The position numbers were made by a program, and so were the translations under genes. A stretch of 64,000 nucleotides of DNA from Candidatus Parcubacteria bacterium (GTDB lineage Bacteria > Patescibacteriota > Minisyncoccia > Minisyncoccales > JAGMDC01), in contig JAGLYZ010000001.1 of the NCBI GenBank assembly GCA_023131895.1, forward strand, positions 72,957-136,956, in the 5' to 3' direction. The notes beneath the pieces were generated by a model. That model was not told the origin of the DNA, made no database searches, and saw only the letters and a program-made list of their open reading frames with translations. Positions 1 through 64,000 of this stretch are shown here, piece after piece (within the stretch, counting starts at the first letter, position 1; each line of letters begins with the position of its first letter).

Positions 1-330
1 ATTACCATGGTAGGCAGGTTTTTAAGAACCACTCACTTAGATGAATTTCCCCAGTTCTGGGGTATTTTAAAGGGGGATTTAAGTTTTGTTGGTCCTAGGC
101 CGGAATGGGAGAAATTAAGTGGAATTTTTGAGAAAGAAATTCCTTTTTATCAACAACGGTATTTAGTGAGGCCAGGATTTACTGGGTGGGCGCAAATACA
201 TTATCCAGCTTCTACCTCTGTTGAAGAGGCGAAAGAAAAATTTCAATACGACCTTTATTATATTAAAAATCGTTCTTTCTTTTTGGACTTGGCTATTTTA
301 TTCAAAACCATTCAGCTTATTTTTAGATAA
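1..330 (+). CDS. Polyprenyl-phosphate sugar transferase (bacterial sugar transferase family), C-terminal part; 5' end lies outside the window
   Basis: Frame is open from the window edge. LDEFPQFWGILKGDLSFVGPRPE and GFTGWAQI motifs are typical of WbaP-type initiating sugar transferases. Confidence 0.8.
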   Translation: MTMVGRFLRTTHLDEFPQFWGILKGDLSFVGPRPEWEKLSGIFEKEIPFYQQRYLVRPGFTGWAQIHYPASTSVEEAKEKFQYDLYYIKNRSFFLDLAILFKTIQLIFR

Positions 331-367
331 AATTGACATTTTTTCAGATATTGTTAATATAAAAAAT

Positions 368-1117
368 ATGGAGCAGGGCATGTATCAAAGAGATAATATG
401 GATGAGATTGATTTGATGGATTATATAAAAGTAATTCTGAAAAGAAGAAAAATGATTTTTGGAATTACTATTTTGGCAGTTGCTGTAGCAGCTGGTTTTA
501 GTTATTATATGCCAAAAGTTTATGAAATTAGTACAAGCTTGGAAGTAGGTATAATGGAAAAACAAGGAAAGGATAGCTTTGAATTGATTGAGGAGCCGAG
601 TCAGATAGTTGCAAAAATAGAGAGCGATGCTTATGGAGTTTTAATTAGAGAACAATTGCAAATTTCAGAACAGGATTATCCTAAAATGAAAACAGAAAAT
701 CCGAAAAACACAAATTTGGTAGTAATGAAAATAGAATCTAACGAACCAAAGTTAGCTAAAACAATTTTAGAAGAAATTGATAATTTAATTTTAAAAGAAC
801 ATCAAGAAAAGTTAGATAAGAAAAAATCAGAGATTAAGGAAAACATAGAGGAAATTCAAGCAGAATTAAATTTCTTGGAGACAAAAAAATACTATTCAGA
901 AGGAATTGCTCAATTACAAATCAAACTTGTAAATTTGAAAAATCAGACGAATACCATCCAAATAACAAAAGTAGTGAAAAAGCCCATAATTCCGGAACAA
1001 CCAGTAAAACCAAGACCTTTGTTAAATATAGTTATTGTAGCTGTTTTAGGCTTGTTTGTTGGAACATTTTTAGCTTTTTTCAAAGAAATGTGGGAAAAAG
1101 AGAAAAATTTAGCTTAA
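368..1117 (+). CDS. Wzz-like polysaccharide chain-length determinant / co-polymerase protein
   Basis: ATG at 368 avoids overlap with the upstream gene. N-terminal DEIDLMDYIKVILKRRKMIF followed by a TM segment, a long coiled-coil periplasmic region, and a C-terminal TM after a proline-rich stretch. Confidence 0.6.
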   Translation: MEQGMYQRDNMDEIDLMDYIKVILKRRKMIFGITILAVAVAAGFSYYMPKVYEISTSLEVGIMEKQGKDSFELIEEPSQIVAKIESDAYGVLIREQLQISEQDYPKMKTENPKNTNLVVMKIESNEPKLAKTILEEIDNLILKEHQEKLDKKKSEIKENIEEIQAELNFLETKKYYSEGIAQLQIKLVNLKNQTNTIQITKVVKKPIIPEQPVKPRPLLNIVIVAVLGLFVGTFLAFFKEMWEKEKNLA

Positions 1118-1153
1118 AACAAATAGTAATTCGATATATTATCCTATAGAAAA

Positions 1154-1180
1154 ATTACTGAATTATTCAGTAATTTTTTT
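1154..1180 (+). terminator. Intrinsic terminator after the wzz-like gene
   Basis: Perfect hairpin ATTACTGAAT/ATTCAGTAAT followed by a T7 run. Confidence 0.7.
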
Positions 1181-1253
1181 ATTTCAGCCGCAAAAATGCC
1201 TTGCTGCTTTTAGTATCCCGCTTTGATTTAAATCGAGGCTGGTTTTTATAAAG

Positions 1254-1331
1254 CAAAAAACCCCGGAAACCGGGATCTTTTGCCGACAAAGAATGGAGCT
1301 CCTTTGATTTCTCATAGGAACCACACTCACT
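1254..1331 (-). ncRNA. Candidate ~78-nt small RNA of unknown class
   Basis: Minus-strand TTGACA (1366-1361), 17-nt spacer, TAACAT (1343-1338). Ends in a CCCGG-TTT-CCGGG hairpin plus T6. No convincing ORF. Confidence 0.3.
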
Positions 1332-1374
1332 AATTTAATGTTAGCAAATTCAAACTTTTATGTCAACCCCGATA

Positions 1375-2541
1375 CTACGAGGACTGTCCTTGTAGTGTTA
1401 ATAAAACTGATTTTATCATTTTAATTATTTCTTTGATGTCTTTTTTCTGAAAGTGATTTTGCAAAGGGAAATTAATAATCCTCTGGCTGATATCAACTGT
1501 ATTAGGAAATTGACGCAAATCTAATTTATATTTTTTCTGCGCTTCTGGATTAAGGATTATTGGCTGGTGCCACATTCTCGTACAAAAGATGCCTTTTTTT
1601 TGCAGCCCTTTTATAAAATCGTTTCTTTTTTCTTTTATTTTTTTTGGCATTAAAGCAGATAAGTAGCCAAAACTATTGTTTTTTGATTTTTGCGTTTCAA
1701 AGCCCAAGGACTTAAGTTCTTTTTGAAAAAAGCTGGCCAGTTTAATTCTTTTTTTTAAGTTTTTTTGATGTTCTTCAAAAAAACAGGAAAACAAATTTAA
1801 AGAAACCTGGTTAATTCCTCCAATTTTAAACAGTTTTTCTTTTCTAATCATTTTTGGAGCGATTTTACTGCCGAATTTTTTAAAGATATATGCCCAGAAA
1901 GGGAAGCAGTTTAAAAAAGAAAGAATATCCCTGAAAGAAAAACTAGTTTTTTCCAATTCAATTTCCCAGTCATTCGGGCAGACCAGCATTCCGCCTCTTA
2001 TAGTAGGCAGAGATTTGTATAAACTGAACAAGGCGGCATCACCGAAATTTCCAAGATAAGTTTCATTTTGCTTTGCTCCCAAGCTATGGGCGCAGTCCTC
2101 AATTATTTTCAGATTGTGTTTTTTGGCAATCGCTGTAATCTTTTTTATATTATTCGGAAGTCCGTAGATATGCGGAACAAAAACAGCTTTTGTCTTAGGA
2201 GTGATTTTCTTTTCTATTGTTTCAATTTTGATATTAAAACTTTTGATATCAGCATCTATAAAAATCGGTTTGATATTATATTTTTTAAAAATAGGAAAGA
2301 AAATGTCGCAAACATAAGCAGGAAAAAGGATTTGGCTGTCTCTTAAATTCATTTTTTCAATTATAATCCTGAAAGCTGATCTTCCCATATCAGTGAAAAT
2401 AATTTGTTTTTCTGGAAAACAAAAAGAAAGCTTTTTATTTAAAGCTTTTAAATCAGCGGACTGTAAAAAAGAAAAAAAGATTTCCTTAAGTTTTTTTTTC
2501 TTTAAATTTATTTGCGGATGGACAAAATACATTTTCATCAT
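1375..2541 (-). CDS. DegT/DnrJ/EryC1/StrS-family PLP-dependent sugar aminotransferase
   Basis: Family-typical length and motifs (IIEDCAHSLGAK, FSLYKSLPT with the candidate PLP lysine). Start placed at the MMKMYF ATG pair at 2541 rather than the longest ORF. Confidence 0.7.
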   Translation of the reverse strand: MMKMYFVHPQINLKKKKLKEIFFSFLQSADLKALNKKLSFCFPEKQIIFTDMGRSAFRIIIEKMNLRDSQILFPAYVCDIFFPIFKKYNIKPIFIDADIKSFNIKIETIEKKITPKTKAVFVPHIYGLPNNIKKITAIAKKHNLKIIEDCAHSLGAKQNETYLGNFGDAALFSLYKSLPTIRGGMLVCPNDWEIELEKTSFSFRDILSFLNCFPFWAYIFKKFGSKIAPKMIRKEKLFKIGGINQVSLNLFSCFFEEHQKNLKKRIKLASFFQKELKSLGFETQKSKNNSFGYLSALMPKKIKEKRNDFIKGLQKKGIFCTRMWHQPIILNPEAQKKYKLDLRQFPNTVDISQRIINFPLQNHFQKKDIKEIIKMIKSVLLTLQGQSS

Positions 2542-2585
2542 TGAATATGATAGCATATTAAATAAAAGTTTGCTATAATAAAAAT

Positions 2586-2640
2586 GGCCGGGAGCCAAGC
2601 ACTCACTAAAGACTTAGAATTGGAGTCAACTCTCCCGGCC
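2586..2640 (+). promoter_or_regulatory. GC-clamped hairpin in the degT/murB divergent intergenic region (murB leader)
   Basis: GGCCGGGAG pairs with CTCCCGGCC (9 bp) around a 37-nt loop, followed by TTTT. Preceded by an extended -10 TGCTATAAT at 2569-2577. Confidence 0.3.
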
Positions 2641-2654
2641 TTTTAAAACTAAAA

Positions 2655-3548
2655 ATGAAAAGTTTAAAGTTTAAAAAAAATGTTCAATTGAAGAATTACA
2701 CTACCTTTAAGATTGGCGGACCAGCGAAATATTTTTATATTGCCAAAACTGCAAATGACTTAATCAAAGCAATTAAGGCAGTAAAAGAACTAGGGCTGGA
2801 TTTTTTTATTTTAGGCAAAGGAAGCAATATTTTAGCAGCAGACAAAGGATATGATGGATTAGTGATTAAAATCCAAAGTCCAAATTATTCCAAATTATTC
2901 CAAATAAAAACCAAATTTCAAAATCCAAAAATTTATGTTGAAGCTGGGATGCCTTTATCTTTACTGGTTTCTAAAACAGCAGAGAAAGGACTAACTGGTA
3001 TGGAATGGGCAATAGGAATTCCAGGCACTGTTGGCGGTGCAATTAGGGGCAATGCCGGCGCTTTTGAACAATCAATTTCTGATATTGTTAAAAAAGTAAA
3101 ATGTTTGGATATTAAAAATTTAGAATCCAAAACTTTGAAAAATAAGGATTGTAAATTTAAATACAGGGATAGTATTTTTAAGCATAAGAAAAATTTGATT
3201 ATTCTTTCAGCGGAAATTGAAATGAAAAAAGGTGATAAAAAAGAAATTAGAAAAAGAGCAATGGAAAACCTAAAATGGAGAAAACACAACCAGCCCTTGG
3301 ATTTTCCTTCAGCTGGTTCTATATTCCAAAACCACAAGAGACATTCTGCTGGCTGGCTGATTGAACAATGCGGCTTAAAAGGAAAGAAAGCTGGCAAAGC
3401 CCAAATTTCTAAAAAACATGCTAACTTTATTGTCAATTTAGATAATGCCAAAGCTGAAGATGTTTTGAAATTAATAAATTTAGCAAAGAAAAAAGTAAAA
3501 CAAAAATTCGGCATTGAATTAAAAGAAGAAATAGAATATTTGGAATAA
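2655..3548 (+). CDS. murB: UDP-N-acetylenolpyruvoylglucosamine reductase
   Basis: NYTTFKIGGPAKYF, FILGKGSNIL, GIPGTVGGAIRGNAGA and PSAGSIFQN motifs of the MurB FAD-binding and C-terminal domains. Confidence 0.9.
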   Translation: MKSLKFKKNVQLKNYTTFKIGGPAKYFYIAKTANDLIKAIKAVKELGLDFFILGKGSNILAADKGYDGLVIKIQSPNYSKLFQIKTKFQNPKIYVEAGMPLSLLVSKTAEKGLTGMEWAIGIPGTVGGAIRGNAGAFEQSISDIVKKVKCLDIKNLESKTLKNKDCKFKYRDSIFKHKKNLIILSAEIEMKKGDKKEIRKRAMENLKWRKHNQPLDFPSAGSIFQNHKRHSAGWLIEQCGLKGKKAGKAQISKKHANFIVNLDNAKAEDVLKLINLAKKKVKQKFGIELKEEIEYLE

Positions 3549-3700
3549 TTAAAAATTTTATAGTTATCCACATTGACAAAGTTTTTTAAAATGAAAAAAT
3601 AAAGTAATAAATTTAAATGGCAAATACAAGTCGAGTATTTGTCCTAGATAAAACTAGCTGTTCTTAAAAAACGCAAAATGTGATTTTTAAGATAATTAAG

Positions 3701-3796
3701 ATGGCTAAGAAAAAAAAGAAGAAGAAGAAGAAATAAATTTCTTCTCCAACCCCCTCCTTTTCGCGCTTGCGCAAAAGAAGGGGGTTGTTTTTTTTG
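3701..3796 (+). promoter_or_regulatory. Mini-ORF MAKKKKKKKKK (3701-3736) followed by a strong terminator-like hairpin, directly upstream of secA
   Basis: ATG GCT (AAR)9 TAA, then AACCCCCTCCTTTT...AAAAGAAGGGGGTT hairpin plus T8 (3748-3796). No good SD for the mini-ORF. Confidence 0.3.
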
Positions 3797-3821
3797 AGAA
3801 AAATACTAAAATTAAGTTATT

Positions 3822-6356
3822 ATGAAAATTTTATCAAAACTATTCGGTGATGCTAATGAAAAATATTTAAAAAAGATTCAACCAATTGTTGATGAGATAA
3901 ACAGCCTTGAATTGCAATTCAAGGATTTTTCTAATGAAAAGCTTCGTTCAAAATCAGAAGAATTCAAAGAAGAATTAAAAAAAGGCAAGACGCTTGATGA
4001 TATATTGCCAAGAGCTTTTGCATTAGTGCGAGAGGCGGCAAAAAGAACTTTAAATCAAAGGCATTTTGATGTCCAAATAATCGGCGGCATTGTTTTACAC
4101 CAAGGTAAAATCGCGGAAATGAAAACTGGAGAAGGAAAAACATTAGCTTCTACTCTGCCAATTTATTTAAATGCTTTAACAGATAAAGGCGTTCATGTGG
4201 TAACAGTTAATGATTATTTAACTAAAAGAGATACTGTCTGGATGGGGCAGATATACGACTTTCTTGGGTTGTCAGTTGGGTGCATTGTTCATGATACTGC
4301 TTATATTTATGATCCTAACTTTGGCAAGTCAGAAATCTCAAACAATGAAAGAGATGAAGAAAGAGATATTCTTGGCGGTTTTAAAGTGAGTGAGAGTTAC
4401 TTGCGTCCATGTTCAAGGAAGGATGCATACCAAGCAGATATTACTTATGGCACCAACAATGAATTTGGTTTTGATTGTTTAAGGGATAATATGGTTTATG
4501 AATTAAAAGACAAAGCTCAGCGAGAATTTGATTTCGCGATTGTTGATGAAGTTGATTCAATTTTAATTGATGAGGCTAGAACGCCTTTAATCATTTCAGC
4601 TCCTGATATAGAAGCCACAAAAATGTATTCAGAATTTGCCAGTATTATTCCTAAGTTGAATAAAGAAACTGATTATGAAATTGATGAAAAAATGAAAGCA
4701 GTTACTCTTACTGAACCAGGCATTGAAAAAATAGAGAAAATTTTAGGCATGGAAAATATTTATCAAGAAAAAGGCATTAAATATCTGCATCATTTGGAAC
4801 AGTCCTTGCGCGCCCAAGCGCTTTTTAAAAAAGACAAAGATTATGTGGTGAAACCTGCCTCGCCGCAAGGCGGGGACGGGCAAGTTATTATTGTTGATGA
4901 TTTTACCGGCCGCTTGCTTCCAGGCCGTCGTTATTCCGGTGGACTGCATCAGGCGATTGAGGCAAAAGAAGGAGTTGATGTCCAGCCAGAATCAAAAACA
5001 TTAGCTTCAATTACTTTTCAGAATTATTTCCGGCTTTACAATAAGCTAGCTGGAATGACAGGAACAGCAGCCACTTCAGGCGAAGAATTTGACAAAGTTT
5101 ATGGTTTGGAAGTTGTTATTATACCGACAAACAAGCCAATGGTTCGCGAGGTATTGCCGGATAGAATTTATAAAACAGAAAACGGAAAATTTAAATCAGT
5201 TGTGTCAGAGATTAAGAAAAGGCATGAGACAGGCCAGCCAATTCTGGTTGGCACCACTTCTATTGAAAAGAATGAGTATCTTGGCAAGCTGTTAGATATG
5301 GAAGGAATTCCTCATCAGATTTTAAACGCCAAGCATCATCAGAAAGAAGGAGAAATTATTGCCCAGGCAGGCAGATATAAGGCAGTAACTATTGCTACTA
5401 ATATGGCTGGAAGAGGAGTAGATATAATTTTAGGCGGCAATCCTTTTGATAAAGAGGAGGCAGAAAAAGTTATTAAAAGCAATGGTCTTTGCGTTATTGG
5501 CACAGATAGGCATGAAGCGAGGAGAATTGATAATCAGCTTAGGGGCAGGTCTGGAAGGCAGGGTGATCCTGGCTCTTCCCAGTTCTTTGTTTCTTTGGAA
5601 GATGATTTGCTAAGGATTTTCGGCGGAGAAAGAATTCAGAAAATGATGGAAATGCTGAAAATTCCAGAAGACCAGCCAATTGAAGCCAAAATGGTTTCAG
5701 GAGTTATTGAATCAGCGCAGGAAAAAATTGAGGGAATGAATTTTGATTTGAGAAAGCATTTATTAGATTATGATGATGTTTTAAATAAACACAGAGAGGT
5801 AATTTATAAGAAGCGGAGGGAAATCTTAGAAAAAGCTCAAGATTCAAAACTTAAAGCTCAAATTCTGGAAATAGTTAAAAAACAAGGGAAAACAGAAGCT
5901 GATTATGAGAAAAAAGAAAAAGAAATAGGTGAGGAGAATATGAGAAAAGTGGAAAAAATTATTTCTTTGCGAACTTTAGATTTTATGTGGATGGACCACT
6001 TGGAAAATATGGAATATTTGCGCGATTCTGTGCGTTTGCGTGCTTACGGACAGAAAGATCCTTTGGTGGAGTATAAAAACGAAGGGCATAAGATGTTTCG
6101 CCAGCTTCTTAATATGATTGAAGCAAATATTGTGGAAACCCTTTTTAAAGTGAGTTTAACCAAGCCTGAAGAAAAAACTGTTCCTAGTCCAGGGATGGAA
6201 TTCAGCCATCCTTCAAGTTCTGCTCCAGGAGTTTCTTCTGCCCGGCCTTCAGTCCAAAGGCCTTTAGGTAAAAGAAAAAAAATCGGCAGGAATGATCCCT
6301 GCCCCTGTGGATCGGGTAAAAAATACAAAAAGTGCTGCTGGCCCAAATATGGATAA
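3822..6356 (+). CDS. secA: Preprotein translocase ATPase SecA
   Basis: MKTGEGKTL Walker [42 protein letters not shown], and C-terminal zinc motif [13 protein letters not shown]. Confidence 0.97.
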
Positions 6357-6388
6357 AATAATACAAACACCGGGTGTTTGTATTATCG

Positions 6389-6415
6389 ACCGCCTTTCGT
6401 TGAAGGCGGTTTTTT
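6389..6415 (+). terminator. Intrinsic terminator after secA
   Basis: ACCGCC...GGCGGT hairpin followed by T6. Confidence 0.7.
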
Positions 6416-6431
6416 GGTAAAATAAAATAAT

Positions 6432-7082
6432 ATGTTTTTCTTGCCAGCCGGGTGTTCAATTTTAATACTCTTTATTCTTTTTCTACCCATTCTTTTTGTT
6501 TTGGGCTTTTTTCATATTATTACTATTGGATTTGAGAATTTAGGCATTTCGCCGGAAGCAACATTTTTATTGCTTGTTTTAATTTTATTTGGTTCAGTAG
6601 TAAATATTCCTTTGACCAGAAAAAAATTAGTTCAAGTTAAAGAATATAGATTTTTTAGTTTTTTTCATAAGCCAAAGCTAATAGAGCAGGGAATAGCTGT
6701 CAATTTAGGCGGAGGAATAATTCCTTTCCTGCTTTGCATTTTCTTTTTGTCTAAAATTCCATTAGAGCCAGTTTTAGCAGCTACTGCTTTTATGATAATT
6801 ATTTGCTATTATCTGGCTCGGATTGTTCCGGGTAGGGGAATAGCTCTGCCATTTTTTGTTCCACCGATTTTTTCAGCTATTTTTGCCTTAATTTTAGCTC
6901 CGGGATTTGCTGCTCCCTGCGCTTTTGTCTCAGGTGTCTTAGGCGCTTTAATCGGCGCTGATATTTTAAATATTAGAAAAGCGCAAAGATTGAGCCCAGG
7001 CTTTATCTCTATTGGCGGAGCCGGCGTGTTTGACGGCATCTTTTTAGTTGGCATTGTTTCATCTCTCTTAACCAGTTTCTAA
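6432..7082 (+). CDS. Polytopic membrane protein, DUF1614-like
   Basis: About 6 TM segments. C-terminal ISIGGAGVFDGIFLVGI resembles the DUF1614 signature as I recall it. Confidence 0.5.
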   Translation: MFFLPAGCSILILFILFLPILFVLGFFHIITIGFENLGISPEATFLLLVLILFGSVVNIPLTRKKLVQVKEYRFFSFFHKPKLIEQGIAVNLGGGIIPFLLCIFFLSKIPLEPVLAATAFMIIICYYLARIVPGRGIALPFFVPPIFSAIFALILAPGFAAPCAFVSGVLGALIGADILNIRKAQRLSPGFISIGGAGVFDGIFLVGIVSSLLTSF

Positions 7083-7130
7083 AGATTTGACATTTTTGAA
7101 TTAAGAGATACAATAAAATAATATTTAAAT

Positions 7131-8558
7131 ATGTCTAAAAAAAGAATCCGTGTCATTATTGTTCTTATTTTTATCCTGGCTTTTTCAGCAGGAAATTTTG
7201 TGGAGCCGAAATATTGGAATAACACAGCTGATGTTATTAATGCCAAGAAAAATGAGATTAGATATATTGAACGCTTAACTAATATTCCACAAATGCCTGA
7301 AAAGGATTTTGTTTTAGGATTGGATTTGCAGGGAGGCACACACTTGGTCTATGAGGCAGATATGTCTAATATTGAGAAAGATGATTATACTTCTTCTTTA
7401 CAGGGATTAAGGGATGTTATTGAAAGGAGAATTAATCTTTTTGGTATTACAGAGCCAGTTGTGCAAGTCCAGAAAACATCAGGCCATCACCGTTTAATTG
7501 TGGAATTAGCCGGAATAGATGATCCAAGCAAAGCAATTGAAATGATTGGCGAAACGCCTTTTTTGGAATTTAGAGAAGAGAGAGATGATATTGATGAGAT
7601 TATAGCCAAGAGAGAAGAAGTAAATAAATATTTTGCCGAAGGAAAAACCCTTGAAGAAATAGATAATATTGTTGAAAACTGGCATTTAGCTTTTGAAGAA
7701 CCTTTTAAATCCACAGATTTAACTGGAAAATACCTTGAAAAATCAGAATTAGGTTTTGGACAAACAGCTTATGAGCCCTTGATCCTGCTTCAGTTTGACG
7801 AGGAGGGTTCAAGGCTTTTTGAAGAATTAACAGAAAGAAATATTGGCAAGCCATTAGCTATTTATATTGACGATATTATGATTTCCAGCCCTACTGTTCA
7901 GGAAAAAATTTCTGGAGGAAAAGCACAAATTACTGGCAAGTTTACTTTAGATGAGGCAAAAGAGCTTGTCCGCAATCTTTCTGCTGGCGCTTTGCCAGTT
8001 CCAATTGCATTGATTTCCCAGCAAACAGTCGGGCCAATTTTAGGAAAGGCCTCTTTAGAAAAATCCCTGACAGCAGGAATTTACGGTTTTCTGGCAATTT
8101 TGTTGTTTTTAATAGTATTTTACCGGGTTCCTGGAATTTTATCTTCAATTGCTTTAGTTATTTATGTTCTCTTAGTTTTAAGTATATTTAAGCTTATGTC
8201 AGTTACTTTAACCTTGGCTGGTATAGGCGGATTTATTTTATCTATTGGAATGGCTGTAGATGCTAATATCTTAATTTTTTCCAGAATGAGAGAGGAATTA
8301 AGAGAAGGAAAAACTTTTTCCCAGAGCGTAGACCAAGGATTTAATCGGGCTTGGCCATCTATTAAAGATGGAAATTTAACTACTCTGATTGTTGCTTTTA
8401 TTTTATTTGCTTTTGGAACAAGCTTTGTGAAAGGCTTTGCTTTGACTTTGAGTTTGGGGATTCTTTTAAGCATGTTTTCTGCCATTTTTATTACTAAAAA
8501 CTTTTTAGAGTATTTTAAAGGAACACGATTAGAAAAATTTGGCAGATTATGGAAATAG
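7131..8558 (+). CDS. secD: Protein translocase subunit SecD
   Basis: LGLDLQGGTHLVYE, LGPILGKASL, and the C-terminal 6-TM SecD/SecF domain (LAGIGGFILSIGMAVDANILIF). Confidence 0.93.
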   Translation: MSKKRIRVIIVLIFILAFSAGNFVEPKYWNNTADVINAKKNEIRYIERLTNIPQMPEKDFVLGLDLQGGTHLVYEADMSNIEKDDYTSSLQGLRDVIERRINLFGITEPVVQVQKTSGHHRLIVELAGIDDPSKAIEMIGETPFLEFREERDDIDEIIAKREEVNKYFAEGKTLEEIDNIVENWHLAFEEPFKSTDLTGKYLEKSELGFGQTAYEPLILLQFDEEGSRLFEELTERNIGKPLAIYIDDIMISSPTVQEKISGGKAQITGKFTLDEAKELVRNLSAGALPVPIALISQQTVGPILGKASLEKSLTAGIYGFLAILLFLIVFYRVPGILSSIALVIYVLLVLSIFKLMSVTLTLAGIGGFILSIGMAVDANILIFSRMREELREGKTFSQSVDQGFNRAWPSIKDGNLTTLIVAFILFAFGTSFVKGFALTLSLGILLSMFSAIFITKNFLEYFKGTRLEKFGRLWK

Positions 8559-8708
8559 TGCTCGGCAATAAAGTTTTAAAGTACCGGCTGTTCAAATCTC
8601 CAGCGAGATTTGCCAGCCTACGCTCTCGCCTCGCTGCTCCGATTTAAAATCGGAGACCATGCCAGCGAGGCTCCGAGAGTTACTTTAAAACCTTATTGTC
8701 TCGCTCAC
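8558..8708. repeat. MITE/REP-like structured element filling the secD-secF spacer
   Basis: Imperfect terminal inverted repeats GTGCTCGGCAATAAAGTTTTAAAGTA (8558-8583) and TACTTTAAAACCTTATTGTCTCGCTCAC (8681-8708). GC-rich nested hairpins inside, including CTCCGATTTAAAATCGGAG at 8637-8655. Confidence 0.5.
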
Positions 8709-8724
8709 TATTATTCGTAGATTT

Positions 8725-9627
8725 ATGAATTTTCTTAAATACACAAAGATTTATTTTATTTTTTCTGGAATTTTAATTCTTGGTAGTTTGTTTTGTCTTG
8801 GTCTTTTTGGCTTGAAGCCCAGCATTGAATTTACCGGAGGAAGCATTTTAGAAATAGAATATATTGAAGAAAGACCGAGTAACCAGAAAATCCATGACCA
8901 GCTTTCAGAATTTGACTTAGGAAGCATAATAATCCAGCCAACTGGAGAGAAAGGAGTTATTATTAGAACAAAAGATATTACTGAAGAAACTCATCAAACC
9001 ATTATTGAAAAACTTAGAGAGAGCCGAGAATTAGAGCAATTAAGATATGAAAATATTGGGCCGATTATTGGCCAGGAATTAAAAGACAAAACAAAGATTA
9101 TTATTGTCCTGTCTCTTTTGGCTGTTGTCTCATATATTGCTTTTGCATTCAGGAAAGTTCAGAGGCCGATAAAAAGCTGGCAGTATGGATTGGCTTCCTT
9201 AGTTGCTTTAAGCCATGATGTTTTAATACCTTTAGGTGTTTTTGCTATTTTGGGAGAATTTTATGGAGTAGAGATTTCTATTCCTATTATTGTTGCCTTA
9301 CTTACTGTTTTAGGATATTCCATTAATAATACGGTTGTTGTTTTTGACAGAATAAGAGAAAATTTGTTAAGCCCTTATAGAAAAGAGAATTTTGAAGAAA
9401 TAGTTGATATTTCCCTGCATCAAACACTCACCCGTTCAATTAATACTTCATTAACTACTTTATTTGTTCTTTCAGCCATTTTCTTTTTTGGCGGAGAAAC
9501 TTTAAAGTATTTTGCTTTGGCTTTAATGATTGGTATTACAGCTGGGACTTATTCTTCATTATTCTTAGCCAGTCCGGTTCTTGTTTGGTGGCTGAAACAC
9601 CGAGAAAAATTTGACAAAATTAAATAG
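8725..9627 (+). CDS. secF: Protein translocase subunit SecF
   Basis: IEFTGGSILE, the SecD/SecF 6-TM domain, and YSINNTVVVFDRIREN. Confidence 0.92.
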   Translation: MNFLKYTKIYFIFSGILILGSLFCLGLFGLKPSIEFTGGSILEIEYIEERPSNQKIHDQLSEFDLGSIIIQPTGEKGVIIRTKDITEETHQTIIEKLRESRELEQLRYENIGPIIGQELKDKTKIIIVLSLLAVVSYIAFAFRKVQRPIKSWQYGLASLVALSHDVLIPLGVFAILGEFYGVEISIPIIVALLTVLGYSINNTVVVFDRIRENLLSPYRKENFEEIVDISLHQTLTRSINTSLTTLFVLSAIFFFGGETLKYFALALMIGITAGTYSSLFLASPVLVWWLKHREKFDKIK

Positions 9628-9797
9628 TGTGCTATGCTATAAATAGCTTTTTAAAATACTTAAAATATGGAAAGAAAAAAATCTTTGTGGTTAAGAATTG
9701 TTTGCCAATGTAGTTGGTAAGCAGCTCTCGGCCACAAAGATTACAATCCAGTAAGACAGCGAAGACAGAAAAACCGGCCGATAAAAAAATTTAGGAG

Positions 9798-10025
9798 GTG
9801 AAAGAGAAAAAAATGATTGAAAAATTCATGGGCGAGATAAGACAAGGCGAGATAGCTTTAGCTCTCGTGAAAGAAAAAATTGCAAACGAAGGTATTCGTT
9901 TCAATACTTTTAAACGAGGATTGGGAAATATTTCTAAGAAAACGAATATTCCTCAAGACGAGCTAAAACAATTTATAAGAATTCTTCTTGAAGAGCAGAT
10001 AGAGAAGAATTTCGGCAGTCGATAA
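9798..10025 (+). CDS. Small hypothetical protein (start ambiguous: GTG 9798, ATG 9813 or ATG 9828)
   Basis: AGGAGG at 9791-9796. Flanked by long structured untranslated regions. No recognisable family. Confidence 0.4.
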   Translation: MKEKKMIEKFMGEIRQGEIALALVKEKIANEGIRFNTFKRGLGNISKKTNIPQDELKQFIRILLEEQIEKNFGSR

Positions 10026-10242
10026 GAGAAAAAGATAAAAGAGCAAGGTTGAGATGTATATCTCTTAAAAGGGTAATTGTGCTTCCTCTGTAAAGAATTT
10101 ATGCAGAGCAAAGGCAGAACAAGAACCTTACCTCCTTTTTTATTAAAACTAGTTAAACACAAAATGTAAAAAGTAAGGGGGATTTTCATTTTTTCTCCCT
10201 TTTTATTTTTTTCATTTTTGATTATAATTTAAAAAGGACAAA

Positions 10243-10794
10243 ATGATTTCTTTAATTCTTTTTCTAAATTTATTACTTCTGGCGTTTTTGATTATTTTTG
10301 TTAGTTATCTTTTAATTCAATTGTATTTTGCTTCAAGTATGATATTTGGCGCTCCTTTTATGCCTTCTCCAACAGAGAAAGTCAAAAGGATGTTGGAATT
10401 AGCCAGTCCAAGATCCGGAGAGATTCTTTACGATCTTGGCTCTGGAAATGGAAAAATTTTATTTGAAGCGGTAAAACAATACAAAGTGAGAGCTATTGGT
10501 GTTGAGATCAATCCTGTATTAGTTTGGCTTTCTCGTAGAAAGATTAAGAAACTTGGACTGGAGGATAAAATAAAAATTTATCAAGGGAATTTTTTTAAAA
10601 AAAATCTCTCCGATGCTGATATTATTTTGACCTATCTTTGGCAGCCCACTATGGGTCCTTTAGAAAAAAAGCTTCTTTCAGAGCTGAAACCAGGAACTCG
10701 GCTTGTTTCTTTAGCTTTTACTTTTGATAATATTCCTTTTGTAAAATCTGATTCAGAATATTCTTTTATAAGATTGTATCAGATTCCAAGATAA
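10243..10794 (+). CDS. Class I SAM-dependent methyltransferase with N-terminal TM anchor
   Basis: Motif I LYDLGSGNGKILFEA and AIGVEINP. Hydrophobic N-terminus. Confidence 0.7.
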   Translation: MISLILFLNLLLLAFLIIFVSYLLIQLYFASSMIFGAPFMPSPTEKVKRMLELASPRSGEILYDLGSGNGKILFEAVKQYKVRAIGVEINPVLVWLSRRKIKKLGLEDKIKIYQGNFFKKNLSDADIILTYLWQPTMGPLEKKLLSELKPGTRLVSLAFTFDNIPFVKSDSEYSFIRLYQIPR

Positions 10795-10909
10795 AAATTC
10801 CTTGTTAGAAATCCCATTATCTCTTTCTTTAATGAAAGAGATTTTTTACAATATTTATCCACAGAAAAAGATTTGACACTTTTTCTGGAATATGATATAA
10901 AAATGTAAT

Positions 10910-11884
10910 ATGTTTGTTAACTATCAAAAAATTTGTAATGATATTCTTGAATGCTTGCCGCAGGATAGAACAAGAGATATTATAAGCCGACGTTTCGGTT
11001 TTGGAGCAGATAAGAAAGAAACATTGGAATCAATAGGCAAGAGCTATGGGATTACCAGGGAAAGAGTGCGTCAGATAGAGGAAGACGGTTTCAAAAAAGC
11101 CAAGGCGAAAGCAGTTCAGACAGCCCAAAAACCTTTTCAGATTTTTGGCCAAGAATTAGAGAATTCTGGCGGATTAAGAAGAGAAGATTTGCTTTTAGAG
11201 AAACTTGGAGGAAAAAACTTTAAGCCCCAAGTTTTATTTTTATTAACTTTGGGAAAACAGTTTGAAAGATTTTCTGAGACAAATGACCTTCATGCTTTTT
11301 GGAGTATAGATAAAAATTCTTTAAATTCAGCTCAAAAAGCTATAAATGGTTTTGCTAATGAACTCAAAAAGAGAAAGCAGCCATTGTCTTTAAAAGATAT
11401 TAGTTTAGTTAATTATATTGAGCTGTCAAAGCAAGTCCTAAAAGGACCGGACGGTTTATACGGTTTTTCTGATTGGCCGGAAATTAATCCTAAAGGCATA
11501 AAAGATAAAGCATTTTTAGTGATAAAAAGAGAAAACAAGCCATTGCATTTTACTAAAGTAGCAGAGTTTATTGAAACGCAGGAGCAGGAAAAGAAATCAT
11601 GCCTGGTTAAGACAGTTCATAATGAATTGATTAAAGACCAAAGATTTGTTTTAGTGGGCAGGGGACTTTATGCTTTAAAGGATTGGGGATACAATCCAGG
11701 AGTAGTCAAGGATGTAATCAAAAATGTTTTAAAAGAAGCTCAAAAACCACTGCCTTCAAAGGCAATTATTGAGCAGGTTTTATCTCAACGTTTTGTCCAA
11801 AAAAACACTGTTCTTTTGAATCTCCAGAATAAGGAATATTTTCTAAGGGATTCTCAAGGAAAATATACCATCAAAGAAGCATAA
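10910..11884 (+). CDS. DNA-binding protein with sigma-70 region-4-like HTH (N-terminal) and HARE-HTH-like domain (C-terminal)
   Basis: TLESIGKSYGITRERVRQIEEDG is a region-4 type HTH. LHFTKVAEFI...DQRFVLVGRGLYALKDW resembles the HARE-HTH (RNAP delta N-domain) pattern. Confidence 0.55.
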   Translation: MFVNYQKICNDILECLPQDRTRDIISRRFGFGADKKETLESIGKSYGITRERVRQIEEDGFKKAKAKAVQTAQKPFQIFGQELENSGGLRREDLLLEKLGGKNFKPQVLFLLTLGKQFERFSETNDLHAFWSIDKNSLNSAQKAINGFANELKKRKQPLSLKDISLVNYIELSKQVLKGPDGLYGFSDWPEINPKGIKDKAFLVIKRENKPLHFTKVAEFIETQEQEKKSCLVKTVHNELIKDQRFVLVGRGLYALKDWGYNPGVVKDVIKNVLKEAQKPLPSKAIIEQVLSQRFVQKNTVLLNLQNKEYFLRDSQGKYTIKEA

Positions 11885-11887
11885 TAA

Positions 11888-13180
11888 ATGGAAGATCAAA
11901 TTTTTGTAATTTTTAATACCATTTGGAATTTTTTAAGGACTTGGTGGTGGATTATTCTGCCGTTTATTTTAATCAAGCCCTTTTTATTTATTTATCTTTG
12001 GTGGAGAAATCAGGTTTGGTTTGGCAAGATGAGATCTATCGTATTGGAAATAAAACCGCCAAAAGAAGTTCTAAGACCTATTAAGGCAATGGAGACAGTT
12101 TTTAATGGCTTATGGCATTTTTACGACCCGCCTAATTACAGGGAAAAATGGTTTGAAGGAAAAATGCAATTAGGTTTTTCTTTGGAAATTGCCTGTTTTG
12201 GAGGTGAGCCCCATTTTTTTATTAGAATTCCAGAAAATGCTCGTAATTTAGTTGAATCAACGCTTTATTCCCAATATCCTGATTTAGAAATTAAAGAAGT
12301 TGATGATTATACTAAAAAAGTTCCCCAGGATGTTCCAAATAAGGACTGGGAAATATGGGGCACTGATTATGAACAGCTAAAAGATGATATTTATCCCATT
12401 AAGACCTATTCTAAATTTTTTGAAGAAAAACCAGAAATATCAAAGGAAGAAAAAAGAATTGATCCTATGTCTAATCTTTTGGAAGGTATGGCAAAATTTA
12501 AGCCAGGGGAGCAGTTATGGGTTCAAATTATGGCTAAGCCGGTTTCTCATCTTGAAGAAAGTAAAGATTTTATAGAGAAGGCAAAAAAAGAAGTAGATAA
12601 ATTAGTGAACAGGCCAAAACCGTCAGTTTCAAAACCAATAGTTGAAGAAGCAATAGATGTCCTAGTTACTGGCGAGCCGCCAAAAGAAGAAGAAGAAAAA
12701 AAAGAAGGAGGCATTATGCCCGCAATGGAGCTGACGCCCGGGGAGATGAAAGTAGTATCTGCTATTGAAGATAAAATAAGCAAATATGCTTTTGAATGCA
12801 GTATAAGGTTTCTTCAATTAGGAAAAAGGGATGTGTTTTTTTCCCCTAACAAAGCTATTCCAATGGGCTTTTTTGACCTTTTTGGTACAGTTGATCTTAA
12901 TGGATTAAAGCCAATGAGAAGAACCATTACTAAAGTTCATACTGTTTGGCTTTGGTTTTTAGACAATAGAAGGGTTTATGTTCGGAAAAGAAGAATGTTT
13001 AGAAATTTTATTGAAAGATTAGGTCCTTTTTGTCCATGGCCAGGCGGCACTTTTATTCTAAATATTGAAGAATTAGCTTCTTTGTATCATTTTCCAGGTA
13101 GAGGAGTTACAGCTGCGCCTTCTATTTCAAGAGTAGAGGCAAAGAGAGGCGAAGCTCCGATTGAATTACCTACAGAGTAA
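11888..13180 (+). CDS. Membrane-anchored protein of unknown function, translationally coupled to the following VirD4/TraD-like ATPase
   Basis: Two Trp-rich N-terminal TM segments and a large soluble domain. There is a 5-nt gap to the next gene. Confidence 0.6.
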   Translation: MEDQIFVIFNTIWNFLRTWWWIILPFILIKPFLFIYLWWRNQVWFGKMRSIVLEIKPPKEVLRPIKAMETVFNGLWHFYDPPNYREKWFEGKMQLGFSLEIACFGGEPHFFIRIPENARNLVESTLYSQYPDLEIKEVDDYTKKVPQDVPNKDWEIWGTDYEQLKDDIYPIKTYSKFFEEKPEISKEEKRIDPMSNLLEGMAKFKPGEQLWVQIMAKPVSHLEESKDFIEKAKKEVDKLVNRPKPSVSKPIVEEAIDVLVTGEPPKEEEEKKEGGIMPAMELTPGEMKVVSAIEDKISKYAFECSIRFLQLGKRDVFFSPNKAIPMGFFDLFGTVDLNGLKPMRRTITKVHTVWLWFLDNRRVYVRKRRMFRNFIERLGPFCPWPGGTFILNIEELASLYHFPGRGVTAAPSISRVEAKRGEAPIELPTE

Positions 13181-13185
13181 AATTT

Positions 13186-14790
13186 ATGGATATAAATTTT
13201 TTCGGGGAAACAAATTTTCGTAATATTAGGAAAAAATTCGGAATAAAAGCCGATGACAGGCGCCGGCATGTTTATGCTGTGGGAAAAACCGGCATGGGTA
13301 AAACAGTTATGCTGGAGAATATGGCTATTCAAGATATTCAGCAAGGCCATGGGATAGGTTTTGTTGACCCTCATGGCGAAGCATCGGAAAACCTTCTTGA
13401 TTTTGTTCCAAAAAATAGAATTAAAGATGTTATTTATTTTAATCCTGCTGATTTAGATTATCCTATTGCTTTTAATGTTATGGAAGAAGTAGATCCGGAA
13501 AAAAGGCATTTAGTAGCCGGCGGTTTGATGGGCGTTTTTAAAAAAATCTGGCCTGATGTCTGGTCAGCCAGAATGGAATATATTTTAAACAATTGTATTT
13601 TAGCTCTTTTAGAATATCCAGGTTCTACTCTTTTAGGTGTTAATCGAATGCTGGCTGATATTGATTATCGCAAGAAAGTCGTAGAAAAAGTGACTGATCC
13701 AGTAGTAAAAGCGTTTTGGACTCAAGAATTTGCCAGATATAATCAAAGATATGAGACAGAGGCAACCGCTGCTATTCAAAATAAAATTGGCCAGTTTATA
13801 TCCGCGCCTTTAATTAGAAATATTATTGGCCAGACAAAATCAACTATTAATGTGAGGCAGGCAATGGATGAAGGAAAGATTTTAATATTGAATTTATCCA
13901 AAGGGAAAATAGGTGAAGATGCTTCCCGTTTATTAGGGGCTCTTTTAATTACTAGAATACAATTAGCTGCTATGTCCAGAGTTGATGTGCCGGAAGAAAA
14001 AAGAAGAGACTTTTTCCTTTATGTAGATGAATTTCAAAACTTTGCCACTGAATCATTTGTTAATATATTATCTGAAGCGCGTAAATACCGCTTGTCTTTA
14101 ATTTTAGCCCATCAGTACATTACTCAAATGGAAGAAACAGTAAGAGACGCGGTTTTTGGAAACGTGGGCACAATTGTTTCTTTTCGAGTGGGAGCAGAAG
14201 ATGCAGAATTTTTAGAAAAAGAGTTTCTACCAGAGTTTAATGGTTCTGATTTAGTTAATTTGGCAAAATATAATATTTATTTGAAACTAATGATTGATGG
14301 CTTGGCAGGCAGGCCGTTTTCAGCTGAAACCTTATCTCCCGAATCAAAGTTAGAAGAATCAAATAAAGAAGCAATTATTCAGGAATCCAGAAAACAATAT
14401 GGTACAGAAAAAAAATCTGTTGAGGAAAGCATTATTCAGTGGGCAGAGCCCATAGAGGGAGTTGAACCAGTATTGGCAGAACCGCAGGTTCTTTACGATG
14501 CCCAATGCCAGAACTGCAAGAGAATGATAAAAGTTCCTTTTAAACCAGATGGAGTAAGGCCTGTTTATTGCAAAACCTGCCTTGAAAAAATAAAGAGAGG
14601 AGAAAAAGAAGAAGAACCGAAAGACAAAGATATGTCTTTAAGCGAAGCGATAAAACAGGAGCCTGTTTTTTTCCGACCCGGCAAAAGGGAAAAAAATGAA
14701 AGGGAGAAGCGTCCCAAAAAGGAAATAGATATACAAGGATTAAAAGAAGTTTTAAAAGAGTCCCTAAAGAAAGAAGAAGATAAAAAATGA
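13186..14790 (+). CDS. VirD4/TraD/TrwB-like (type IV coupling protein family) P-loop ATPase with C-terminal zinc ribbon
   Basis: Walker A GKTGMGKT, Walker B-like FFLYVDEFQNFAT, RKYRLSLILAHQYITQM, and C-terminal CQNCKRMIKVPFKPDGVRPVYCKTC. Confidence 0.7.
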   Translation: MDINFFGETNFRNIRKKFGIKADDRRRHVYAVGKTGMGKTVMLENMAIQDIQQGHGIGFVDPHGEASENLLDFVPKNRIKDVIYFNPADLDYPIAFNVMEEVDPEKRHLVAGGLMGVFKKIWPDVWSARMEYILNNCILALLEYPGSTLLGVNRMLADIDYRKKVVEKVTDPVVKAFWTQEFARYNQRYETEATAAIQNKIGQFISAPLIRNIIGQTKSTINVRQAMDEGKILILNLSKGKIGEDASRLLGALLITRIQLAAMSRVDVPEEKRRDFFLYVDEFQNFATESFVNILSEARKYRLSLILAHQYITQMEETVRDAVFGNVGTIVSFRVGAEDAEFLEKEFLPEFNGSDLVNLAKYNIYLKLMIDGLAGRPFSAETLSPESKLEESNKEAIIQESRKQYGTEKKSVEESIIQWAEPIEGVEPVLAEPQVLYDAQCQNCKRMIKVPFKPDGVRPVYCKTCLEKIKRGEKEEEPKDKDMSLSEAIKQEPVFFRPGKREKNEREKRPKKEIDIQGLKEVLKESLKKEEDKK

Positions 14791-15812
14791 AAACTTTAAA
14801 AAATTTTAATTTTCAGAATAAGAAAGTTTTATTAAGAACTAATTTTGATGTTCCTTTGTCAGATAGAGGGTCTATCAGGGATGATTTTCGCATTAAGGCA
14901 AGTATTTCCACTATTGAGTATTTAATAAAGAATAGAGCAAAAATTATTGTAATAAGCCATCTTGGCAGGCCGAAAAAAAGAGAAGAAAAATTTAGCTTAA
15001 AACCAGTCGCTAATAGATTAGGAGAATTATTAAATAAAAGAGTAAAATTTGTTGACGGTCTTAGTGTCAAAAAAATAAAATCAGGAGATATTGTTGTTTT
15101 GGAGAATTTGAGGTTTTACAAACAAGAAAAAGAGAATAATTCTCAATTCGCCAAGCAATTAGCAAGATTGAGCGATATTTATATTAATGATGCTTTTGCT
15201 GTTTGCCATCGTGAGCATGCTTCTATTGTCGGCATTCCAAAGTATCTTCCATCAGGTATTGGCTTGCTGATAGAAAAAGAGATAAAAATATTAGACCAAA
15301 TTTTGAAAAATTCTAAAAGGCCTTTTATAACCATAATTGGAGGGAAAAAAGTAGAGACCAAAGTAAAATTTATTGATAAGATATCTGAAATTTCTGATTT
15401 TGTTTTAATCGGCGGCTTAATACCTAAGGAAATAGAAAAGCAGAAAATAAAATTTAAAGAGCCGGAGAAAATTATCTTGCCTGTGGACTGGATAGACAGC
15501 GGTGATATCGGAGAAAAAACAATAAAGATATTTAATGAAAAGATTAAAACAGCAAAAACCATTTTTTGGAATGGTCCATTAGGAAAAACTGAAGAAGAGA
15601 AATTCTCTAAAGCAACAAAAGAGGTTGCCAAAGCTGTTGTTAAAAGCAAAGCTTTTTCAGTAATAGGAGGAGGGGAGACAATTGAGTTTTTAACCAGGAT
15701 TGGCTTAATTAAAAAATTCAGCTTTGTATCCACTGGCGGCGGTGCAATGCTTGATTACATAGTTGACAGTAAATTAGTTGGCCTTGAAGCACTGAAGTTC
15801 TCCAAAAGTTAA
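14787..15812 (+). CDS. pgk: Phosphoglycerate kinase (short form, 341 aa)
   Basis: VLLRTNFDVPL, ISHLGRPK, FWNGPLGKTEEEKF and STGGGAMLDY motifs. ATGA overlap with the upstream gene. Confidence 0.9.
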   Translation: MKTLKNFNFQNKKVLLRTNFDVPLSDRGSIRDDFRIKASISTIEYLIKNRAKIIVISHLGRPKKREEKFSLKPVANRLGELLNKRVKFVDGLSVKKIKSGDIVVLENLRFYKQEKENNSQFAKQLARLSDIYINDAFAVCHREHASIVGIPKYLPSGIGLLIEKEIKILDQILKNSKRPFITIIGGKKVETKVKFIDKISEISDFVLIGGLIPKEIEKQKIKFKEPEKIILPVDWIDSGDIGEKTIKIFNEKIKTAKTIFWNGPLGKTEEEKFSKATKEVAKAVVKSKAFSVIGGGETIEFLTRIGLIKKFSFVSTGGGAMLDYIVDSKLVGLEALKFSKS

Positions 15813-15824
15813 ATTAAAAATAAA

Positions 15825-16176
15825 GAAAGGGCGATGAAAATATATAACATTGCCCTATGATAAAAATAAAAACTATTAAGTTGTGAAGATGCAATTAGCA
15901 AAATGGAATGGTTTTTGGCAGAAGGGAGAGGAATTTTCTGTTTTCGTCTTGATTGATACAGTCATCATTGACCAGTCCTAAAAAATATCAAGATGTTTGT
16001 CAGAATTTTCCAATCTTTCTTCTACCACCCACACTCAGTTCTCTGTTCCGGTGGCACAGTACTTATTTTCTAAAGTTTTCTTTCTTTTCCATTCTTGCCT
16101 TTTGGTGGATAGGTAAGCCCTTAAAACATCGGACATACCCTTGTTTGTGTGCGTAAGACTCCACCAGGTCTTACAC
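15825..16176 (-). ncRNA. Candidate ~350-nt non-coding RNA of unknown class
   Basis: Minus-strand TTGACA (16210-16205), 16-nt spacer, TATAAT (16188-16183). 5' hairpin GTGTAAGAC...GTCTTACGC. No gene downstream on that strand. Weak hairpin plus T-rich tract near 15825-15860. Confidence 0.4.
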
Positions 16177-16254
16177 GTTTTCATTATACACAACTATAAA
16201 ATCTTGTCAACCCCCACTTATAGTTTTGGCAGATTTTATGGCTGAAATTCATAA

Positions 16255-17418
16255 ATGCCTGAAATCAAAAATCTTAAAAAAGCATCTAACAGAATTCTGA
16301 AAGCGATTGAAAATAAAGAAAAAATCATTTTATACGGTGATGCTGATTTAGACGGCACTGGTTCAGTTGTTATTTTAAAAGAAGCTATTGAAGAATTAAG
16401 CGGCAAAGTTTCTGCTGTTTATTTTGTTGACCGAGAAAAAGAGGGTTATGGGATAAACGAGATTGGTTTGGATTTTTTAAAACCATTAGCCCCAGCATTG
16501 CTTATTGGTTTGGATTTAGGCATTACTAATTTTAAAGAAGTAGAAATAGCCAAAAAGATAGGTTTTGAAGTAATAATCATTGATCATCATAAGGTGATTG
16601 GTTCTTTGCCAAAAGCTTCAATTATTGTTGACCCAAAACAAAAAGAAGATAATTATCCCTTTAAAGAATTTGCTGCCACTGGTCTTGTTTATGAATTGGC
16701 CAAAGTGATGCTTAAAGATAAAATGAGTGATTCATTAGATAATCAGTTTTTAGAATTAGTCGCTTTAGCCACTATTGCTGATATGATGATTAGAGAAAAA
16801 GAGAATAAAGAATATATTGAGAAAGGACTTTGGTCGTTAAAATACACAAAAAGATTAGGATTAAAAGTTTTTTTTGAAATTAACTCTTTAAATCCGCCAG
16901 TTGGCGGATTAAAAGAAAGAGAAAAAATTCAAAAAATTGTTTCTGCCTTAAATGTCAGTGAAATTAAAGAACATTTAACAGAAGCATTTTTGCTTTTGAC
17001 TTGCGAGAATAAAAGAAAAGCAAAAAACTTGGCTGAAAAATTCTTGGATAGAAATGAAACAAGACATTTTCAAATAAGAGAAATCACCAGCCAAATAGAA
17101 GAAAAAATATCAGAAAATCCATGTTCAGTGATTTTTGAAGGCGATACTGGCTGGACTAATATTTTAAACGGGTCTGTGGCTTCAAGGATTTGCAACAAAT
17201 ATAAAAAACCAACTTTTATTTACAAGAAAGGAAAAGAAAAAACTACTGGCGCAGTAAGAATGCCTTCAGGAATGGATGCTGTCCAAGCAATGCAAAGCTG
17301 TGAAAAGCTTTTGATTACTTTTGGCGGCCATGCGCCAGCAGCCGGTTTCAGTATTAAAAACGAAAACTTGGAAAAGTTCAAAGAGTGTTTAATAAAATAT
17401 TTTGAGAAATATGAATAA
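16255..17418 (+). CDS. DHH/DHHA1 phosphoesterase, RecJ-like
   Basis: GDADLDGTGS, IIIDHH, and the DHHA1 motif GGHAPAAG. Confidence 0.8.
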   Translation: MPEIKNLKKASNRILKAIENKEKIILYGDADLDGTGSVVILKEAIEELSGKVSAVYFVDREKEGYGINEIGLDFLKPLAPALLIGLDLGITNFKEVEIAKKIGFEVIIIDHHKVIGSLPKASIIVDPKQKEDNYPFKEFAATGLVYELAKVMLKDKMSDSLDNQFLELVALATIADMMIREKENKEYIEKGLWSLKYTKRLGLKVFFEINSLNPPVGGLKEREKIQKIVSALNVSEIKEHLTEAFLLLTCENKRKAKNLAEKFLDRNETRHFQIREITSQIEEKISENPCSVIFEGDTGWTNILNGSVASRICNKYKKPTFIYKKGKEKTTGAVRMPSGMDAVQAMQSCEKLLITFGGHAPAAGFSIKNENLEKFKECLIKYFEKYE

Positions 17419-17854
17419 GATAATTATTTACACAGATGGCGGGTCGCGCGGAAATCCAGGCCCGTCAGCCATAGGAGTAGTAATTTCTGATGAAAAGGGA
17501 AATACATTAAAAGAATATTTCCAGTATTTAGGAGATGGTATTACTAATAACGAGGCAGAATATCAGGCAGTAATTTTTGCTTTGAAAAAGATAAAACTAT
17601 TATTTGGCAAGGAAAAAGCATATAATTCAGAAATTGAGATTAATTCTGATTCTGAATTGTTGGTAAATCAATTAAACGGCAAATATAAGATTTTAGAACC
17701 AAACCTGCAGCCATTGTTTTTAAAAGTTTGGAATTTGAAAATTGATTTTAAAAAACTAACATTTAAATCAATTCCAAGAGAGCAAAATAAAGAAGCAGAT
17801 AGATTAGTCAACCAGGCCTTAGACGCTCAAAACAGCAATAAAAAGCTATTTTAA
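17411..17854 (+). CDS. rnhA: Ribonuclease HI-type RNase H
   Basis: IYTDGGSRGNPGPSAIG, TNNEAEYQAVIFAL and EQNKEADRLVNQAL. ATG at 17411 preferred over TTG at 17402. Confidence 0.8.
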   Translation: MNKIIIYTDGGSRGNPGPSAIGVVISDEKGNTLKEYFQYLGDGITNNEAEYQAVIFALKKIKLLFGKEKAYNSEIEINSDSELLVNQLNGKYKILEPNLQPLFLKVWNLKIDFKKLTFKSIPREQNKEADRLVNQALDAQNSNKKLF

Positions 17855-17860
17855 AAATAG

Positions 17861-17889
17861 TTGACAGATTGTTTTTAGTTTGTTATTAT
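17861..17889 (+). promoter_or_regulatory. Sigma-70-type promoter of rnpB
   Basis: TTGACA, 17 nt, TATTAT, ending about 8 nt before the P1 stem. Confidence 0.7.
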
Positions 17890-17896
17890 AAAAATA

Positions 17897-18300
17897 GTTC
17901 AAGCAGGCAAGGCAATCGCTGAGCATTCAGTTCGCTGAGTGCTTAGAGGAAAGTCCGAACACCCATTCTAAGCAATTTATGTGCTTAGTTTAAAAAGATA
18001 GCGGCTAACAGCCGTCGACCGCAAGGTTAGAGGTGCGAACAGTGACGCCGAAGCTCGAAAGAGCTGAGGCGCCGAGCACTCAGTTTGCTGAGTGCTTGGC
18101 GAATCGAGCACGTAAATTTTATGTGCTCGGGTGAAACGGCTAAATCCTTATCGGGTGCAAGAACAAGCATTTCGGCAATCTCCGGATTTGCCGAAATGAA
18201 AAAGTGGTTCGCTTTAGTCAAGAAGTAATTCTTGGCATAGATAAATGATTGCCTCCCCGCTAAAAGCGGGGAACAGAATTCGGCTTATTGCCTGCTTGGG
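17897..18300 (+). ncRNA. rnpB: RNase P RNA (bacterial)
   Basis: P4 strands GAGGAAAGTCCGAAC and ACAGAATTCGGCTTA. P1 pairing CAAGCAGGCAA/TTGCCTGCTTG. Local GC is higher than the surroundings. Confidence 0.93.
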
Positions 18301-18337
18301 CTTTTTTATTTACAAAAAACAAGTTAAAATAAGATTG

Positions 18338-19021
18338 ATGTATTCTAAAAAAATTGTTATCAGTATAAATGAAGAAAAATGGGCTCGCTATCCCATAAAG
18401 ACGCATTTTATTGAAACAAAAGATAGGCTGGAAGACATTATTGAGAGATATGTTCTTTCTTCTGTTGAGAAAAATGATATTGTTGTTTTATGCCAGAAAA
18501 TTGTTGCCATTATACAGGGCAAAATAGTTTATAAAAAAGATGTCAGTCCGGGAAATTGGGCTGTGTTTTTATCTAGGTTTGCTAAAAAAACTCCTTATGG
18601 TTTTTCAGTAGGCAATCCTTTAAAAATGCAGGTCGCTATTTCATTAGCAGGCCTGCCCAGAATTTTATTAGCAAGTTTTTTAGGAGGTATTGCTAAAATT
18701 TTTGGCATCAGAGGAATCTTTTACAGAGTAGCCGGGCATCAAATAAATCAAATAGACGGGTTTTACGGAGATGCATTTCCTCAATATTCTGAAATGGGTA
18801 TCTTAGGGCTTGAGAATCTTGATGACTTCTGCAATCAATTAAAAGAGAAATATGACGTTTCTTTTGTTGCGGCAGATATAAATGATTTGGGGGGAAATAT
18901 CTTGGGAAAGAGTGATGATTTAAAAGGCAAGGATAAATTATTGCTTCAGCTCTTAAAAGATAATCCTGCTGGCCAGTCAAACCAGCAGACGCCAATAATT
19001 ATTTTGCGAAAAAATGATTAG
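18338..19021 (+). CDS. CofE-like (F420-0:gamma-glutamyl ligase family fold) protein
   Basis: Start moved to ATG 18338 because the longer ORF overlaps rnpB. IVVLCQKIVAIIQGK and DNPAGQSNQQTPIII resemble the CofE-family pattern, recalled from memory. Confidence 0.45.
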   Translation: MYSKKIVISINEEKWARYPIKTHFIETKDRLEDIIERYVLSSVEKNDIVVLCQKIVAIIQGKIVYKKDVSPGNWAVFLSRFAKKTPYGFSVGNPLKMQVAISLAGLPRILLASFLGGIAKIFGIRGIFYRVAGHQINQIDGFYGDAFPQYSEMGILGLENLDDFCNQLKEKYDVSFVAADINDLGGNILGKSDDLKGKDKLLLQLLKDNPAGQSNQQTPIIILRKND

Positions 19022-20405
19022 AAGAGTTTTTAATCTACAAACAAAAAACATTAATTCAGCTGCTTTGATTTTGGGCGTGGCTTTTTTAATCAGCGCTCTT
19101 TTAGGTTTTATTAGGGATCGGCTTTTAGCCGGGAAATTCGGCGCTGGAGATGAATTAGATATCTATTATGCTGCTTTTGAAATTCCGGATTTTTTGACAA
19201 TGGTCTTAATGACAGGCGCTATTTCCGCAGCCATTATCCCTATTTTCAGTGAATATTTAATTTCTTCAAAAGAAAAGGCATGGGAGTATCTTTCTAATCT
19301 TGTTAATTTGTTTTTGTTTATTTTAATAATTGCTTCTCTTATTTTGTTTATATTTGCCCCTCAATTAATTTCTATAATTACCCCTGGTTTTTCCGGTGAA
19401 AAGAAAGAATTAACAATACTTTTAACTAGAATTATGTTTTTAAGCCCGATTATCTTGGGAATGAGCAATATTTTCTCTGCAGTCCTGCGCGTTTTTAAGA
19501 GATTTTTCATTACTTCTTTAGCTCCCATAGTATATAATCTTGGTATTATTTTTGGCATTTTATTTTTTGTTCCCTATATGGGCATTAAAGGTTTGGCTTG
19601 GGGAGTAGTATTTGGAGCTTTCCTGCATTTTTTGATCCAGATTCCGATTTTATTTAAAACAGGATTTAGGCATCAAAAACTTTTTAATTTTTTTGAACCG
19701 AGTTTTAGAAAAACAATAAAACTAACCATTCCCAGATCCATAGGTTTGGCAGCTGCTCAAATTAATTTAGTAGTAGTGACCATAATTGCTTCTACTTTGA
19801 GCGCTGGAAGCATAGCTGTTTTTAATTTAGCTGAAAATCTTTCACGTCCTCTTTTGACATTAGCGGCAATCTCTTTTTCCACTGCTGCTTTTCCCAGTTT
19901 AAGCTTGTCATTCGCTAAAAAGCAAAAAGAAAAATTTGACAAAATTTTTCTCTCTGTTTTTTATAAAATTCTTTTTTTAAGCTTATTTTTAAGTATTCTC
20001 CTTTTTCTTTTTAAAGAAGAAGTAGTCAACATTATTCTGGGAGTGGGGAGGTTCAGTTTGCTTGATGCGCAATTAACTTCTGCTTGTCTGGGAATGCTTT
20101 GTTTCGGCATTTTTGCCCAATCATTGGTTCTTTTAATCGCTAAAACATTTTACGCTGTCCAAAATACTAAGATCCCGGCTTTCACCAGTGTAGCGGCAAC
20201 CCTGTTAAATATTTTTCTTTGCTTTTATTTTGTTCATTTGCTTTCTTTCGCTAATTCTTTCCAGCAGTTTTGGACAGGTTTTCTTAATATTGAGAGTTTA
20301 GCAAATATTCAGGTTATTGGCCTGCCTTTAGCCCTGTCTCTTTCAGCTATTTTTCAACTTGCCTTGCTTTTAATATTTTCAACCAAATTAAAATGGAACC
20401 AATAA
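19014..20405 (+). CDS. murJ: Lipid II flippase MurJ/MviN
   Basis: AALILGVAFLISALLGFIRDRLLAGKFGAG...YYAAFEIPDF N-terminal signature and about 14 TM segments. Confidence 0.9.
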   Translation: MIRRVFNLQTKNINSAALILGVAFLISALLGFIRDRLLAGKFGAGDELDIYYAAFEIPDFLTMVLMTGAISAAIIPIFSEYLISSKEKAWEYLSNLVNLFLFILIIASLILFIFAPQLISIITPGFSGEKKELTILLTRIMFLSPIILGMSNIFSAVLRVFKRFFITSLAPIVYNLGIIFGILFFVPYMGIKGLAWGVVFGAFLHFLIQIPILFKTGFRHQKLFNFFEPSFRKTIKLTIPRSIGLAAAQINLVVVTIIASTLSAGSIAVFNLAENLSRPLLTLAAISFSTAAFPSLSLSFAKKQKEKFDKIFLSVFYKILFLSLFLSILLFLFKEEVVNIILGVGRFSLLDAQLTSACLGMLCFGIFAQSLVLLIAKTFYAVQNTKIPAFTSVAATLLNIFLCFYFVHLLSFANSFQQFWTGFLNIESLANIQVIGLPLALSLSAIFQLALLLIFSTKLKWNQ

Positions 20406-22243
20406 AAAAACAGATTCGCAATTTTGTAATTATTTCGCATGTGGACCATGGCAAATCTACTTTAGCAGACAGGTTTTTAGAACTGACTAATACTGTTCCA
20501 GACAACAAAATGCAGGAGCAGTTTTTAGATATGATGGATTTGGAAAGAGAAAGAGGAATTACAATCAAACTTCAGCCAGTTAGAATGGAATTAGATACAG
20601 ATAGTTTAAAAATTAAAAATTTAAAATTAAAAATTCCAGATTCAAAATTTATTTTGAATCTGGTTGATACTCCTGGACATGTAGATTTTTCCTATGAGGT
20701 TTCCCGCGCGTTAGCGGCTGTAGAAGGAGCTATTTTATTAGTAGATGCTGCGAAAGGAGTCCAGGCGCAAACATTGGCTAATTTAGAATTAGCCAAAAAG
20801 CAGGGATTAGCAATTATTCCAATAATTAATAAAATTGATTTACAGCAAGCGAGAACCGAAGAAACAAAGCAGGAATTAGCTAAGCTCTTAAACATTTCAG
20901 AACAAGACATCCTGTCTATTTCTGCTAAAAAAGGCATTAATATTGAAAAAGTTTTAGAAGCGATAATTGCCAAAGTAAAGCCTCCAGAAATAAATCAGGA
21001 CAGGCCTTTGCGAGCTTTGATTTTTGATTCAAAATTTGATTCTTATAAAGGAGTAATTGCCTATGTCCGAGTTATAGACGGCCAGATCAGCAATGATGAG
21101 AAAATATATTTAATGGCTTCTGAAACTGAATCAAAAATAAAAGAACTCGGTTATTTCAAGCCGGAATTGTCTCCCCAAAAAAAGCTATCAGCTGGTGAAA
21201 TAGGGTATATTGCCACTGGCATTAAAGAACCTGGAAAGGTGAGAGTAGGAGACACCATAACCAAGTTAAAAGTTAAAAGTGAAAAGTTAAAAATTGTTGA
21301 TATTGAGGCGTTGCCGGGTTATAAAGAGCCGAAGCCGGTTGTTTTTATAAGCGTGTATCCAGAGAATAGTGATAGATACGGCTTACTAAGAGAATCTTTG
21401 AACAAATTGAAGCTTAATGATGCTTCTTTGTATTTTGAGCCGGAACATAAGGAGATTTTTGGACAGGGATTCCGCTGCGGATTTCTTGGTTCTCTTCATT
21501 TAGAAATTACAGTAGAACGTCTTCACCGGGAATTTGATTTAGATTTAGTAGTTTTTTCGCCTTCAGTTGTTTATAAAATTATAGATAAAGTGGATAAGGA
21601 AATTTTTGTTTATTCATCAGCTGAATGGCCGGATCTCGCGATAATAAAAGAAATTCAAGAGCCGTATGTGAAGCTGGAAATAATCTGTTTTTCAGACGCC
21701 TTAGGCAATATAATGAAAATCTTAGATGAATTGCAAGGCAGGTATATCAAGACAGAATATCTTGGGTTAAATAAACCGCTATTGACTTATCATATTCCTT
21801 TAAGAGAAGTAATCACTGGTTTTTATGATAAGCTTATGTCTGTGAGCCAAGGTTATGCTTCTATGAATTATGAAATTTTAGGATATGAAAAATCCGATTT
21901 AGTCAAACTAGAAATATTAATAATCGGAAAAAAAGAGGAAGCATTTTCAAGAATCGTTCCAAAAGAAAAAGCATATCCAGAAGCAAGGACATTTTTAAAG
22001 AAAATAAAAGAAGTGCTGCCTCAGCAGCAATTCAGTGTTCCTTTGCAGGCCGTAATTGGCGGCAAGATAATTGCCAGAGAAACAATCAGCTCCAGAGGAA
22101 AGGATGTTATTGCTCCTCTTTACGGCGGCGATTATAGCAGAAAAAGAAAACTTTTGGAAAAGCAGAAAAAGGGGAAAAAGAAACTCAAGGAAAAAGCCCA
22201 GATTAAAATCCCTTCCGATGTTTATCTAAAAGTTTTGAGTTAA
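20393..22243 (+). CDS. lepA: Elongation factor 4 (LepA)
   Basis: IRNFVIISHVDHGKSTLADR, DTPGHVDF, NKIDL, and the LepA C-terminal domain (YDKLMSVSQGYASMNYE). Confidence 0.95.
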   Translation: MEPIKKQIRNFVIISHVDHGKSTLADRFLELTNTVPDNKMQEQFLDMMDLERERGITIKLQPVRMELDTDSLKIKNLKLKIPDSKFILNLVDTPGHVDFSYEVSRALAAVEGAILLVDAAKGVQAQTLANLELAKKQGLAIIPIINKIDLQQARTEETKQELAKLLNISEQDILSISAKKGINIEKVLEAIIAKVKPPEINQDRPLRALIFDSKFDSYKGVIAYVRVIDGQISNDEKIYLMASETESKIKELGYFKPELSPQKKLSAGEIGYIATGIKEPGKVRVGDTITKLKVKSEKLKIVDIEALPGYKEPKPVVFISVYPENSDRYGLLRESLNKLKLNDASLYFEPEHKEIFGQGFRCGFLGSLHLEITVERLHREFDLDLVVFSPSVVYKIIDKVDKEIFVYSSAEWPDLAIIKEIQEPYVKLEIICFSDALGNIMKILDELQGRYIKTEYLGLNKPLLTYHIPLREVITGFYDKLMSVSQGYASMNYEILGYEKSDLVKLEILIIGKKEEAFSRIVPKEKAYPEARTFLKKIKEVLPQQQFSVPLQAVIGGKIIARETISSRGKDVIAPLYGGDYSRKRKLLEKQKKGKKKLKEKAQIKIPSDVYLKVLS

Positions 22244-22283
22244 GGGTGTATTGAAATAATGAGGAAATTTTATTAGGATAAAA

Positions 22284-22388
22284 TTAGAAAAGAGGGGCGA
22301 AGAGGAAGCCAATCATACCTAAAACAACCATGGATATTAAAATAATCCAGATTGCTTTAAAAATTGTTTTTCCTTTAATTTTAGACAT
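22284..22388 (-). CDS. Possible 34-aa single-TM peptide (MSKIKGKTIFKAIWIILISMVVLGMIGFLFAPLF)
   Basis: Below the ORF-track cutoff. Fills an otherwise unexplained 150-nt gap. No SD. Confidence 0.2.
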   Translation of the reverse strand: MSKIKGKTIFKAIWIILISMVVLGMIGFLFAPLF

Positions 22389-22394
22389 TGTTTT

Positions 22395-22787
22395 ATGATA
22401 ACAAAAAAAAGAAAATATGGAAAGAAAGGAGATAATGATTTGCGTTCATTATTGTATTTTCTGTTTTTTTTGATTTTTGTATTTGGGATAATAAGTTATC
22501 TGATTATTTCTAATTGGAATATAACTCAAAAAAGAGCTGAACTTCGCTTGCAAAAGCAAGAATTGCAGAGAGAAGTGCAGGCCTTAGAAGCAAGAAAGGC
22601 GCAGCTGGAGGCTGGAGTTTATCAAACAACCCAAGATGAATATTTAGAGGAGAAAATCAGGGAGCAGGGCTATAAAAAGCAGGGCGAGGAGGCAGTGGTA
22701 ATTAAAAAAGAAATAGAGGATGAAAATCAGGTACAAAAAGAACGAGGTTTTTTAGATAAATTTTTAGAAAAATTTATCGATAAATAG
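22395..22787 (+). CDS. Septum formation initiator family protein (FtsB/DivIC-like)
   Basis: N-terminal TM, coiled coil LQKQELQREVQALEARKAQLE, then EEKIREQGYKKQGEEAVVI. Confidence 0.65.
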   Translation: MITKKRKYGKKGDNDLRSLLYFLFFLIFVFGIISYLIISNWNITQKRAELRLQKQELQREVQALEARKAQLEAGVYQTTQDEYLEEKIREQGYKKQGEEAVVIKKEIEDENQVQKERGFLDKFLEKFIDK

Positions 22788-22808
22788 TCCATATTTAGAT
22801 ATATATGT

Positions 22809-22865
22809 CCAGCCTTCGCTGACTTTGCGGGCTTTGCCCGCCGAAGCCAGCTACGGCTGGCGAAG
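22809..22865 (+). repeat. GC-rich palindromic repeat cluster abutting the tRNA-Gly 5' end
   Basis: CCTTCGC pairs with GCGAAGG. Inner hairpins GCGGGC-TTT-GCCCGC and GCCAGC-TACG-GCTGGC. Shares the GCTACGGC(G/T)GG core with the mnmA inserts. Confidence 0.6.
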
Positions 22866-22936
22866 GCGGGATTAGTATAGTGGCAGTACATGACCTTCCC
22901 AAGGTCAGGGCGCCGGTTCGATTCCGGTATCCCGCT
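22866..22936 (+). tRNA. tRNA-Gly (anticodon CCC)
   Basis: Manual cloverleaf: acceptor GCGGGAT/ATCCCGC, anticodon arm TGACC-TTCCCAA-GGTCA, T-loop TTCGATT. Confidence 0.85.
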
Positions 22937-22940
22937 ATTT

Positions 22941-23012
22941 GCCGGGATAGCTCAGTGGAAGAGCAGCGGTTTCGTAAATCGCAGGTCGAGAGTTCAAATC
23001 TCTCTCCCGGCT
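22941..23012 (+). tRNA. tRNA-Thr (anticodon CGU)
   Basis: Acceptor GCCGGGA/TCCCGGC, D arm GCTC-AGTGGAA-GAGC, anticodon loop TTCGTAA, T arm GAGAG-TTCAAAT-CTCTC, followed by a T-run. Confidence 0.85.
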
Positions 23013-23032
23013 CTTTTTTTCCGATTAATGTT

Positions 23033-23185
23033 TTAGGCAAGGACATTTGTCGGTTCGTTAATTGATAATAATTGTAGCATTTCATTGGGTGTTTTTCCGT
23101 TCAGTCCGCAGTGCTCAAGGTTATTATATTCATCATTCCATACTTTTATTTTTCTTTCCAGTTCTTTTAGATTTCTAAAATCACT
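23033..23185 (-). pseudogene. C-terminal ~50-codon remnant of a DDE (integrase-core/rve type) transposase
   Basis: Minus-strand translation SDFRNLKELERKIKVWNDEYNNLEHCGLNGKTPNEMLQLL matches the W..YN..RPH..L.GKTP.E tail of rve-domain transposases. Truncated by an upstream TGA. Confidence 0.5.
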
Positions 23186-23193
23186 TCAAACTC

Positions 23194-23222
23194 TTGACAA
23201 GATTTTAATGGTATATTATAAT
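23194..23222 (+). promoter_or_regulatory. Consensus sigma-70 promoter
   Basis: TTGACA (23194-23199), exactly 17 nt, TATAAT (23217-23222). Confidence 0.75.
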
Positions 23223-23228
23223 ACAAGC

Positions 23229-24324
23229 GTTAGAGAATAAAAATAGTTTTTTGAAAAAAATAAATAATATAAAGGTTATTAAAGGAGAGAGTAATAACCA
23301 TTAGCCATCAAATTTGATGATTATAATCATGTTTAAATAGGCGACTCTCTCTAAGAGTCGCTTATTTAAATAAAAGTTATACATGGTAGGGAGAGGGATG
23401 AAGAGGAGAGAGTACCCTGGATTTGCGGAGACCAGCAAAATAATGCTGTAGGCAGGAATCGTTAAAGGTTGCTTGCCATTACTACTCTAATCTGGAGTAT
23501 CAAAAAAATCTTCTTCATCCCTTTCCTTAATATAAGAGGAGAGAAATAATAATAGTTCTTTATTCAAAATAGTTCTTTAATACAAGCGATGAACGGGATT
23601 AAGGATTGAGCAATTAAACCCTGAATAAGAGCAATCTTGTATAGGGTAGAGGAGAGAGGTAATCCTTAGTTAGTTCTCGCAAAACAAAAATTAGTAGTGA
23701 GTGTCTGCTTCGGAGTTCTCGGAGCGACGGTTCCGGAGATGAAAGCCTCTACGCTGTTTTTGGCGAAGATGAAGCCGCCTATGGAACTGTAGGTGGCTTG
23801 GAAGGACAGGAAGAAGTGCAGGAAACAACAGAACAACTGGTGGAACGGTACGAAATTCGCGACGGCATCGCCGTAGTGGATGTCAGAGATGTCAGTGATG
23901 ATTACGACCGCACACAGCTTTTAGTGAAAGGAGAACAAATGGCTCCCACGAAGACAGCAGTGCTTTTGGGTAAAAACCCAGAAAGCGAGGAGATAGTCAC
24001 GATAGCGACGATGGACAAGGAACTCAATTTGGTGAACCTGTTTGGTCTGCCAAGCGGAGCGCCATTCAGGATTAGTTTGCCAGTCGCAGCTGGTTGGACA
24101 ATAGAGAAAGTGTTGAAAGCACTTTCTCACTAAAATCAAAATTTTGAAGGAAGTATACTCATTCCTTCCTCCTCTTTATTTTTAAGCTCACAAGACTTGT
24201 CCTGAGCTTGTCGAAGGATTGCGGGTTTAAAAATGAAGAATTCAAAGAGACCAGAAGCGTTCTCGCAGTAGATAAGAAATCTCTCTCCTCTCTGCTGTGA
24301 GAACACTTTTGGTCTTTTCTTTTT
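23229..24324 (+). ncRNA. Candidate ~1.1 kb highly structured transcript (large ncRNA, or a long structured leader plus a small foreign ORF)
   Basis: Bounded by the consensus promoter and a 20-bp hairpin plus T-run (24249-24324). Many long hairpins. The 3' half is GC-richer than its surroundings, as at rnpB. Four GGAGAGAG motifs. Confidence 0.4.
23798..24133 (+). CDS. Doubtful ORF (111 codons from TTG; alternative 64-aa product from ATG 23939 behind AAAGGAG)
   Basis: Open frame in the GC-rich segment. G/C-ending codons differ from all neighbouring genes. No family recognised. Confidence 0.3.
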   Translation: MEGQEEVQETTEQLVERYEIRDGIAVVDVRDVSDDYDRTQLLVKGEQMAPTKTAVLLGKNPESEEIVTIATMDKELNLVNLFGLPSGAPFRISLPVAAGWTIEKVLKALSH

Positions 24325-24447
24325 GGCGATTTTTGCTATAATTGTAAGTGAAGAAGAAATACAAGAATTTATTCTTGTATTTCAACTGAACGAGCAATTA
24401 GAAGGTTCTGCCGAGTAGAGCGAGGTAGGTTCTTATACTAAAATTGT

Positions 24448-25546
24448 ATGAAGGATTTTGAGGAAAACATCAGAAATTTAGAAGATAAAATCCTCTATTT
24501 AGAGGACCGTCTTTGACTTAGCTAAGAAACAGGAAAAAATCAAAGAATTAGAAAAAAAAGCCCAAAGGCCTGATTTCTGGAATGAAAGAGAAAAAGCAGC
24601 TGAAATTTCCCAAGAATTAGCTGATTTGAAAGAAGAAACAGAAAAATTTGAAAAATTTAAAAAGGATTTAGAGGAATTAAAAGAAATAATTAAATTAAAT
24701 GACGAGAGTTTAGAAAAAGAAATTGAAGAAAGAATTTTTCAAATTGAGAAAGAAATAAAAAAACAAGAACAGAGAACTTTTCTTTCTGGCAAATATGACA
24801 AAGGTAATGCCATACTTTCTATTTATTCTGGCGCTGGCGGACAGGATGCCCAGGACTGGGCAACAATACTTTTACGTATGTATAAAAGGTATACTGAAAG
24901 AAAAGGATTTAAAACAAAACTTTTACACCAGTCATTTGGCGAACCAGGCGGTCCAGAAGGAAGAATAGGCACAAAATCAGCGACTTTTGAAATAAAAGGA
25001 AAGTATGCTTATGGTTTTTTGAAAAAGGAAACAGGAGTTCACCGTTTAGTAAGAATTTCTCCTTTTTCTCCGCAAAAACTTCGCCATACCTCTTTTGCCT
25101 TGGTTGAAGTTCTGCCAGAAATTTCAAAAATAGATGAAGAGGAAATGAAGATTAAGCCAGATGACTTAAAAATTGATGTTTTTCGGGCTTCTGGTCCTGG
25201 AGGACAGTATGTCAACAAAAGAGAATCAGCAATCCGCATTACTTATATTCCAAGCAATACTGTGGTGAGCTGCCAGAGTGAACGCTTACAGGGATTGAAT
25301 AGGGGGAAGGCAATGAAATTATTATATGCCAAACTTTATCAATTAAGAGAAAAAGAAAGACAAAAAGAAGTTAAGAAAGCAAAGGGCAAATCAATTTCTG
25401 CTGAATGGGGAAATCAAATCAGGTCATATGTTATTCATCCTTATAAAATGGTAAAAGATTTAAGAACAGATGTGGAAACCTCTAATGTGGAAGATGTTTT
25501 AGACGGAAACTTAGATAAGTTCATTGAGGCAGAAATTAAAAAATAA
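24448..25546 (+). CDS. prfB: Peptide chain release factor 2, with programmed +1 frameshift at 24511-24517
   Basis: ORF0 is MKDFEENIRNLEDKILYLEDRL, then CTT TGA C. The +1 frame continues DLAKKQEKIKELE. SPF and GGQ motifs are present. An SD-like GAGGA lies upstream of the shift site. Confidence 0.93.
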
Positions 25547-25549
25547 ACA

Positions 25550-26230
25550 ATGATTAAATTTGAAAATATAACAAAAATTTATCCGCCAGACAATGCTGCC
25601 CTTAAAAATATTTCTTTAGAGATAAAAGATAAAGAATTTGTTTGTATTGTGGGCAGATGCGGCGCGGGTAAAACAACCATGTTAAAATTGATTTTAGCAG
25701 AGGAAAGGCCTGATTCCGGTAGAATTTTTTTTCAAGAGAAAAATGTTAGTAATATTAAAAGGTGTTATCTTCCAGAATTCCGTAGAGCAATTGGAATTAT
25801 CTTCCAGGATTACAAACTTCTTCCTTCAAGAAATATTTACGAAAATATTGCTTATATAATGGAAGTTATGGGGGTAAGAGACGAGGATATCAAAAGGGAT
25901 GTGCCCCAGGTTCTTGAGATTGTAGGATTGTCTGACAAAGCAGAAAATTTCCCGGTCCAGCTTTCCGGAGGAGAAAAGCAAAGGGTGGCTATTGCCCGCG
26001 CTTTAATTCACAGGCCTAAATTGATAATTGCTGACGAACCAACCGGCAATCTTGACCCCTATCATACACAGGACATAATAAAGCTTTTGGAGAGAATCAA
26101 TGAATTAGGGACAACGATTATTTTAGCCACTCATTACAAGGAGACAGTTAATGGTTTGAAAAAGAGGGTCATTACGTTAGAAGACGGCAGAATAATTAGA
26201 GATGAGGAAAAAGGCCGTTTTATTATTTAA
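25550..26230 (+). CDS. ftsE: Cell-division ABC ATPase FtsE
   Basis: Walker A GRCGAGKTT, LSGGEKQRVAIARAL, IIADEPTGNLD. Adjacent to ftsX. Confidence 0.9.
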   Translation: MIKFENITKIYPPDNAALKNISLEIKDKEFVCIVGRCGAGKTTMLKLILAEERPDSGRIFFQEKNVSNIKRCYLPEFRRAIGIIFQDYKLLPSRNIYENIAYIMEVMGVRDEDIKRDVPQVLEIVGLSDKAENFPVQLSGGEKQRVAIARALIHRPKLIIADEPTGNLDPYHTQDIIKLLERINELGTTIILATHYKETVNGLKKRVITLEDGRIIRDEEKGRFII

Positions 26231-26236
26231 TCAAAA

Positions 26237-27151
26237 ATGCCTATAATAATCTCATTAAAGCGAATATTTAATGCAGGATGGAAAGGTTTTTATAAAAACA
26301 TAGGGCTTTCAATTGCTACAGTTTTTATTTTGGTCTTAGCTGTTTCTTTAGCAACTTCGCTTTTTATTATAAAAGACATCACAAAGCTTGTGATTGCTGA
26401 TTTTCAGGAAAAAGTTGATATTTCTGTTTACTTCAAAGAGGATTGTTTAGAAGAAGATATTTTTGTAATCAAAGAAGAGCTTGAAGCATTCTCTGAAGTA
26501 AAAAAAGTGGAATATGTTTCAAAAGAGCAGGCGCTTGAAGCTTTTAAGCAAAGGCATCAGGATGATGAGGTTTTAATGGGTTCATTGGAAGAATTGGGAA
26601 GAAATCCTTTTTTTGCTTCTTTGAACATTACATCTTGGCAGCCGTCCCAATACGAAGAAGTTGATAATTTTTTAAAAAATGCTGAATTCAACGAAAAAAT
26701 AGCAAAAATTGATTATTTCCAAAAGAAACCAATCATTGAAAAAATATTTTCCATAAGCTATCAAATTAACACAACAGGAATTATTTTGGCTTTGATTGTT
26801 TCTATTATTGCTATTTTAATTGTTTTTAACCATATTAAGCTGGCGATTTTAAATTATCATAAAGAGGTTGAGGTTCAGCGCCTGGTCGGAGCTGCCAATT
26901 GGTTTATAAGGGGACCTTTTGTAATCCAGTCAATACTTGCCGGCATATTTGCCGCTATTATTTGTCTTTTGTTTTTTACTGTAAGTATTTTCTTTTTAAG
27001 TCCTCAAATCGGAGAGATTGTTTCAGGATTTAATCTTTTTGAATATTTTGTAAGCAATTTATTTATTATATTCTTAATACAGCTTTTAACAGGCATTGGC
27101 TTGGGAGTAATCTCCAGTTTAATCGCCATCAGAAAATACCTAAAGGTGTAA
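26237..27151 (+). CDS. ftsX: Cell-division permease-like protein FtsX
   Basis: N-terminal TM, extracytoplasmic domain, and C-terminal 3-TM FtsX domain (EVEVQRLVGAANWFIRGPF). Confidence 0.88.
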   Translation: MPIIISLKRIFNAGWKGFYKNIGLSIATVFILVLAVSLATSLFIIKDITKLVIADFQEKVDISVYFKEDCLEEDIFVIKEELEAFSEVKKVEYVSKEQALEAFKQRHQDDEVLMGSLEELGRNPFFASLNITSWQPSQYEEVDNFLKNAEFNEKIAKIDYFQKKPIIEKIFSISYQINTTGIILALIVSIIAILIVFNHIKLAILNYHKEVEVQRLVGAANWFIRGPFVIQSILAGIFAAIICLLFFTVSIFFLSPQIGEIVSGFNLFEYFVSNLFIIFLIQLLTGIGLGVISSLIAIRKYLKV

Positions 27152-27170
27152 TTCTTGGAAAGCTAAATAT

Positions 27171-27241
27171 TGCCGGGTCGGCTAATGGTAGGCCAAATGC
27201 CCCTGGAGCATTGAATCTTGGTTCGAATCCAAGCCCGGCAG
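27171..27241 (+). tRNA. tRNA-Gln-like gene (anticodon position reads CUG) with a non-canonical anticodon loop CCCUGGA
   Basis: Acceptor TGCCGGG/CCCGGCA with U1-A72 and G73. D arm GGCT-AATGGTA-GGCC. Anticodon stem AATGC/GCATT. T arm CTTGG-TTCGAAT-CCAAG. C occupies positions 32 and 33 instead of the usual U33. Confidence 0.6.
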
Positions 27242-27243
27242 CC

Positions 27244-27274
27244 GTCATATGCTAAGTCAGGTGATTGAGCCGCC
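27244..27274 (+). repeat. Conserved tRNA trailer, copy A
   Basis: GTCATATGCTAAGTCAGGTGATTGAGCCGCC. Recurs at 30184, 37271 and, partially, 39040. Confidence 0.7.
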
Positions 27275-27281
27275 TAAAGGT

Positions 27282-27316
27282 CGCCTCCGCCAATTGGCGG
27301 AAAGGCGGTTTTTTTT
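27282..27316 (+). terminator. Intrinsic terminator after the tRNA and trailer
   Basis: CGCCTCCGCC-AATT-GGCGGAAAGGCGG hairpin plus T8. Confidence 0.7.
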
Positions 27317-27321
27317 AACAC

Positions 27322-27348
27322 TTGACGAACACCCTGAGGGGGTATAAT
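27322..27348 (+). promoter_or_regulatory. Promoter with embedded candidate CsoR-family operator
   Basis: TTGACG ... TATAAT. The spacer contains the G/C-tract pseudo-palindrome ACACCC-TGA-GGGGGTAT (27329-27345). Confidence 0.55.
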
Positions 27349-27377
27349 ATGAAATTATACAATTAGAAAATAAATAT

Positions 27378-27626
27378 ATGAGAAAAAACACAATAATCCA
27401 ACGTTTAAACATTGTCAAGGGTCAAATTGACGGATTGGCTAATCTTATAGAGAGAAAGGAGGATTGCCGCAAAATAACAGAGCAATTTTATGCAATCAAT
27501 GTTGGTCTGAAGAAAGTAATTGAAATGTATTTCAAGGACAATCTATCTTCCTGCCTAAAATCCATCAATCTTAAAAAAAGAAAAACTATTGAGTTTTTAT
27601 TAAAAGAAATAATTAAAAATAAATAA
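27378..27626 (+). CDS. CsoR/RcnR/FrmR-family (DUF156) repressor, CstR-like Cys-Asn-Cys variant
   Basis: IQRLNIVKGQIDGLANLIERKEDCRKI...YFKDNLSSC. Cys30, Asn55 and Cys59 have the CsoR C-25-H-4-C spacing, with the His position occupied by Asn. Confidence 0.75.
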   Translation: MRKNTIIQRLNIVKGQIDGLANLIERKEDCRKITEQFYAINVGLKKVIEMYFKDNLSSCLKSINLKKRKTIEFLLKEIIKNK

Positions 27627-27631
27627 TTTTT

Positions 27632-27964
27632 ATGTCAGATTTAATTTTAACTGATAAAAATTTCTCAGAAGAAGTTTTTAAAAGCCAAAAGCCAGTTTTG
27701 GTTGATTTTTGGGCCGAGTGGTGTGTGCCCTGCCAGATGATATCTCCAATTCTTCAAGAAATTGTTGATGAATTTGGAGAAAAAATAAAAATAGGCAAGA
27801 TTGATGTTGATAAAAACCCTTTAATTTCTGCTACTTTCTCAATAGATGCAATACCAGCATTAATTTTATTCAAGAATGGAAAAATAGTCCAAAGATTTAT
27901 CGGAGTTCAACCAAAGGAGATTATTACAGAAGCTGTTGAGTCTGTTATTGAAAAAGAAAGTTAA
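27632..27964 (+). CDS. trxA: Thioredoxin
   Basis: VLVDFWAEWCVPCQMISP active site, 110 aa, thioredoxin fold pattern. Confidence 0.9.
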   Translation: MSDLILTDKNFSEEVFKSQKPVLVDFWAEWCVPCQMISPILQEIVDEFGEKIKIGKIDVDKNPLISATFSIDAIPALILFKNGKIVQRFIGVQPKEIITEAVESVIEKES

Positions 27965-27974
27965 AACCAATTTT

Positions 27975-28784
27975 ATGACTAAAAAAATTGAAAAAATCAC
28001 AATTTTAGCCGGGATAAATAAATTCGGTAAAAAAGAAAATTTTGAAAAAATTGATATAAAAAAGGGAGAAGTAGTGGCGATTGTTGGCCATACTGGAGCA
28101 GGTAAAAGCCAGTTTCTTTATGATATTGAAAGATTGGCCCAAAAAGACACCAAAAGCCGACGAAAAATTTTAGTCAATGATGAAATTCCTGACAAAGAAA
28201 TAAGGTCTAATCCAAAAAGAAAATTAATCGCTTCATTGGCCCAAAGCATGAATTTTTTAACAGATATATCTGTTAAGGATTTTTTACAGTTGCATTTGGA
28301 ATCTCGCGGGAAGAAACCAAGACAGGGATTGCTTGAAGAAGTAATAGAGGAAGCTAATAAAATTACCGGCGAGGCAATTTCTCCTGAAATGAATTTGTTA
28401 AATTTATCCGGCGGGCAAAGCAGAGCCCTAATGGTTTCTGATGTGGCTAATATCAGCATTTCGCCCATTATTTTAATTGATGAGATAGAAAATGCCGGTA
28501 TTAAAAAAGAAGAAGCAATTAAAATTTTAGTAGAGGAGGGCAAAATTATTTTAATTGTTACCCACGACCCTTCTTTGGCATTAAACGCTGATAAAAGAAT
28601 TATTATCAAAGATGGAGGTATTGTTAAAATTCTAAATACTTCTTTAAAGGAAAAAGGTATTGCCTATTACCTTAATTGGATAGAGGGCTATAGCTTAGAT
28701 ATAAGAGAAAAAATAAGAAAAGGTGAAGAAATTAAAAACATAGAAATATACTGCGAACCAATTAAATCTAAGAATAATCTCTAA
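27975..28784 (+). CDS. Stand-alone ABC-type ATPase with no permease partner
   Basis: Walker A GHTGAGKS, signature LSGGQSRAL, Walker B ILIDEIE, H-loop VTHD. ATG 27975 preferred over the longer ORF. Confidence 0.7.
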   Translation: MTKKIEKITILAGINKFGKKENFEKIDIKKGEVVAIVGHTGAGKSQFLYDIERLAQKDTKSRRKILVNDEIPDKEIRSNPKRKLIASLAQSMNFLTDISVKDFLQLHLESRGKKPRQGLLEEVIEEANKITGEAISPEMNLLNLSGGQSRALMVSDVANISISPIILIDEIENAGIKKEEAIKILVEEGKIILIVTHDPSLALNADKRIIIKDGGIVKILNTSLKEKGIAYYLNWIEGYSLDIREKIRKGEEIKNIEIYCEPIKSKNNL

Positions 28785-28791
28785 AAATAAC

Positions 28792-29604
28792 ATGAAATTT
28801 ATAATTTTTGCCGGAACGCCCGGTTCAGGCAAAACAAGCATAATTAAATATATAATTCAAGAATTAAAAGATGATTTCAAATTGTTTTTCGTTAAGTTTG
28901 ATTGTCTGAAGACATCAGACAACGAACATATTGCTAAAAAATATAAAATTCCTGCCATTAAAAAATTAGCTGGAGAACTTTGCCCAGACCATTATACCGC
29001 TCTGGAAATTCCCAAGATAATTAAAGAGAACCAGGATAAAAATATTATTATTTTAGAAACTGCGGGCCTGTGTCTTCGTTGTTCTCCTTATATTAAAGAA
29101 GGGCTGGGGATCAATATCTTGGATATTACTTCGGGAGATCCTTTTCGCTACGGTCCGATTTTAACCGATGCGGATGTTGTGGCTGTTAGCAAAGGCGATT
29201 TAATTTCCCAAGCGGAAAGAGAAATTTTTAGAGCAAAGATTTTAAAGGTTAACCCTAAAGCAAAAATAGTGGAAGCTAACGGGCTTACCGGAGAAGGAGC
29301 CATTGATATCGTAGAATATATAAAAGCATCATCTTATATTGAAAAAGATAAAAAATTAACACTAAAACATTCTATGCCTTCGGCAATCTGTGGTTATTGT
29401 TATGGAAATAAAATAATTGATGAAAAAGAAACACAAAAAAGATATTTAGCCGGCAAGGAATTGAAAAATTTAGTTCCTAATTTAAATTGCGGAAAATGCG
29501 GATTCAAATCTTGCAATGAGTTTATCAGGGCGGTTTTAGACGGAAATGCAAAAAATGAACAGTGTCCATTTATTAAAAAAAAGGTTGTTGATAAAAAAGT
29601 ATGA
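28792..29604 (+). CDS. G3E-family (HypB/UreG/CobW-like) P-loop GTPase fused to a C-terminal RnfB-type Fe-S cluster domain
   Basis: GTPGSGKTS P-loop, ILETAG, SKGDL. C-terminal CGKCGFKSCNEFIRAVLDGNAKNEQCP matches the C-x2-C-x4-C...CP putative Fe-S domain. Confidence 0.65.
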   Translation: MKFIIFAGTPGSGKTSIIKYIIQELKDDFKLFFVKFDCLKTSDNEHIAKKYKIPAIKKLAGELCPDHYTALEIPKIIKENQDKNIIILETAGLCLRCSPYIKEGLGINILDITSGDPFRYGPILTDADVVAVSKGDLISQAEREIFRAKILKVNPKAKIVEANGLTGEGAIDIVEYIKASSYIEKDKKLTLKHSMPSAICGYCYGNKIIDEKETQKRYLAGKELKNLVPNLNCGKCGFKSCNEFIRAVLDGNAKNEQCPFIKKKVVDKKV

Positions 29605-29876
29605 TAGAGAAAAAACAAAAATTTGAACAATTGCTTGAAGAATATGAAAATTACGCAGAAAAAAACGGTTTTCGTTTAAATCCAGATCGAAAAGTAGTAA
29701 GTTATTTGATTAAAACGTTGCTGGAACGAGAAAGAAAATATGGCAGGAGGTATTGTCCGTGCCGTCGAATTAAGGAAAGCGAAAAAGAAAATAGCAAAAT
29801 TGTTTGTCCTTGCCTTTATTGTAAAAAAGAAATTAAAAAAGACGGACACTGTCATTGCTTTTTATTCGTAAAATAA
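29601..29876 (+). CDS. Ferredoxin:thioredoxin reductase catalytic-subunit-like protein
   Basis: CPCR...CPC...CHC cysteine pattern (YCPCRRIKESEKENSKIVCPCLYCKKEIKKDGHCHCFLF). Confidence 0.8.
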   Translation: MIEKKQKFEQLLEEYENYAEKNGFRLNPDRKVVSYLIKTLLERERKYGRRYCPCRRIKESEKENSKIVCPCLYCKKEIKKDGHCHCFLFVK

Positions 29877-29889
29877 TCTTAATAAAAAT

Positions 29890-30069
29890 ATGAGCAAATT
29901 TAAAATTAATAAATCAAAATGCGCTGGATGTGGAGCTTGCGTTGAAGTTTGTCCTTACGGGGCAATTAAAATTGGGGAAGATGGCAAAGCGGTCATAGAT
30001 GAAAAAAAATGTCAAAATTGTAGCAAATGCAAAGAAATTTGTCCTTTTAACGCTATAATTAAAAAATGA
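29890..30069 (+). CDS. 2x[4Fe-4S] ferredoxin (59 aa, below the ORF-track cutoff)
   Basis: My translation is MSKFKINKSKCAGCGACVEVCPYGAIKIGEDGKAVIDEKKCQNCSKCKEICPFNAIIKK, with two CxxCxxCxxxCP motifs. Confidence 0.85.
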   Translation: MSKFKINKSKCAGCGACVEVCPYGAIKIGEDGKAVIDEKKCQNCSKCKEICPFNAIIKK

Positions 30070-30140
30070 ACTGGTAATTTCAATTTCGATTAAAGGATAT
30101 TAGATTTTTGTTAGACGGGTTCGAACAAACTCTATCATAT

Positions 30141-30214
30141 GGAGCAGGCTAGTGAGGCGTTCGGAAGACCGAGGGGACTAGCTGTCATATACTAAGTCAG
30201 ATGACAGAGCCGCC
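30141..30214 (+). repeat. Degraded tRNA-3'-half-like segment plus conserved trailer, copy B
   Basis: ...GTTCGGAAGACCGAGGGGACTAGCT then GTCATATACTAAGTCAGATGACAGAGCCGCC. CTGTCAT/ATGACAG forms a 7-bp hairpin. Confidence 0.6.
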
Positions 30215-30267
30215 CAGCACTGGGTCATTTTTATCTATCGCCAAAGAGGCGATTTTTTGGTTTGGTC

Positions 30268-30295
30268 TTGACTTTTTTGTTTTTAAAATTAGTAT
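30268..30295 (+). promoter_or_regulatory. Promoter of DUF502 cassette 1
   Basis: TTGACT, 16 nt, TAGTAT. Near-identical copy at 37385-37412. Confidence 0.55.
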
Positions 30296-30335
30296 TAAAA
30301 ATACAGCACATAATATATGAAAAAGAGGTGAGAGG

Positions 30336-30857
30336 ATGAAAAAAAGAATAGGAAAATTTGTTTTTGGGGCTTTAAGGACAGGTATTCTATTATTCATCGG
30401 GATAGGAATACTTGGTTTGGTGATAGATTCAATACTAAAGGGAAACAGTTTTTTTTTAGGTCTGATTCCAGGATTGCAGAATCAACCAATACTTGTCAAA
30501 GCAGGTCTTGGGCTTCTGTTCTTAATAGTCATAGGAGCAGTCATAAACTCCTTGATGAGCAAAGGAAAGCAACACTGAATTTTGACAAGATTGACTTCAG
30601 TAGGACATCTTTCAGAAAACCTATTGAATGCTCAGGTAGTAGGGATTGAGGTATTTCCTGGAAAATATCTTTTGGGCTTTACTAATAACGAAGTGATTTC
30701 CAACCCTAAAGTTAATCTTGTTCCAGTGATGGTCCCGAACACACCTGTTCCCTTTACCGGATTTACCTTTTTGGTAGAGAAAGAGTCCCTGAAAGAAATT
30801 GATATGAAGCCCTATGAAGCATTTGCTGTATTGGCAAGCGGAGGATTTTTAAGATAA
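30336..30857 (+). pseudogene. DUF502-family membrane protein interrupted by a single in-frame TGA (30576-30578)
   Basis: The ORFs at 30336-30578 and 30582-30857 are in the same frame. Together they give the DUF502 architecture (IPGLQNQP..., VPNTPVPFTGFTFLVEKESLKEIDM, LASGGF). Confidence 0.6.
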
Positions 30858-30868
30858 CATTTAAGAGA

Positions 30869-30899
30869 AGCTTAGAATAAAATTCTAAGCTTATTTTTT
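30869..30899 (+). terminator. Terminator of DUF502 cassette 1
   Basis: AAGCTTAGAAT-AAA-ATTCTAAGCTT plus a T-run. A paralogous copy lies at 38055-38092. Confidence 0.7.
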
Positions 30900-30928
30900 A
30901 TTTAAAATTATCGCCAATTGGGCTTGGC

Positions 30929-30982
30929 TTGACAGATATCTCTTTGTTTTGATATACTAAAATAACTTACCACTCGGTAAGT
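30929..30982 (+). promoter_or_regulatory. tetR-operon promoter plus palindromic operator
   Basis: TTGACA (30929-30934), 18 nt, TATACT. Inverted repeat ACTTACC-N4-GGTAAGT at 30965-30982. Confidence 0.55.
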
Positions 30983-31006
30983 AAATCTTAAACTGACTAT
31001 AAAATT

Positions 31007-31606
31007 ATGGCTATTGAAAAACAACAAGAAGATATTATTCAAGGCACCAAAAAACACATTATTGAAGTCGCTGGTAGACTTTTTTCAGAATATAGCTATT
31101 TAGGCGTTTCCATGAGTGATATCGCTAAAAAACTTAATATTACTAAAGCCGCGCTTTATTATCATTTCACAGGCAAGACAGAAGTTTACATGAAAGTGCT
31201 TGATGAAGTTTTTGGCAATTTAAGTTTGTCGCTTGGAGAAGCGTTTAACGAGAGGACAATTAACAAAAAGTTGCATAAGCTTATTAAGAATTATTTAGAT
31301 TTTGGTTTTAAAGAGAAAAATCTTATTAAATCTTTAATGTTGAAAATATCGCCAGCTGATCCCCAGATAGGAAAACACATTATTCAATTAAGAGAACAAA
31401 CTATTAACTTAATTCAACCAGTAATTAAAGAAATGATTGCAAACAAAAAATTAATACAAAAAGTTGATAGCAAATTATTGACTTCTCTGCTTACTGGAAT
31501 GATGGATGGATTACTTTTAGAATACTCATTTTTAGATAAAAAAATTGATTCAGAAAAAGTGTCAAATCAAATTATCGCAGTGTTATTTCAAAATGTCGAT
31601 GAATAA
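31007..31606 (+). CDS. TetR/AcrR-family transcriptional regulator
   Basis: N-terminal HTH FSEYSYLGVSMSDIAKKLNITKAALYYHF. Confidence 0.88.
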   Translation: MAIEKQQEDIIQGTKKHIIEVAGRLFSEYSYLGVSMSDIAKKLNITKAALYYHFTGKTEVYMKVLDEVFGNLSLSLGEAFNERTINKKLHKLIKNYLDFGFKEKNLIKSLMLKISPADPQIGKHIIQLREQTINLIQPVIKEMIANKKLIQKVDSKLLTSLLTGMMDGLLLEYSFLDKKIDSEKVSNQIIAVLFQNVDE

Positions 31607-31628
31607 CAATATAGGATTTTATTAAGTT

Positions 31629-31739
31629 ATGGAATTATTAACTATTACAAACCTTCATCCTCTTGCATTCATTGTATGGACAGCAATGGGAGTAGCTTTA
31701 GTATATTACTGGCTGTCCAGTTTTGGTCTATTTAAGTAA
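31629..31739 (+). CDS. Possible 36-aa hydrophobic peptide between tetR and the GT2 gene
   Basis: MELLTITNLHPLAFIVWTAMGVALVYYWLSSFGLFK. The stop lies 1 nt before the GT2 ATG. Confidence 0.25.
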   Translation: MELLTITNLHPLAFIVWTAMGVALVYYWLSSFGLFK

Positions 31740-31740
31740 A

Positions 31741-32520
31741 ATGTTAAGCATTATTATACCTACCTTAAATGAAGAGGAGTATCTTCCTTTTCTTTTAGGT
31801 TCAATTAAAAAACAGACCTTTCAAGATTATGAGATTATTGTTGCTAATGCAAATTCCAGAGACAAAACCAAACAGATAGCAAAAGAGCAGGGATGTCTAT
31901 TAGTGCAAGGAGGTTTGCCTTCTGTTGGTCGAAATAGAGGAGCTGAGGCTGCTGATGGAGACCTGCTTTTATTTTTAGACGCCGATGTTATTTTACCACC
32001 CAACTTTTTAAAAGAGATTTTAAGAGAATTTAAAACAAGTCAACTTGATATTGCTTCCTGCTTTGTTTCGCCTTTGAGTGATAAAGGAATTGATAATATA
32101 CTTTATGGTTTTGGCAATCTGTATTACGCAATGAGTCAGCATATTGAACCTCAAGCTCCAGGTTATTGCATTTTGATTAAAAAAAAGATACATCAAATAA
32201 TAAATGGTTTTGATGAGAAAATAAAAATAGCCGAAGATTGGGATTATATCAGCAGAGCAAGCAAAGAAGGTAAATTCAGATTTCTTTCTAATGGTAAAAT
32301 TTTTGTGTCTATGAGAAGATTTGAAAGAGACGGAAGGATTAATGTCGCTTTTCAACGAGTAATAGGAACAATATATGTCTTTTTATTTGGAGGAATTAAA
32401 TCCGATGTCCTATTTAAATATTATCGCTTCGGAGATTATCCTGAGAGAGCGCTAAAACCAATTGTTAACTGTTATACAAAGTTTTTTAATCAAGTTAGCG
32501 ATAAATGGTTTAAGGATTAA
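31741..32520 (+). CDS. Family 2 glycosyltransferase
   Basis: LSIIIPTLNEEEYL and LLLFLDADVIL (DxD). ATG 31741 preferred over TTG 31723. Confidence 0.85.
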   Translation: MLSIIIPTLNEEEYLPFLLGSIKKQTFQDYEIIVANANSRDKTKQIAKEQGCLLVQGGLPSVGRNRGAEAADGDLLLFLDADVILPPNFLKEILREFKTSQLDIASCFVSPLSDKGIDNILYGFGNLYYAMSQHIEPQAPGYCILIKKKIHQIINGFDEKIKIAEDWDYISRASKEGKFRFLSNGKIFVSMRRFERDGRINVAFQRVIGTIYVFLFGGIKSDVLFKYYRFGDYPERALKPIVNCYTKFFNQVSDKWFKD

Positions 32521-32522
32521 TT

Positions 32523-33356
32523 ATGGATAAGACAGTATTTAGGCAATCAAAAGGGTATTTCCAAATGTTGAGAATTAAAGATTGGATAAAATCAACCTTT
32601 TGGATTCCGCTTATTGGAGCGGTTTTAGTCCACACTTCTTTGCAAAGTTTTTTTCTTATCGCTATAATTTATTTTTGCGCCACTGCTTATAGTTTTGTTA
32701 TAAATAATTATTTTGATATAGAAATTGACAAAAAACATAAAGAGAAAATTAAAGCAAATACAAATCCGTTGGCTCAAGGCATTATATCTAGAAAAGGCAC
32801 TCTGATGCTTTTAGGAATTTTATTGTTCATTCCTCTTATTTTAGCTATTCGGATGAGTTTTATCGGATTTATTCTTGTATTATTAAGCATTTTTGCCTCT
32901 ACTCTTTATTCTGCGAAACATATTCGGCTTAAAGAAAAACCTGGTTTAGATATAATTATTTCTGGACTTATGTTTGGATTTTTTCCTTTTTTAGCTGGAG
33001 CGACTTTAGCTGGAGGAGGTCTTAATTTTCCTATAATCTTAGTTGGAATTTTGTTTACAATATTAAGCAGCACAGGTCTTTTAGCTCATCAGGCAGTTGA
33101 TTATGAGCAGGATTTAGGAAACACAAAAACTTTTGCCATAAAAATCGGTCTAAAGATGAGTTGTATCTGCTTAATTTTATTTATCGTAGCCTCTTTATTG
33201 TGTTTTGAGTTTATATGCCAATTTTTTACTATTGAGTGGTGGCTTCATTATTCTATACTTATGTTTTTAGCATTTTGCTTTCCTCTTCGCTATATTAAAG
33301 AAATTAAAAATATAATTAAAATATGTTTTTTAAGAGAATCCCCAAATTTGTTTTAG
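32523..33356 (+). CDS. UbiA-family prenyltransferase / polyprenyl-phosphate transferase
   Basis: NNYFDIEIDKKHK (NxxxDxxxD) and a second Asp-rich region HQAVDYEQD. About 8 TM segments. Confidence 0.8.
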   Translation: MDKTVFRQSKGYFQMLRIKDWIKSTFWIPLIGAVLVHTSLQSFFLIAIIYFCATAYSFVINNYFDIEIDKKHKEKIKANTNPLAQGIISRKGTLMLLGILLFIPLILAIRMSFIGFILVLLSIFASTLYSAKHIRLKEKPGLDIIISGLMFGFFPFLAGATLAGGGLNFPIILVGILFTILSSTGLLAHQAVDYEQDLGNTKTFAIKIGLKMSCICLILFIVASLLCFEFICQFFTIEWWLHYSILMFLAFCFPLRYIKEIKNIIKICFLRESPNLF

Positions 33357-34030
33357 AATGTCTGCCAGTTATTTTATTAACTGGAATATACATAAATTTT
33401 GCCAGGCTGGTTGAATTTTTTAAAAGACCCGATTACGATTGGCTTTTAGCTTCTATTGATCGGTTTTTATTTTTTGGGGAACAGCCAAGCTTTCTTTTAG
33501 AAAGATTTATTTCACCTTTTTTAACCGAATATATGAATTTCAGTTATGGATTTTATATTTTTTTATTTCCCATTATCTTAGGGCTATTTTATTTCCAAAG
33601 AAAATATCAGGCGTTTTACTCTTTAAGAAGAGCTTTAATTATAGCCATAATGATTAGTTTTGCCTTTTATTTAGCAGTTCCTGCAGTTGGTCCATATATT
33701 ATTTTTAAGGATTTTTATTCAATTGAATTACAAGGCGGATACATTACTAAAGCCACTCAGAAATTATTAGATTTGTTTCTCTATAATAGAGGTGAATTTC
33801 CCAGCTTGCATGTTGCCCTCAGCGCAATTATTTTATTTTTTAGCTATAAATATTCCCGCAAGTTATTTATTTTTTATTTACCTTTGATACCAAGTCTTTG
33901 GTTTGCCACAATCTATCTTAGGTTTCATTATTTCGTTGATATAATAGCTGGATTTCTTTTAGCTTTTTTTGCTATCTGGTTAAGTTTAAAAATTCAAAAT
34001 AATGATAAACTCAAAAAAAGATGGACATAA
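33323..34030 (+). CDS. PAP2-superfamily membrane phosphatase/phosphotransferase
   Basis: FPSLHVALS and RFHYFVDIIAG motifs (PAP2 C2/C3-like). Polytopic. Confidence 0.65.
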   Translation: MFFKRIPKFVLECLPVILLTGIYINFARLVEFFKRPDYDWLLASIDRFLFFGEQPSFLLERFISPFLTEYMNFSYGFYIFLFPIILGLFYFQRKYQAFYSLRRALIIAIMISFAFYLAVPAVGPYIIFKDFYSIELQGGYITKATQKLLDLFLYNRGEFPSLHVALSAIILFFSYKYSRKLFIFYLPLIPSLWFATIYLRFHYFVDIIAGFLLAFFAIWLSLKIQNNDKLKKRWT

Positions 34031-35058
34031 ATTTTTATCTTATTTTTGAAATTTTATGCGTAGCAGCCTTTCTGCTTATTTTTTTAAGGGCTATTTATCA
34101 AAGAAATAGAGGAACTATTTTTGAACTATTAGCTGCTTTTGCTTTTGGTTTACTTTTAGAGATAATTAATATTTATTTTTTTCACGCTTACTATTACAGT
34201 GATCAATTTTTATTGAGAATTTTTGATGTGCCTATAGCAGTTGGTCTTGGCTGGGCAGTGATTATTTACAGTGCCATGCTTTTGTCAGACCAATATAGGG
34301 TTTCTTGGACAATTAAACCTATTTTTGATGCCTTTACTGCTTTAGTTTTGGATTTGTCTATGGATGCAGTGGCTATTCGGCTACATTTTTGGCATTGGCA
34401 AATTCCTCTTGATCAGGAATGGTATGGTGTCCCTTTTGAGAATTTATTTGGCTGGATCGTTGTTGTTTTTAGTTTTTCTTTTATTATTCGTTTTATCCGC
34501 ACACTCAATCCTAAAAGATTTTTAACTAAAATACTCCAATGCTTTAGTCCTTTAATTACTTACGGTCTTTTTTATCTTGGATTAAATCTTTTTTTGATAT
34601 TAGCCATTGCTCCTTTCCAGATTAATTATTTAGGTGATTGGTCTCACCTTTTTAATCTGTGCTTTAAACACGATATTGCCATTATTTATCATCCCCAAGT
34701 GCAGTTTTGGAAAATGGTTATTTTAATTATCATTATTATAGAGATGGTTAATATTATGGCTTATAAAGTGTTGAAATCCAAAAATATTATTCAATGGCAC
34801 TTTGATGTTCTATCCTTCAGTATTTTAACAGCCATGCATTTATTATTTATGATTAGTTTGGTGATAACTAATATTTATCAAACCTTGCCATTTTTGCTTT
34901 TTATAGCAATTTTTATGTTTTTAGTTCATTTGGCCTTGCACTTTGCGCCATTATTTTTACAAAAAGAAAAACATATCTATTTTTTTAGAAAAATCTCGCC
35001 TCAAATTATTAAGACTAAAAAGCAAATAGAAACTATTATTGAATCTAAGCTAAAATAA
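34021..35058 (+). CDS. DUF422 / carotenoid-biosynthesis-protein-family membrane protein
   Basis: LLLEIINIYF, PIAVGLGWAVIIY, LDLSMDAVAIRLHFWHW and YGVPFENLFGWIVV resemble the PF04240-type pattern, recalled from memory. Confidence 0.5.
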   Translation: MDINFYLIFEILCVAAFLLIFLRAIYQRNRGTIFELLAAFAFGLLLEIINIYFFHAYYYSDQFLLRIFDVPIAVGLGWAVIIYSAMLLSDQYRVSWTIKPIFDAFTALVLDLSMDAVAIRLHFWHWQIPLDQEWYGVPFENLFGWIVVVFSFSFIIRFIRTLNPKRFLTKILQCFSPLITYGLFYLGLNLFLILAIAPFQINYLGDWSHLFNLCFKHDIAIIYHPQVQFWKMVILIIIIIEMVNIMAYKVLKSKNIIQWHFDVLSFSILTAMHLLFMISLVITNIYQTLPFLLFIAIFMFLVHLALHFAPLFLQKEKHIYFFRKISPQIIKTKKQIETIIESKLK

Positions 35059-35074
35059 TTTAAGAATTAGAAAA

Positions 35075-36313
35075 TTGTATATAATAAAAGATTTTAAAGT
35101 TGCATTATTTTTGGGATACAAATCAATTGTAAATGGTCATAAGGGCACCATTGTTTTAATGATTTTCATTCTATCATTGGCTTTTGTTAATTTGGTATTT
35201 GTGGCCTCTATTTTAAATGGCATTACAGATACTATTAATAATCAACTTATTGATAACTCGGTAGCTAATATTATTGTTGATCCCCAAGAGGAGCCAAAAA
35301 GAAAAGACTATATTTTACACGCAAAAGAACTGCGGCAAAGCATTGAAAGTCTGCCAGGTGTGGTTGCAACTATTGCGCACTATAAAATGACCGCTACTTT
35401 TGCCTATGATAAAGATAAAGATGGTGATTTTAAATACGGCACATGGGAAGTCATCGGCATTGATCCAAAAGAAGAACCACTGGTAACTGGAATCTCAAAT
35501 CACATTATTATGGGTCGTTATTTAGAAGGACGAGGAATTGGCGATATTGTCTTAGGTTCTGATATTGCTGGCGGTTACGGAGCGCTTGAAGAATTTAGAA
35601 GTCTTGGGGGTGTAGGGGTTGGTGAAAAAGTAAGACTTAACTTTGGCAATGGAATAACAAGAAAATATACTGTTCAAGGTATTTCCAAAGTGCGATTTAC
35701 TCTTATTGATCAGATAGCTTATATCACCGCAAAAGAAGCAAAGTCAATCCTGCAAACCAGTGATGATAGAGTTTCACAAATCTTGGTTAAGATTGATGAG
35801 ACCGGCAATGAAGATTGGTATATTGAGAAAATTAGAGAAATGGCGCCTAATTTAAAAGTTAGGAAATGGACAGAATATACTAGCATAGTCGGCGATCTTA
35901 CAAAAAGTTTTGATTTAATAGCGGCAATGATCAGCCTTATCGGTTTAGCCGTGGCCGCTGTTACAATTTTTATCTTAATCTATGTCAATGCGATAAATAA
36001 AAGACGCCAAATCGGAATTTTAAAAGCAATCGGCATTAAAGAAAATATCATTATTATTTCTTATATTTTACAGGCATTATTTTATGCAATTTTTGGTATT
36101 GTGTTTGGCTTTATTATAATGTTTTATGCTGTTGAACCGTATTTTATAAATCACCCATTAGCATTTCCTATCGGTGATATCACTTTAACTATTAAAGAAT
36201 TTCAAGTTCTTCAAGGCGTTTTTGGTCTTTTGGGCGCAGCTTTTGTGGCTGGACTTATTCCAGCATGGCGTGCGGCCAGAGAAAATATCTTAAAAGCTAT
36301 TTGGGGAGCATAA
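35075..36313 (+). CDS. ABC transporter permease, MacB/FtsX-like
   Basis: N-terminal TM, large extracytoplasmic domain, and C-terminal FtsX domain (RRQIGILKAIGIKE). TTG start. Confidence 0.8.
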   Translation: MYIIKDFKVALFLGYKSIVNGHKGTIVLMIFILSLAFVNLVFVASILNGITDTINNQLIDNSVANIIVDPQEEPKRKDYILHAKELRQSIESLPGVVATIAHYKMTATFAYDKDKDGDFKYGTWEVIGIDPKEEPLVTGISNHIIMGRYLEGRGIGDIVLGSDIAGGYGALEEFRSLGGVGVGEKVRLNFGNGITRKYTVQGISKVRFTLIDQIAYITAKEAKSILQTSDDRVSQILVKIDETGNEDWYIEKIREMAPNLKVRKWTEYTSIVGDLTKSFDLIAAMISLIGLAVAAVTIFILIYVNAINKRRQIGILKAIGIKENIIIISYILQALFYAIFGIVFGFIIMFYAVEPYFINHPLAFPIGDITLTIKEFQVLQGVFGLLGAAFVAGLIPAWRAARENILKAIWGA

Positions 36314-36321
36314 ATAAAAAT

Positions 36322-37008
36322 ATGAGTATTTACGTTGAAGTAAAAAATTTAAAAAAGATTTATCACGGCAAGGTTCCAACACATGCTTTGAAAGGTGTCA
36401 CTTTTGATGTTAAAGAAGGTGAATTTGTGGCAATCATGGGTAAGAGTGGCGGTGGAAAATCAACATTACTTCACCAGCTGGGACTTTTAGATATTCCCAC
36501 AGAAGGAACATTGTTAATTGATAATACTGAAGTTTTGAAGTTAAGTAATCATCAAAAGACTTTATTTAGACTTCAACGTTTGGGTTATATTTTTCAAGAA
36601 TACGCACTGATTTTTGAATTGACAGCGTTGGAAAATGTTTTATTGCCAGCATTTGCTTTAAATGGCTCACAACAGAGCTATAGAGAAAGAGCAATTGATA
36701 TGCTTGACAAGGTTGGCTTAAAAGAACGAGTAGATCATCGCCCCCATGAATTATCTGGTGGTGAACAGCAAAGAGTGGCGATTGCCAGAGCCTTAATTAA
36801 CAACCCAAAGATTTTGTTTGCTGATGAGCCAATGGCGAATTTAGACACTAATTCTTCAAGACAAATTTTAGAACTTTTCCAAAAATTGAATAAAGAATTA
36901 AGGCAAACAATTGTTATGGTGACACACGAACCAGATGATCAAAAATATGTTGACAGAGTTATTTGGATTAAAGATGGGTTGATTGAAAAGGAAGAGAAAG
37001 TCGTCTAA
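36322..37008 (+). CDS. ABC transporter ATP-binding protein, MacB/LolD-like
   Basis: GKSGGGKSTLL, LSGGEQQRVAIARAL, LFADEPMANLD. ATG 36322 preferred. Confidence 0.9.
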   Translation: MSIYVEVKNLKKIYHGKVPTHALKGVTFDVKEGEFVAIMGKSGGGKSTLLHQLGLLDIPTEGTLLIDNTEVLKLSNHQKTLFRLQRLGYIFQEYALIFELTALENVLLPAFALNGSQQSYRERAIDMLDKVGLKERVDHRPHELSGGEQQRVAIARALINNPKILFADEPMANLDTNSSRQILELFQKLNKELRQTIVMVTHEPDDQKYVDRVIWIKDGLIEKEEKVV

Positions 37009-37270
37009 GAAATTAAATTTGTCACTATACAGTTAAAATAGAAAAGTTTTCTACTGGATAATTTTTTTGCTTAAAAAATAGCGGATAGCAGAATGAGTGT
37101 ACCCGAAATGTCGCTCAACGAAGATGTCAAATGAGGAGGATTTTGAGAAATGGTGAGTAGCAGGGTAGAGCAAAATCTGATATAATGATTTTAAGCTTAT
37201 GGGCTTAAATCTGGGATGTAAATATACTCGGTTTGGCTTTGAATAATCGTTCTAACATCCTTCACGATGG

Positions 37271-37307
37271 TCAGCCATCATATACTAATTCAGGTGACCG
37301 AACCGCG
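37271..37307 (+). repeat. Conserved trailer, copy C
   Basis: TCAGCCATCATATACTAATTCAGGTGACCGAACCGCG. Shares CAGCCATC and GTGACCGAACCGCGTAAAAAAATT with copy D. Confidence 0.6.
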
Positions 37308-37322
37308 TAAAAAAATTAAAAA

Positions 37323-37373
37323 ACCTGTTGATGTTTGACATCAACAAACCGTCTCACCAAAGAGGCGGTTTTT
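37323..37373 (+). terminator. Bipartite terminator repeat, copy 1
   Basis: CCTGTTGATGTTTGACATCAACAA hairpin, then ACCGTCTC-ACCAAA-GAGGCGGT plus T6. Confidence 0.6.
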
Positions 37374-37384
37374 TGTTTTCGGAC

Positions 37385-37412
37385 TTGACTTTTTTGTTTT
37401 TAAAATTAGTAT
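37385..37412 (+). promoter_or_regulatory. Promoter of DUF502 cassette 2
   Basis: TTGACT, 16 nt, TAGTAT. The promoter and 5' UTR are nearly identical to 30268-30335. Confidence 0.55.
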
Positions 37413-37452
37413 TGGAAATACAGTACATAATATATAAAAAAGAGGTGAGAAG

Positions 37453-38060
37453 ATGAGAAAAGAAATAGGAAAATTTGTTTTTGGTGGATTGAAGATCGGG
37501 ATAGTAGTGTTATTGCAATAGGACTGGTAGGTTGGATTATAGGCCTGTTATTAATGGGGATTAATCTTTTTTTAAGATTTATTCCTGGCTGGCAGAATCA
37601 AGGTTTATTGATAAAAACAACCGTAGTATTTCTGGTTTTAATTGCTGCGGGAACGGTTATAAACCTTCTATATCACTACCTAAAGATAAAAATAGATGAA
37701 AGAGAGTCAATGCTGATAGATTGGCTAAAAATTCTGTTTTCTTTCAAGCACATCTCTGAGAATATAAAAAAAGGCATACCCTGTATTGCTGAAATAGGAG
37801 GTGTCTATCTTGTAGGATTTGTTAATGGAGAGTATTTAGACAATCCCGATTTACAGAATGTTCCGGTGTTTGATCCTACTAGTCCAAATGTAACTACAGG
37901 AATTGGCCCGATGGTGCCTAAGAAAAAAGTAAAAAAGCTTGATATAACCAAAGCGGATGCAATGACTTACGTTATAAGTGCAGGGTTTGGGAACACAGAT
38001 AAAGCAATAAAAAGCATAAACGACACCATTGAAGAGTATAAAAGACAAAGAAATGCTTAG
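37453..38060 (+). pseudogene. DUF502-family membrane protein paralog with a frameshift near 37507-37512
   Basis: ATG 37453 gives MRKEIGKFVFGGLKIGIVV (homologous to MKKRIGKFVFGALRTGILL of copy 1), then stops. Homology continues in the -1 frame (VIAIGLVGWIIG...IPGWQNQ...DPTSPNVTTG). Confidence 0.6.
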
Positions 38061-38258
38061 AATTTAGAATAAAATTCTAAGCTTATTTTTTTAATTAAAG
38101 TTATCCATAATTTGGCCTTGACACGATTTTTGAAACATATAAACTGATAATTGCCTACTGGCTAATAAGTTAACCAGTAGATAAGAAAGGAGATAGCTTT
38201 TTTGTAAAAAAATATGGGGGAGTAATTAAGAAGAAAGAAAAATTTTAGGAGGTAAAAA

Positions 38259-38453
38259 ATGTTTCCTGTGTATGATGTAGAGGAATTAAGAGAACTTCTT
38301 GGTATAGAAGAGATAGGAAAAGAGATGCAACGACCATGGGCAAGAGTTTGTATGTTTTTTATAATTCCTCTTGTAATAATAAAAGAGGATATAAAACAAC
38401 TCTTGCACACAAAAGTCAAAAGAAAGAAGATAGAAAACGAGAGACAAAAATAG
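38259..38453 (+). CDS. Small hypothetical membrane protein (64 aa)
   Basis: Strong SD TAGGAGGT 8 nt upstream of the ATG. One TM segment (VCMFFIIPLVII). Confidence 0.5.
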   Translation: MFPVYDVEELRELLGIEEIGKEMQRPWARVCMFFIIPLVIIKEDIKQLLHTKVKRKKIENERQK

Positions 38454-38539
38454 AAAAGAGCATAGACAAAATCTAACTATGCTCTATTTTTTATTAAAGT
38501 ATCTTTTACTCTCAACGGTTTTTTGGTAGAATTGAAATA

Positions 38540-38827
38540 ATGAAAATTTACATAGAGAAAAATAAATTTAATGAAAATTTATATAGCTTTATGAGAGATT
38601 GCGGGTATATGTCTTTTCATGACAGCTATATAAGGCATTTGGCTCCAAGCGGTTATCCACGGTTCCATATTTATACAAGCGAAACAGATGATAAATATAT
38701 TCTCAATCTGCATCTTGATCAAAAGAAACCAAGTTATGGCAGAGAAAGCGCGCATAGCGGAGAATATGACGGACAGGTTGTGGAACAAGAAGCAAGAAAA
38801 ATACAAAACAAGATTGACCAATTTTAA
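38540..38827 (+). CDS. Hypothetical protein (95 aa)
   Basis: Clean ORF with its own intergenic flanks. YPRFHIY...LHLD motif. Family not recognised. Confidence 0.5.
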   Translation: MKIYIEKNKFNENLYSFMRDCGYMSFHDSYIRHLAPSGYPRFHIYTSETDDKYILNLHLDQKKPSYGRESAHSGEYDGQVVEQEARKIQNKIDQF

Positions 38828-38885
38828 AAATGTTTAAGGTCAGGTTTAAAACTATTTAAATTTGACAAAATTATACTAAAATAGA

Positions 38886-39060
38886 GGTCAGGAAAACAGG
38901 GTCAGGAGCCTTTTTGAACTGAAAAGTGAAAAATAGGGGAGACCGAGAGGCATTGTGAGACACTCCTAAAAACGGCTAAATTTTCCCTTAAAGTCTTGGT
39001 TCAAGACCGAGCTTGCCAGCCATCTTGAGCGCGGTTCGTGTGACCGAACCGCGTAAAAAA
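38886..39060 (+). repeat. Non-coding unit D: GGTCAGG direct repeats, structured segment, tRNA T-arm/acceptor-like segment and trailer
   Basis: GGTCAGG at 38886 and 38900. CTTGGTTCAAGACCGAGCTTGCCAGCC (38995-39021) matches the tRNA 3' part at 20 of 27 positions by manual alignment. CGCGGTTCG/CGAACCGCG hairpin. Confidence 0.55.
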
Positions 39061-39132
39061 ATTGCCACCTCGGTAAATTTTCGATATAGTGAAAATATCG
39101 ATAACATAAAACAATCTTATTTTTAAAAACTT

Positions 39133-39387
39133 ATGGGAAAAGAACCAGAACCAAATATCTACGAACAACCTAAAAAAGAGGAATCCAAAATAGGACAACC
39201 CAAAATTGAGGAGGTTAAACTTGAAGGCGGGGGACAAAGAGAAAAAGAGCAAGCGCCGGAAGAAATTGAGGGCGATTACCTTATGATGACCTATTTAGAT
39301 GAGAAGGGAGGTATCGGTGAGGGAATTCCTTTAGAAATTTCCCGTGTTAAAAAAGCGACTTTAAGAAAATCTTTAATAGAAAAATAG
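39133..39387 (+). CDS. Small acidic hypothetical protein (84 aa)
   Basis: ORF only. Low-complexity E/K-rich N-terminus. Confidence 0.4.
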   Translation: MGKEPEPNIYEQPKKEESKIGQPKIEEVKLEGGGQREKEQAPEEIEGDYLMMTYLDEKGGIGEGIPLEISRVKKATLRKSLIEK

Positions 39388-39404
39388 TATCAGTGGAGGG
39401 AAAT

Positions 39405-39629
39405 AGTCAGGAAAATAGTGTCAACTTTGATTTTTCAAAATGCCGTTATACAAAAAATATGTAAATGGATAGAAACGAAAAAAAATATACTCATTAGCAC
39501 TGTCTCATTTTAGCTTAAAACGCATCGACTGAGACGCACCCGCCTTGCCGGCGAGGCAGATCGGTGAAACACTCCCAAAATAGTCGAATTTACCCTTAAA
39601 ACACGGGTTCTAAACCGATTATGGCAGCA
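39405..39629 (+). repeat. Non-coding unit E, paralogous to unit D
   Basis: AGTCAGG...TGTCAAC box. GTGAAACACTCCCAAAATAGTCGAATTTACCCTTAAAACACGGGTTCTAAACCGATTATGGCAGCA aligns with unit D. Carries a GC-rich palindrome insert, CCGCCTTGCCGGCGAGGCAG. Confidence 0.5.
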
Positions 39630-39686
39630 TAGAAATCTGAAGCACAATAAAATTACTTAAAGATTACTTATTATTTTTATCATTTT

Positions 39687-40010
39687 ATGGAATTCAAGAA
39701 TTTACTAAAATTTATAGAAGATGAAGACAAAAGATTGATTAAATATTATGGCTATTCAGATAAAGAAAAAAGAATTCTTGCTAGAACTGTTAAATTAACA
39801 GAAGAATTAGGCGAACTTTGCGATGAGGTTCTCTCTTATAATTCTCTTCAAAGACAAGATAAACTCAATAATAGAGAAGAAGAAAATCTATCTAAAGAGT
39901 TTGCAGATGTTGTTATTACTGCATTTCTTTTAGCAAAAGCAATGGATATTGATATTGAAAAGGCATTGGGAGAAAAAATTGAAGAGATTAAGAAAAGATA
40001 TGAAAAATGA
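39687..40010 (+). CDS. MazG-like nucleoside triphosphate pyrophosphohydrolase domain protein
   Basis: LTEELGELCDEV and EFADVVITAFLLA match the all-alpha MazG EExxE/D pattern. Confidence 0.7.
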   Translation: MEFKNLLKFIEDEDKRLIKYYGYSDKEKRILARTVKLTEELGELCDEVLSYNSLQRQDKLNNREEENLSKEFADVVITAFLLAKAMDIDIEKALGEKIEEIKKRYEK

Positions 40011-40031
40011 TTGTAAACTTTAATCAAAAGA

Positions 40032-40083
40032 CCTGTTGATGTCTGACATCAACAGGACCCATTGCCAAAACGGCGGCTTTTTT
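40032..40083 (+). terminator. Bipartite terminator repeat, copy 2
   Basis: CCTGTTGATGTCTGACATCAACAGG (11-bp stem), then ...GCCAAAACGGCGGC plus T6. Confidence 0.6.
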
Positions 40084-40227
40084 GTATTTTTGGTATTATT
40101 AGAATAATACTCCGGGGGTTGAATTTTATTTCCTTCAAGTTTATACTATAATAAAAGACGAAGTCTATCCTTAAAAAGGTCGAATTAAGAAAAGAATACA
40201 TTTTATAAAATTAAAATAAAAGATAAA

Positions 40228-41328
40228 ATGAAAAAAATTATTGCTATTCTTTTAAGCGCAGGTATTTTATTTACTGTTTTATGCGCGCCTGTTTCTCTTT
40301 CAGCTAAAACAACAAACGATTCTTCTGCTCAGGAACTTATCCAGACATTACAAGAGCAGATTGAAAATTTAAAAACCCAGATAGAAGCATTAATCATAAA
40401 GATAGAATCGTTGGAACAAGCAAGGCTAGAAGCAAGGGAGACAACCAAAGAGATTAAAGGAACCTTAAAATTAATCAGACATTTGCGTGAGGGTATGAGC
40501 GGTGAAGACGTTACGTTGCTGCAAGAAGTATTAGCAACAGACATAGATGTTTATCCTGAAGGACTGGTTACAGGATATTTTGGCCCATTGACAAAAAATG
40601 CAGTAAAAAGATTTCAGAAAATAGCAGGTATTGAACAAGTTGGATTAGTCGGACCAAAAACATCAGCTAGGATTAATGAGTTACTTCTTGTAGGAGCAGG
40701 TAAATCCGGCAAAGTGCCACCCGGTCTTTTAATTGCTCCGGGAATTAGAAAAAAACTCGGCTTTACTCCTCAAGCATTACCCGGACAGGAACTTCCTCCT
40801 GGTATTGCTAAAAAATTGGATGGAGGAACATTCGGAAAAGACACTATGCCGCCTGCTATTTCAAATGTTACAGCAAGTAACATTGACGCTATATCAGCCG
40901 GAATTACCTGGACCACTGACGAGAAAGCAGACAGCAGGGTCTGGTATAGCACTACAACTCCACTTGTTGTTGTAACTGGAACCATGAACGCAATTTCTAC
41001 TCGTTTTGTGTTAAGCCACTATGTCGCATTATCTAATCTCATCTCTGATACTATCTACTACTTTATAGTAAATTCTACTGATAGAGCAGGTAATAATGAC
41101 ATTAGCGAGCAAAAGACATTTACTACATTAACTACAGAAGAGCAGGGATGTATAGATTCTGGAGGAGAAGTATCAACATCAATGTGTTGTAAATCAGCCA
41201 GTGATTTCCCAAATACCTGTGCTATCGGTGCTTGCGGTTGCTCTTCAGAAAATAGTCATGAAGTGAAAGTTTGCAATTGCGAAACTGATAAATGTTTTAA
41301 CGGAACTGCTTGTGTAGACATTGAGTAA
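40228..41328 (+). CDS. Secreted multidomain protein: signal peptide, coiled coil, peptidoglycan-binding domain, FN3-like domain, C-terminal Cys-rich module
   Basis: PG_binding_1-like GEDVTLLQEVL...GYFGPLTKNAVKRFQ. ITWTTDEKADSRVWY...TIYYF is FN3-like. The tail holds about 12 Cys. Confidence 0.7.
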   Translation: MKKIIAILLSAGILFTVLCAPVSLSAKTTNDSSAQELIQTLQEQIENLKTQIEALIIKIESLEQARLEARETTKEIKGTLKLIRHLREGMSGEDVTLLQEVLATDIDVYPEGLVTGYFGPLTKNAVKRFQKIAGIEQVGLVGPKTSARINELLLVGAGKSGKVPPGLLIAPGIRKKLGFTPQALPGQELPPGIAKKLDGGTFGKDTMPPAISNVTASNIDAISAGITWTTDEKADSRVWYSTTTPLVVVTGTMNAISTRFVLSHYVALSNLISDTIYYFIVNSTDRAGNNDISEQKTFTTLTTEEQGCIDSGGEVSTSMCCKSASDFPNTCAIGACGCSSENSHEVKVCNCETDKCFNGTACVDIE

Positions 41329-41540
41329 TATTATCTCTCAATCAGATAATCATCATTCAGACCTTACAGTTATGACTTCTTGCACGAGGCAGCAATTTCG
41401 CTGCCTCGTGCTTTTGTTTTTCATTGAAAAAAACCAAAAAATGAGTTAAATTAAACGTATAAAGCATAAACTCTATTATCAATGTTAGGGAAAATGGGGT
41501 CAACTCTATTTTTTTAGGGAAATTGGCTTAACTTTTTATT

Positions 41541-41939
41541 ATGTTTAAAGAATTTAATGTTTCAACAGAAAATAGGTATCAGTTGATTGATATTACTGAA
41601 AAAGTGGAAGAAATAGTTAAAGAAGGCGGCGTTAAAAACGGCTTGGTTTTTATTTTTGTCCCTCATTCTACGGCCAGCATTATTTTGACCGAGAACGAAG
41701 AAGGATTAAAAAGGGACTGGCTTGAAATCTTCAAAAAGCTAATATCCGGGATTGATTTTCAACACAACAGAATTGATAATAATGCTGATTCTCATATCCT
41801 TTCCGGCTTGGCTGGTCAAGGGAAGATTTTGCCGATTAAAGATGGTAGAACTATAAGAGGGACTTGGCAGCAAATTTTCTTAGTCGAATTTGACGGTCCA
41901 AGAACAAGAAAAATAATAGTAAAAATAATAGAAGGTTGA
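41541..41939 (+). CDS. YjbQ/UPF0047-family protein (secondary thiamine-phosphate synthase fold)
   Basis: VFIFVPHSTASIILTENEEG, NADSHILSGLAG and GTWQQIFLVEFDGPRTRK. Confidence 0.85.
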   Translation: MFKEFNVSTENRYQLIDITEKVEEIVKEGGVKNGLVFIFVPHSTASIILTENEEGLKRDWLEIFKKLISGIDFQHNRIDNNADSHILSGLAGQGKILPIKDGRTIRGTWQQIFLVEFDGPRTRKIIVKIIEG

Positions 41940-42046
41940 AATATGAAATTCGCTGCATTGGATATTTACTATTGGCGGATAAAAAAAAGCAGGAGAATTT
42001 TAATAAATCTCCTTTTTTGATTTCGTTTTTAATTTTGTGGCTATCT

Positions 42047-42316
42047 TTAAGCGTAAAAAGAAAGATCCTTGTCTTTTGTGGTATTTGGGACCAGAGCTAT
42101 TACATTTATATTGAGTCCACATCCAATTTGCTGTCTAGCTAGATAATAACCGGCTAAAAGCGATTTCAAGTCGAACCCTCCTTCTTTAGATAGTTTTTTT
42201 ATATACTCCGAAATTTTGTCTCCTTTCATAAGGGCGATTTTTTCTACTAAATCTTTGAGTTTTTCTTCTTCTTTTCTCTTCAGACCTAATGCCTGCCCTA
42301 CAGTTTCTCCAACCAT
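42047..42316 (-). CDS. Hypothetical protein (89 aa)
   Basis: AAGGAG SD 9 nt upstream of the ATG on the minus strand. A bidirectional terminator lies at 41995-42025. Confidence 0.5.
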   Translation of the reverse strand: MVGETVGQALGLKRKEEEKLKDLVEKIALMKGDKISEYIKKLSKEGGFDLKSLLAGYYLARQQIGCGLNINVIALVPNTTKDKDLSFYA

Positions 42317-42455
42317 TTTTTTTATCTCCTTTTTAAATGTTCAGTAATTTCATAATAAAGTTTTTTTAAAAAATGTCAAGTTTTTAAAACCAAAAGATTG
42401 AAAGAAAGTTAAAAATAAGTTAAATTAAAAGCATAGAGTATAAACTCTATTATCG

Positions 42456-42836
42456 ATGTTAGAGAAAGATTTTGAAAAATTAGTTAAAAAAGCCATTGTG
42501 AGATTACCTAAACATATCCAAAAGAAAATGGATAATGTGGCTATTGTAACCAAGAAAAAACCTTCTCAATATGAATTGGAAAAAACTGGGATAAAAATAG
42601 GAGGAGCGCTTTTAGGGCTTTATCAAGGAGTTCCTAAAATAGCTTGGGGCAGGGGTTTTGGCATGATACTGCCAGATAAAATTACTATTTTCCAGGACTC
42701 AATTGAACAAATGGCTTCTTCGCAGGATGAAATAAAGGAATTAGTTAAAATCGTTGTTTGGCACGAAATTGCCCACCACTTCGGCTTTAATGAAAGCCAA
42801 ATCCGCAAATTAGAGGCCAAGTGGAAAAAGAGATAA
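42456..42836 (+). CDS. Zincin-like metallopeptidase-family protein (DUF1025/Zincin_1 type)
   Basis: C-terminal VVWHEIAHHFGF (HExxH) in a ~125-aa protein. Confidence 0.7.
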   Translation: MLEKDFEKLVKKAIVRLPKHIQKKMDNVAIVTKKKPSQYELEKTGIKIGGALLGLYQGVPKIAWGRGFGMILPDKITIFQDSIEQMASSQDEIKELVKIVVWHEIAHHFGFNESQIRKLEAKWKKR

Positions 42837-42845
42837 TTCAAAGAA

Positions 42846-42897
42846 CCTGTTGATGTTTGACATCAACAGGCCTCATCGCCAAGAAGGCAAGTTTTTT
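42846..42897 (+). terminator. Bipartite terminator repeat, copy 3
   Basis: CCTGTTGATGTTTGACATCAACAGG, then ...CGCCAAGAAGGCAAG plus T6. Confidence 0.6.
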
Positions 42898-43115
42898 GGT
42901 AGAATATAAAAATAGGCCTAGATTTTGTTTTTTACGATGAAAAATAAGAAGTTGACCAGGAATTTTTATATTAGGGAAACCTTGACTTTTGTTTAGGTTG
43001 AGATAAGGTGAATATACCTTAAAAATTTGGGAGAAATCAGATGAAAGAGATTAGTTTATTGAGAGTTGAATTGTTTTAGCGCTCAGTAAATTAAAAACTA
43101 AAGAGGTGATATAAG

Positions 43116-43220
43116 ATGAGTATAAAACAGGAAGCAATAATTCGGGAAATCGTAGGATTGATAGTATGGATGGCAGTTATATTAGGTGTGATATATGGCA
43201 TAAACGGAATGGTAGGTTGA
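43116..43220 (+). CDS. Possible 34-aa single-TM peptide
   Basis: AGAGGTGA SD. MSIKQEAIIREIVGLIVWMAVILGVIYGINGMVG. Followed by an AAGCCCATTATGGGCATTTTTTTT terminator. Confidence 0.4.
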   Translation: MSIKQEAIIREIVGLIVWMAVILGVIYGINGMVG

Positions 43221-43303
43221 TGAAATAAAAAAGCCCATTATGGGCATTTTTTTTATTGCTAAAACCTTTTTTTTATTTAAAGATAGTGTATAATTAAAAA
43301 ACC

Positions 43304-43840
43304 ATGGAACAGATTCAATTATTTATTATTGATATTATTAAAACTTATAGTATAAGTGTTTTTTGGATTTTAGTTTTATTTTTTGGAGCTAGGGTTGTGC
43401 TGAAAAAAATAGTTAGAAAGATGATTAAATTGGTTGAAGATGAAAATTATGAAGATAAATCAGATTCAGAGAAAAGAGCTGAAACATTGGGAGGTATAAT
43501 TATTACCACTGGTAATGTTGTTATCTATATTGTAGTTCTTTTAATGGTTCTAAAGCTTTTTGGCGTGGATATTACTCCGATTTTAGCAGGAGTTGGAATT
43601 ATTGGATTGGCAGTTGGCTTCGGCGCGCAGTCATTAGTTAAAGATTTTGTTTCAGGCCTGTTTATTTTAATTGAAAACCAATATGGCATTGGAGATAAAG
43701 TAAAAATAGGAAGTTTTGAGGGACGAGTTAAAAAAATCACAATGCGCGCTACTGTTTTGCAAGATGATGAAGGCAAGACATTTCACATATCAAACGGTTT
43801 AATTAAGGATGTAGTGAATTTTTCTCAAAGTAAAAAATAG
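43304..43840 (+). CDS. Small-conductance mechanosensitive channel (MscS family, short form)
   Basis: GLAVGFGAQSLVKDFVSGLFILIENQYGIGDKVKIG. Confidence 0.85.
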   Translation: MEQIQLFIIDIIKTYSISVFWILVLFFGARVVLKKIVRKMIKLVEDENYEDKSDSEKRAETLGGIIITTGNVVIYIVVLLMVLKLFGVDITPILAGVGIIGLAVGFGAQSLVKDFVSGLFILIENQYGIGDKVKIGSFEGRVKKITMRATVLQDDEGKTFHISNGLIKDVVNFSQSKK

Positions 43841-43848
43841 TAAAATAC

Positions 43849-44463
43849 ATGAACAAACTCTATACTTTATTAATATTAATAATTTTAATTTCAGGAGGTT
43901 ATTTTTTATTTGCTCCAGATGCGGGAAAGGAAGAAGCTGCGCCTGAAGAAGATAATATCACAACCCAACCTGAGACAAATATGATTGCAATAATGCAAAC
44001 TAATCTTGGTGAGATTAAATTAGAGCTTTTCTTGCTTGATGCGCCGAAAACAGTTGAGAATTTTACTAAGCTTTCCAGAGATGGTTTTTATGACGGTGTA
44101 AAATTTCATCGCGTAATCAAAGGGTTTATGATTCAAAGCGGTGATCCTTTGAGCAAGGATAATTCTCTTAAAGACAGATGGGGGACAGGCGGGCCAGGAT
44201 ATGTTTTTACAGATGAGATTCATTCAAATAATCATAATATTATTGGAACGATTTCTATGGCTAATGCCGGATCAAATACCAATGGCAGCCAGTTTTTCAT
44301 AAATACTGATAATAATAATTTTCTTGATGCCAAACATACTGTTTTTGGTAAAGTTATAGAGGGGATTGATATTGTTGAAAAAATTGAAAATATTGCTACA
44401 GATGGCCGAGATCGTCCAATTGATGATGTGACGATTGAGAGCATTAAGATTGCAGATAATTAA
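43849..44463 (+). CDS. Cyclophilin-type peptidyl-prolyl cis-trans isomerase with N-terminal anchor
   Basis: FHRVIKGFMIQSGDP and ISMANAGSNTNGSQFFI. Confidence 0.92.
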   Translation: MNKLYTLLILIILISGGYFLFAPDAGKEEAAPEEDNITTQPETNMIAIMQTNLGEIKLELFLLDAPKTVENFTKLSRDGFYDGVKFHRVIKGFMIQSGDPLSKDNSLKDRWGTGGPGYVFTDEIHSNNHNIIGTISMANAGSNTNGSQFFINTDNNNFLDAKHTVFGKVIEGIDIVEKIENIATDGRDRPIDDVTIESIKIADN

Positions 44464-44474
44464 ATTTCTAATTT

Positions 44475-45614
44475 TTATCTTCTCCTTAGCTGTTTTTTAA
44501 TTCTTTTCATAGCTTCTCCAATGCCAATTATTACTTTTCTTTCCTTTACTTCGGCAATCAAAATCTTTCCGGAAAAAAACTCTACCAAAAGCGTTATATG
44601 AAAAAGAATTGTGCTTCCAACAGGATTCTTATTTTTTTTAAAATTTATTTTTATTTGCTTGACAGAAGATATTTTATTTATCTTTTGCCCGAATTGTTCA
44701 ATTAAGCTGTATATTTTTTCCATTTCATAATCAGTTGTCGTTTTCAAGGGTTTTCTAAAGATAATAGGAATTTCTCTTTTCGGCCTGAATCCTGCCATAG
44801 CTTTTAAAATAGTACGGATGGAAATTATTCCATAAGGGAAGTTATTTTTATCTACAATAACAATGCTGTTTTTTTCCGCCTCAATCATTCTTTCCAATGA
44901 TTTTTCAATGCCTAAGTGTTTTTTAATTGAAAGAACATTTCTTGTATAGAATTTTATTACAGGGACATCAAACCTGTTTGCTATTTCTTGGTCAAAAGAA
45001 TAATTTATAGGTTTTCCTTTTCTTGTAGATGCTCTTTGCTTTTCAGTCGGTTTCATAAACGCGCTTTCAATATCTTTTCTTGCTATAATGCCATCTAATT
45101 TGTTTTTATCATTGACTAAGACAACACGGGTAGTCGCTTTTTCACGAAGCAGTTTATAAATATCTCGGACATTTGAATTTATTTTAGCTGTTGTAGCTTT
45201 TTCTATTTTTATTTTTTCAGCTATTTGGCTGAAAATATCTGGTTTTTTTGATAATTTATTTATCATATTTTTAGCGCTTACAATTCCATTAATTTCATTC
45301 TTATCATCTGATACAGGAAGGGTGTAAATCCTGGTAGCAGCCATAAAATCAGCGATTTCATAAAAAGGGGTTGAGTTGTTTATACGAGGCGGAACAATAA
45401 TAAGAGATTTAACCTTAGTTGTGTAAGGATATCTTTTTTTAAATAGAGTATAGTATGGCGAAACTAATCCAAGAAATTTATTATTATAATCAAAAACAAA
45501 AACAGGCTCATGACTGCTTTGTATTATAGATAAAGCCGAACCAAGCGTTGTTTCTGGAGAACATTGAGCAATATTTCTCAAGGGAGTAACAAAAGAAAGC
45601 ATAGTGTTGTCCAT
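44475..45614 (-). CDS. Multi-CBS-domain protein with a C-terminal HPF/RaiA (S30AE)-like domain
   Basis: Repeated CBS-pair patterns. The C-terminal ~95 aa (PIIFRKPL...ILFHITLLVEF.SGKILIAEVKE...IGEAMKRIKKQLRRR) follow the ribosome hibernation factor N-domain pattern. The start is uncertain (45614 or 45602) because the longest ORF runs into a TATAAT box. Confidence 0.6.
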   Translation of the reverse strand: MDNTMLSFVTPLRNIAQCSPETTLGSALSIIQSSHEPVFVFDYNNKFLGLVSPYYTLFKKRYPYTTKVKSLIIVPPRINNSTPFYEIADFMAATRIYTLPVSDDKNEINGIVSAKNMINKLSKKPDIFSQIAEKIKIEKATTAKINSNVRDIYKLLREKATTRVVLVNDKNKLDGIIARKDIESAFMKPTEKQRASTRKGKPINYSFDQEIANRFDVPVIKFYTRNVLSIKKHLGIEKSLERMIEAEKNSIVIVDKNNFPYGIISIRTILKAMAGFRPKREIPIIFRKPLKTTTDYEMEKIYSLIEQFGQKINKISSVKQIKINFKKNKNPVGSTILFHITLLVEFFSGKILIAEVKERKVIIGIGEAMKRIKKQLRRR

Positions 45615-45736
45615 ATATTTATTATACCATAAAAACAATTTTTTAAAATGTGTTTTTGTCTTTTAGCAAAGACATTTTTTTGTTATAGCAAATCAGAAGT
45701 TTGGTATATCAGACTAAAGTTTGTTATAATAGCTGA

Positions 45737-46945
45737 ATGTTCTCATTAGTTGGAAAAATTAAAAATCAGTTTGCAGGTATTGAGCCAGTAGCGAAAAAGC
45801 TTTCTTTTTCTCATTTTCTGCTTATGTTTGGTTATAAGCTTTTTTCTCTTTATTTTCCGCTTTTTTTAGTTTGGAAAGGATTATCATTTGCGCAGGTTGG
45901 TTATACATATCTTTTTATATATCTTCCATTGGCTTTTTTCTCGCCAATAAGCGGTTTTCTTTGCTCTCGATTTAATGAAAAAGTTTTGATGATTATTGGT
46001 ATTTTTGGCTATTTTCTTTATTCTTTGGGAATGATTTTAAATGTTAATTTATTTTTCTTTTATCTCTTTCAGGTTCTTTTAGGCATTTCTGCTTCTTTAT
46101 TTTTTGTAAGCTCCAAAAGCTTATTTGTTTCTTTAACTAAAAAAGCCAATGAATCTTTTGCTTGGTTTTATTCAATGCCTATTTACGCAGAGGTATTGGC
46201 GCCGGCAATAGGAGCTTTTTTAATCTGGCAGTTTGGCTTTGTTGGTGTTTTTATTTTTAGCTTTGCTATTCACTTTTTTAATATTTTTTATTCTTCCAAA
46301 TCACTTAAGAAAATAAAAAATTTAAGTAGAGTTCAGCCGGAAAACATTGAAAAAATTAAAAATGATTATTCGTCAATATTTAAAAAAATTAAAGAAAAGG
46401 AAGTAGCGCTTCTTTTAGGACTGGTTTTTCTAACAATTATTCTAACTGGTTTTTACAGGGCATTTTTCGTTCTATATTTAAAAAATCAACTTTTCTGGTC
46501 TCAAAATAAAATTTTACTCTTTATTTCTCTAGTATCAATAGTATTCGTGGTTATTTCCTGGAAATTGATTAAAATTATCGGCGCTCAAAAAAGCAGAACC
46601 AATGTGCTTCAGGGAAGCATTATAAAATCATTAGTAACGATTGTTTTAGGAATTGGTTTTAAATTTTTAACCTTTAACTCGCTTTTTATTGTTAAAATTG
46701 TTGAAAGAATGAGTTATTTAATGATAAATTCCGGCAGAAGCGGTTATTTCGCAAGAAAGTTTAAAAAATTTCCTGAAGAAATTGGAGCCATTGATACGCT
46801 CTTTATTCCTTTAGGAGTGGCTGTTGGTTCTTTGCTAGGCGGTTTTTTGCTGAATTTCTTTTCTTTCGCAGTTATTTTCCAATGGTTTGGAATTTTTCTT
46901 TTAATTTGTACTATTCTTGTCTGGTTTTTAATAAGAAGAGAGTAA
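45737..46945 (+). CDS. MFS-type transporter
   Basis: About 12 TM segments in two 6-TM halves joined by a basic loop. Confidence 0.7.
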   Translation: MFSLVGKIKNQFAGIEPVAKKLSFSHFLLMFGYKLFSLYFPLFLVWKGLSFAQVGYTYLFIYLPLAFFSPISGFLCSRFNEKVLMIIGIFGYFLYSLGMILNVNLFFFYLFQVLLGISASLFFVSSKSLFVSLTKKANESFAWFYSMPIYAEVLAPAIGAFLIWQFGFVGVFIFSFAIHFFNIFYSSKSLKKIKNLSRVQPENIEKIKNDYSSIFKKIKEKEVALLLGLVFLTIILTGFYRAFFVLYLKNQLFWSQNKILLFISLVSIVFVVISWKLIKIIGAQKSRTNVLQGSIIKSLVTIVLGIGFKFLTFNSLFIVKIVERMSYLMINSGRSGYFARKFKKFPEEIGAIDTLFIPLGVAVGSLLGGFLLNFFSFAVIFQWFGIFLLICTILVWFLIRRE

Positions 46946-46949
46946 AAAT

Positions 46950-47708
46950 ATGAAAATTATTTCTTGGAATGTTAATGGAATAAGAGCAGCTTGCAAAAAA
47001 GGTTTTTTGAAATGGCTTAGAAATTCCAAAGCTGATATTGTTTGTCTTCAGGAAACCAAAGCATGGCCAGAGCAGTTAGAACCAAATTTACTAAAGCCAG
47101 ATGGCTATTATTCATACTTTAATTCAGCTTTAAAAAAAGGATATGCTGGGTTAGCTGTCTATACTAAAAGAAAACCTTTAAAAATAGAAACCAAGTCAGG
47201 TATAAAACGATTTGACCAAGAAGGGAGAATATTAAAACTTGAATATCCTGATTTTATTTTAGTCAATCTTTATTTGCCTCACGGCGGAAGGCAAAAAGAA
47301 AATATGGTTTATAAGCTGAAGAGCTATGATGAGCTTTTGAAATATTTTAAAAAAATTAATAAAAAGAAAGTAATACTTGTTGGAGATTTTAATGTTGCTC
47401 ATCAAGAGATTGATTTAGCCAGACCGAAGGACAATAAAAATAATACAATGTTCACCTTAGAAGAAAGAAAAAGAATTGATAAAATTACTGAACTCGGCTT
47501 TATAGACACTTTTAGAAAATTTAATAAAAAGCCGGGAAATTATACTTGGTGGCCATATTATAGAAATGCCAGGCAGAGGAATCTTGGCTGGAGAATAGAT
47601 TATATTTTCACTAGCAAGGCATTAACTTCCAAATTAAAGAAAGCATTTATCCTTAAAAATGTTAAAGGTTCAGACCATTGCCCTATAGGAATAGAAATTT
47701 TACGATGA
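46950..47708 (+). CDS. xth: Exodeoxyribonuclease III
   Basis: MKIISWNVNGIRA, CLQETK, GDFNVAH and GSDHCPI. Confidence 0.93.
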   Translation: MKIISWNVNGIRAACKKGFLKWLRNSKADIVCLQETKAWPEQLEPNLLKPDGYYSYFNSALKKGYAGLAVYTKRKPLKIETKSGIKRFDQEGRILKLEYPDFILVNLYLPHGGRQKENMVYKLKSYDELLKYFKKINKKKVILVGDFNVAHQEIDLARPKDNKNNTMFTLEERKRIDKITELGFIDTFRKFNKKPGNYTWWPYYRNARQRNLGWRIDYIFTSKALTSKLKKAFILKNVKGSDHCPIGIEILR

Positions 47709-48388
47709 AAACCATGAAAGAAATTTCTCTTATTACTGTTTATGATAATTACCAAGTTGAGCCGGAATTCAAAACAGGCTGGGGTTTTAGCTGCCTTGTC
47801 CGCCAAAGCCTTGGCGAAAGCGGATTTAATATTCTTTTTGACACTGGCGCTGACAGTCATACTTTATTCAGTAATATGGAAAAGCTAAAGATTGATCCCA
47901 AGAGCATTGATTTTGTTTTTATATCTCATATGCATGGAGACCATACCGGCGGATTGCAGGATTTATTGGAATTCAACAAAGGTTTAAAAGTATATACTCC
48001 TGATTTATTTTCAGAACCAACAAAAATATTTAAAAATGTATATTCCACGGGCTGGTTAGAGGATTGGGTTAAAGAACAATCTTTAATATTAAACACTGAA
48101 AAAGGATTAGTGATTATTACTGGCTGCGCTCATCCTGGAATTATTAATATTATTAAAAAAGTCAAAGACATGCTTAAAAGAGAGGTTTATTTGGTTTTAG
48201 GCGGTTTTCATTTGTCAGGAACCAGTGATTCTGAACTAAAGGAAATTATAGATGATTTTAAGAGGCTAGAAGTTCAAAAAACAGCACCCTGTCATTGTTC
48301 TGGGGATAGATGCCGGGAATTGTTCAAACAAGAATATAAAAATAACTTTATAGAAAACGGAGTAGGGAAAATAATTAATATACAATAA
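47705..48388 (+). CDS. MBL-fold metallo-hydrolase
   Basis: ISHMHGDHTGG (HxHxDH). ATGA overlap with xth. Confidence 0.8.
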   Translation: MKTMKEISLITVYDNYQVEPEFKTGWGFSCLVRQSLGESGFNILFDTGADSHTLFSNMEKLKIDPKSIDFVFISHMHGDHTGGLQDLLEFNKGLKVYTPDLFSEPTKIFKNVYSTGWLEDWVKEQSLILNTEKGLVIITGCAHPGIINIIKKVKDMLKREVYLVLGGFHLSGTSDSELKEIIDDFKRLEVQKTAPCHCSGDRCRELFKQEYKNNFIENGVGKIINIQ

Positions 48389-48517
48389 ATACAGAATGTT
48401 TAGAGGTTGAACTTCTAAACATTCTTTGCCCGAAGCGTCTTGCTCCTTGGGCTTTTGTTGTGATAGAATAATAAAAAGGTCGAAAAAATTTAAAATTTAA
48501 TTAAAAGTAAAAAAAAT

Positions 48518-49768
48518 ATGAAAAAGATAAAAATAGCATTAGGAGTAGTGGTTATGGGTGTTTTAGTCATTTCGGGAATAACCTTAGCTGCAGCAAACGG
48601 TCAGGTGGGGGAGCGAGTTTATGTTTTAACGGATAATCCAGTAGTAAAAACAATGTTAGGAGTTCATCACGAATTCCCTGGAGTGTTCTCTACCGAAGTT
48701 TCTCCTCAACTGAAAGTGCTAACTGCATTAGGACTGATAAAGACCGAACCAGTTCAGATATATGAAATCACTGGAAAACCTATTTGTGGCGATGGTAAAG
48801 CTCATCCTTCAGAACAATGCGGCGAGCCGAGCTTACCCGATTGTCCAGAAGGACAAATTTGTGAAAACTGTAAATGTGTAGAAGAAACTACAGCGCCAGA
48901 GAGAATTTGCTATCCAAGTGTTCAAAAACCTTGGGGTATTGAAAAAGTGAATGGTGGTTCTGGCGGGACAGATGTGACTGTTGCAGTCTTAGATACAGGA
49001 GTTTACAGAGACCATTTGGATTTAGATGTTAGCTTGTGCAAAAATGCTACAAGAGGAGGCCCAAAATTAAAAGACGGCTGTAATGATTTTCATGGTCATG
49101 GAACGCATACCTCTGGAACAGTAGCGGCTAATGGTGGCGATGATGGCAAGGGAATTTTCGGAGTTGCTCCAGATGTAAATCTATGGCATATAAAGGTTTG
49201 TGTGCCACACCCGATTTATGATGCAATATGTTATGGTGATGACATAGCTAAAGCAATTAGATATGTTGCTAACAAAGGAACAAATATAATTTCTATAAGC
49301 CTTAGTGGGGATACTCAGGATTCAGGGATTAAAGAAGCCATAGATTATGCAGTTGGTGAAAATGTTTTAGTAGTTGCAGCAGCAGGAAATGATGGTCCAG
49401 CTGATGGTTCAATAGATTACCCAGCGGCAAATGCTAAAGTAATAGCCGTTGGAGCAATTGATTCCGCAGAAGCAGTTCCAGACTGGTCATCTCGAGGAAT
49501 AAATGATGGCGATTATATCATAGAAAGAAAAGAAGTTGAGTTTGGTGCGCCAGGAGTGGCTGTAGAATCAACCTGGAAAAATGGCTGTTATAATACTATT
49601 GGTGGAACATCTATGGCAGCTCCTCATATTGCAGGACTGGCAGCAAAGTTGTGGTATACGGATGCAGCCACAACAAGAACAAAGTTGCAAGAACTGGCAA
49701 AACTGCATGATCTACATATAGAAAGCGATGACTCGGCAACCGGATTCGGGCTTCCAGTAGCTCCCTAA
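48518..49768 (+). CDS. Secreted subtilisin-like (S8) serine protease with an N-terminal Cys-rich module
   Basis: Catalytic triad contexts VAVLDTGV, HGHGTHTSGT and GGTSMAAPHIAG. Signal/anchor sequence. CGDGKAHPSEQCGE...CENCKC. Confidence 0.9.
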   Translation: MKKIKIALGVVVMGVLVISGITLAAANGQVGERVYVLTDNPVVKTMLGVHHEFPGVFSTEVSPQLKVLTALGLIKTEPVQIYEITGKPICGDGKAHPSEQCGEPSLPDCPEGQICENCKCVEETTAPERICYPSVQKPWGIEKVNGGSGGTDVTVAVLDTGVYRDHLDLDVSLCKNATRGGPKLKDGCNDFHGHGTHTSGTVAANGGDDGKGIFGVAPDVNLWHIKVCVPHPIYDAICYGDDIAKAIRYVANKGTNIISISLSGDTQDSGIKEAIDYAVGENVLVVAAAGNDGPADGSIDYPAANAKVIAVGAIDSAEAVPDWSSRGINDGDYIIERKEVEFGAPGVAVESTWKNGCYNTIGGTSMAAPHIAGLAAKLWYTDAATTRTKLQELAKLHDLHIESDDSATGFGLPVAP

Positions 49769-49860
49769 TTCACTTGCCAAATTAAAGAAAGACATTTTGA
49801 TTTAACAAAATCCCTTAATAAGGGATTTTGTTTTATTAGGGAATAAGATACAATAAAAAA

Positions 49861-50772
49861 ATGAAGAAAAAAACGATATTGATAATAATAATCTGTTTTA
49901 TTCTTTTTTCAGCAACAATAATTCTGTACCAACAAAACAAGTTGCTTGTCTCTGAGGATAAGGAGACTCAAGATACTGTGATAGTCAATGAGGATGAAAC
50001 AAACTGGCAATGGGCTAGTAAGCAAAAGAAATTATATGAGTTGGCTCCAACAGAGGTTGATTTACTTTTAAAAGAACTCTGGAAGCAATTTCCAGATAAA
50101 GACGAGCGGTTGAAAGCCATAGCTGTTTTGCGGATTGGCATGCCTTATCAAATTGGTTGTTTAGGGGAAGAATCAGGACGAGATAAGGACCCTATTTTTA
50201 GATTAGATAAAGCTGATTGCACGGTATTTGTTTTAACCACTGCTGCTTTGCTTCATTCCCAAGATTTGGAACAAGCAAGAGAAATGATGAAATTTCTAAA
50301 CTATGGGACAGACAAAGAAATAACTTTTGAAAATCGGCTTCATTTTACTACTGATCGTAATATGGTTTCGCATTATTTCTCTGATATTACTGAAGAAGTC
50401 GCTGGTTCTTCTAAAATAATTACCAGAAAAGTGATTTTAAATAAAGTAAAAACAGATGGCAAGCGCTGGATAAATATTGATTGGGAAAAAGAAATGATTA
50501 TAAAATATCTGCACAATGAATATATTACTAAAGAGCTTCTTATTGGTTTGCCTAAATCAGTTGGAATTGCCTTTGTTAAGGAAAAGTATTTTGAGACAGG
50601 GTTAGATGTAGTTCATGAAGGGCTTTTATTTAATGGAGAAATGCTTATCGCCTCAAGTTCAATAGAGAAAAAAGTTGTGGCAGAGGATTTTTATGATTAT
50701 TATTTCGGCGAAGATGGTTCTAGTCCTAAATTTGACGGCATTGTATTATTTGACTTGACCTTATTGCATTGA
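49861..50772 (+). CDS. Membrane-anchored protein, DUF1460 (amidase-like) family candidate
   Basis: GMPYQIGCLGEE...FRLDKADCTVFVLTTAALL resembles the DUF1460 pattern, recalled from memory. Confidence 0.4.
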   Translation: MKKKTILIIIICFILFSATIILYQQNKLLVSEDKETQDTVIVNEDETNWQWASKQKKLYELAPTEVDLLLKELWKQFPDKDERLKAIAVLRIGMPYQIGCLGEESGRDKDPIFRLDKADCTVFVLTTAALLHSQDLEQAREMMKFLNYGTDKEITFENRLHFTTDRNMVSHYFSDITEEVAGSSKIITRKVILNKVKTDGKRWINIDWEKEMIIKYLHNEYITKELLIGLPKSVGIAFVKEKYFETGLDVVHEGLLFNGEMLIASSSIEKKVVAEDFYDYYFGEDGSSPKFDGIVLFDLTLLH

Positions 50773-50789
50773 CAAGCTATATTTAAATA

Positions 50790-52352
50790 ATGGTAAAGAA
50801 GAAGAAAAACAAAAGAATTTTAAAGAAAAAGAAAAGGATTATAAAGATTATAAAGAAAAAACCAGTAAGAAAGCAAAAAGCTCTTAAAAAAACAAAAAAG
50901 AGAGTGATTAAGGTTAAACCTAAAAAAATAAAAAAGAAAAGACAAAAAAAGATTAAATCAGTAATTCCTGAAAATGCTTATCAGACCAAAATAAAAGTAA
51001 TTGGTATTGGAGGAGGAGGCGGCTCTATTATTTCAGAAATTGCTTCACAATTAAAAAAAGCAAGTTTTACAGCAGCAAATACAGATACTCAAGCGCTTAA
51101 AAGGATAAGCAAAAAATGCAGACGTTTTTCTTTTGGCAGAAGCTTGACAGGAGGTTTAGGATGCGGAATGAATCCTGATTTAGGAAGAAAAGCCGCGCAA
51201 CAGGCAGCAGATGACATAAAAAAGATTTTAGATGGAGCAGATCTTTGTATTTTAGTTTCATCTTTAGGAGGCGGAACTGGTTCTGGCGCTTCTCCTGTTT
51301 TTACTCAAGTTTCCCAAGAGCTTAAAAATATTACTTTTGGGATTTTTACTTTGCCTTTTAAATTTGAAGGCGAAAAGAAATTAAAAATTGCTTTAAATTC
51401 CTTAGAGAAAATGAAGCCGAATTTAAATGCTTTTACTGTGATTCCGAATGAAAAGATTTTTAAAATTATTGATAAAAAAACGCCTTTAAAACAATCTCTT
51501 TCTGCCTTAAACAAGATTTTAGAACAAGGATTAGAGGGTTTGATTGAGATGATTTTTTTGCCAGGCCTGATTAATATTGATTGGGCTGATTTAAAGGTAA
51601 TTTTAGAAGGCAGGGGCAAACTATGTTATTTAAACAGTGTTGAGGCCAGAAGCGATGAAGAGCCGGAAGAAATAGTAATGAGGCTTATCCAAAACCCTTT
51701 AAGCGAATATAATCCTGAAAAGGCAGATAAGATTTTATACAATATAACTTCTGATAAGGATTTGAAAATGGATACAGTCCAGCAAATCAGCAAAGCTATT
51801 ACTGGAATTAATAAGAGAGCGAAAATAATTTTTGGCATTTCCCAGCATCCTAATTATAAAAAGAAAATAAGAATAACTTTATTAGCCACTAGCGATGAAA
51901 AAAAAGAGCTAAAGATTAAAAAGAAACAAAACCAAAAAGTAAAAATAGTATCAGAACCGGAAGAAAAACCAGCCGCCTCTAAAAAGGCGCCCGCTTCACC
52001 TCGGCGAAGACGAGGCGAGAGCCTAGCCCCTCCGGGGAGGAAACCAGAAAAAAAACTAAAGAAAAAACAAAAGCCAAAAGTAGCTAAGATCATTTTAGAA
52101 AAACCAAAAGAAAAAATTTTCAAATTAAAGAAGAAAAAACCAAAAAAGAAAAAAGCAGTACAAAGAAAGGTTAAAAAAGCAAAGAAAAAGAAACCGCCTG
52201 CTAAAAGAAAGATAAAAAAACAGGAGAAAACGAGAAAAAATGCTTTGCAATTAAAAAGAGAAGCAGAGGAAGCTGAAAAAGAGCTCTTAGAGGAAGAAAA
52301 AAAATGGGACATCCCTGCTTTTCTTAGAAAAAACACAGGCAATAATCAATAG
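50790..52352 (+). CDS. ftsZ: Cell division GTPase FtsZ with a lysine-rich N-terminal extension and a long basic C-terminal linker
   Basis: KVIGIGGGGGS, LGGGTGSGASPV, and the C-terminal peptide WDIPAFLRK. There is no alternative start between 50790 and the GTPase core. Confidence 0.9.
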   Translation: MVKKKKNKRILKKKKRIIKIIKKKPVRKQKALKKTKKRVIKVKPKKIKKKRQKKIKSVIPENAYQTKIKVIGIGGGGGSIISEIASQLKKASFTAANTDTQALKRISKKCRRFSFGRSLTGGLGCGMNPDLGRKAAQQAADDIKKILDGADLCILVSSLGGGTGSGASPVFTQVSQELKNITFGIFTLPFKFEGEKKLKIALNSLEKMKPNLNAFTVIPNEKIFKIIDKKTPLKQSLSALNKILEQGLEGLIEMIFLPGLINIDWADLKVILEGRGKLCYLNSVEARSDEEPEEIVMRLIQNPLSEYNPEKADKILYNITSDKDLKMDTVQQISKAITGINKRAKIIFGISQHPNYKKKIRITLLATSDEKKELKIKKKQNQKVKIVSEPEEKPAASKKAPASPRRRRGESLAPPGRKPEKKLKKKQKPKVAKIILEKPKEKIFKLKKKKPKKKKAVQRKVKKAKKKKPPAKRKIKKQEKTRKNALQLKREAEEAEKELLEEEKKWDIPAFLRKNTGNNQ

Positions 52353-52358
52353 TAAAAA

Positions 52359-53228
52359 ATGATTAAAAAAGCTGTTATTCCAATTGCTGGTTTAGGAACA
52401 AGATTTCTGCCTTTATCTAAGGCCTCGCCTAAAGAGCTTTTGCCTTTAGTTGATAAACCAGTAATCCAATATATTATTGAAGAAGTTAAAAAGTCAGGTA
52501 TAAGTGATATTGTTTTTGTTATCAGGCCAAAAGGAAAAGAGGTTTTTAATTATTTCCAAAAATCTCCAAAGCTGGAAAAAATATTAAAAGAAAGAAAGAA
52601 AGAAAATTTTTTAGAAGAAGTTAAAAAGCTTACAGAGATTTCTAAAAACATTTCTTTTTCTTGGGTAGTCCAAAAAGAACCATTAGGCGATGGCCATGCT
52701 ATATTACAAGCAAAGAAATTATTAAACAAAGATCCTTTTACGGTTTTATTTCCCGATGATATTATTGATTCAAAAATACCATGTGTCGCCCAAATTGAAC
52801 AGGTTTTTAAAACCTGCCAAAAGCCTGTCATTGCTTTAAAAAAAATGCCTAAGGAAAAACTCCATCGTTACGGTGTAGTAAAAGTAGAAAAAATTGCTAA
52901 TCGCATTTACAAAATTAAAAAGATTGTTGAAAAACCAGGTCCAGATGAGGCACCTTCTGACTTAGTCGTAGTTGGAAGATATATTCATACCCCAGAAGTT
53001 CTTCAGTATTTAGAAAAAGCCAAACCTGGCAAGAAAGGTGAAATATATATGTCTGAAGTTTTAGAAACAATGATAAATGATGGGAAAATAATATATGGTT
53101 ATGAGTTTGAAGGTGAATGGTTAGAATGCGGAAATAAATTAGATTGGTTGAAATCAAATTTTTATCTTTCTTTAAAACATCCTCAGTTTGGTCCAGAATT
53201 AAAAAAATATATAAGAGAAATAGCGTAA
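52359..53228 (+). CDS. galU: UTP--glucose-1-phosphate uridylyltransferase
   Basis: AVIPIAGLGTRFLPLSKASPKELLP and VEKPGPDEAPSDLVVVGRY. Confidence 0.92.
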   Translation: MIKKAVIPIAGLGTRFLPLSKASPKELLPLVDKPVIQYIIEEVKKSGISDIVFVIRPKGKEVFNYFQKSPKLEKILKERKKENFLEEVKKLTEISKNISFSWVVQKEPLGDGHAILQAKKLLNKDPFTVLFPDDIIDSKIPCVAQIEQVFKTCQKPVIALKKMPKEKLHRYGVVKVEKIANRIYKIKKIVEKPGPDEAPSDLVVVGRYIHTPEVLQYLEKAKPGKKGEIYMSEVLETMINDGKIIYGYEFEGEWLECGNKLDWLKSNFYLSLKHPQFGPELKKYIREIA

Positions 53229-54473
53229 ATGAATACTCATACAATAAAATCAATCAAGGCAAGGGAGATATTGGATTCAAGGGGAATTCCTACTATAGAA
53301 GTAGAGCTGATAACTGATATTGGCTCTTTTTTTGCTTCTGTTCCTTCCGGCACTTCCACTGGCAAAAACGAAGCAAAAGAATTAAGAGATGGGGGAAAAA
53401 GATATAATGGCAAAGGAGTATTAAAAGCAGTAGAAAATGTAGAAAAGATTATTGAGCCTGCGTTAAAAGATAAAGATGTTGTTAAACAAAAAGAGATTGA
53501 TGAATTGATGATTAAATTAGACGGGACAGAAGATAAGTCAAGATTAGGCGCTAATGCTGTTTTAGGAGTAAGTATTGCTGTTTGCCGGGCCGGCTCTGCG
53601 GCAAATAATGTACAATTATACAAATACATTTCTCAACTCATCGAGGATAGTTCTCGATGCTCGTTGCCAAAGCCGTGTTTTTTGATGATTGAAGGAGGAG
53701 CACATGCTGGTAATGAATTGGACTTTCAAGAGTTTATGATTCAGCCAAATGAACATAGTTTTTCAGAAAACTTGCAAACAGGAACAGAAATTTATCATAC
53801 GCTTAAAGAGATTTTGGAAAAAGAATATGGAAAACAATCTATTAATGTTGGAATGGAAGGCGGTTTTACACCAGCTTTAAAGTTTCCAGAACAGGCATTG
53901 GAATCAATAGTTAGGGCAATAGAAAAAGCAGGATATAAAGATAAAGTTGGAATTATTTTGGACTGCGCTGCTTCACAGTTTTTCAAAGATAAAAAATACC
54001 AAACTCAAATGGGTGTTTTTGTTAAAGATGGTTTCTTGAGATATTATTCAGATTTAATCTCTAAATATCCTATTACAGGATTGGAGGATCCTTTTTCAGA
54101 AGATGACTGGCAGGGTTTTAGACAAATCACCAAACAATCCGAGAACGGTTCTCGAACTGTTATTATTGGCGATGATTTGTTAGTTACCAACATTAAAAAA
54201 GTAAAGAAAGCAGTTGAAGAAAAGGCTTGCAATGGGATGATTGTTAAGCCAAACCAAATCGGAACTGTTTCTGAAACTTTAGAAGTGGTAAGGCATGCTA
54301 AAGAAAATCATTTTAAGATTTTTGTTAAACATCGGTCCGGAGAAACAAAAGATGATTTTATTGCTGACTTAGCTGTGGGTGTTGGCGCAGACGGAATAAT
54401 GGCTGGAGCTCCGGCTCGCAGTGAGCGATTAGCAAAATACAATCGGTTGCTAAAAATTGAAAAAGAGTTATGA
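53229..54473 (+). CDS. eno: Enolase
   Basis: IKAREILDSRGIPTIEVE, SVPSGTSTG, IKPNQIGTVSET and SHRSGET-like KHRSGETKD. Confidence 0.95.
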   Translation: MNTHTIKSIKAREILDSRGIPTIEVELITDIGSFFASVPSGTSTGKNEAKELRDGGKRYNGKGVLKAVENVEKIIEPALKDKDVVKQKEIDELMIKLDGTEDKSRLGANAVLGVSIAVCRAGSAANNVQLYKYISQLIEDSSRCSLPKPCFLMIEGGAHAGNELDFQEFMIQPNEHSFSENLQTGTEIYHTLKEILEKEYGKQSINVGMEGGFTPALKFPEQALESIVRAIEKAGYKDKVGIILDCAASQFFKDKKYQTQMGVFVKDGFLRYYSDLISKYPITGLEDPFSEDDWQGFRQITKQSENGSRTVIIGDDLLVTNIKKVKKAVEEKACNGMIVKPNQIGTVSETLEVVRHAKENHFKIFVKHRSGETKDDFIADLAVGVGADGIMAGAPARSERLAKYNRLLKIEKEL

Positions 54474-55657
54474 AAAAAATTCTTTTAATTATCATTGATG
54501 GTTTGGGAGACAAACCTATTCCTCAGTTAAATAATAAAACACCCTTAGAATCTGCTGAGACGCTCAACATGGATTTAATGGCTAAAAAAGGTATTTGCGG
54601 TTTGGTAGAAACATTTAGATTCCCTAAAGAGAAAGTGCCTACATCAGAAGGCGCGCATATTGCTTTATTTGGCTATCAAGATTATTTTTTAGGACGAGGC
54701 CCTTATGAGGCAGCTGGTATTGGAATGGAATTAAAGAAAGGAGATGTGGCTTTAAGGGTTAATTTTGGGACTGTTGATGAAAACTTAAAAATTATTGACA
54801 GGCGGGCAGGAAGAATAGAAAAAACCCAGGGATTAGTCAAAGCATTACAGGAAATAAAAATAGACGGCATTAGATTTATAATCAAAAAATCCTATGGCCA
54901 TAGGGCTGTTTTAGTTTTAAGAGGCAAGGGATTGTCAAAGAAAATAAGTGATAATGATCCTCACAAAAAAGGAGTAAGAGTAAAAAATATTATTCCTTTA
55001 GACAAGTCAAAAGAGGCAAAATTTACAGCCGATGTTTTAAATAAATATTTAGAAAAGACCAATCAGATTTTAGAAAAACATGGATTAAATAAAAAAAGAA
55101 AACTGCCAGCTAATTATCTTTTAGTCAGGGGAGCAGGGATGATGGAAAAAATACCCAGTTTTAAAAAGAGATATAATTTAAAAGCAGCTTGTATTGCTGG
55201 AGGCGCGCTTTATAAGGGAGTGGCAAAAATTTTAGGAATGGATTTAATCAAAGTAAGGAGAGCTACTGGTTTTGCTAGCACCAATCTTAAGGGAAAAATT
55301 TTGGCATCTAAAAGCGCTCTGAAAAAATATAATTTTATTTTCTTACATATAAAAGCCACTGATACTTTTTCTCATGATGGTGATTTTCAAGGCAAAAAGA
55401 AATTTATTGAGAAAATCGACAAAGAAATTAAAACTTTATTTGAGCTGAAAAATATTTTAATTGTTATTACTGCTGACCATTCAACCTGTTGCTCTAACAA
55501 AGACCATTGTATTGAGCCGGTACCCATTTTGATTTTTGGCAATGGCAAAGACAATGTAAGACAATTTTCTGAAAATGCTTGTGAAAAAGGAAGAATAGGT
55601 AGAATAAAACAGGTTAATTTAATGAAATATTTGACAATGATTTCAAAGAAAGTATAA
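54470..55657 (+). CDS. apgM: Cofactor-independent phosphoglycerate mutase, archaeal (ApgM) type
   Basis: LLIIIDGLGDKP, the metalloenzyme-superfamily pattern, and ITADHST. Confidence 0.85.
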   Translation: MKKILLIIIDGLGDKPIPQLNNKTPLESAETLNMDLMAKKGICGLVETFRFPKEKVPTSEGAHIALFGYQDYFLGRGPYEAAGIGMELKKGDVALRVNFGTVDENLKIIDRRAGRIEKTQGLVKALQEIKIDGIRFIIKKSYGHRAVLVLRGKGLSKKISDNDPHKKGVRVKNIIPLDKSKEAKFTADVLNKYLEKTNQILEKHGLNKKRKLPANYLLVRGAGMMEKIPSFKKRYNLKAACIAGGALYKGVAKILGMDLIKVRRATGFASTNLKGKILASKSALKKYNFIFLHIKATDTFSHDGDFQGKKKFIEKIDKEIKTLFELKNILIVITADHSTCCSNKDHCIEPVPILIFGNGKDNVRQFSENACEKGRIGRIKQVNLMKYLTMISKKV

Positions 55658-55664
55658 TGAAATT

Positions 55665-56423
55665 ATGAACGATTTTTTTAAAGGAACAAACAAAAATTTA
55701 ATAGCCTTAGCAATAGCTGTTATAGGGATTTTAGTAATTGCTTCAGTGGCTTACACCAATGGATTTTTTGAAAATAACCAAAATCAGAACGAGAACGTTT
55801 TATCTGCTGATGAGGTTTCAGAAAAAGTTATAAATTTTATTAATGAAAATCTTTTAGAAGGGGGAATAATTGCTTCTTTAATAGATATTAGCGAGGAAAG
55901 CAATTTATACAAGATTAAATTAAAAATAGGCGAAGAAGAATTTGATTCTTATATTTCCAAAGATGGAAAGCTTTTATTCCCGCAAGTGATTGATATGGAA
56001 GAAAATCTTTCTCAAGGAGAAAATCAGGAAGAAAAATTAACAATTGGGAACTTTTCAGTTAGTGAAAACGAAATTTGTAAGGAGAACGAAAAACCGATTG
56101 TATATTTTTTTAGTTCTAAAGGTTGTCCGCATTGTACTTGGGAACATCCTATTATAGAAAAAGTAGCAAAGAATTTTGATGGTCATATTGCATTTCATAA
56201 TAATATGGATTCAGATGCAGATATGGGTGTATTCCAACAATACAGCTCAGGAGGTGTGCCAACATTGGTCATAGGATGCAAATATTATAGAGTTGGTTCT
56301 GGAGAAAGCATGGGTGAAGAAGGGGAGTCTAATATTCTAACAGCTTTAATTTGTAAATTAACGCAAAATCAACCTGCTCATATTTGTGAGGAGGTCCAAG
56401 ATTTAATTAATCAAGTTAAATGA
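55665..56423 (+). CDS. Membrane-anchored thioredoxin-fold thiol:disulfide oxidoreductase
   Basis: N-terminal TM and CPHC active site (FFSSKGCPHCTWEHP). Confidence 0.7.
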   Translation: MNDFFKGTNKNLIALAIAVIGILVIASVAYTNGFFENNQNQNENVLSADEVSEKVINFINENLLEGGIIASLIDISEESNLYKIKLKIGEEEFDSYISKDGKLLFPQVIDMEENLSQGENQEEKLTIGNFSVSENEICKENEKPIVYFFSSKGCPHCTWEHPIIEKVAKNFDGHIAFHNNMDSDADMGVFQQYSSGGVPTLVIGCKYYRVGSGESMGEEGESNILTALICKLTQNQPAHICEEVQDLINQVK

Positions 56424-57292
56424 ATTTAATGTATAGCATTGGTATTGACATCGGCGCAACCAATACAAAGTTTGTTTTGTCAAATAAACTTAAAGTTGTA
56501 AAAAAAGAAAAGATTTCTACTCCAAAAAACAAGGAAAAGCTCATTAAGGTTTTAGAGCAAAATATAGAAAATTTAATATCTAATATACCTCAATCAAAAA
56601 TTAAATGTATTGGCATTGGAGTTCCTGGTCCCTTAAATAAAAAAAGGGATTTTATTTTAAATCCGCCTAATTTAAAATATCTTTCTAATTGTCCTTTGGC
56701 TGAAATTATTGAGAAAGATTTGAACATTAAAACCGTGATGGAAAACGATGTGAATTGTTTTGTTTTAGCCGAAATAACATTAGGTTCGGCAAAAGGAGCA
56801 GAAATTGTTGCCGGTATTACTTTAGGAACAGGTGTAGGCGGTGGTATTATATGGAAAAATAAATTTGTTAAAGGTACATTTGGTTCTGCTGGAGAGTTTG
56901 GCTTTATGACAATTAAATTTGACGAAAAAAAACATATTGGTTTTTTAGAGGATTATTGTTCAGAGAAATTTTTTAAAAGAAAAAAAGTTTTTTCAAAAGA
57001 ATTAGAAGAAAAAGCAAAAAAAGGGGATAAACAGGCATTAAAAATTTTTCAAGAATACGGAAAATACTTAGGAATTGGTATTTCTAACATTATTAATATT
57101 TTAGACCCGGAAGTCATTGTAATTGGAGGAGGAATTTCCAAAGCCAATAAATTCTTTATGAAATCAGTAAAAAAAGAAATTCAAAAAAGGGTCCTATCGC
57201 CTTTGTCTAAAAAATTTGTTAAGATAAAAATATCTAAACTTAAAGATTTTAGCGGAGCAATCGGTGCTGCTCTGCTTGTAGAAGATGGATAA
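56420..57292 (+). CDS. ROK-family sugar kinase (glucokinase-like)
   Basis: IGIDIGATNTKF, ENDVNCFVLAE and GTGVGGGII. Confidence 0.85.
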   Translation: MNLMYSIGIDIGATNTKFVLSNKLKVVKKEKISTPKNKEKLIKVLEQNIENLISNIPQSKIKCIGIGVPGPLNKKRDFILNPPNLKYLSNCPLAEIIEKDLNIKTVMENDVNCFVLAEITLGSAKGAEIVAGITLGTGVGGGIIWKNKFVKGTFGSAGEFGFMTIKFDEKKHIGFLEDYCSEKFFKRKKVFSKELEEKAKKGDKQALKIFQEYGKYLGIGISNIINILDPEVIVIGGGISKANKFFMKSVKKEIQKRVLSPLSKKFVKIKISKLKDFSGAIGAALLVEDG

Positions 57293-57542
57293 AAAAAATG
57301 TAAAACTTTATACTACTGATAATTGCTCTTTTTGTTTTACTTTAAGAGAGTTTTTAAAAGAGAGTAATGTAGAATTTGAAGAAATTAGCATATCCCATGA
57401 TGAGAAAAAAAGGGATGAGTTATTGAAAAGGCTGGACGAGAAAGGAATATGGGGTTCTGTACCTATTTTAGATATTAGCGGAGAATTAATTATAGGTTTT
57501 GAGAGAGAAAAAATTTGTAATTTGTTAAATATAAAAGAATAA
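57285..57542 (+). CDS. Glutaredoxin/NrdH-like small redoxin
   Basis: VKLYTTDNCSFCFTLREFL (CxxC) and VPILDISGELIIGF. Confidence 0.8.
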   Translation: MDKKNVKLYTTDNCSFCFTLREFLKESNVEFEEISISHDEKKRDELLKRLDEKGIWGSVPILDISGELIIGFEREKICNLLNIKE

Positions 57543-57612
57543 CAAGCTCAGGAATATAACTTTTAGAAGACGGGTGCTCCTAAAAGTATATTTCCTTCGC
57601 TTACTTATTTCT

Positions 57613-58623
57613 ATGACAAAAATTGCAATAAATGGTTTTGGCCGGATAGGCCGCGCAACTTTTAAAAGGATTTTGGAGAAACATCCTGATTTAAAAGTAG
57701 AAGCGATTAATGATCTAACAGATACAAAGACCTTGGCTCATCTTTTAAAATATGATTCTGTTTACGGTATTTATAGAAAAACAGTGAGAGCCAAAGAGAA
57801 AGCGCTTATAATCAATGGACAAGAAATAAAGATCTTTGCCGAAAAAGAACCAAATAATCTTCCTTGGAAAAAGCTGGGCATAGATATTGTTTTAGAATGT
57901 ACTGGTGTTTTTAGGGACTATGAAGGAGGTAAAAAGCATATTGAAGCCGGAGCTAAAAAAGTAATTATTTCTGCTCCGTCTAAAACGCCGGAAAAAGTTC
58001 CTTCCTATATATTAGGCGTAAATGAAGAAAAATATAATCCAGAAAAAGATGAAATAATGGATATGGGTTCCTGCACCACTAATTGTTTAGCGCCAGTAGT
58101 CAAGGTTCTTCATGACAATTTTAAGATTGTCAAAGGTTTTATGACCACTGTTCACAGCTATACTACTGACCAAAAACTTTTAGATTTGCCTCATAAAGAT
58201 TTGCGCAGGGCAAGAGCAGCTGCTATTAATATTGTTCCTACCACTACTGGAGCTACTAAAGCTATTGGTAAAGTGATACCAGAAGTTGAGGGAAAGTTGG
58301 ATGGTTTGGCAATAAGAGTACCAACGCCAACAGTTTCTATTGTTGATTTAATTTGCGAATTAGAAAAGAAAACAACAAAGAAAGAAGTTAATTCCTGCTT
58401 TAAAAAGGCGGCTCAAAGCAAGGCAATGAAAGGCATTTTAGATATAGAACAAGAGCCATTGGTTTCTTCTGACTATATTGCTAATCCTTTTTCTTCCATT
58501 GTTGATTCTGATTTGACAATGGTTAAGGACAACTTGGTTAAAGTTATTTCTTGGTATGACAACGAATACGGCTATTCCTGCAGAATGGCAGAATTCGCAG
58601 AATTTATCGGCAGGAAGTTCTAA
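57613..58623 (+). CDS. gap: Glyceraldehyde-3-phosphate dehydrogenase
   Basis: KIAINGFGRIGR, SCTTNCLAP and WYDNEYGYS. ATG 57613 preferred. Confidence 0.95.
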   Translation: MTKIAINGFGRIGRATFKRILEKHPDLKVEAINDLTDTKTLAHLLKYDSVYGIYRKTVRAKEKALIINGQEIKIFAEKEPNNLPWKKLGIDIVLECTGVFRDYEGGKKHIEAGAKKVIISAPSKTPEKVPSYILGVNEEKYNPEKDEIMDMGSCTTNCLAPVVKVLHDNFKIVKGFMTTVHSYTTDQKLLDLPHKDLRRARAAAINIVPTTTGATKAIGKVIPEVEGKLDGLAIRVPTPTVSIVDLICELEKKTTKKEVNSCFKKAAQSKAMKGILDIEQEPLVSSDYIANPFSSIVDSDLTMVKDNLVKVISWYDNEYGYSCRMAEFAEFIGRKF

Positions 58624-58723
58624 TTTCTATACATTATTTAAATCAAAAAACTGCGTGAAAATTTACGCAGTTTTTTAGTAAAAAAAATATGGTTTGCCTG
58701 TTTTTTTAACGAGCAAACCCTTT

Positions 58724-59014
58724 TTATCTTTCACTTCTTGTCAAGTCAACCCCATAAAGAGGTTTTTTATATTGACTGACTTTTTTCTCCACATCTTGTG
58801 CTATCCCGCCGTTGTTCATAACTACAATTGTCCTCTTGGTCGCTTCAAGGCTTTCCTTCCAGTCTCTTAGCGCATTTATTTTCGCTTCCAATTCTGCTTT
58901 TTCATCGTTCCAGTTAGGGTTGCCCCAAAATTCGTCTCTGGACACTGCTATTTCTTTATCTGTCTGTGCTAACTGCTCCTCTACATGTTCCAAATCTAAT
59001 CCTATTTTTTTCAT
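58724..59014 (-). CDS. Hypothetical protein (96 aa from ATG 59014)
   Basis: AAGGGGTG SD on the minus strand and its own minus-strand terminator (GGTTTGC...GCAAACC plus T-run). Confidence 0.5.
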   Translation of the reverse strand: MKKIGLDLEHVEEQLAQTDKEIAVSRDEFWGNPNWNDEKAELEAKINALRDWKESLEATKRTIVVMNNGGIAQDVEKKVSQYKKPLYGVDLTRSER

Positions 59015-59234
59015 TTTTATCACCCCTTATCCTTATTTAGGATAACATATAATCCGTAAAATGTCAAGGGTTTTTGGACAAGCCCTAATTCCATATTTAA
59101 CATCTTGCGAACTATTTTATAGTATGAAGCATCACAAAATTGTGTCAATAGGGGATAATTAATATTAAAATTTTGTGATTTGTCTTATTCTATTTTTTTT
59201 GATATACTAATATAAATTGTGATTAAACATCATT

Positions 59235-61163
59235 ATGTTTAAGAAAGGGGATTTGTATTATCCTTCAAAGGAAATTAAGAATAGGGCTTGGTTGAGCGAC
59301 AAAAAGATTTACAAAGAGGCAGAGAAAAACCCGATTAAATTTTGGGAGAATTTGGCTAAGGAAATTTTTTGGTTTAAGAAATGGAAGAAAGCATTTGTTC
59401 ACAAGCCGCCGTATTCTCAATGGTTTGTCAACGGCAAAATAAATATTACATCAAATATCTTTGAAAAAAATAATTTGGGTTGGGAGAAAATTAAAAATAA
59501 GCCAGCCATTATTTGGGAGCCAGAGCCGATTGATGAGAAGCCGAGAATTTTAACTTATAATGAGCTTTCTGGAGAGGTTAACAAATTCGCTAATGCTTTG
59601 GAAAAATTGGGAGTAAAAAAAGGGGATAGAGTAGGAATTTATTTGCCAATGATTCCGGAAGTGATAATATCAATGCTCGCTTGCGCTCGCATTGGCGCTA
59701 TTCACGCAGTTGTTTTTTCTGCTTTTTCTCCTAATGCTTTAAAAATTCGGCTGCAGGATACAGGAGCAAAGATTTTAATTACATCTGATGGATATTATAG
59801 AAGAGGGAAAATAATTGATTTAAAGAAAAACGTTGATCAAGGAATTCAAGAAACAAAAGTGAAAAAAGTTATTGTAGTAGAACGAGCTAAAAATAAAGTT
59901 GATTGGAAAAAGGGCAGGGATTTCTGGTGGCAGGATTTGGTTGAGAAAGAATCTTTTCAATGCGAGCCAAGAGTAATGGACTCGGAAGACACTTTATTTA
60001 TACTTTATACTAGCGGAAGCACTGGCAAGCCAAAAGGAACGGTTCATGCTTGCGGCGGTTATACTGTTCAGGCAAAATACACAGGTAAATGGATATTTGA
60101 TTTGCATGATAATGATATAATGTGGTGCACTGCTGATGTTGGTTGGGTAACAGGTCACACATACGGTGTTTATTCGCCATTATTAAACGGTGTACCTACT
60201 CTAATTTATGAAGGCTCACCTGATTGGCCTAATCTAGATCGTTGGGCACAAATTATTGAAAAACATAAAGTAACTATTTTCTATACTGCTCCTACTGCTA
60301 TTAGAATGTTTAAAAAATACGGCACTCAATTTATTAAAAAGTATAAATTTGATACTCTAAGAATTTTAGGTTCAGTAGGCGAGCCAATTGATGAATCATC
60401 TTGGAAATGGTATTTTAATCAGATAGGCAAAGGGAAATGTCCTATTCTTGATACTTGGTGGCAGACAGAGACAGGCGGTATTCTAATAAGTTCTTTGCCG
60501 GGTATAGGTCCTTTTAAACCTTGTTTTACCGGCTTGCCATTACCTGGTTTGAAATTTGATATCTTAGATGATAAGGGAAAATCCCTGTCTTCCAATAAAA
60601 AAGGTTCATTAGTTCTTTTGTCCCCTTTTACTCCTGGACTTTTGCGAGGGATTTATAAAAATCCAAAAAGGTATTTAAAAACTTACTGGAGCCAGTATAG
60701 TAAAAAGATTTATTTTACCAGCGATGCCGCTTATAAAGATAAAAACGGTTTAATCAGAATTGTTGGCAGAATGGATGATGTGATAAAAGTGGCTGGTCAT
60801 CGTTTATCTACTGGTGAGTTAGAAGATGCTATTTCCAGAATTCCAGACATTTCTGAATGTGCCATAATCGGTATTCCTGATGAGATAAAAGGTGAAGCGC
60901 TTTTATCTTTTGTAGTTTTAAGAAAAGAAAAACCTTTAAAGCAAGTTCAGGAGGAGATAAAAAGGCAGATAAGAAAAGAAATTGGACCCATTGCTTCAAT
61001 TAAAAATGTATATTTAGTTAAAGATTTGCCAAAAACGCGCTCTGGAAAAATTATGCGTCGAATTTTAAAACGATTATTCACCAAAGAAGAATTAGGCGAT
61101 CTTTCTACTTTAGCTAATCCTGAAAGCGTTAAAGAAATTAAAAAAGTCATTAATAAAAAATGA
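59235..61163 (+). CDS. acs: Acetyl-CoA synthetase (AMP-forming)
   Basis: YTSGSTGKPKG, WWQTETGG, and PKTRSGKIMRR at the C-terminus. Confidence 0.95.
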   Translation: MFKKGDLYYPSKEIKNRAWLSDKKIYKEAEKNPIKFWENLAKEIFWFKKWKKAFVHKPPYSQWFVNGKINITSNIFEKNNLGWEKIKNKPAIIWEPEPIDEKPRILTYNELSGEVNKFANALEKLGVKKGDRVGIYLPMIPEVIISMLACARIGAIHAVVFSAFSPNALKIRLQDTGAKILITSDGYYRRGKIIDLKKNVDQGIQETKVKKVIVVERAKNKVDWKKGRDFWWQDLVEKESFQCEPRVMDSEDTLFILYTSGSTGKPKGTVHACGGYTVQAKYTGKWIFDLHDNDIMWCTADVGWVTGHTYGVYSPLLNGVPTLIYEGSPDWPNLDRWAQIIEKHKVTIFYTAPTAIRMFKKYGTQFIKKYKFDTLRILGSVGEPIDESSWKWYFNQIGKGKCPILDTWWQTETGGILISSLPGIGPFKPCFTGLPLPGLKFDILDDKGKSLSSNKKGSLVLLSPFTPGLLRGIYKNPKRYLKTYWSQYSKKIYFTSDAAYKDKNGLIRIVGRMDDVIKVAGHRLSTGELEDAISRIPDISECAIIGIPDEIKGEALLSFVVLRKEKPLKQVQEEIKRQIRKEIGPIASIKNVYLVKDLPKTRSGKIMRRILKRLFTKEELGDLSTLANPESVKEIKKVINKK

Positions 61164-61170
61164 ATCTACT

Positions 61171-61917
61171 ATGAAAACTTTTGTAATCGCTAATTGGAAG
61201 ATGAACCCGAGTACCTTAACTAAAGCTAAGCTCCTTTTTGAAGCTGTTGATAAAGAATTGAGAAATATAAAAAAGGCAGAAGTGGTTATATGTCCGCCGT
61301 TTGTTTATTTACCTGATGTCCAAAATGTAAAATCTAATATAAAACTTGGTGCGCAGGATTGTTTTTGGGAGGATAAAGGTTCTTTCACTGGAGAAGTTTC
61401 TCTTCCAATGCTGAAAAGCTTTGGCTGTAAATATGCTATTATTGGACATTCTGAACGCAGGCAGTTTTTAAATGAAACAGACAGGATGGTAAATAAAAAA
61501 ATAAAAGCAGCTTTAATTAAAAATATGAGGCCTATTTTTTGTTTTGGAGAAAGCAAGAAAGATAAAGGACAAGGAAAAACTCAAACTGTTTTGAAAAAAC
61601 AATTAGAAAATGGTTTAAAAAAAATAAGCAAAAGCGATGTTAAAAAAATTATTTTTGCTTATGAACCTTTATGGGCTATTGGAAGCAACAGGCCATGTTC
61701 TCCAGATGAAGCTAATGTTATAAGGTTCTTTGTAAAGAAAGTTATTGCGCAAAAATATTTTCGTTCAGTTGCTAATGAGATTAAAATTCTTTATGGCGGC
61801 AGTGTAAATAATTCAAATGTTAAAAGTTTCATTAAGCAAGGCGGTTTTAACGGGGTTTTGGTTGGCGGTGCTTCATTAAAACCTAAAGAATTTATCAAAT
61901 TAGTAAAAAATATTTGA
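61171..61917 (+). CDS. tpiA: Triosephosphate isomerase
   Basis: IANWKMN, IIGHSERR, AYEPLWAIGS and GGASLK. Confidence 0.93.
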   Translation: MKTFVIANWKMNPSTLTKAKLLFEAVDKELRNIKKAEVVICPPFVYLPDVQNVKSNIKLGAQDCFWEDKGSFTGEVSLPMLKSFGCKYAIIGHSERRQFLNETDRMVNKKIKAALIKNMRPIFCFGESKKDKGQGKTQTVLKKQLENGLKKISKSDVKKIIFAYEPLWAIGSNRPCSPDEANVIRFFVKKVIAQKYFRSVANEIKILYGGSVNNSNVKSFIKQGGFNGVLVGGASLKPKEFIKLVKNI

Positions 61918-61949
61918 CCTTTTAAAGATGTTTTGTTATTATTTAATAT

Positions 61950-62486
61950 ATGAGAAGTTTAAATCAGGACTTGCTTAAAAACGGTTATTTTTATAACCCA
62001 AGCAGAGGAAATTTACTCCTTAAACAAGTTATTGAGGAGTTGTTTTCTTATATGAAAGAAAAGCCGGAAAGATTTTATGATGTTATTGTTGGTTGCGATT
62101 CTTCTTCACAAGAAGAGCCCAGTTTTCCAGTAGTATTGGTTATTTTGAGGAAGGGTGAGGGGGGAAGGTTTTTTCTTAAAAAAGTTGGATATAAAAACAG
62201 AAAATTTTATAATTATCACCAAAGAATTTTAGAAGAAGTTTATCTTTCCTGCGAGCTGGCTTTATTTTTAAAAGAGGATATAGAAAAAATGGCAAAAGAA
62301 TTGTCTGAGCAGGGATTTAGTTTTTCTAATTACCAATTTCGTTATATTCATGCTGATATTGGAGAGCGCGGTCAAACGCGCGATATGATAAAAGAAGTAG
62401 TGGGGCTTATTCAAGGAAATGGATTTGAGGCCAAAATAAAGCCAGAATCGTTTGTTGCTTCAAGCGTGGCTGATAGATTTACTTAA
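61950..62486 (+). CDS. DUF458 / YkuK-like RNase H-fold protein
   Basis: VIVGCDSS...FPVVLVILRKGEGGRFF...EEVYLSCELA pattern. Assignment recalled from memory. Confidence 0.55.
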   Translation: MRSLNQDLLKNGYFYNPSRGNLLLKQVIEELFSYMKEKPERFYDVIVGCDSSSQEEPSFPVVLVILRKGEGGRFFLKKVGYKNRKFYNYHQRILEEVYLSCELALFLKEDIEKMAKELSEQGFSFSNYQFRYIHADIGERGQTRDMIKEVVGLIQGNGFEAKIKPESFVASSVADRFT

Positions 62487-62497
62487 AAAAATTAAAA

Positions 62498-63685
62498 ATG
62501 AAAAAGCAATCTGCTGACTGGCGGAGAAAAACCAGAGTAGTAGTAGCGATGTCTGGAGGAGTTGATTCTTCAGTAGCAGCTGCTTTATTAAAAAAACAAG
62601 GCCTTGAAGTTCAAGGTGTTTTTTTAAATCTTTTTGATTCAGAAAGTTTTAAAGAATCAGAAAAAAGAGCTAAAAAAATAGCAGGAATTTTAGAAATTCC
62701 TTTTTTTGTTTTAGATTTAAGAAAAGAATTTAAAAAGAAGATAATTGATTATTTTATTAAAGAGCTTCAGCAAGGTAAAACACCAAATCCCTGTGTTTTA
62801 TGTAATAAAGAAATTAAGTTCGGATTTTTTTTAAAAAAGCTTAGAGAACTAAAAATTAGTTTTGATTTCATCGCCACCGGGCACTATGTAAAACTTAAAA
62901 CAAAAAACAAGAAAGCCAAAACTACAAGTCAAAAGTCAAAAGCTACTTACAAATTATTGAGAGCTAAAGATAAAGAAAAAGACCAATCATATTTTCTTTG
63001 GATGCTTAATCAAAAACAATTGAGGCAGATTTTATTTCCTATTGGAAATTATACTAAACAAGAGGTTAAAAATTTAGCTAAGAAATTTAGATTGCCGGTT
63101 TTTTCTTCTGAATCACAGGAAATTTGCTTTATTGGAAAAGATTTAAATGGCTTTCTAAGAAAGAATTTTAAAACTAAAAAAGGCGATATTATAAATACCA
63201 AAGGAGAAATTATCGGAGAACATCAAGGATTGTGCTTCTATACAATTGGCCAGAGAAAAGGCATAGGAGTTGGTGGAGGACCCGCCTCCGCTGAAGCTAC
63301 GGCGGGCAAGCCATATTATGTCTTAGATAAAGATATAAAGAAAAATATTTTAATTGTCACTAAGAACGAAAAGGACTTGCATAAAAAAGAATTAATAGTC
63401 AAAAAAATTAATTGGATTTCTGGAAAAGAGCCCTGCCTTCGCCAAGGCTACGGCGGGCAAGCAAAATTTTCTATAAAAATTAAAGCAAAAATTCGTTATC
63501 GCCACAAATCCGTTGAAGCAAAAATTACAAGGAAGTCGGACTTCCTTAAGGAAGTCCGACTTCCTAAAACTTTCAAAGAATATAAAGTGATTTTTTCACG
63601 CTCTCAGCGAGCCATTACTCCAGGCCAATCAGTAGTTTTTTACCAAAGAAACGAACTCTTAGGCGGCGGAATCATAAAAAGTTAA
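62498..63685 (+). CDS. mnmA: tRNA 2-thiouridine(34) synthase MnmA, carrying three palindromic in-frame inserts
   Basis: VVVAMSGGVDSSVAA PP-loop, NPCVLCNKEIKF, ATGHY, DQSYFL and ITPGQSVVFY. Confidence 0.93.
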   Translation: MKKQSADWRRKTRVVVAMSGGVDSSVAAALLKKQGLEVQGVFLNLFDSESFKESEKRAKKIAGILEIPFFVLDLRKEFKKKIIDYFIKELQQGKTPNPCVLCNKEIKFGFFLKKLRELKISFDFIATGHYVKLKTKNKKAKTTSQKSKATYKLLRAKDKEKDQSYFLWMLNQKQLRQILFPIGNYTKQEVKNLAKKFRLPVFSSESQEICFIGKDLNGFLRKNFKTKKGDIINTKGEIIGEHQGLCFYTIGQRKGIGVGGGPASAEATAGKPYYVLDKDIKKNILIVTKNEKDLHKKELIVKKINWISGKEPCLRQGYGGQAKFSIKIKAKIRYRHKSVEAKITRKSDFLKEVRLPKTFKEYKVIFSRSQRAITPGQSVVFYQRNELLGGGIIKS

Positions 63686-63900
63686 ATGTCACAAAGTAGC
63701 ACGATTGTGCTACTTTGTGATGGGTTTGATATAGTGATATACAAAATCTTACGAAACCGGATTTCGTAAGATTTTGTTTAGAATTTCTATTGACATATTT
63801 TTAGAAATTTGATAGAAACAAAATACCATAAAATGGTGGATCTTTTACATTTGAATATCCCACCGTATGATTATAAAAAGAAAAAGGAGGTTGATGGAAA

Positions 63901-64000
63901 ATGGGAAGAGTTTTTAGTTTGGAAGAAGTAAAAAAAAGAAAGATACCAGAGATTGAGAGTTTTAGGGTTGTGATTGAAGAGGCGAAAGAGAAACTATCTG
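63901..64000 (+). CDS. 5' part of an unidentified CDS running off the window
   Basis: AAGGAGG at 63885-63891. ATG 63901 is open to the window end (MGRVFSLEEVKKRKIPEIESF...). TTGACA-17-TAGAAA lies upstream at about 63790. Confidence 0.45.
   Translation, partial: MGRVFSLEEVKKRKIPEIESFRVVIEEAKEKLS

Follow-up and report, generated by a model that had tools for sequence, protein, structure and literature searches.

Probable serial insertion of small integrase-less islets behind a tRNA-Gln gene in a Parcubacteria genome, at a hot spot associated with large serine recombinases

The region downstream of a tRNA-Gln gene in this Candidatus Parcubacteria contig is divided into gene blocks by tRNA-like segments and a conserved trailer, which raises the question of whether the blocks were inserted one after another behind the tRNA or the repeats have another origin. 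The whole 64-kb stretch that was analyzed is referred to as the window. The putative integration target, tRNA-Gln(CTG), is located at 27171..27243 on the + strand (ARAGORN; Rfam tRNA, 54.4 bits), and its final bases, CAGCC (27239-27243), probably represent the crossover core. A repeat unit of 35-40 nt, CAGCC-N-TCATATRCTAAKTCAGRTGA..., was present in three copies in the window, designated A, B, and C, which a repeat search of the window placed in a single 40-nt family. The trailer TCATATRCTAAKTCAGRTGA occurred exactly at 27245, 30185, and 37278, all on the + strand of the 64-kb window; the chance expectation was 0.02, and three copies were reached in 0 of 100 shuffles. An HMM made from 127 distinct trailer copies, nearly all from other genomes and with the window's own copies included, matched A, B, and C only in the window (E values from 5e-14 to 2e-10).

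The trailer of copy A (M_A; G TCATATGCTAAGTCAGGTGATTGAGCCGCC; 27244..27274, + strand, HMM E = 4.7e-14) is probably the integrase-side (P') half-site of islet 1. Directly 3' of it are a terminator-like hairpin with a T-run (27280..27317, + strand), which was read from the sequence and not listed by the terminator scan, and a promoter-like match (27322-27350, + strand). In strain L160, whose contig is 99.3% identical overall, 5 differences were found in the 35 nt of M_A. Copy B consists of the core TAGCT and the trailer M_B (TCATATACTAAGTCAGATGACAGAGCCGCC; 30179..30218, + strand, HMM E = 2.3e-10), followed by a terminator (30237-30262) and a promoter-like site (30268-30295), and copy C consists of the core CAGCC (37272-37276) and the trailer M_C (37272..37311, + strand, HMM E = 1.4e-11), followed by a hairpin (37322-37350) and a terminator (37346-37381).

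The original prediction placed the trailer at four further sites beyond the tRNA, of which B and C carried it in full, whereas D carried the right half only and E had no trailer. Copy D (39017..39053, + strand) comprises the core CAGCC (39017-39021), an A, and a second trailer type (TCTTGAGCGCGGTTCGTGTGACCGAACCGCG); it has the left arm and shares the right half of the A/B/C trailer, and its left half differs (TCTTGAGCGCGGTTCGT). Because TCTTGAGCGCGGTTCGT is also found immediately behind the tRNA-Gln of a different genome (L150), the D trailer was regarded as a distinct type, and it is probably the P' side of islet 4. The sequence common to C and D, GTGACCGAACCGCGTAAAAAAATT, was confirmed as exact at 37294 and 39040, and a recount of D against the T-arm and acceptor of the tRNA again gave 20 identical positions of 27. 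Copy E (39505-39629) consists of the left arm only, ending in CAGCA and abutting non-motif DNA, the next sequence being TAGAAATCTGAAGCAC. This DNA is probably the original host trailer; with E as the outer end of the first islet to insert, no motif trailer would be expected there. Likewise, the far end of the single-element locus L163 consists of an arm and then a non-motif trailer. All copies from A to E were intergenic and located at gene-block boundaries, as predicted. The GC content was flat, with no compositional island signal.

In C, D, and E, the T-arm-like segment had been regarded as a decayed copy of the resident tRNA. This origin was rejected, since these segments match arm families present in many other genomes. 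The arms of D and E matched the class 2 arm HMM (E = 2.4e-18 and 1.1e-12, respectively) and that of C the class 1 arm HMM (E = 8.6e-5), and the arm of B matched neither the class 1 nor the class 2 HMM. The E arm was 80% identical to positions 5456-5381 of L004. Judged from these sequence matches, the arms appear to be element-borne mimics conserved across genomes and not relics of the resident tRNA.

From 27.2 to 39.6 kb, the array divides into four islets that lack an integrase, of which the one closest to the tRNA is probably the youngest, in line with the 4-5 stacked islets originally proposed. Each islet starts with a trailer, a terminator, and a promoter and finishes with an arm. Islet 1 (2.9 kb; 27244..30184, + strand; Pfam) contains, after the trailer and terminator, genes for a CsoR-like repressor, a thioredoxin, an ABC ATPase-like protein, a CobW/Fe-S protein, ferredoxin-thioredoxin reductase beta, and a ferredoxin, and then the decayed arm B (~30140-30184). 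Islet 2 (7.1 kb; 30185..37277, + strand; Pfam) contains the trailer, terminator, promoter, a split small membrane-protein gene, TetR, GT2, UbiA, PAP2, Caroten_synth, MacB-type permease, and ABC ATPase genes, and a class 1 arm (37175-37277). Islet 3 (1.7 kb; 37278..39021, + strand) contains the trailer, promoter, a paralogous membrane-protein gene that is frameshifted in the window and intact in L154, small ORFs, a 95-aa gene (38540-38827), and a class 2 arm (38921-39021), and islet 4 (0.6 kb; 39022..39629, + strand) contains the D-type trailer, an 84-aa ORF (39133-39387), and the class 2 arm E. Consistent with the lack of an integrase originally noted, neither tblastn nor Pfam analysis of 40 ORFs revealed a recombinase of any type in the 64-kb window. 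The window islets were thus regarded as non-autonomous, because the integrase is missing from the window and present in related loci.

Comparison with relatives showed that ftsE-ftsX-tRNA-Gln is conserved, with different downstream content in each. In a strain 99.4-99.6% identical to the window (L154), the tRNA was joined straight to copy C (window 24614-27278 joined to 37272-38056), and the missing 10.0 kb included islets 1 and 2. The junction was of A type to the left of CAGCC and of C type from the next base, placing the switch inside CAGCC; close relatives therefore differ by the presence or absence of a segment whose junction lies exactly at the repeat. In a 95% relative (L033), islet 1 was also missing, and the tRNA and trailer were joined to the gene at 38540 of the window, so that the 95-aa gene (91% amino acid identity) comes first behind the tRNA. 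Different arrays were found between the same flanks in L033 and JAGMDC (L021/L004), and the Zincin_1 gene recurred on the right flank. Here, the CsoR/thioredoxin/FTR/ferredoxin redox operon is accessory, strain-variable DNA, and the TetR/glycosyltransferase/ABC operon is strain-variable as well. In seven unbiased ftsX-tRNA-Gln loci, trailer type M (TCATATGCTAAGTCAGGTGACYGAGAYGC) was never found right after the tRNA, indicating that M is not a universal host trailer, and other large serine recombinases (LSRs) were present in three.

Beyond these relatives, 163 copies of the trailer motif were detected at ~137 CPR loci, 57 of them directly after tRNA-Gln(CTG/TTG), three after tRNA-Trp, and one after tRNA-Glu; no match was found in IMG/VR. 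At least two copies were present at 24 loci, in every case in direct orientation and with a spacing of 135 nt to 4.3 kb, and these tandem arrays included islands with and without the LSR module. The islets without an LSR measured 0.14-4.3 kb, and LSR-bearing elements >8-10 kb. Progressive decay of the copies outward was no more than a weak trend (8 of 11 independent arrays). Some arms were located behind housekeeping-like genes, such as engB.

The commonest gene family beside the motif was an LSR (25 loci), so that the enzyme indicated by the motif and integrase search is of the serine and not the tyrosine type. LSRs are typically ~430-500 aa or longer and combine Resolvase catalytic, Recombinase, and zinc-ribbon domains. 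The Resolvase, Recombinase, and Zn_ribbon_recom domains were all detected by Pfam in the LSRs of L010, L011, L017, and L042; the best PDB match was SprA/YokA (SPbeta SprA; E = 2.4e-16, residues 16-385), and identity to phage integrases did not exceed 27%, even for the closest. The LSR gene was convergent and +54 to +2450 nt downstream of a motif copy in 23 of the 25 loci, the other two being the L093-type element, and it co-occurred with terminase and methylase genes. Both loci picked via the LSR and not the motif had a motif copy 1.5-2.9 kb past the LSR stop codon. The trailer also varied with the LSR clade: M accompanied the L010 type, ..GTATCGAG..GACC.. the 59-60% type, and AWTTGTAW.. the 36-37% type. 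The L010-type LSR was unusually conserved (77-92% over >120 clusters), which could also be read as a vertically kept gene.

Whole elements were present at L093 and L163. In L093, tRNA-Gln is followed by LSR, terminase, and methylase genes and then by a 13-nt repeat (CCAAGCCCGGCAG) with M, and in L163 the tRNA and M are followed by the LSR 1.5 kb off and, ~10 kb on, by an arm and non-M DNA. The trailer in single-element loci was on the integrase side, and the tRNA-like arm was at the far end beside non-motif host DNA. In LSR att sites, usually ~40-50 bp long, the crossover dinucleotide is central, and attP and attB share little identity. The identity block of the sites here was ~35 bp, longer than usual for LSRs, and the crossover was narrowed to CAGCC, of which CC is common to the tRNA-Trp and tRNA-Glu sites.

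The array is therefore best read, with a probability of about 0.8, as four small islets added serially by site-specific recombination at the 3' end of tRNA-Gln(CTG), an LSR hot spot in Parcubacteria/CPR; synteny, the motif and integrase search, and the absence of covariation all support this reading. Against it stand the missing recombinase in the window, the flat GC content, the ~35-bp identity block, the unusual conservation of the L010-type LSR, the arms behind housekeeping-like genes, and the lack of a match in IMG/VR; in addition, no circular or excised junction was seen. The crossover would take place at the very 3' end of the tRNA, within CAGCC and probably at CC. The incoming attP would carry a tRNA-like arm (P) on its left side, with a GGTTC box ~20-25 nt from the core, and the conserved trailer (P'; type M) on the other, which in autonomous elements would lie just past the 3' end of the convergent LSR gene. 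Given this layout, integration would leave the tRNA and trailer at the near end and the arm and previous trailer at the far end. Newer insertions would push older junctions outward, which would account for A (tRNA and M), B, C, and D (arm and trailer), and E (arm and host DNA). The islets without a recombinase may be moved in trans by co-resident prophage-like LSRs, in a cis-mobilizable-like manner, or may now be fixed.

The array could instead have formed without site-specific recombination, through segmental duplication, after which repeated promoter, terminator, and trailer modules would have undergone gene conversion and homologous or microhomology-mediated recombination. Blocks B and C are indeed diverged duplicates, with non-coding flanks far better kept (promoter/5' stretch, 82% over 142 nt; 28-nt terminator, 100%) than the coding part (~60%), and hairpin/terminator modules are repeated at 37314, 40022, and 42835. 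In addition, the right-hand L033 junction falls within a terminator T-run (GGTTTTTTGG) and not at an att copy, so other recombination also reshapes the array. However, identity runs between A and C are at most 8 nt long, too short for RecA, yet CAGCC, which is also where the complete element L093 has its direct-repeat core, marks the precise end of the 10-kb difference. Local duplication cannot account for arms and trailers that match families at ~137 unrelated loci with LSRs beside them, and this origin of the array is very unlikely.

The repeats could also be functional RNAs, either tRNA-like 3'-UTR processing or stability signals or small RNAs released by RNase P/Z, selected at operon ends and merely used as targets by recombinases, an alternative raised from the start. 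Consistent with such a role, every copy is on the coding strand at an operon end just before a terminator, the 21-nt trailer core is nearly invariant in divergent hosts, and the arms retain a T-loop-like GGTTC. By contrast, alifold analysis of 122 distinct copies gave a 3-bp stem only (-1.5 kcal/mol), the class 2 arm gave -1.5 kcal/mol with a mean z of -0.3, and neither supported helices nor covariation were found. A full T-stem was found in 48 of 48 tRNA copies and in 19 of 82 arms, and no Rfam family besides tRNA itself was matched, even at E < 5; the copies do not behave as a structured RNA. The motif is also missing after tRNA-Gln in all seven unbiased relatives, the trailer occurs unchanged behind tRNA-Trp and tRNA-Glu at loci with an LSR, and its type varies with the LSR clade, which makes a functional RNA very unlikely. 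It is most improbable of all that the att sites are real but used by another recombinase, such as a tyrosine integrase encoded elsewhere, with the LSR link incidental: long-identity tRNA 3'-end targets are typical of tyrosine integrases according to the Islander report (PMC4383910) and the ~35-bp identity segment is atypical for LSRs, but no tyrosine recombinase family was found among the recurrent neighbours of the ~137 loci, and the position and orientation of the LSR gene and the covariation of trailer type with LSR clade point to the LSR.

Serial insertion behind the tRNA would place the array in a kind already well known, the genomic islands, with an intact tRNA at the boundary and a direct repeat (CAGCC and trailer) at A-D, here in the little-studied CPR; no published account of this CPR system was found in the literature searched. 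The closest analogue is the ssrA-GIs of Dehalococcoides (McMurdie et al. 2011, PMC3146451), tandem islands after one small-RNA gene whose 3' end is directly repeated at the boundary of each. The repeat is flanked by additional conserved bases, a large CcrB-like serine recombinase lies on the reverse strand beside attL, many islands lack the integration module and are read as cis-mobilizable, and the number of islands varies among strains (PMC3146451). The target here, however, is tRNA-Gln (occasionally tRNA-Trp or tRNA-Glu) and not tmRNA, the crossover is at the discriminator/CCA and not in the T-loop, and a trailer of 21-35 nt outside the tRNA belongs to the repeat. The islets are also much smaller (0.6-7 kb, often one gene), the hosts are CPR, and the autonomous elements are prophage-like (terminase).

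SCCmec and composite SCC elements at rlmH (orfX), summarized in PMC3146451, share insertion by serine recombinases (CcrAB) into a conserved gene at its 3' end, stacked elements bounded by direct repeats, and pseudo-SCC without ccr that is movable in trans; they differ in a protein-coding target, short repeats, two recombinase subunits, and no tRNA mimicry. Only a distant sequence relation to the LSR was seen. Islands and prophages in tDNA (Islander, PMC4383910) share a rebuilt tRNA at one end, a displaced 3' fragment at the other, and tandem arrays, but they mostly use a tyrosine integrase and have the identity block within the tRNA, whereas here the repeat is mostly downstream of the tRNA and the enzyme is a serine recombinase.

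CPR bacteria have very small genomes and poorly described mobile elements, and the 3' end of tRNA-Gln is a concrete hot spot whose likely enzyme is a widespread, conserved LSR family, with an att anatomy suggested by the present comparison. The 21-nt trailer can serve as a marker when CPR metagenome bins are searched for prophages and flexible regions, the LSR with its att pair offers candidate genetic tools to a group still lacking them, and annotation of the repeats as tRNA pseudogenes or novel RNAs should be avoided. A bolder and tentative reading, with the odds somewhat against it, is a cassette system specific to CPR, in which tiny trailer-to-arm units would be shuttled in trans by prophage LSRs and dock serially behind tRNA-Gln; the units, often of a single gene and with a tRNA-mimic arm of ~100 nt, may pass between lineages. 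If true, CPR would have an equivalent of the integron based on a serine recombinase, and genome-reduced bacteria a shared flexible-gene pool. The array itself is not an integron: the row of small, mostly one-gene, recombinase-less units in one orientation with a terminal recombination site is shared, but there is no IntI tyrosine recombinase, attI, or folded attC-type site, the repeats have no conserved hairpin, and the islets here bring their own promoter-like sites and terminators.

The tRNA-Gln(CTG) gene (27171-27243) lies directly 3' of ftsE-ftsX and is followed by the first of five repeat sites, A to E. Across the whole 64-kb window, the 20-mer TCATATRCTAAKTCAGRTGA was present in three copies, at 27245, 30185, and 37278, all on the + strand, with no further copy; its chance expectation was 0.02, and three copies were reached in 0 of 100 shuffles. 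The consensus of the flanked repeat unit is YAGCY-R-TCATATRCTAAKTCAGRTGAYNGARCCGCS (repeat family D3). Recurrence of the trailer, proposed originally for B to E, was confirmed for B and C. The left half of copy D (39017-39053) differs from those of A, B, and C, and site E (39505-39629) has no trailer, its one element being an upstream arm of the same repeat family (D11) as the D arm. The sequence sharing noted originally between C and D was found to comprise CAGCCATC and, as an exact match, the 24-mer GTGACCGAACCGCGTAAAAAAATT. Every site is intergenic and falls at an operon end, at a block boundary. A, B, and C each lead into a terminator-like hairpin, with a promoter-like site beyond it; the hairpin after A was read off the sequence, and those elements of B and C came from a terminator/promoter scan. 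No compositional island signal was detected, the GC content being flat across the region.

A motif scan of one genome per species yielded 44 loci, about 37 of them showing the same site context and coming from Patescibacteria or unclassified MAGs; two were in one 'Humimicrobiaceae' MAG, and the remainder were chance matches in coding DNA. The metagenome scan gave at least 100 loci, and with up to 4 mismatches allowed at least 163 copies were counted in at least ~137 loci. Among the matches listed, the motif directly followed tRNA-Gln(CTG or TTG), at the CCA position, in 57 of 163 cases, tRNA-Trp in three, and tRNA-Glu in one. Two host contexts were recognized, ftsEX-tRNA-Gln(CTG) and dnaX-tRNA-Gln(TTG). 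The 24 loci with at least two copies among the matches listed always carried direct repeats, spaced 135 nt to 4.3 kb apart. No free phage copies of the motif were found, IMG/VR giving 0 matches.

The upstream arms of copies not preceded by a tRNA fell into recurrent families: class 1 (..GGTTCTAACRTCGTCCA..CAGCCA), class 2 (..GACCGAGACG..AATTTCCCCTTAAAAC..GGTTCTAGACCGAGG..CAGCCR), class 3 (CCTTGCGGGGTCTCAC..GGGGTTCGCAACTGACTCAGTCAGCAG), and a fourth class of true tRNA-Gln 3' remnants. Arm HMMs trained on other genomes only recognized the arms of D (E = 2.4e-18), E (1.1e-12), and C (8.6e-5) in the window. These segments, originally taken for decayed tRNA T-arms, are therefore members of widespread arm families and not local relics. 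Class 2 arms open with a stretch resembling the trailer's right half (GACCGAGACGC; 38935-38951 and 39525-39540 in the window, and other loci) and hold repeated GAGAC/GTCTC boxes; these features may serve to bind accessory proteins or may be what remains of an older junction.

All-against-all clustering of the ORFs of motif loci showed that the dominant family, present at no fewer than 25 loci, is a large serine recombinase (LSR), ~430 aa long, in which Resolvase, Recombinase, and Zn_ribbon_recom domains were recognized. SPbeta SprA is a similar protein (E = 2.4e-16); identity to phage integrases does not exceed 27% for those with the best coverage among the matches listed. At 23 or more loci the LSR gene and the motif are convergent, the gene beginning 54-2450 nt downstream of a motif copy; the remaining two, L093 and its duplicate L137, encode a 60%-identical variant within a complete element. 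LSR genes also occur behind non-tRNA copies (L097, L133, L139, and L068), the arrangement predicted for an older element sitting behind a newer one. When loci were selected via the LSR alone, both of two carried a motif copy, oriented as expected, 1.5-2.9 kb past the LSR stop codon. With over 120 clusters at 77-92% identity, the family is both very large and highly conserved, and this conservation could partly reflect vertical retention. The LSR elements look like prophages, since their cargo includes a terminase large subunit, a small HTH protein, and DNA methylases.

The CPR prophage-like elements at four loci (L093 [Ga0209542_10003322], L097, L135, and L163) appear to be complete or nearly so, measure at least 8-11 kb, and encode a serine integrase, terminase large subunit, ParB-N6_N4 or HsdM methylases, and DUF4145/Ymh; elements of this type gave no motif match in IMG/VR. 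Another prophage-like element, located on a CPR contig of 804 kb (L162), includes a diversity-generating retroelement (RVT_1 reverse transcriptase and bAvd; 12245-13625), with the att copy on one side of it and the gene for the serine recombinase on the other.

The anatomy of two elements bears on the crossover position and on the side that brings the trailer. The near end of L093 reads tRNA-Gln ...CCAAGCCCGGCAG / AGCAAGG.., then LSR, terminase, and methylase, and its far end ...CCAAGCCCGGCAG / CCATCATATGCTAAGTCAGGTGAC, the direct repeat being the last 13 nt of the tRNA. L163 has tRNA-Gln-CAGCC-A and the trailer at its near end, 1.5 kb from the LSR; ~10 kb on, its far end consists of an arm (..GGTTCCAGACCGAGGTGTTCAGCAC) with non-motif DNA beyond it. 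Trailer type tracked LSR clade: the L010 type went with trailer M, the type of copies A to C, the 59-60% type with ..GTATCGAG(GCC/T)GACC.., and the 36-37% type with AWTTGTAW... Moreover, among seven ftsX-tRNA-Gln loci picked through FtsX alone, M stood right after the tRNA in 0/7; three had other LSRs and one (L150) a D-type trailer. From these observations, we infer that the trailer is an element-borne P' half-site adjoining the integrase gene and the arm an element-borne P half-site mimicking the tRNA end. The arms retain a GGTTC box at -20 to -25. The crossover probably falls within the terminal CAGCC, with which the tRNA-Trp (CTGCC) and tRNA-Glu (CTACC) sites have only CC in common.

The trailer might instead be a conserved host sequence after tRNA-Gln serving as attB. 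This was ruled out because it is absent from 7/7 of the loci picked through FtsX, also follows tRNA-Trp and tRNA-Glu where an LSR is present, and in L163 occurs on the LSR side only. A crossover at the GG of the trailer dyad (CTaAGTCA-GG-TGACTgAG) was rejected, since a second-sample contig, L154, is C-type from the first base after CAGCC and the L093 repeat stops at CAG. D is not an aberrant palindromic product, as L150 has its trailer type after tRNA-Gln.

Synteny was compared among strains and relatives. The L154 contig joins window 24614-27278 (99.4%) to 37272-38056 (99.6%), aligning with copy A up to CAGCC and with copy C from the next base on; islets 1 and 2 (10.0 kb) are missing. The longest identity run between A and C is at most 8 nt, so that assembly collapse and RecA recombination are both unlikely. 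The L160 contig is 99.3% identical overall, yet has five differences within 35 nt of copy A. Relatives carry different arrays: in L033 (~95% identical), the tRNA and trailer lead to a B-type terminator and a homologue of the 38540 gene, with two more copies beyond and unrelated cargo. One L033 junction lies in a terminator T-run, indicating that other recombination also reshapes the array. JAGMDC, one contig in two pieces (L021 and L004), carries four copies, and behind the last of them lies a gene for a Zincin_1 metallopeptidase. In the window this gene (42456-42836) flanks the hot spot on the right and is conserved in that place; at L139 an LSR element precedes its homologue. Contigs L155 and L156, which end inside the tRNA, were discarded as evidence of variation because they break ~55 nt before CAGCC and may reflect a second tRNA-Gln gene. 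The order tRNA-Gly, tRNA-Thr, ftsEX, tRNA-Gln recurs in 6/7 of the FtsX-selected relatives and in L011.

The motif census, the LSR link, and the L154 junction at CAGCC support the original reading of tandem site-specific integration behind the tRNA. The blocks are islet 1 (27244-30184; redox operon), islet 2 (30185-37277; TetR, lipid/glycosyl genes, MacB-ABC), islet 3 (37278-39021; membrane-protein paralogue and small ORFs), and islet 4 (39022-39629; 84-aa ORF), which would have arrived in the order 4, 3, 2, 1; E would lack a trailer because it abuts original host DNA. In line with the original observation, no recombinase was found in the window, so that these islets are non-autonomous; the LSR would catalyze integration and mobilize them in trans. 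No circular junction was seen. Islets in other genomes span 0.14-4.3 kb and carry Fic, DUF4145, Hsp20, pyrophosphatase, M29 peptidase, YceG, or NADAR. The proposed outward ageing of copies retains a weak sign in their sequences: the proximal copy is the best consensus match in 8/11 independent arrays, which is not significant.

The alternative of tRNA-derived RNAs fared poorly. A known RNA family was ruled out, as Rfam returned tRNA alone at the gathering threshold and at E < 5. The full 5-bp T-stem occurs in 48/48 tRNA copies versus 19/82 non-tRNA arms. Alifold gave a 3-bp stem (-1.5 kcal/mol) for 122 distinct motif copies and -1.5 kcal/mol for the class 2 arm alignment (~105 nt; mean z -0.3 versus shuffles), arguing against a structured RNA with conserved helices. 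Taken together, conservation is of sequence, not structure.

This type of array is already known elsewhere. The ssrA islands of Dehalococcoides are tandem, their direct repeats include additional conserved bases, a serine recombinase is encoded next to attL on the reverse strand, and many of the islands are without an integration module (PMC3146451). The window array matches this pattern and, in principle, composite SCC islands, but differs in its target and host group, in the long trailer outside the tRNA that belongs to the repeat, in arms that mimic tRNA, and in its very small islets. The literature search found no published description of a tRNA-Gln islet/LSR system.

On the right flank, the genes originally called mscS/ppiB encode a PG_binding_1 protein (40228-41328), the Zincin_1 metallopeptidase, and cyclophilin ppiB (43849-44463); the ORFs tested contained no MscS domain. 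A 24-nt stretch at 41491-41514, lying between the UPF0047 gene and its upstream neighbour, matches (23/24, E = 0.003) the left arm of an L004 att copy as well as L028; by this similarity it may be a further decayed junction, in which case the array could continue in the direction of the Zincin_1 gene.

The membrane-protein paralogues after B (30336-30857) and C (37444-38060) are both broken in this assembly, the former by a stop at 30576-30578 and the latter by a 1-nt deletion leaving only ORF 37554-38060. Intact versions exist in other samples (L158, 150 aa, spanning the split and cut by the contig start; L154, at least 201 aa, starting MRKEIGKF), and the broken genes are either pseudogenes or homopolymer assembly errors. 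The duplicated blocks are ~60% identical in coding sequence and far better kept in their non-coding flanks (promoter/5' stretch, 30253-30394 versus 37370-37511, 82% over 142 nt; terminator hairpin, 30872-30899 versus 38064-38091, 28 nt, 100%), which suggests gene conversion or selection on regulatory modules. Elsewhere in the window are a 430-aa ORF among housekeeping genes (11888-13180; no Pfam match at E < 1e-5), a class A RNase P RNA (17900-18302; 125.5 bits), and a tRNA-Gly(CCC)/tRNA-Thr(CGT) pair (22865-23013). A hairpin-plus-terminator module (AAAAGACCTGTTGATGT.TGACATCAACA...GGCGG.TTTTT) recurs at 37314-37374, 40022-40082, and 42835-42898 with 77-81% identity, each time downstream of unrelated genes.

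Follow-up and report, generated by a model that had tools for sequence, protein, structure and literature searches.

The locus considered here, in a Parcubacteria bacterium, raises the question of why two NTPases, i.e. a soluble ABC-type ATPase and a HypB/UreG-like GTPase, should be encoded between the genes for a thioredoxin and for an FTR-like reductase, under an apparently thiol-sensing regulator. In the window, by which is meant the whole 64-kb stretch of DNA analysed, six genes follow one promoter on the + strand (27378-30069), with intergenic gaps of 5, 10, 7, -4 and 13 nt. The compact six-gene operon of the original prediction is present, all six ORFs being found on this strand at the following coordinates.

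27240..27274, no strand: left copy of a 35-nt direct repeat; its first 4 nt are the 3' end of tRNA-Gln
27322..27350, + strand: sigma-70-type promoter, TTGACG(27322)-17-TAATAT; related loci have TTGACA and a T/A-rich -10 at the matching place
27329..27345, no strand: predicted CsoR-family operator (no binding data), a pseudo-palindrome of G/C tracts, ACACCC-TGA-GGGGGTAT, from sequence match and related loci
27378..27626, + strand: CsoR-family repressor of the dithiol CstR type (C30, N55, C59), 82 aa (PF02583)
27632..27964, + strand: thioredoxin with active site WCVPC (C31, C34), 110 aa (TIGR01068)
27975..28784, + strand: soluble ABC-type ATPase without a permease partner, 269 aa (PF00005, E 1.4e-11)
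28792..29604, + strand: G3E (HypB/UreG-like) GTPase with a C-terminal [4Fe-4S] domain, 270 aa (PF02492, 3.4e-10; PF04060, 1.1e-10)
29601..29876, + strand: predicted FTR catalytic-subunit-like ferredoxin:disulfide reductase, 91 aa (PF02943, E 4.8e-23)
29890..30069, + strand: clostridial-type 2x[4Fe-4S] ferredoxin with two CxxCxxCxxxCP motifs, 59 aa (profile match and motifs)
30180..30214, no strand: right copy of the direct repeat, 86% identical to 27240-27274
30212..30253, + strand: two intrinsic-terminator-like hairpins with T runs at the operon end (terminator pattern)

A tRNA-Gln gene (27171-27243) and a terminator lie upstream of the operon. The copies of the direct repeat bracket it, and their 23-nt core, with 3 mismatches allowed, occurs in the window at these two sites only (0 expected). 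Translation of the ABC ATPase from its ATG gives 269 aa, in agreement with the public gene call. An ORF listed from a TTG at 27936, overlapping trx, is unlikely to mark the gene start.

The regulator and its predicted operator

The regulator matches the PF02583 helical-bundle domain (E 8.5e-14; 52.2 bits against a cut-off of 22.8), and shares both this fold and the x-C-x-C fingerprint with CstR proteins, including SpCstR (7MQ1) and those of S. aureus and E. faecalis, its C30/N55/C59 triad being that of SpCstR; the latter is its best PDB match, at only about 32 bits. C30 and C59 occupy the positions of C36 and C65 in CsoR, so fulfilling the x-C-x-C fingerprint, and, in the alignment, N55 takes the place of His61, a Cu ligand, in Mtb CsoR and coincides with the wedge residue N55 in SpCstR. 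The Cu-ligand His and the N-terminal His3/Pro2 ligand are absent from the aligned regulator sequence, the N terminus of which reads MRKNT, and sequence comparison revealed neither Cu nor Ni ligands. That the regulator belongs to the CstR branch and is not a copper sensor, as had been proposed, is upheld by the identity of its triad with that of SpCstR and by Asn at the Cu-ligand His position.

Operators of the CsoR/RcnR family are G/C-tract inverted repeats that overlap the promoter of the regulator itself, a description met here, as in CstR systems, by the pseudo-palindrome ACACCCTGAGGGGGTAT (27329-27345), which occupies the promoter spacer and overlaps the -10 element. With up to two mismatches to the consensus ATACCC-N3-GGGGGTAT allowed, it is the only match in the 64-kb window; 0.11 matches are expected by chance, and one match was obtained in 9 of 100 shuffles. 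The element is observed between -35 and -10, 5' of the regulator gene, in most of the related loci shown, the exceptions being its upstream displacement in L001 and its being cut off in L157. Both this retention of the consensus and its single occurrence in the window bear out the earlier proposal of a CsoR-type operator in the spacer.

CstR-type sensors normally control genes for sulfide/sulfite detoxification, and genomic neighbourhood is a criterion for their assignment (PMC8643695). Unlike in known CstR clusters, sulfide/sulfite detoxification genes are absent beside the regulator, its neighbours and predicted regulon being the thioredoxin, ABC ATPase, G3E GTPase, FTR-like protein and ferredoxin. 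The regulator gene is present in 14 of 39 related loci. By inference with respect to both inducer and release, persulfidation or oxidation of the Cys pair would free the repressor from DNA, so turning the operon on.

Ferredoxin, FTR-like protein and thioredoxin

The thioredoxin scores above the TIGR01068 cut-off (122 bits versus 96.8; E 7.7e-36). The FTR-like protein retains all of the relevant cysteines, i.e. four cluster ligands and a redox-active pair (C52-P-C54, C69-P-C71, C84-H-C86), and these align with those of solved FTRc and FDR structures, so that the CPC...CPC...CHC pattern originally noted is intact. Its PDB matches are 4TPU (1.9e-15), 7PWE (1.3e-14), and plant and cyanobacterial FTRc, the nearest solved relative being the Methanosarcina ferredoxin:disulfide reductase (FDR) 4TPU. 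It thus resembles FDR and plant/cyanobacterial FTRc in its PF02943 domain and aligned CPC...CPC...C(H)C motifs, and FDR/FTR systems in having ferredoxin and Trx partners encoded beside it. The third motif, CHC, is of the plant FTRc type, archaeal FDR having CYC. Unlike 4TPU, the protein is a single domain without a rubredoxin extension and, unlike with classical FTR, the operon contains no variable-subunit (FTRv-like) gene.

The predicted chain from ferredoxin via the FTR-like protein to thioredoxin gains support from natural fusions, i.e. Trx-FTRc in five loci and Fer4-FTRc in P0355 and P0397, with the electron transfer itself being inferred. A motif search found no trxB in the 64-kb window, a result that applies to the window only and not to the genome. 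We know of no report linking an FTR or FDR with two NTPases.

The ABC-G3E pair and its conservation

The ABC ATPase has a complete set of motifs (Walker A, Q-loop, LSGGQ, Walker B with catalytic Glu, and H-loop). Its best PDB matches are generic exporter nucleotide-binding domains, which also score best with a profile of the family; no NCBIfam equivalog cut-off is reached. The GTPase carries a GTPGSGKT P-loop, C64-P-D-H67, E89-TAGLC94-x-R-C97, S133KGD and C200-x2-C203, the Ser in place of Asn in the G4 motif S133KGD being compatible with [N/S/T]KxD. C64 and H67 align with C95/H96 of MjHypB and with the CPH motif of HpUreG, and C94/C97 are at the position of the G3-loop Cys; the Cys/His metal ligands of the dimer interface are retained, and the P-loop, ExxG, CPDH, CxRC and CxxC do not vary within the family. 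The C-terminal domain (C233-x2-C236-x4-C241-x16-C258-P) is of the PF04060 type, as at the RnfB N terminus and in the CFeSP large subunit. The predicted fold (pLDDT 87.7) has UreG and HypB as top Foldseek matches (E 1.6e-12 to 1e-10; TM to target 0.70-0.74). Fold, PF02492 and PF04060 matches, and aligned ligands thus agree with the proposed fusion of a HypB/UreG-type GTPase to an RnfB-like FeS domain; likewise, every domain assignment made for the six genes withstood profile, structure and alignment tests.

The identity of the GTPase as HypB proper or UreG proper can be rejected. HypB is its best NCBIfam match, but the scores fall below the curated equivalog cut-offs (TIGR00073, HypB, 61.7 versus 121.2; TIGR00101, UreG, 28.2 versus 204.2), and no hyp or ure genes occur in any inspected locus. 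The SIMIBI fold, Walker A, ExxG, CH/CPH motif and G3-loop Cys are shared with HypB/UreG; by contrast, CPDH and C-x-R-C, an invariant C-terminal CxxC and, here, the [4Fe-4S] domain are not, hydrogenase/urease genes are missing nearby, and an ABC ATPase takes the place of HypA or UreE/F/D as the obligate neighbour. To our knowledge, G3E metallochaperones have HypA, UreE/F/D, a mutase or CobNST as partners, and none is known with an ABC ATPase.

The pairing of genes is the most constant feature of the related loci. The ABC gene is directly 5' of the G3E-FeS gene in all 39 related loci, and a ferredoxin gene is 3' of the G3E gene in 48 of 50; the FTR-like gene is intact in only 26 of 50. In about half of the close loci the FTR-like/Trx genes are missing or decayed, including L086, L087 and L144, in which an FTR-like pseudogene accompanies an intact NTPase pair. 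FTR-like genes also occur without the NTPases. Conversely, no FTR-like gene is near the pair in roughly half of the close loci, nor in the archaeal clade or any of the 80 distant loci. Failure of the genes to be co-conserved had been named beforehand as a possible refutation, and did not materialize: all six recur together in 9 of the 29 loci having both flanks, and the pair plus ferredoxin is near-universal. The conserved core is the ABC-G3E pair with the ferredoxin; the FTR-like protein, thioredoxin and regulator are frequent but dispensable. In P0125, P0130 and L034 the G3E and ABC proteins are fused.

The closest relatives listed of the FeS-domain form are 75-91% identical and include CPR and Dependentiae-like genomes, and a divergent clade (~40% identical) is present in archaea. 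Identity over the module reaches 84-86% between Parcubacteria, Wolfebacteria and a diderm 'Babeliales' contig, placing these among the most conserved proteins seen here, and lateral transfer as a compact cassette appears to account for the spread of the FeS/ferredoxin form. This form is frequently linked to thioredoxin and to disulfide reductases that depend on Fe-S. Neighbours noted in related loci include NifU_N beside an FTR-like gene (L168); an HdrB/C-like disulfide reductase with a Trx-like gene (L164); a SufC/SufB-like pair adjoining the module and a CDF transporter, annotated with Pfam (L003); DUF59 and ZnuCB-like genes, recognized from sequence without a profile test (L142); and NifX-like and MinD-Fer4 ATPase genes, similarly recognized from sequence, with a CDF transporter (L114, L088). 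As a group, these neighbours are indicative of the handling of metals and Fe-S centres.

The genomes of at least 585 species, anaerobes among which are C. difficile, Fusobacterium, Methanosarcina and Geobacter, encode a sister pair that has no FeS domain. In all 80 inspected loci of such distant relatives (species genomes) the ATPase gene adjoins that for G3E, and in 74 of the 80 a cytoplasmic solute-binding-like gene is 5' of the ATPase gene. These relatives have neither FeS domain nor ferredoxin, and keep the Cys/His site and the ABC partner; they are often beside metal-chelate or molybdate importers, with DUF364/DUF4213 genes also near. Neither the NTPase pair nor the six-gene combination was found described in NCBIfam, Pfam, PADLOC, the PDB or the literature searched.

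Proposed function and alternatives

With a confidence a little short of even, we favour the operon being a thiol-stress operon that joins thioredoxin reduction to an NTP-driven chaperone for Fe-S or other metal centres. Its module A would comprise the ABC ATPase, the G3E GTPase (here with its FeS domain) and the 2x[4Fe-4S] ferredoxin. The two NTPases are inferred to form a complex in which ATP and GTP may power the assembly, holding, insertion or repair of a metal centre bound by thiolates, an Fe-S cluster being the likeliest, with electrons supplied by the ferredoxin via the FeS domain. In an accessory module B, the FTR-like ferredoxin:disulfide reductase would draw on the shared ferredoxin pool to reduce thioredoxin, which in turn may keep ligand or client cysteines reduced, or remove persulfides. 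Together the modules would constitute an operon for the repair of thiol and Fe-S damage. The anatomy, the retention of the motifs and of the operator sequence, the linkage of the genes and the fusions are matters of observation; the inducer, the association of the NTPases, the kind of metal centre and the client are only inferred, in the absence of expression or biochemical data. The absence here of the sulfide-detoxification genes usually under CstR control counts against the favoured reading and, since some half of the close loci lack FTR-like/Trx genes or have them in decayed form, and these genes are also found without the NTPases, what couples module A functionally to module B may be no more than co-regulation.

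The known P-loop Fe-S cluster carriers Nbp35, Cfd1 and ApbC (Mrp) offer a functional analogy, with homology not extending beyond the SIMIBI class. As with these, a labile cluster could be bridged by the CxxC of a dimeric SIMIBI NTPase, binding being inferred, and a stable [4Fe-4S] domain is present separately, together with an electron donor; unlike in these, the P-loop is of G3E type rather than the deviant Walker A (KGGxGKS/T, MinD type), the domain order is different, and there is an extra ABC partner. A second comparison is with SufBC2D/SmsCB, in which a soluble ABC ATPase is also found beside a Cys-rich partner with no permease. One of the top PDB sequence matches of the ABC ATPase is MJ0035, presumably the archaeal SmsC; the partner here, however, is a GTPase and not a SufB/D β-helix, and no specific SufC/SmsC affinity is apparent from the ABC sequence.

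Might the NTPases instead be dedicated maturation factors, inserting the unusual [4Fe-4S]/disulfide centre of the FTR-like enzyme? In the window the G3E and FTR-like genes are translationally coupled, the FTR-like start overlapping the G3E stop by 4 nt, and pair and FTR-like gene co-occur in 26 of 50 close loci; such a role is nevertheless improbable given the many loci described above with the pair alone, the FTR-like genes without it, and the pseudogenes beside intact pairs. A role for the GTPase in supplying Ni, Zn or Co, as a classical insertase of the HypB/UreG/CobW kind, to a client enzyme whose gene is unlinked, with the ABC protein as accessory and the redox genes merely co-regulated, accommodates the conserved HypB/UreG ligands, the best NCBIfam match to HypB, and the importers and DUF364/DUF4213 genes near distant relatives. 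It is considered unlikely, since the HypB and UreG cut-offs are not met, hyp/ure genes are missing from the inspected loci, and the [4Fe-4S] domain, near-universal ferredoxin neighbour and extra CxxC are unmatched in HypB/UreG.

The fusion of a SIMIBI-class NTPase to a [4Fe-4S] domain, its near-universal ferredoxin neighbour (48/50), and the Fe-S disulfide reductases, FTR-like or HdrB/C-like, that often adjoin the pair could also be read as an energy-coupled electron-transfer device akin to the nitrogenase Fe-protein, NTP hydrolysis lowering the potential of the FeS domain for a difficult reduction via ferredoxin and the FTR-like protein. We give this little credence. The wider family keeps the Cys/His site and ABC partner without FeS domain or ferredoxin, and therefore electron transfer cannot be the core function; further, FTR-type enzymes work without ATP, the established biochemistry of both FTR and FDR including no ATP requirement. 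The resemblance of the ABC fold to exporter nucleotide-binding domains leaves a very slim chance that the ATPase powers a transporter encoded elsewhere, or that the cluster is anti-phage defence or mobile-element cargo, mobility being suggested by the flanking direct repeat, the tRNA adjacency and the very high cross-phylum identity. Against this, G3E adjoins the ATPase in 119 of 119 inspected loci (39/39 and 80/80) and fusion proteins link both; in line with the original description of an ABC ATPase lacking a permease, none is found beside it among recurrent neighbour families or directly read loci. PADLOC gave only generic partial ABC matches and nothing for G3E, and no plasmid or phage copies of the cluster were found.

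Turning from these alternatives to the metal-centre reading in its broader form, it is possible, though rather doubtful, that the ABC-G3E pair is an unrecognized two-NTPase machine that builds, delivers or repairs metal centres with thiolate ligands, perhaps as a novel kind of P-loop Fe-S cluster carrier or repair system, existing in one form with a cytoplasmic solute-binding-like partner and in another with FeS domain and ferredoxin. As distant relatives have the solute-binding-like partner and no FeS domain or ferredoxin, the ancestral cargo may have been a metal ion and not an Fe-S cluster.

As a concrete case of a predicted ferredoxin-driven thioredoxin system that needs no NADPH, set in a reduced genome and governed by a CstR-type thiol sensor, the operon lends itself to testing and is relevant to the ways in which ultra-small anaerobes withstand oxidants and reactive sulfur and maintain their Fe-S proteins. 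The ABC-G3E pairing held throughout the inspected family, sometimes within one polypeptide, and the family reaches tractable and medically relevant anaerobes, i.e. C. difficile, Fusobacterium, Methanosarcina and Geobacter; its function is therefore testable in these, and the results then transferable to uncultivated CPR, Dependentiae and DPANN.

Anatomy of the operon and its regulator

The proposal of six tightly packed genes behind one promoter is borne out by six plus-strand ORFs spanning 27378-30069, with intergenic gaps of 5, 10, 7, -4 and 13 nt, behind a single promoter-like site.

Features of the operon and its immediate flanks
27171-27243, tRNA-Gln, upstream of the operon, with hairpin and T run
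TTGACG(27322)-17-TAATAT, promoter-like site, after the upstream tRNA-Gln and hairpin
27378-27626, +, CsoR-family repressor; PF02583, 8.5e-14 (profile search)
27632-27964, +, thioredoxin; TIGR01068, above cut-off; WCVPC
27975-28784, +, ABC ATPase; PF00005, no NCBIfam equivalog reached
28792-29604, +, G3E GTPase with FeS domain; PF02492 and PF04060
29601-29876, +, FTR catalytic-subunit homologue; PF02943, 4.8e-23
29890-30069, +, 2x[4Fe-4S] ferredoxin; two CxxCxxCxxxCP motifs
30212-30253, two terminator-like hairpins, 3' of the operon

For the ABC gene, ATG 27975 is the likeliest start (giving 269 aa), in agreement with the public gene call; TTG 27936 is not a likely start. The window belongs to contig DAOVNT010000001.1 (assembly GCA_030630045.1), and NCBI lists the FTR-like protein under 'Candidatus Parcubacteria bacterium'. 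By eye only, no obvious Shine-Dalgarno sequence is present in the 20 nt before any of the six starts (the regions inspected include 27357-27377, 27611-27631, 27954-27974 and 28771-28791), which are A/T-rich. Searches of the operon flanks against Rfam gave no RNA element besides the tRNA-Gln. Elsewhere the window encodes a bacterial class A RNase P RNA (17900-18302, +, 125.5 bits), and tRNA-Gly(ccc) and tRNA-Thr(cgt) at 22865-23013. Separate from the operon and 3' of it, the stretches 30336-30857 and 31007-31606 hold two small ORFs without a family match (80 aa, hydrophobic, and 91 aa) and, after them, a TetR-family regulator gene, for which a separate strong promoter-like site lies at 30929.

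The promoter spacer holds ACACCC-TGA-GGGGGTAT (27329-27345), which matches ATACCC-N3-GGGGGTAT at two or fewer mismatches; nowhere else in the window does so, 0.11 matches being expected by chance. The element recurs between a TTGACA -35 and the -10 in most related loci having a regulator gene, typically as TTGACAAATACCCTATGGGGGTATAC; in the related locus L001 a TACCC-N5-GGGTA palindrome is placed farther upstream, and in another (L157) the operator region is cut off. The suspected resemblance to a CsoR-family operator thus holds, and the operon has one promoter with a conserved operator of this type.

Among solved structures, the regulator's closest relative is SpCstR (7MQ1), the sensing triad of which is C30, the 'wedge' residue N55 and C59' (PMC8643695). 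Identical residues with identical numbering (C30, N55, C59) are present in the window protein, where N55 aligns with the copper-ligand His61 of Mycobacterium tuberculosis CsoR. The ligands of FrmR and RcnR include Pro2 or His3, neither of which is present in the N terminus of the window regulator (MRKNT). On the basis of these three features, and as judged from sequence, the regulator is a predicted dithiol x-C-x-C sensor and not a copper sensor, in agreement with the original prediction. Known CstR clusters are, however, defined partly by adjoining sulfide or sulfite detoxification genes (PMC8643695), which the window operon does not have. The protein is therefore filed as CstR-like in mechanism, not as a proven CstR; that it acts as a CstR-like dithiol switch is considered reasonably probable.

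The predicted ferredoxin-dependent thioredoxin reduction branch

The FTR-like protein aligns over its full length with the Methanosarcina ferredoxin:disulfide reductase (FDR) 4TPU (1.9e-15), and over its whole length with 7PWE and with the plant and cyanobacterial catalytic subunits of ferredoxin:thioredoxin reductase (FTRc). All six functional cysteines predicted for it (C52-P-C54, C69-P-C71 and C84-H-C86) are in place in these alignments. In Methanosarcina, FTRc-related FDRs reduce a thioredoxin. The partner assignments have independent support from natural fusions, i.e. of thioredoxin with FTRc in five related loci (e.g. L114, 6166-6771) and of ferredoxin with FTRc in two related proteins (P0355 and P0397). 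By contrast with classical FTR, no variable-subunit gene is present in the operon, and unlike FDRs of the 4TPU type, the window protein has no rubredoxin extension. The components of the chain proposed earlier, ferredoxin, FTR-like protein and thioredoxin, are thus complete, and this part of the reading, taken alone, is likely to be right. No TrxB-type motif was found in the 64-kb window on searching for CA[TVS]CD together with CxxC variants (C[GP][PH]C, CPYC, CGPC and CPxC), which returned two CxxC sites, both unrelated.

Three related loci (L086, 2833-3177; L087, 6015-6362; L144, 847-1191) have only a pseudogene for the FTR-like protein, with an in-frame stop and CPC motifs degraded to FSC and CPH, while the CsoR, thioredoxin, ABC, G3E and ferredoxin genes are still intact. 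A selenoprotein reading of the split ORFs in L086 and L087 was rejected, since the stop codon lies outside the cysteine motifs and the CPC motifs are degraded in translation.

The ABC-G3E pair and its relatives

At E ≤ 0.001, a search with the G3E-FeS protein gave 2338 relatives; the top 120 are 75-91% identical and come from sources including CPR3, Wolfebacteria and 'Babeliales'. Loci encoding such close relatives (n = 78; 4 by exact look-up and 74 by metagenome scan) enabled the conservation of the gene neighbourhood to be examined. The ABC ATPase gene is immediately 5' of the G3E-FeS gene wherever this could be scored (39/39), and a ferredoxin gene is 3' of it in 48 of 50; an intact FTR-like motif (26/50), the regulator gene (14/39) and the complete six-gene set (9/29) are less constant. 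The six-gene operon is thus real and its original interpretation stands, needing mainly a shift of emphasis: what is conserved as a unit is the ABC-G3E pair plus ferredoxin, which the FTR-like, thioredoxin and CstR-like genes often accompany as accessories. The pair occurs without an FTR-like gene, including in a divergent clade of archaea (reverse gyrase and eRF1 genes lie nearby) that has solely the ABC and G3E-FeS genes, and FTR-like genes occur without the NTPases (on one Pacebacteria contig and on two probable DPANN contigs, one with Grx-Trx-FTRc); thus, the operon is the union of two separable modules.

The settings of these modules are rich in Fe-S and metal-related genes. Close loci without a CsoR-like gene have DUF134 or DUF5320-type neighbours instead, and CsoR-less modules sit amid NifX-like, MinD-ferredoxin ATPase, CDF, DUF59, ZnuCB-like and SufC/SufB-like genes (the NifX-like, MinD-ferredoxin, DUF59 and ZnuCB-like labels rest on sequence recognition, without a profile test). 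On a contig labelled Syntrophaceae (L164, 31-4058), HdrC-like and HdrB-like (CCG domain) genes precede the module, in the stead of the FTR-like gene, and a thioredoxin-like protein (CGRMGPMC) comes after it; the FTR-like protein is therefore replaced there by a disulfide reductase of a second Fe-S-dependent class. In L168 (5001-6378), an FTR-like gene without NTPases directly follows an Mbh/Ech-like membrane hydrogenase operon and is itself followed by genes for a Fer4-NifX-like fusion and a NifU_N scaffold, a further link of FTR-like proteins to Fe-S assembly genes.

The linkage of the two NTPases extends well beyond the close relatives. When 1.84 billion representative proteins were searched exhaustively, only 396 relatives emerged at E ≤ 0.001, including two G3E-ABC fusion proteins (P0125 and P0130) in which the ABC half is a clear ortholog of the window ATPase. 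Scanning a single genome for each species with a 6-sequence alignment (one of 17 sequences offered no conserved stretch that could be used) gave at least 585 relatives, with carriers among Clostridia, Clostridioides difficile, Fusobacterium nucleatum, Methanosarcina, Geobacter, Spirochaetes, Paenibacillus, Xanthobacter and others. In every one of the 80 wider loci inspected, the G3E gene lacks the FeS domain and is directly followed, frequently with a 4-nt overlap, by an orthologous ABC ATPase gene (38-52% identity to the window ATPase); linkage of the pair is thus obligate and includes fusions.

A protein of 330-410 aa with a solute-binding (SBP_bac_6) domain precedes the pair in 74 of the 80; most have an N-terminal DUF1858, and one cysteine (LPCP) is conserved. 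Examples of the resulting trio, from loci L005-L084, are at L036 4769-7711, L037 4799-7782 and L048 6001-8349. No NCBIfam equivalog fits any of the three proteins, and no close solved structure was found for the solute-binding-like partner. The trio, with its cytoplasmic binding-protein-like member, is uncharacterised and widespread among cultivated anaerobes (C. difficile, F. nucleatum and Methanosarcina included). Its other neighbours vary (Crp/Fnr regulators, metal-chelate and molybdate importers, hcp, DUF364/DUF4213 genes). A link to HcpR and nitrosative stress was rejected, despite occasional Crp/Fnr (11/80) and hcp (6/80) neighbours, as the trio is not among the hcpR-dependent genes listed in one section of the C. 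difficile hcpR paper.

With respect to the proteins themselves, the family-wide invariants of the G3E protein are the P-loop, C64-P-D-H67, E89-x-A-G-L-C94-x-R-C97-x-P and P196-x3-C200-x2-C203, so the Cys/His metal ligands are conserved. C64 and H67 align onto the CH motif of Methanocaldococcus jannaschii HypB (Cys95/His96) and the CPH motif of Helicobacter pylori UreG, and C94 and C97 map, by alignment to solved structures, to the G3-loop cysteine; the corresponding residues of HypB and UreG make a dimer-interface metal site (Metallostasis review). An AlphaFold2 model (mean pLDDT 87.7) has UreG (4HI0) and HypB (2HF8, 2WSM and 4LPS) as its best structural matches, followed by MMAA and SRP GTPases; RecA matches of the G3E profile were dismissed as an artefact of repeated P-loops. 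The C-terminal domain has C233-x2-C236-x4-C241-x16-C258-P, the [4Fe-4S] motif of RnfB and the corrinoid/Fe-S protein, in line with the predicted fusion of a HypB/UreG-type GTPase with an RnfB-like domain. Since it scores under the HypB and UreG equivalog cut-offs, the window protein is a distinct G3E subfamily; the only subfamilies in the Metallostasis review are UreG, HypB, MeaB and COG0523.

No catalytic motif is missing from the ABC ATPase and, as anticipated, none of the inspected loci has a permease gene adjoining it. The solved structures closest to it are generic nucleotide-binding domains (e.g. MacB, BceA, ABCB1 and MJ0035), and a SufC/SmsC-like assignment is not supported because the family profile favours exporter nucleotide-binding domains.

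Possible spread, possible function and significance

A 35-nt direct repeat, with 86% identical copies at 27240-27274 and 30180-30214, brackets the operon exactly; its 23-nt core matches nowhere else in the 64-kb window, and the left copy starts within the last 4 nt of the tRNA-Gln. Insertion of a cassette could have left it as an att-like scar, or it may be a shared terminator-leader element. Several related loci (L095/L156, L102/L107/L113, L104, L110 and L111) have tRNA genes, of differing identity, no more than about 350 nt from the module, and in L110 a 45-nt repeat (41/45 matches) also flanks it. Flanking genes vary among the inspected loci, with none in common with those of the window. 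Between the Parcubacteria genome of the window and contigs of Wolfebacteria and 'Babeliales', the G3E protein is 84-86% identical. Compared with window 28792-29604, L001 (GCA_030631185.1, labelled 'Babeliales', which also has MacB and outer-membrane efflux (OEP) genes) encodes a G3E-FeS protein with 86% identity; its ABC ATPase is 80% identical. Such values would lie far above the identity generally expected for vertical descent between phyla, and the cross-phylum identity of the G3E protein suggests, on sequence grounds, that a compact cassette may have spread laterally. Counting against easy mobility, no integrase and no plasmid or phage copies were found, and there is no GC anomaly (0.316 versus 0.335); a Fusobacterium 'plasmid' match proved to be a 2.1-Mb replicon without annotation.

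As to function, it is inferred that oxidant or sulfane sulfur would inactivate the repressor, and that the two NTPases may form a complex spending ATP and GTP so as to assemble, hold, deliver or repair a thiolate-bound centre. An Fe-S cluster would be the most plausible such centre in this lineage, given that a [4Fe-4S] domain is fused to the GTPase and that a ferredoxin is nearly always encoded alongside. The FTR-like/thioredoxin branch would draw on the same ferredoxin pool, and may keep ligand or client cysteines reduced or strip persulfides. The composite reading, of a thiol-responsive operon joining thioredoxin reduction to NTP-driven handling of a metal or Fe-S centre, is tentative, falling a little short of probable.

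The HypB/UreG-like ligands also bring to mind a classical Ni, Zn or Co insertase serving an unlinked client, a reading considered unlikely beside the fused cluster domain and the ferredoxin. A dedicated maturase for the FTR-like enzyme has to be set against the pair's occurrence without an intact FTR-like gene, and is improbable; the same low standing is given to an NTP-coupled low-potential electron pump. A transporter ATPase, as the exporter-like profile might imply, or a defence system is very improbable; no permease adjoins in the inspected loci, and PADLOC yields merely generic partial ABC matches. The preferred reading, NTP-driven handling of a metal or Fe-S centre, has architectural parallels. 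Nbp35/ApbC-type carriers combine a P-loop NTPase, CxxC and a stable [4Fe-4S] domain, and ABC-driven SUF/SMS scaffolds are similar in architecture, but the pair is a member of neither family.

In line with the six-gene combination having been put forward as undescribed, no description of it or of the NTPase pair was found in literature on thioredoxin and Fe-S in CPR and Patescibacteria, or on FTR-like, G3E, DUF1858 and HcpR proteins. The pair is made up of known superfamilies, of the G3E metallochaperone kind, yet is, as far as found, undescribed as a system, and there is a real chance that it represents a metal-centre or Fe-S machine of a new type.
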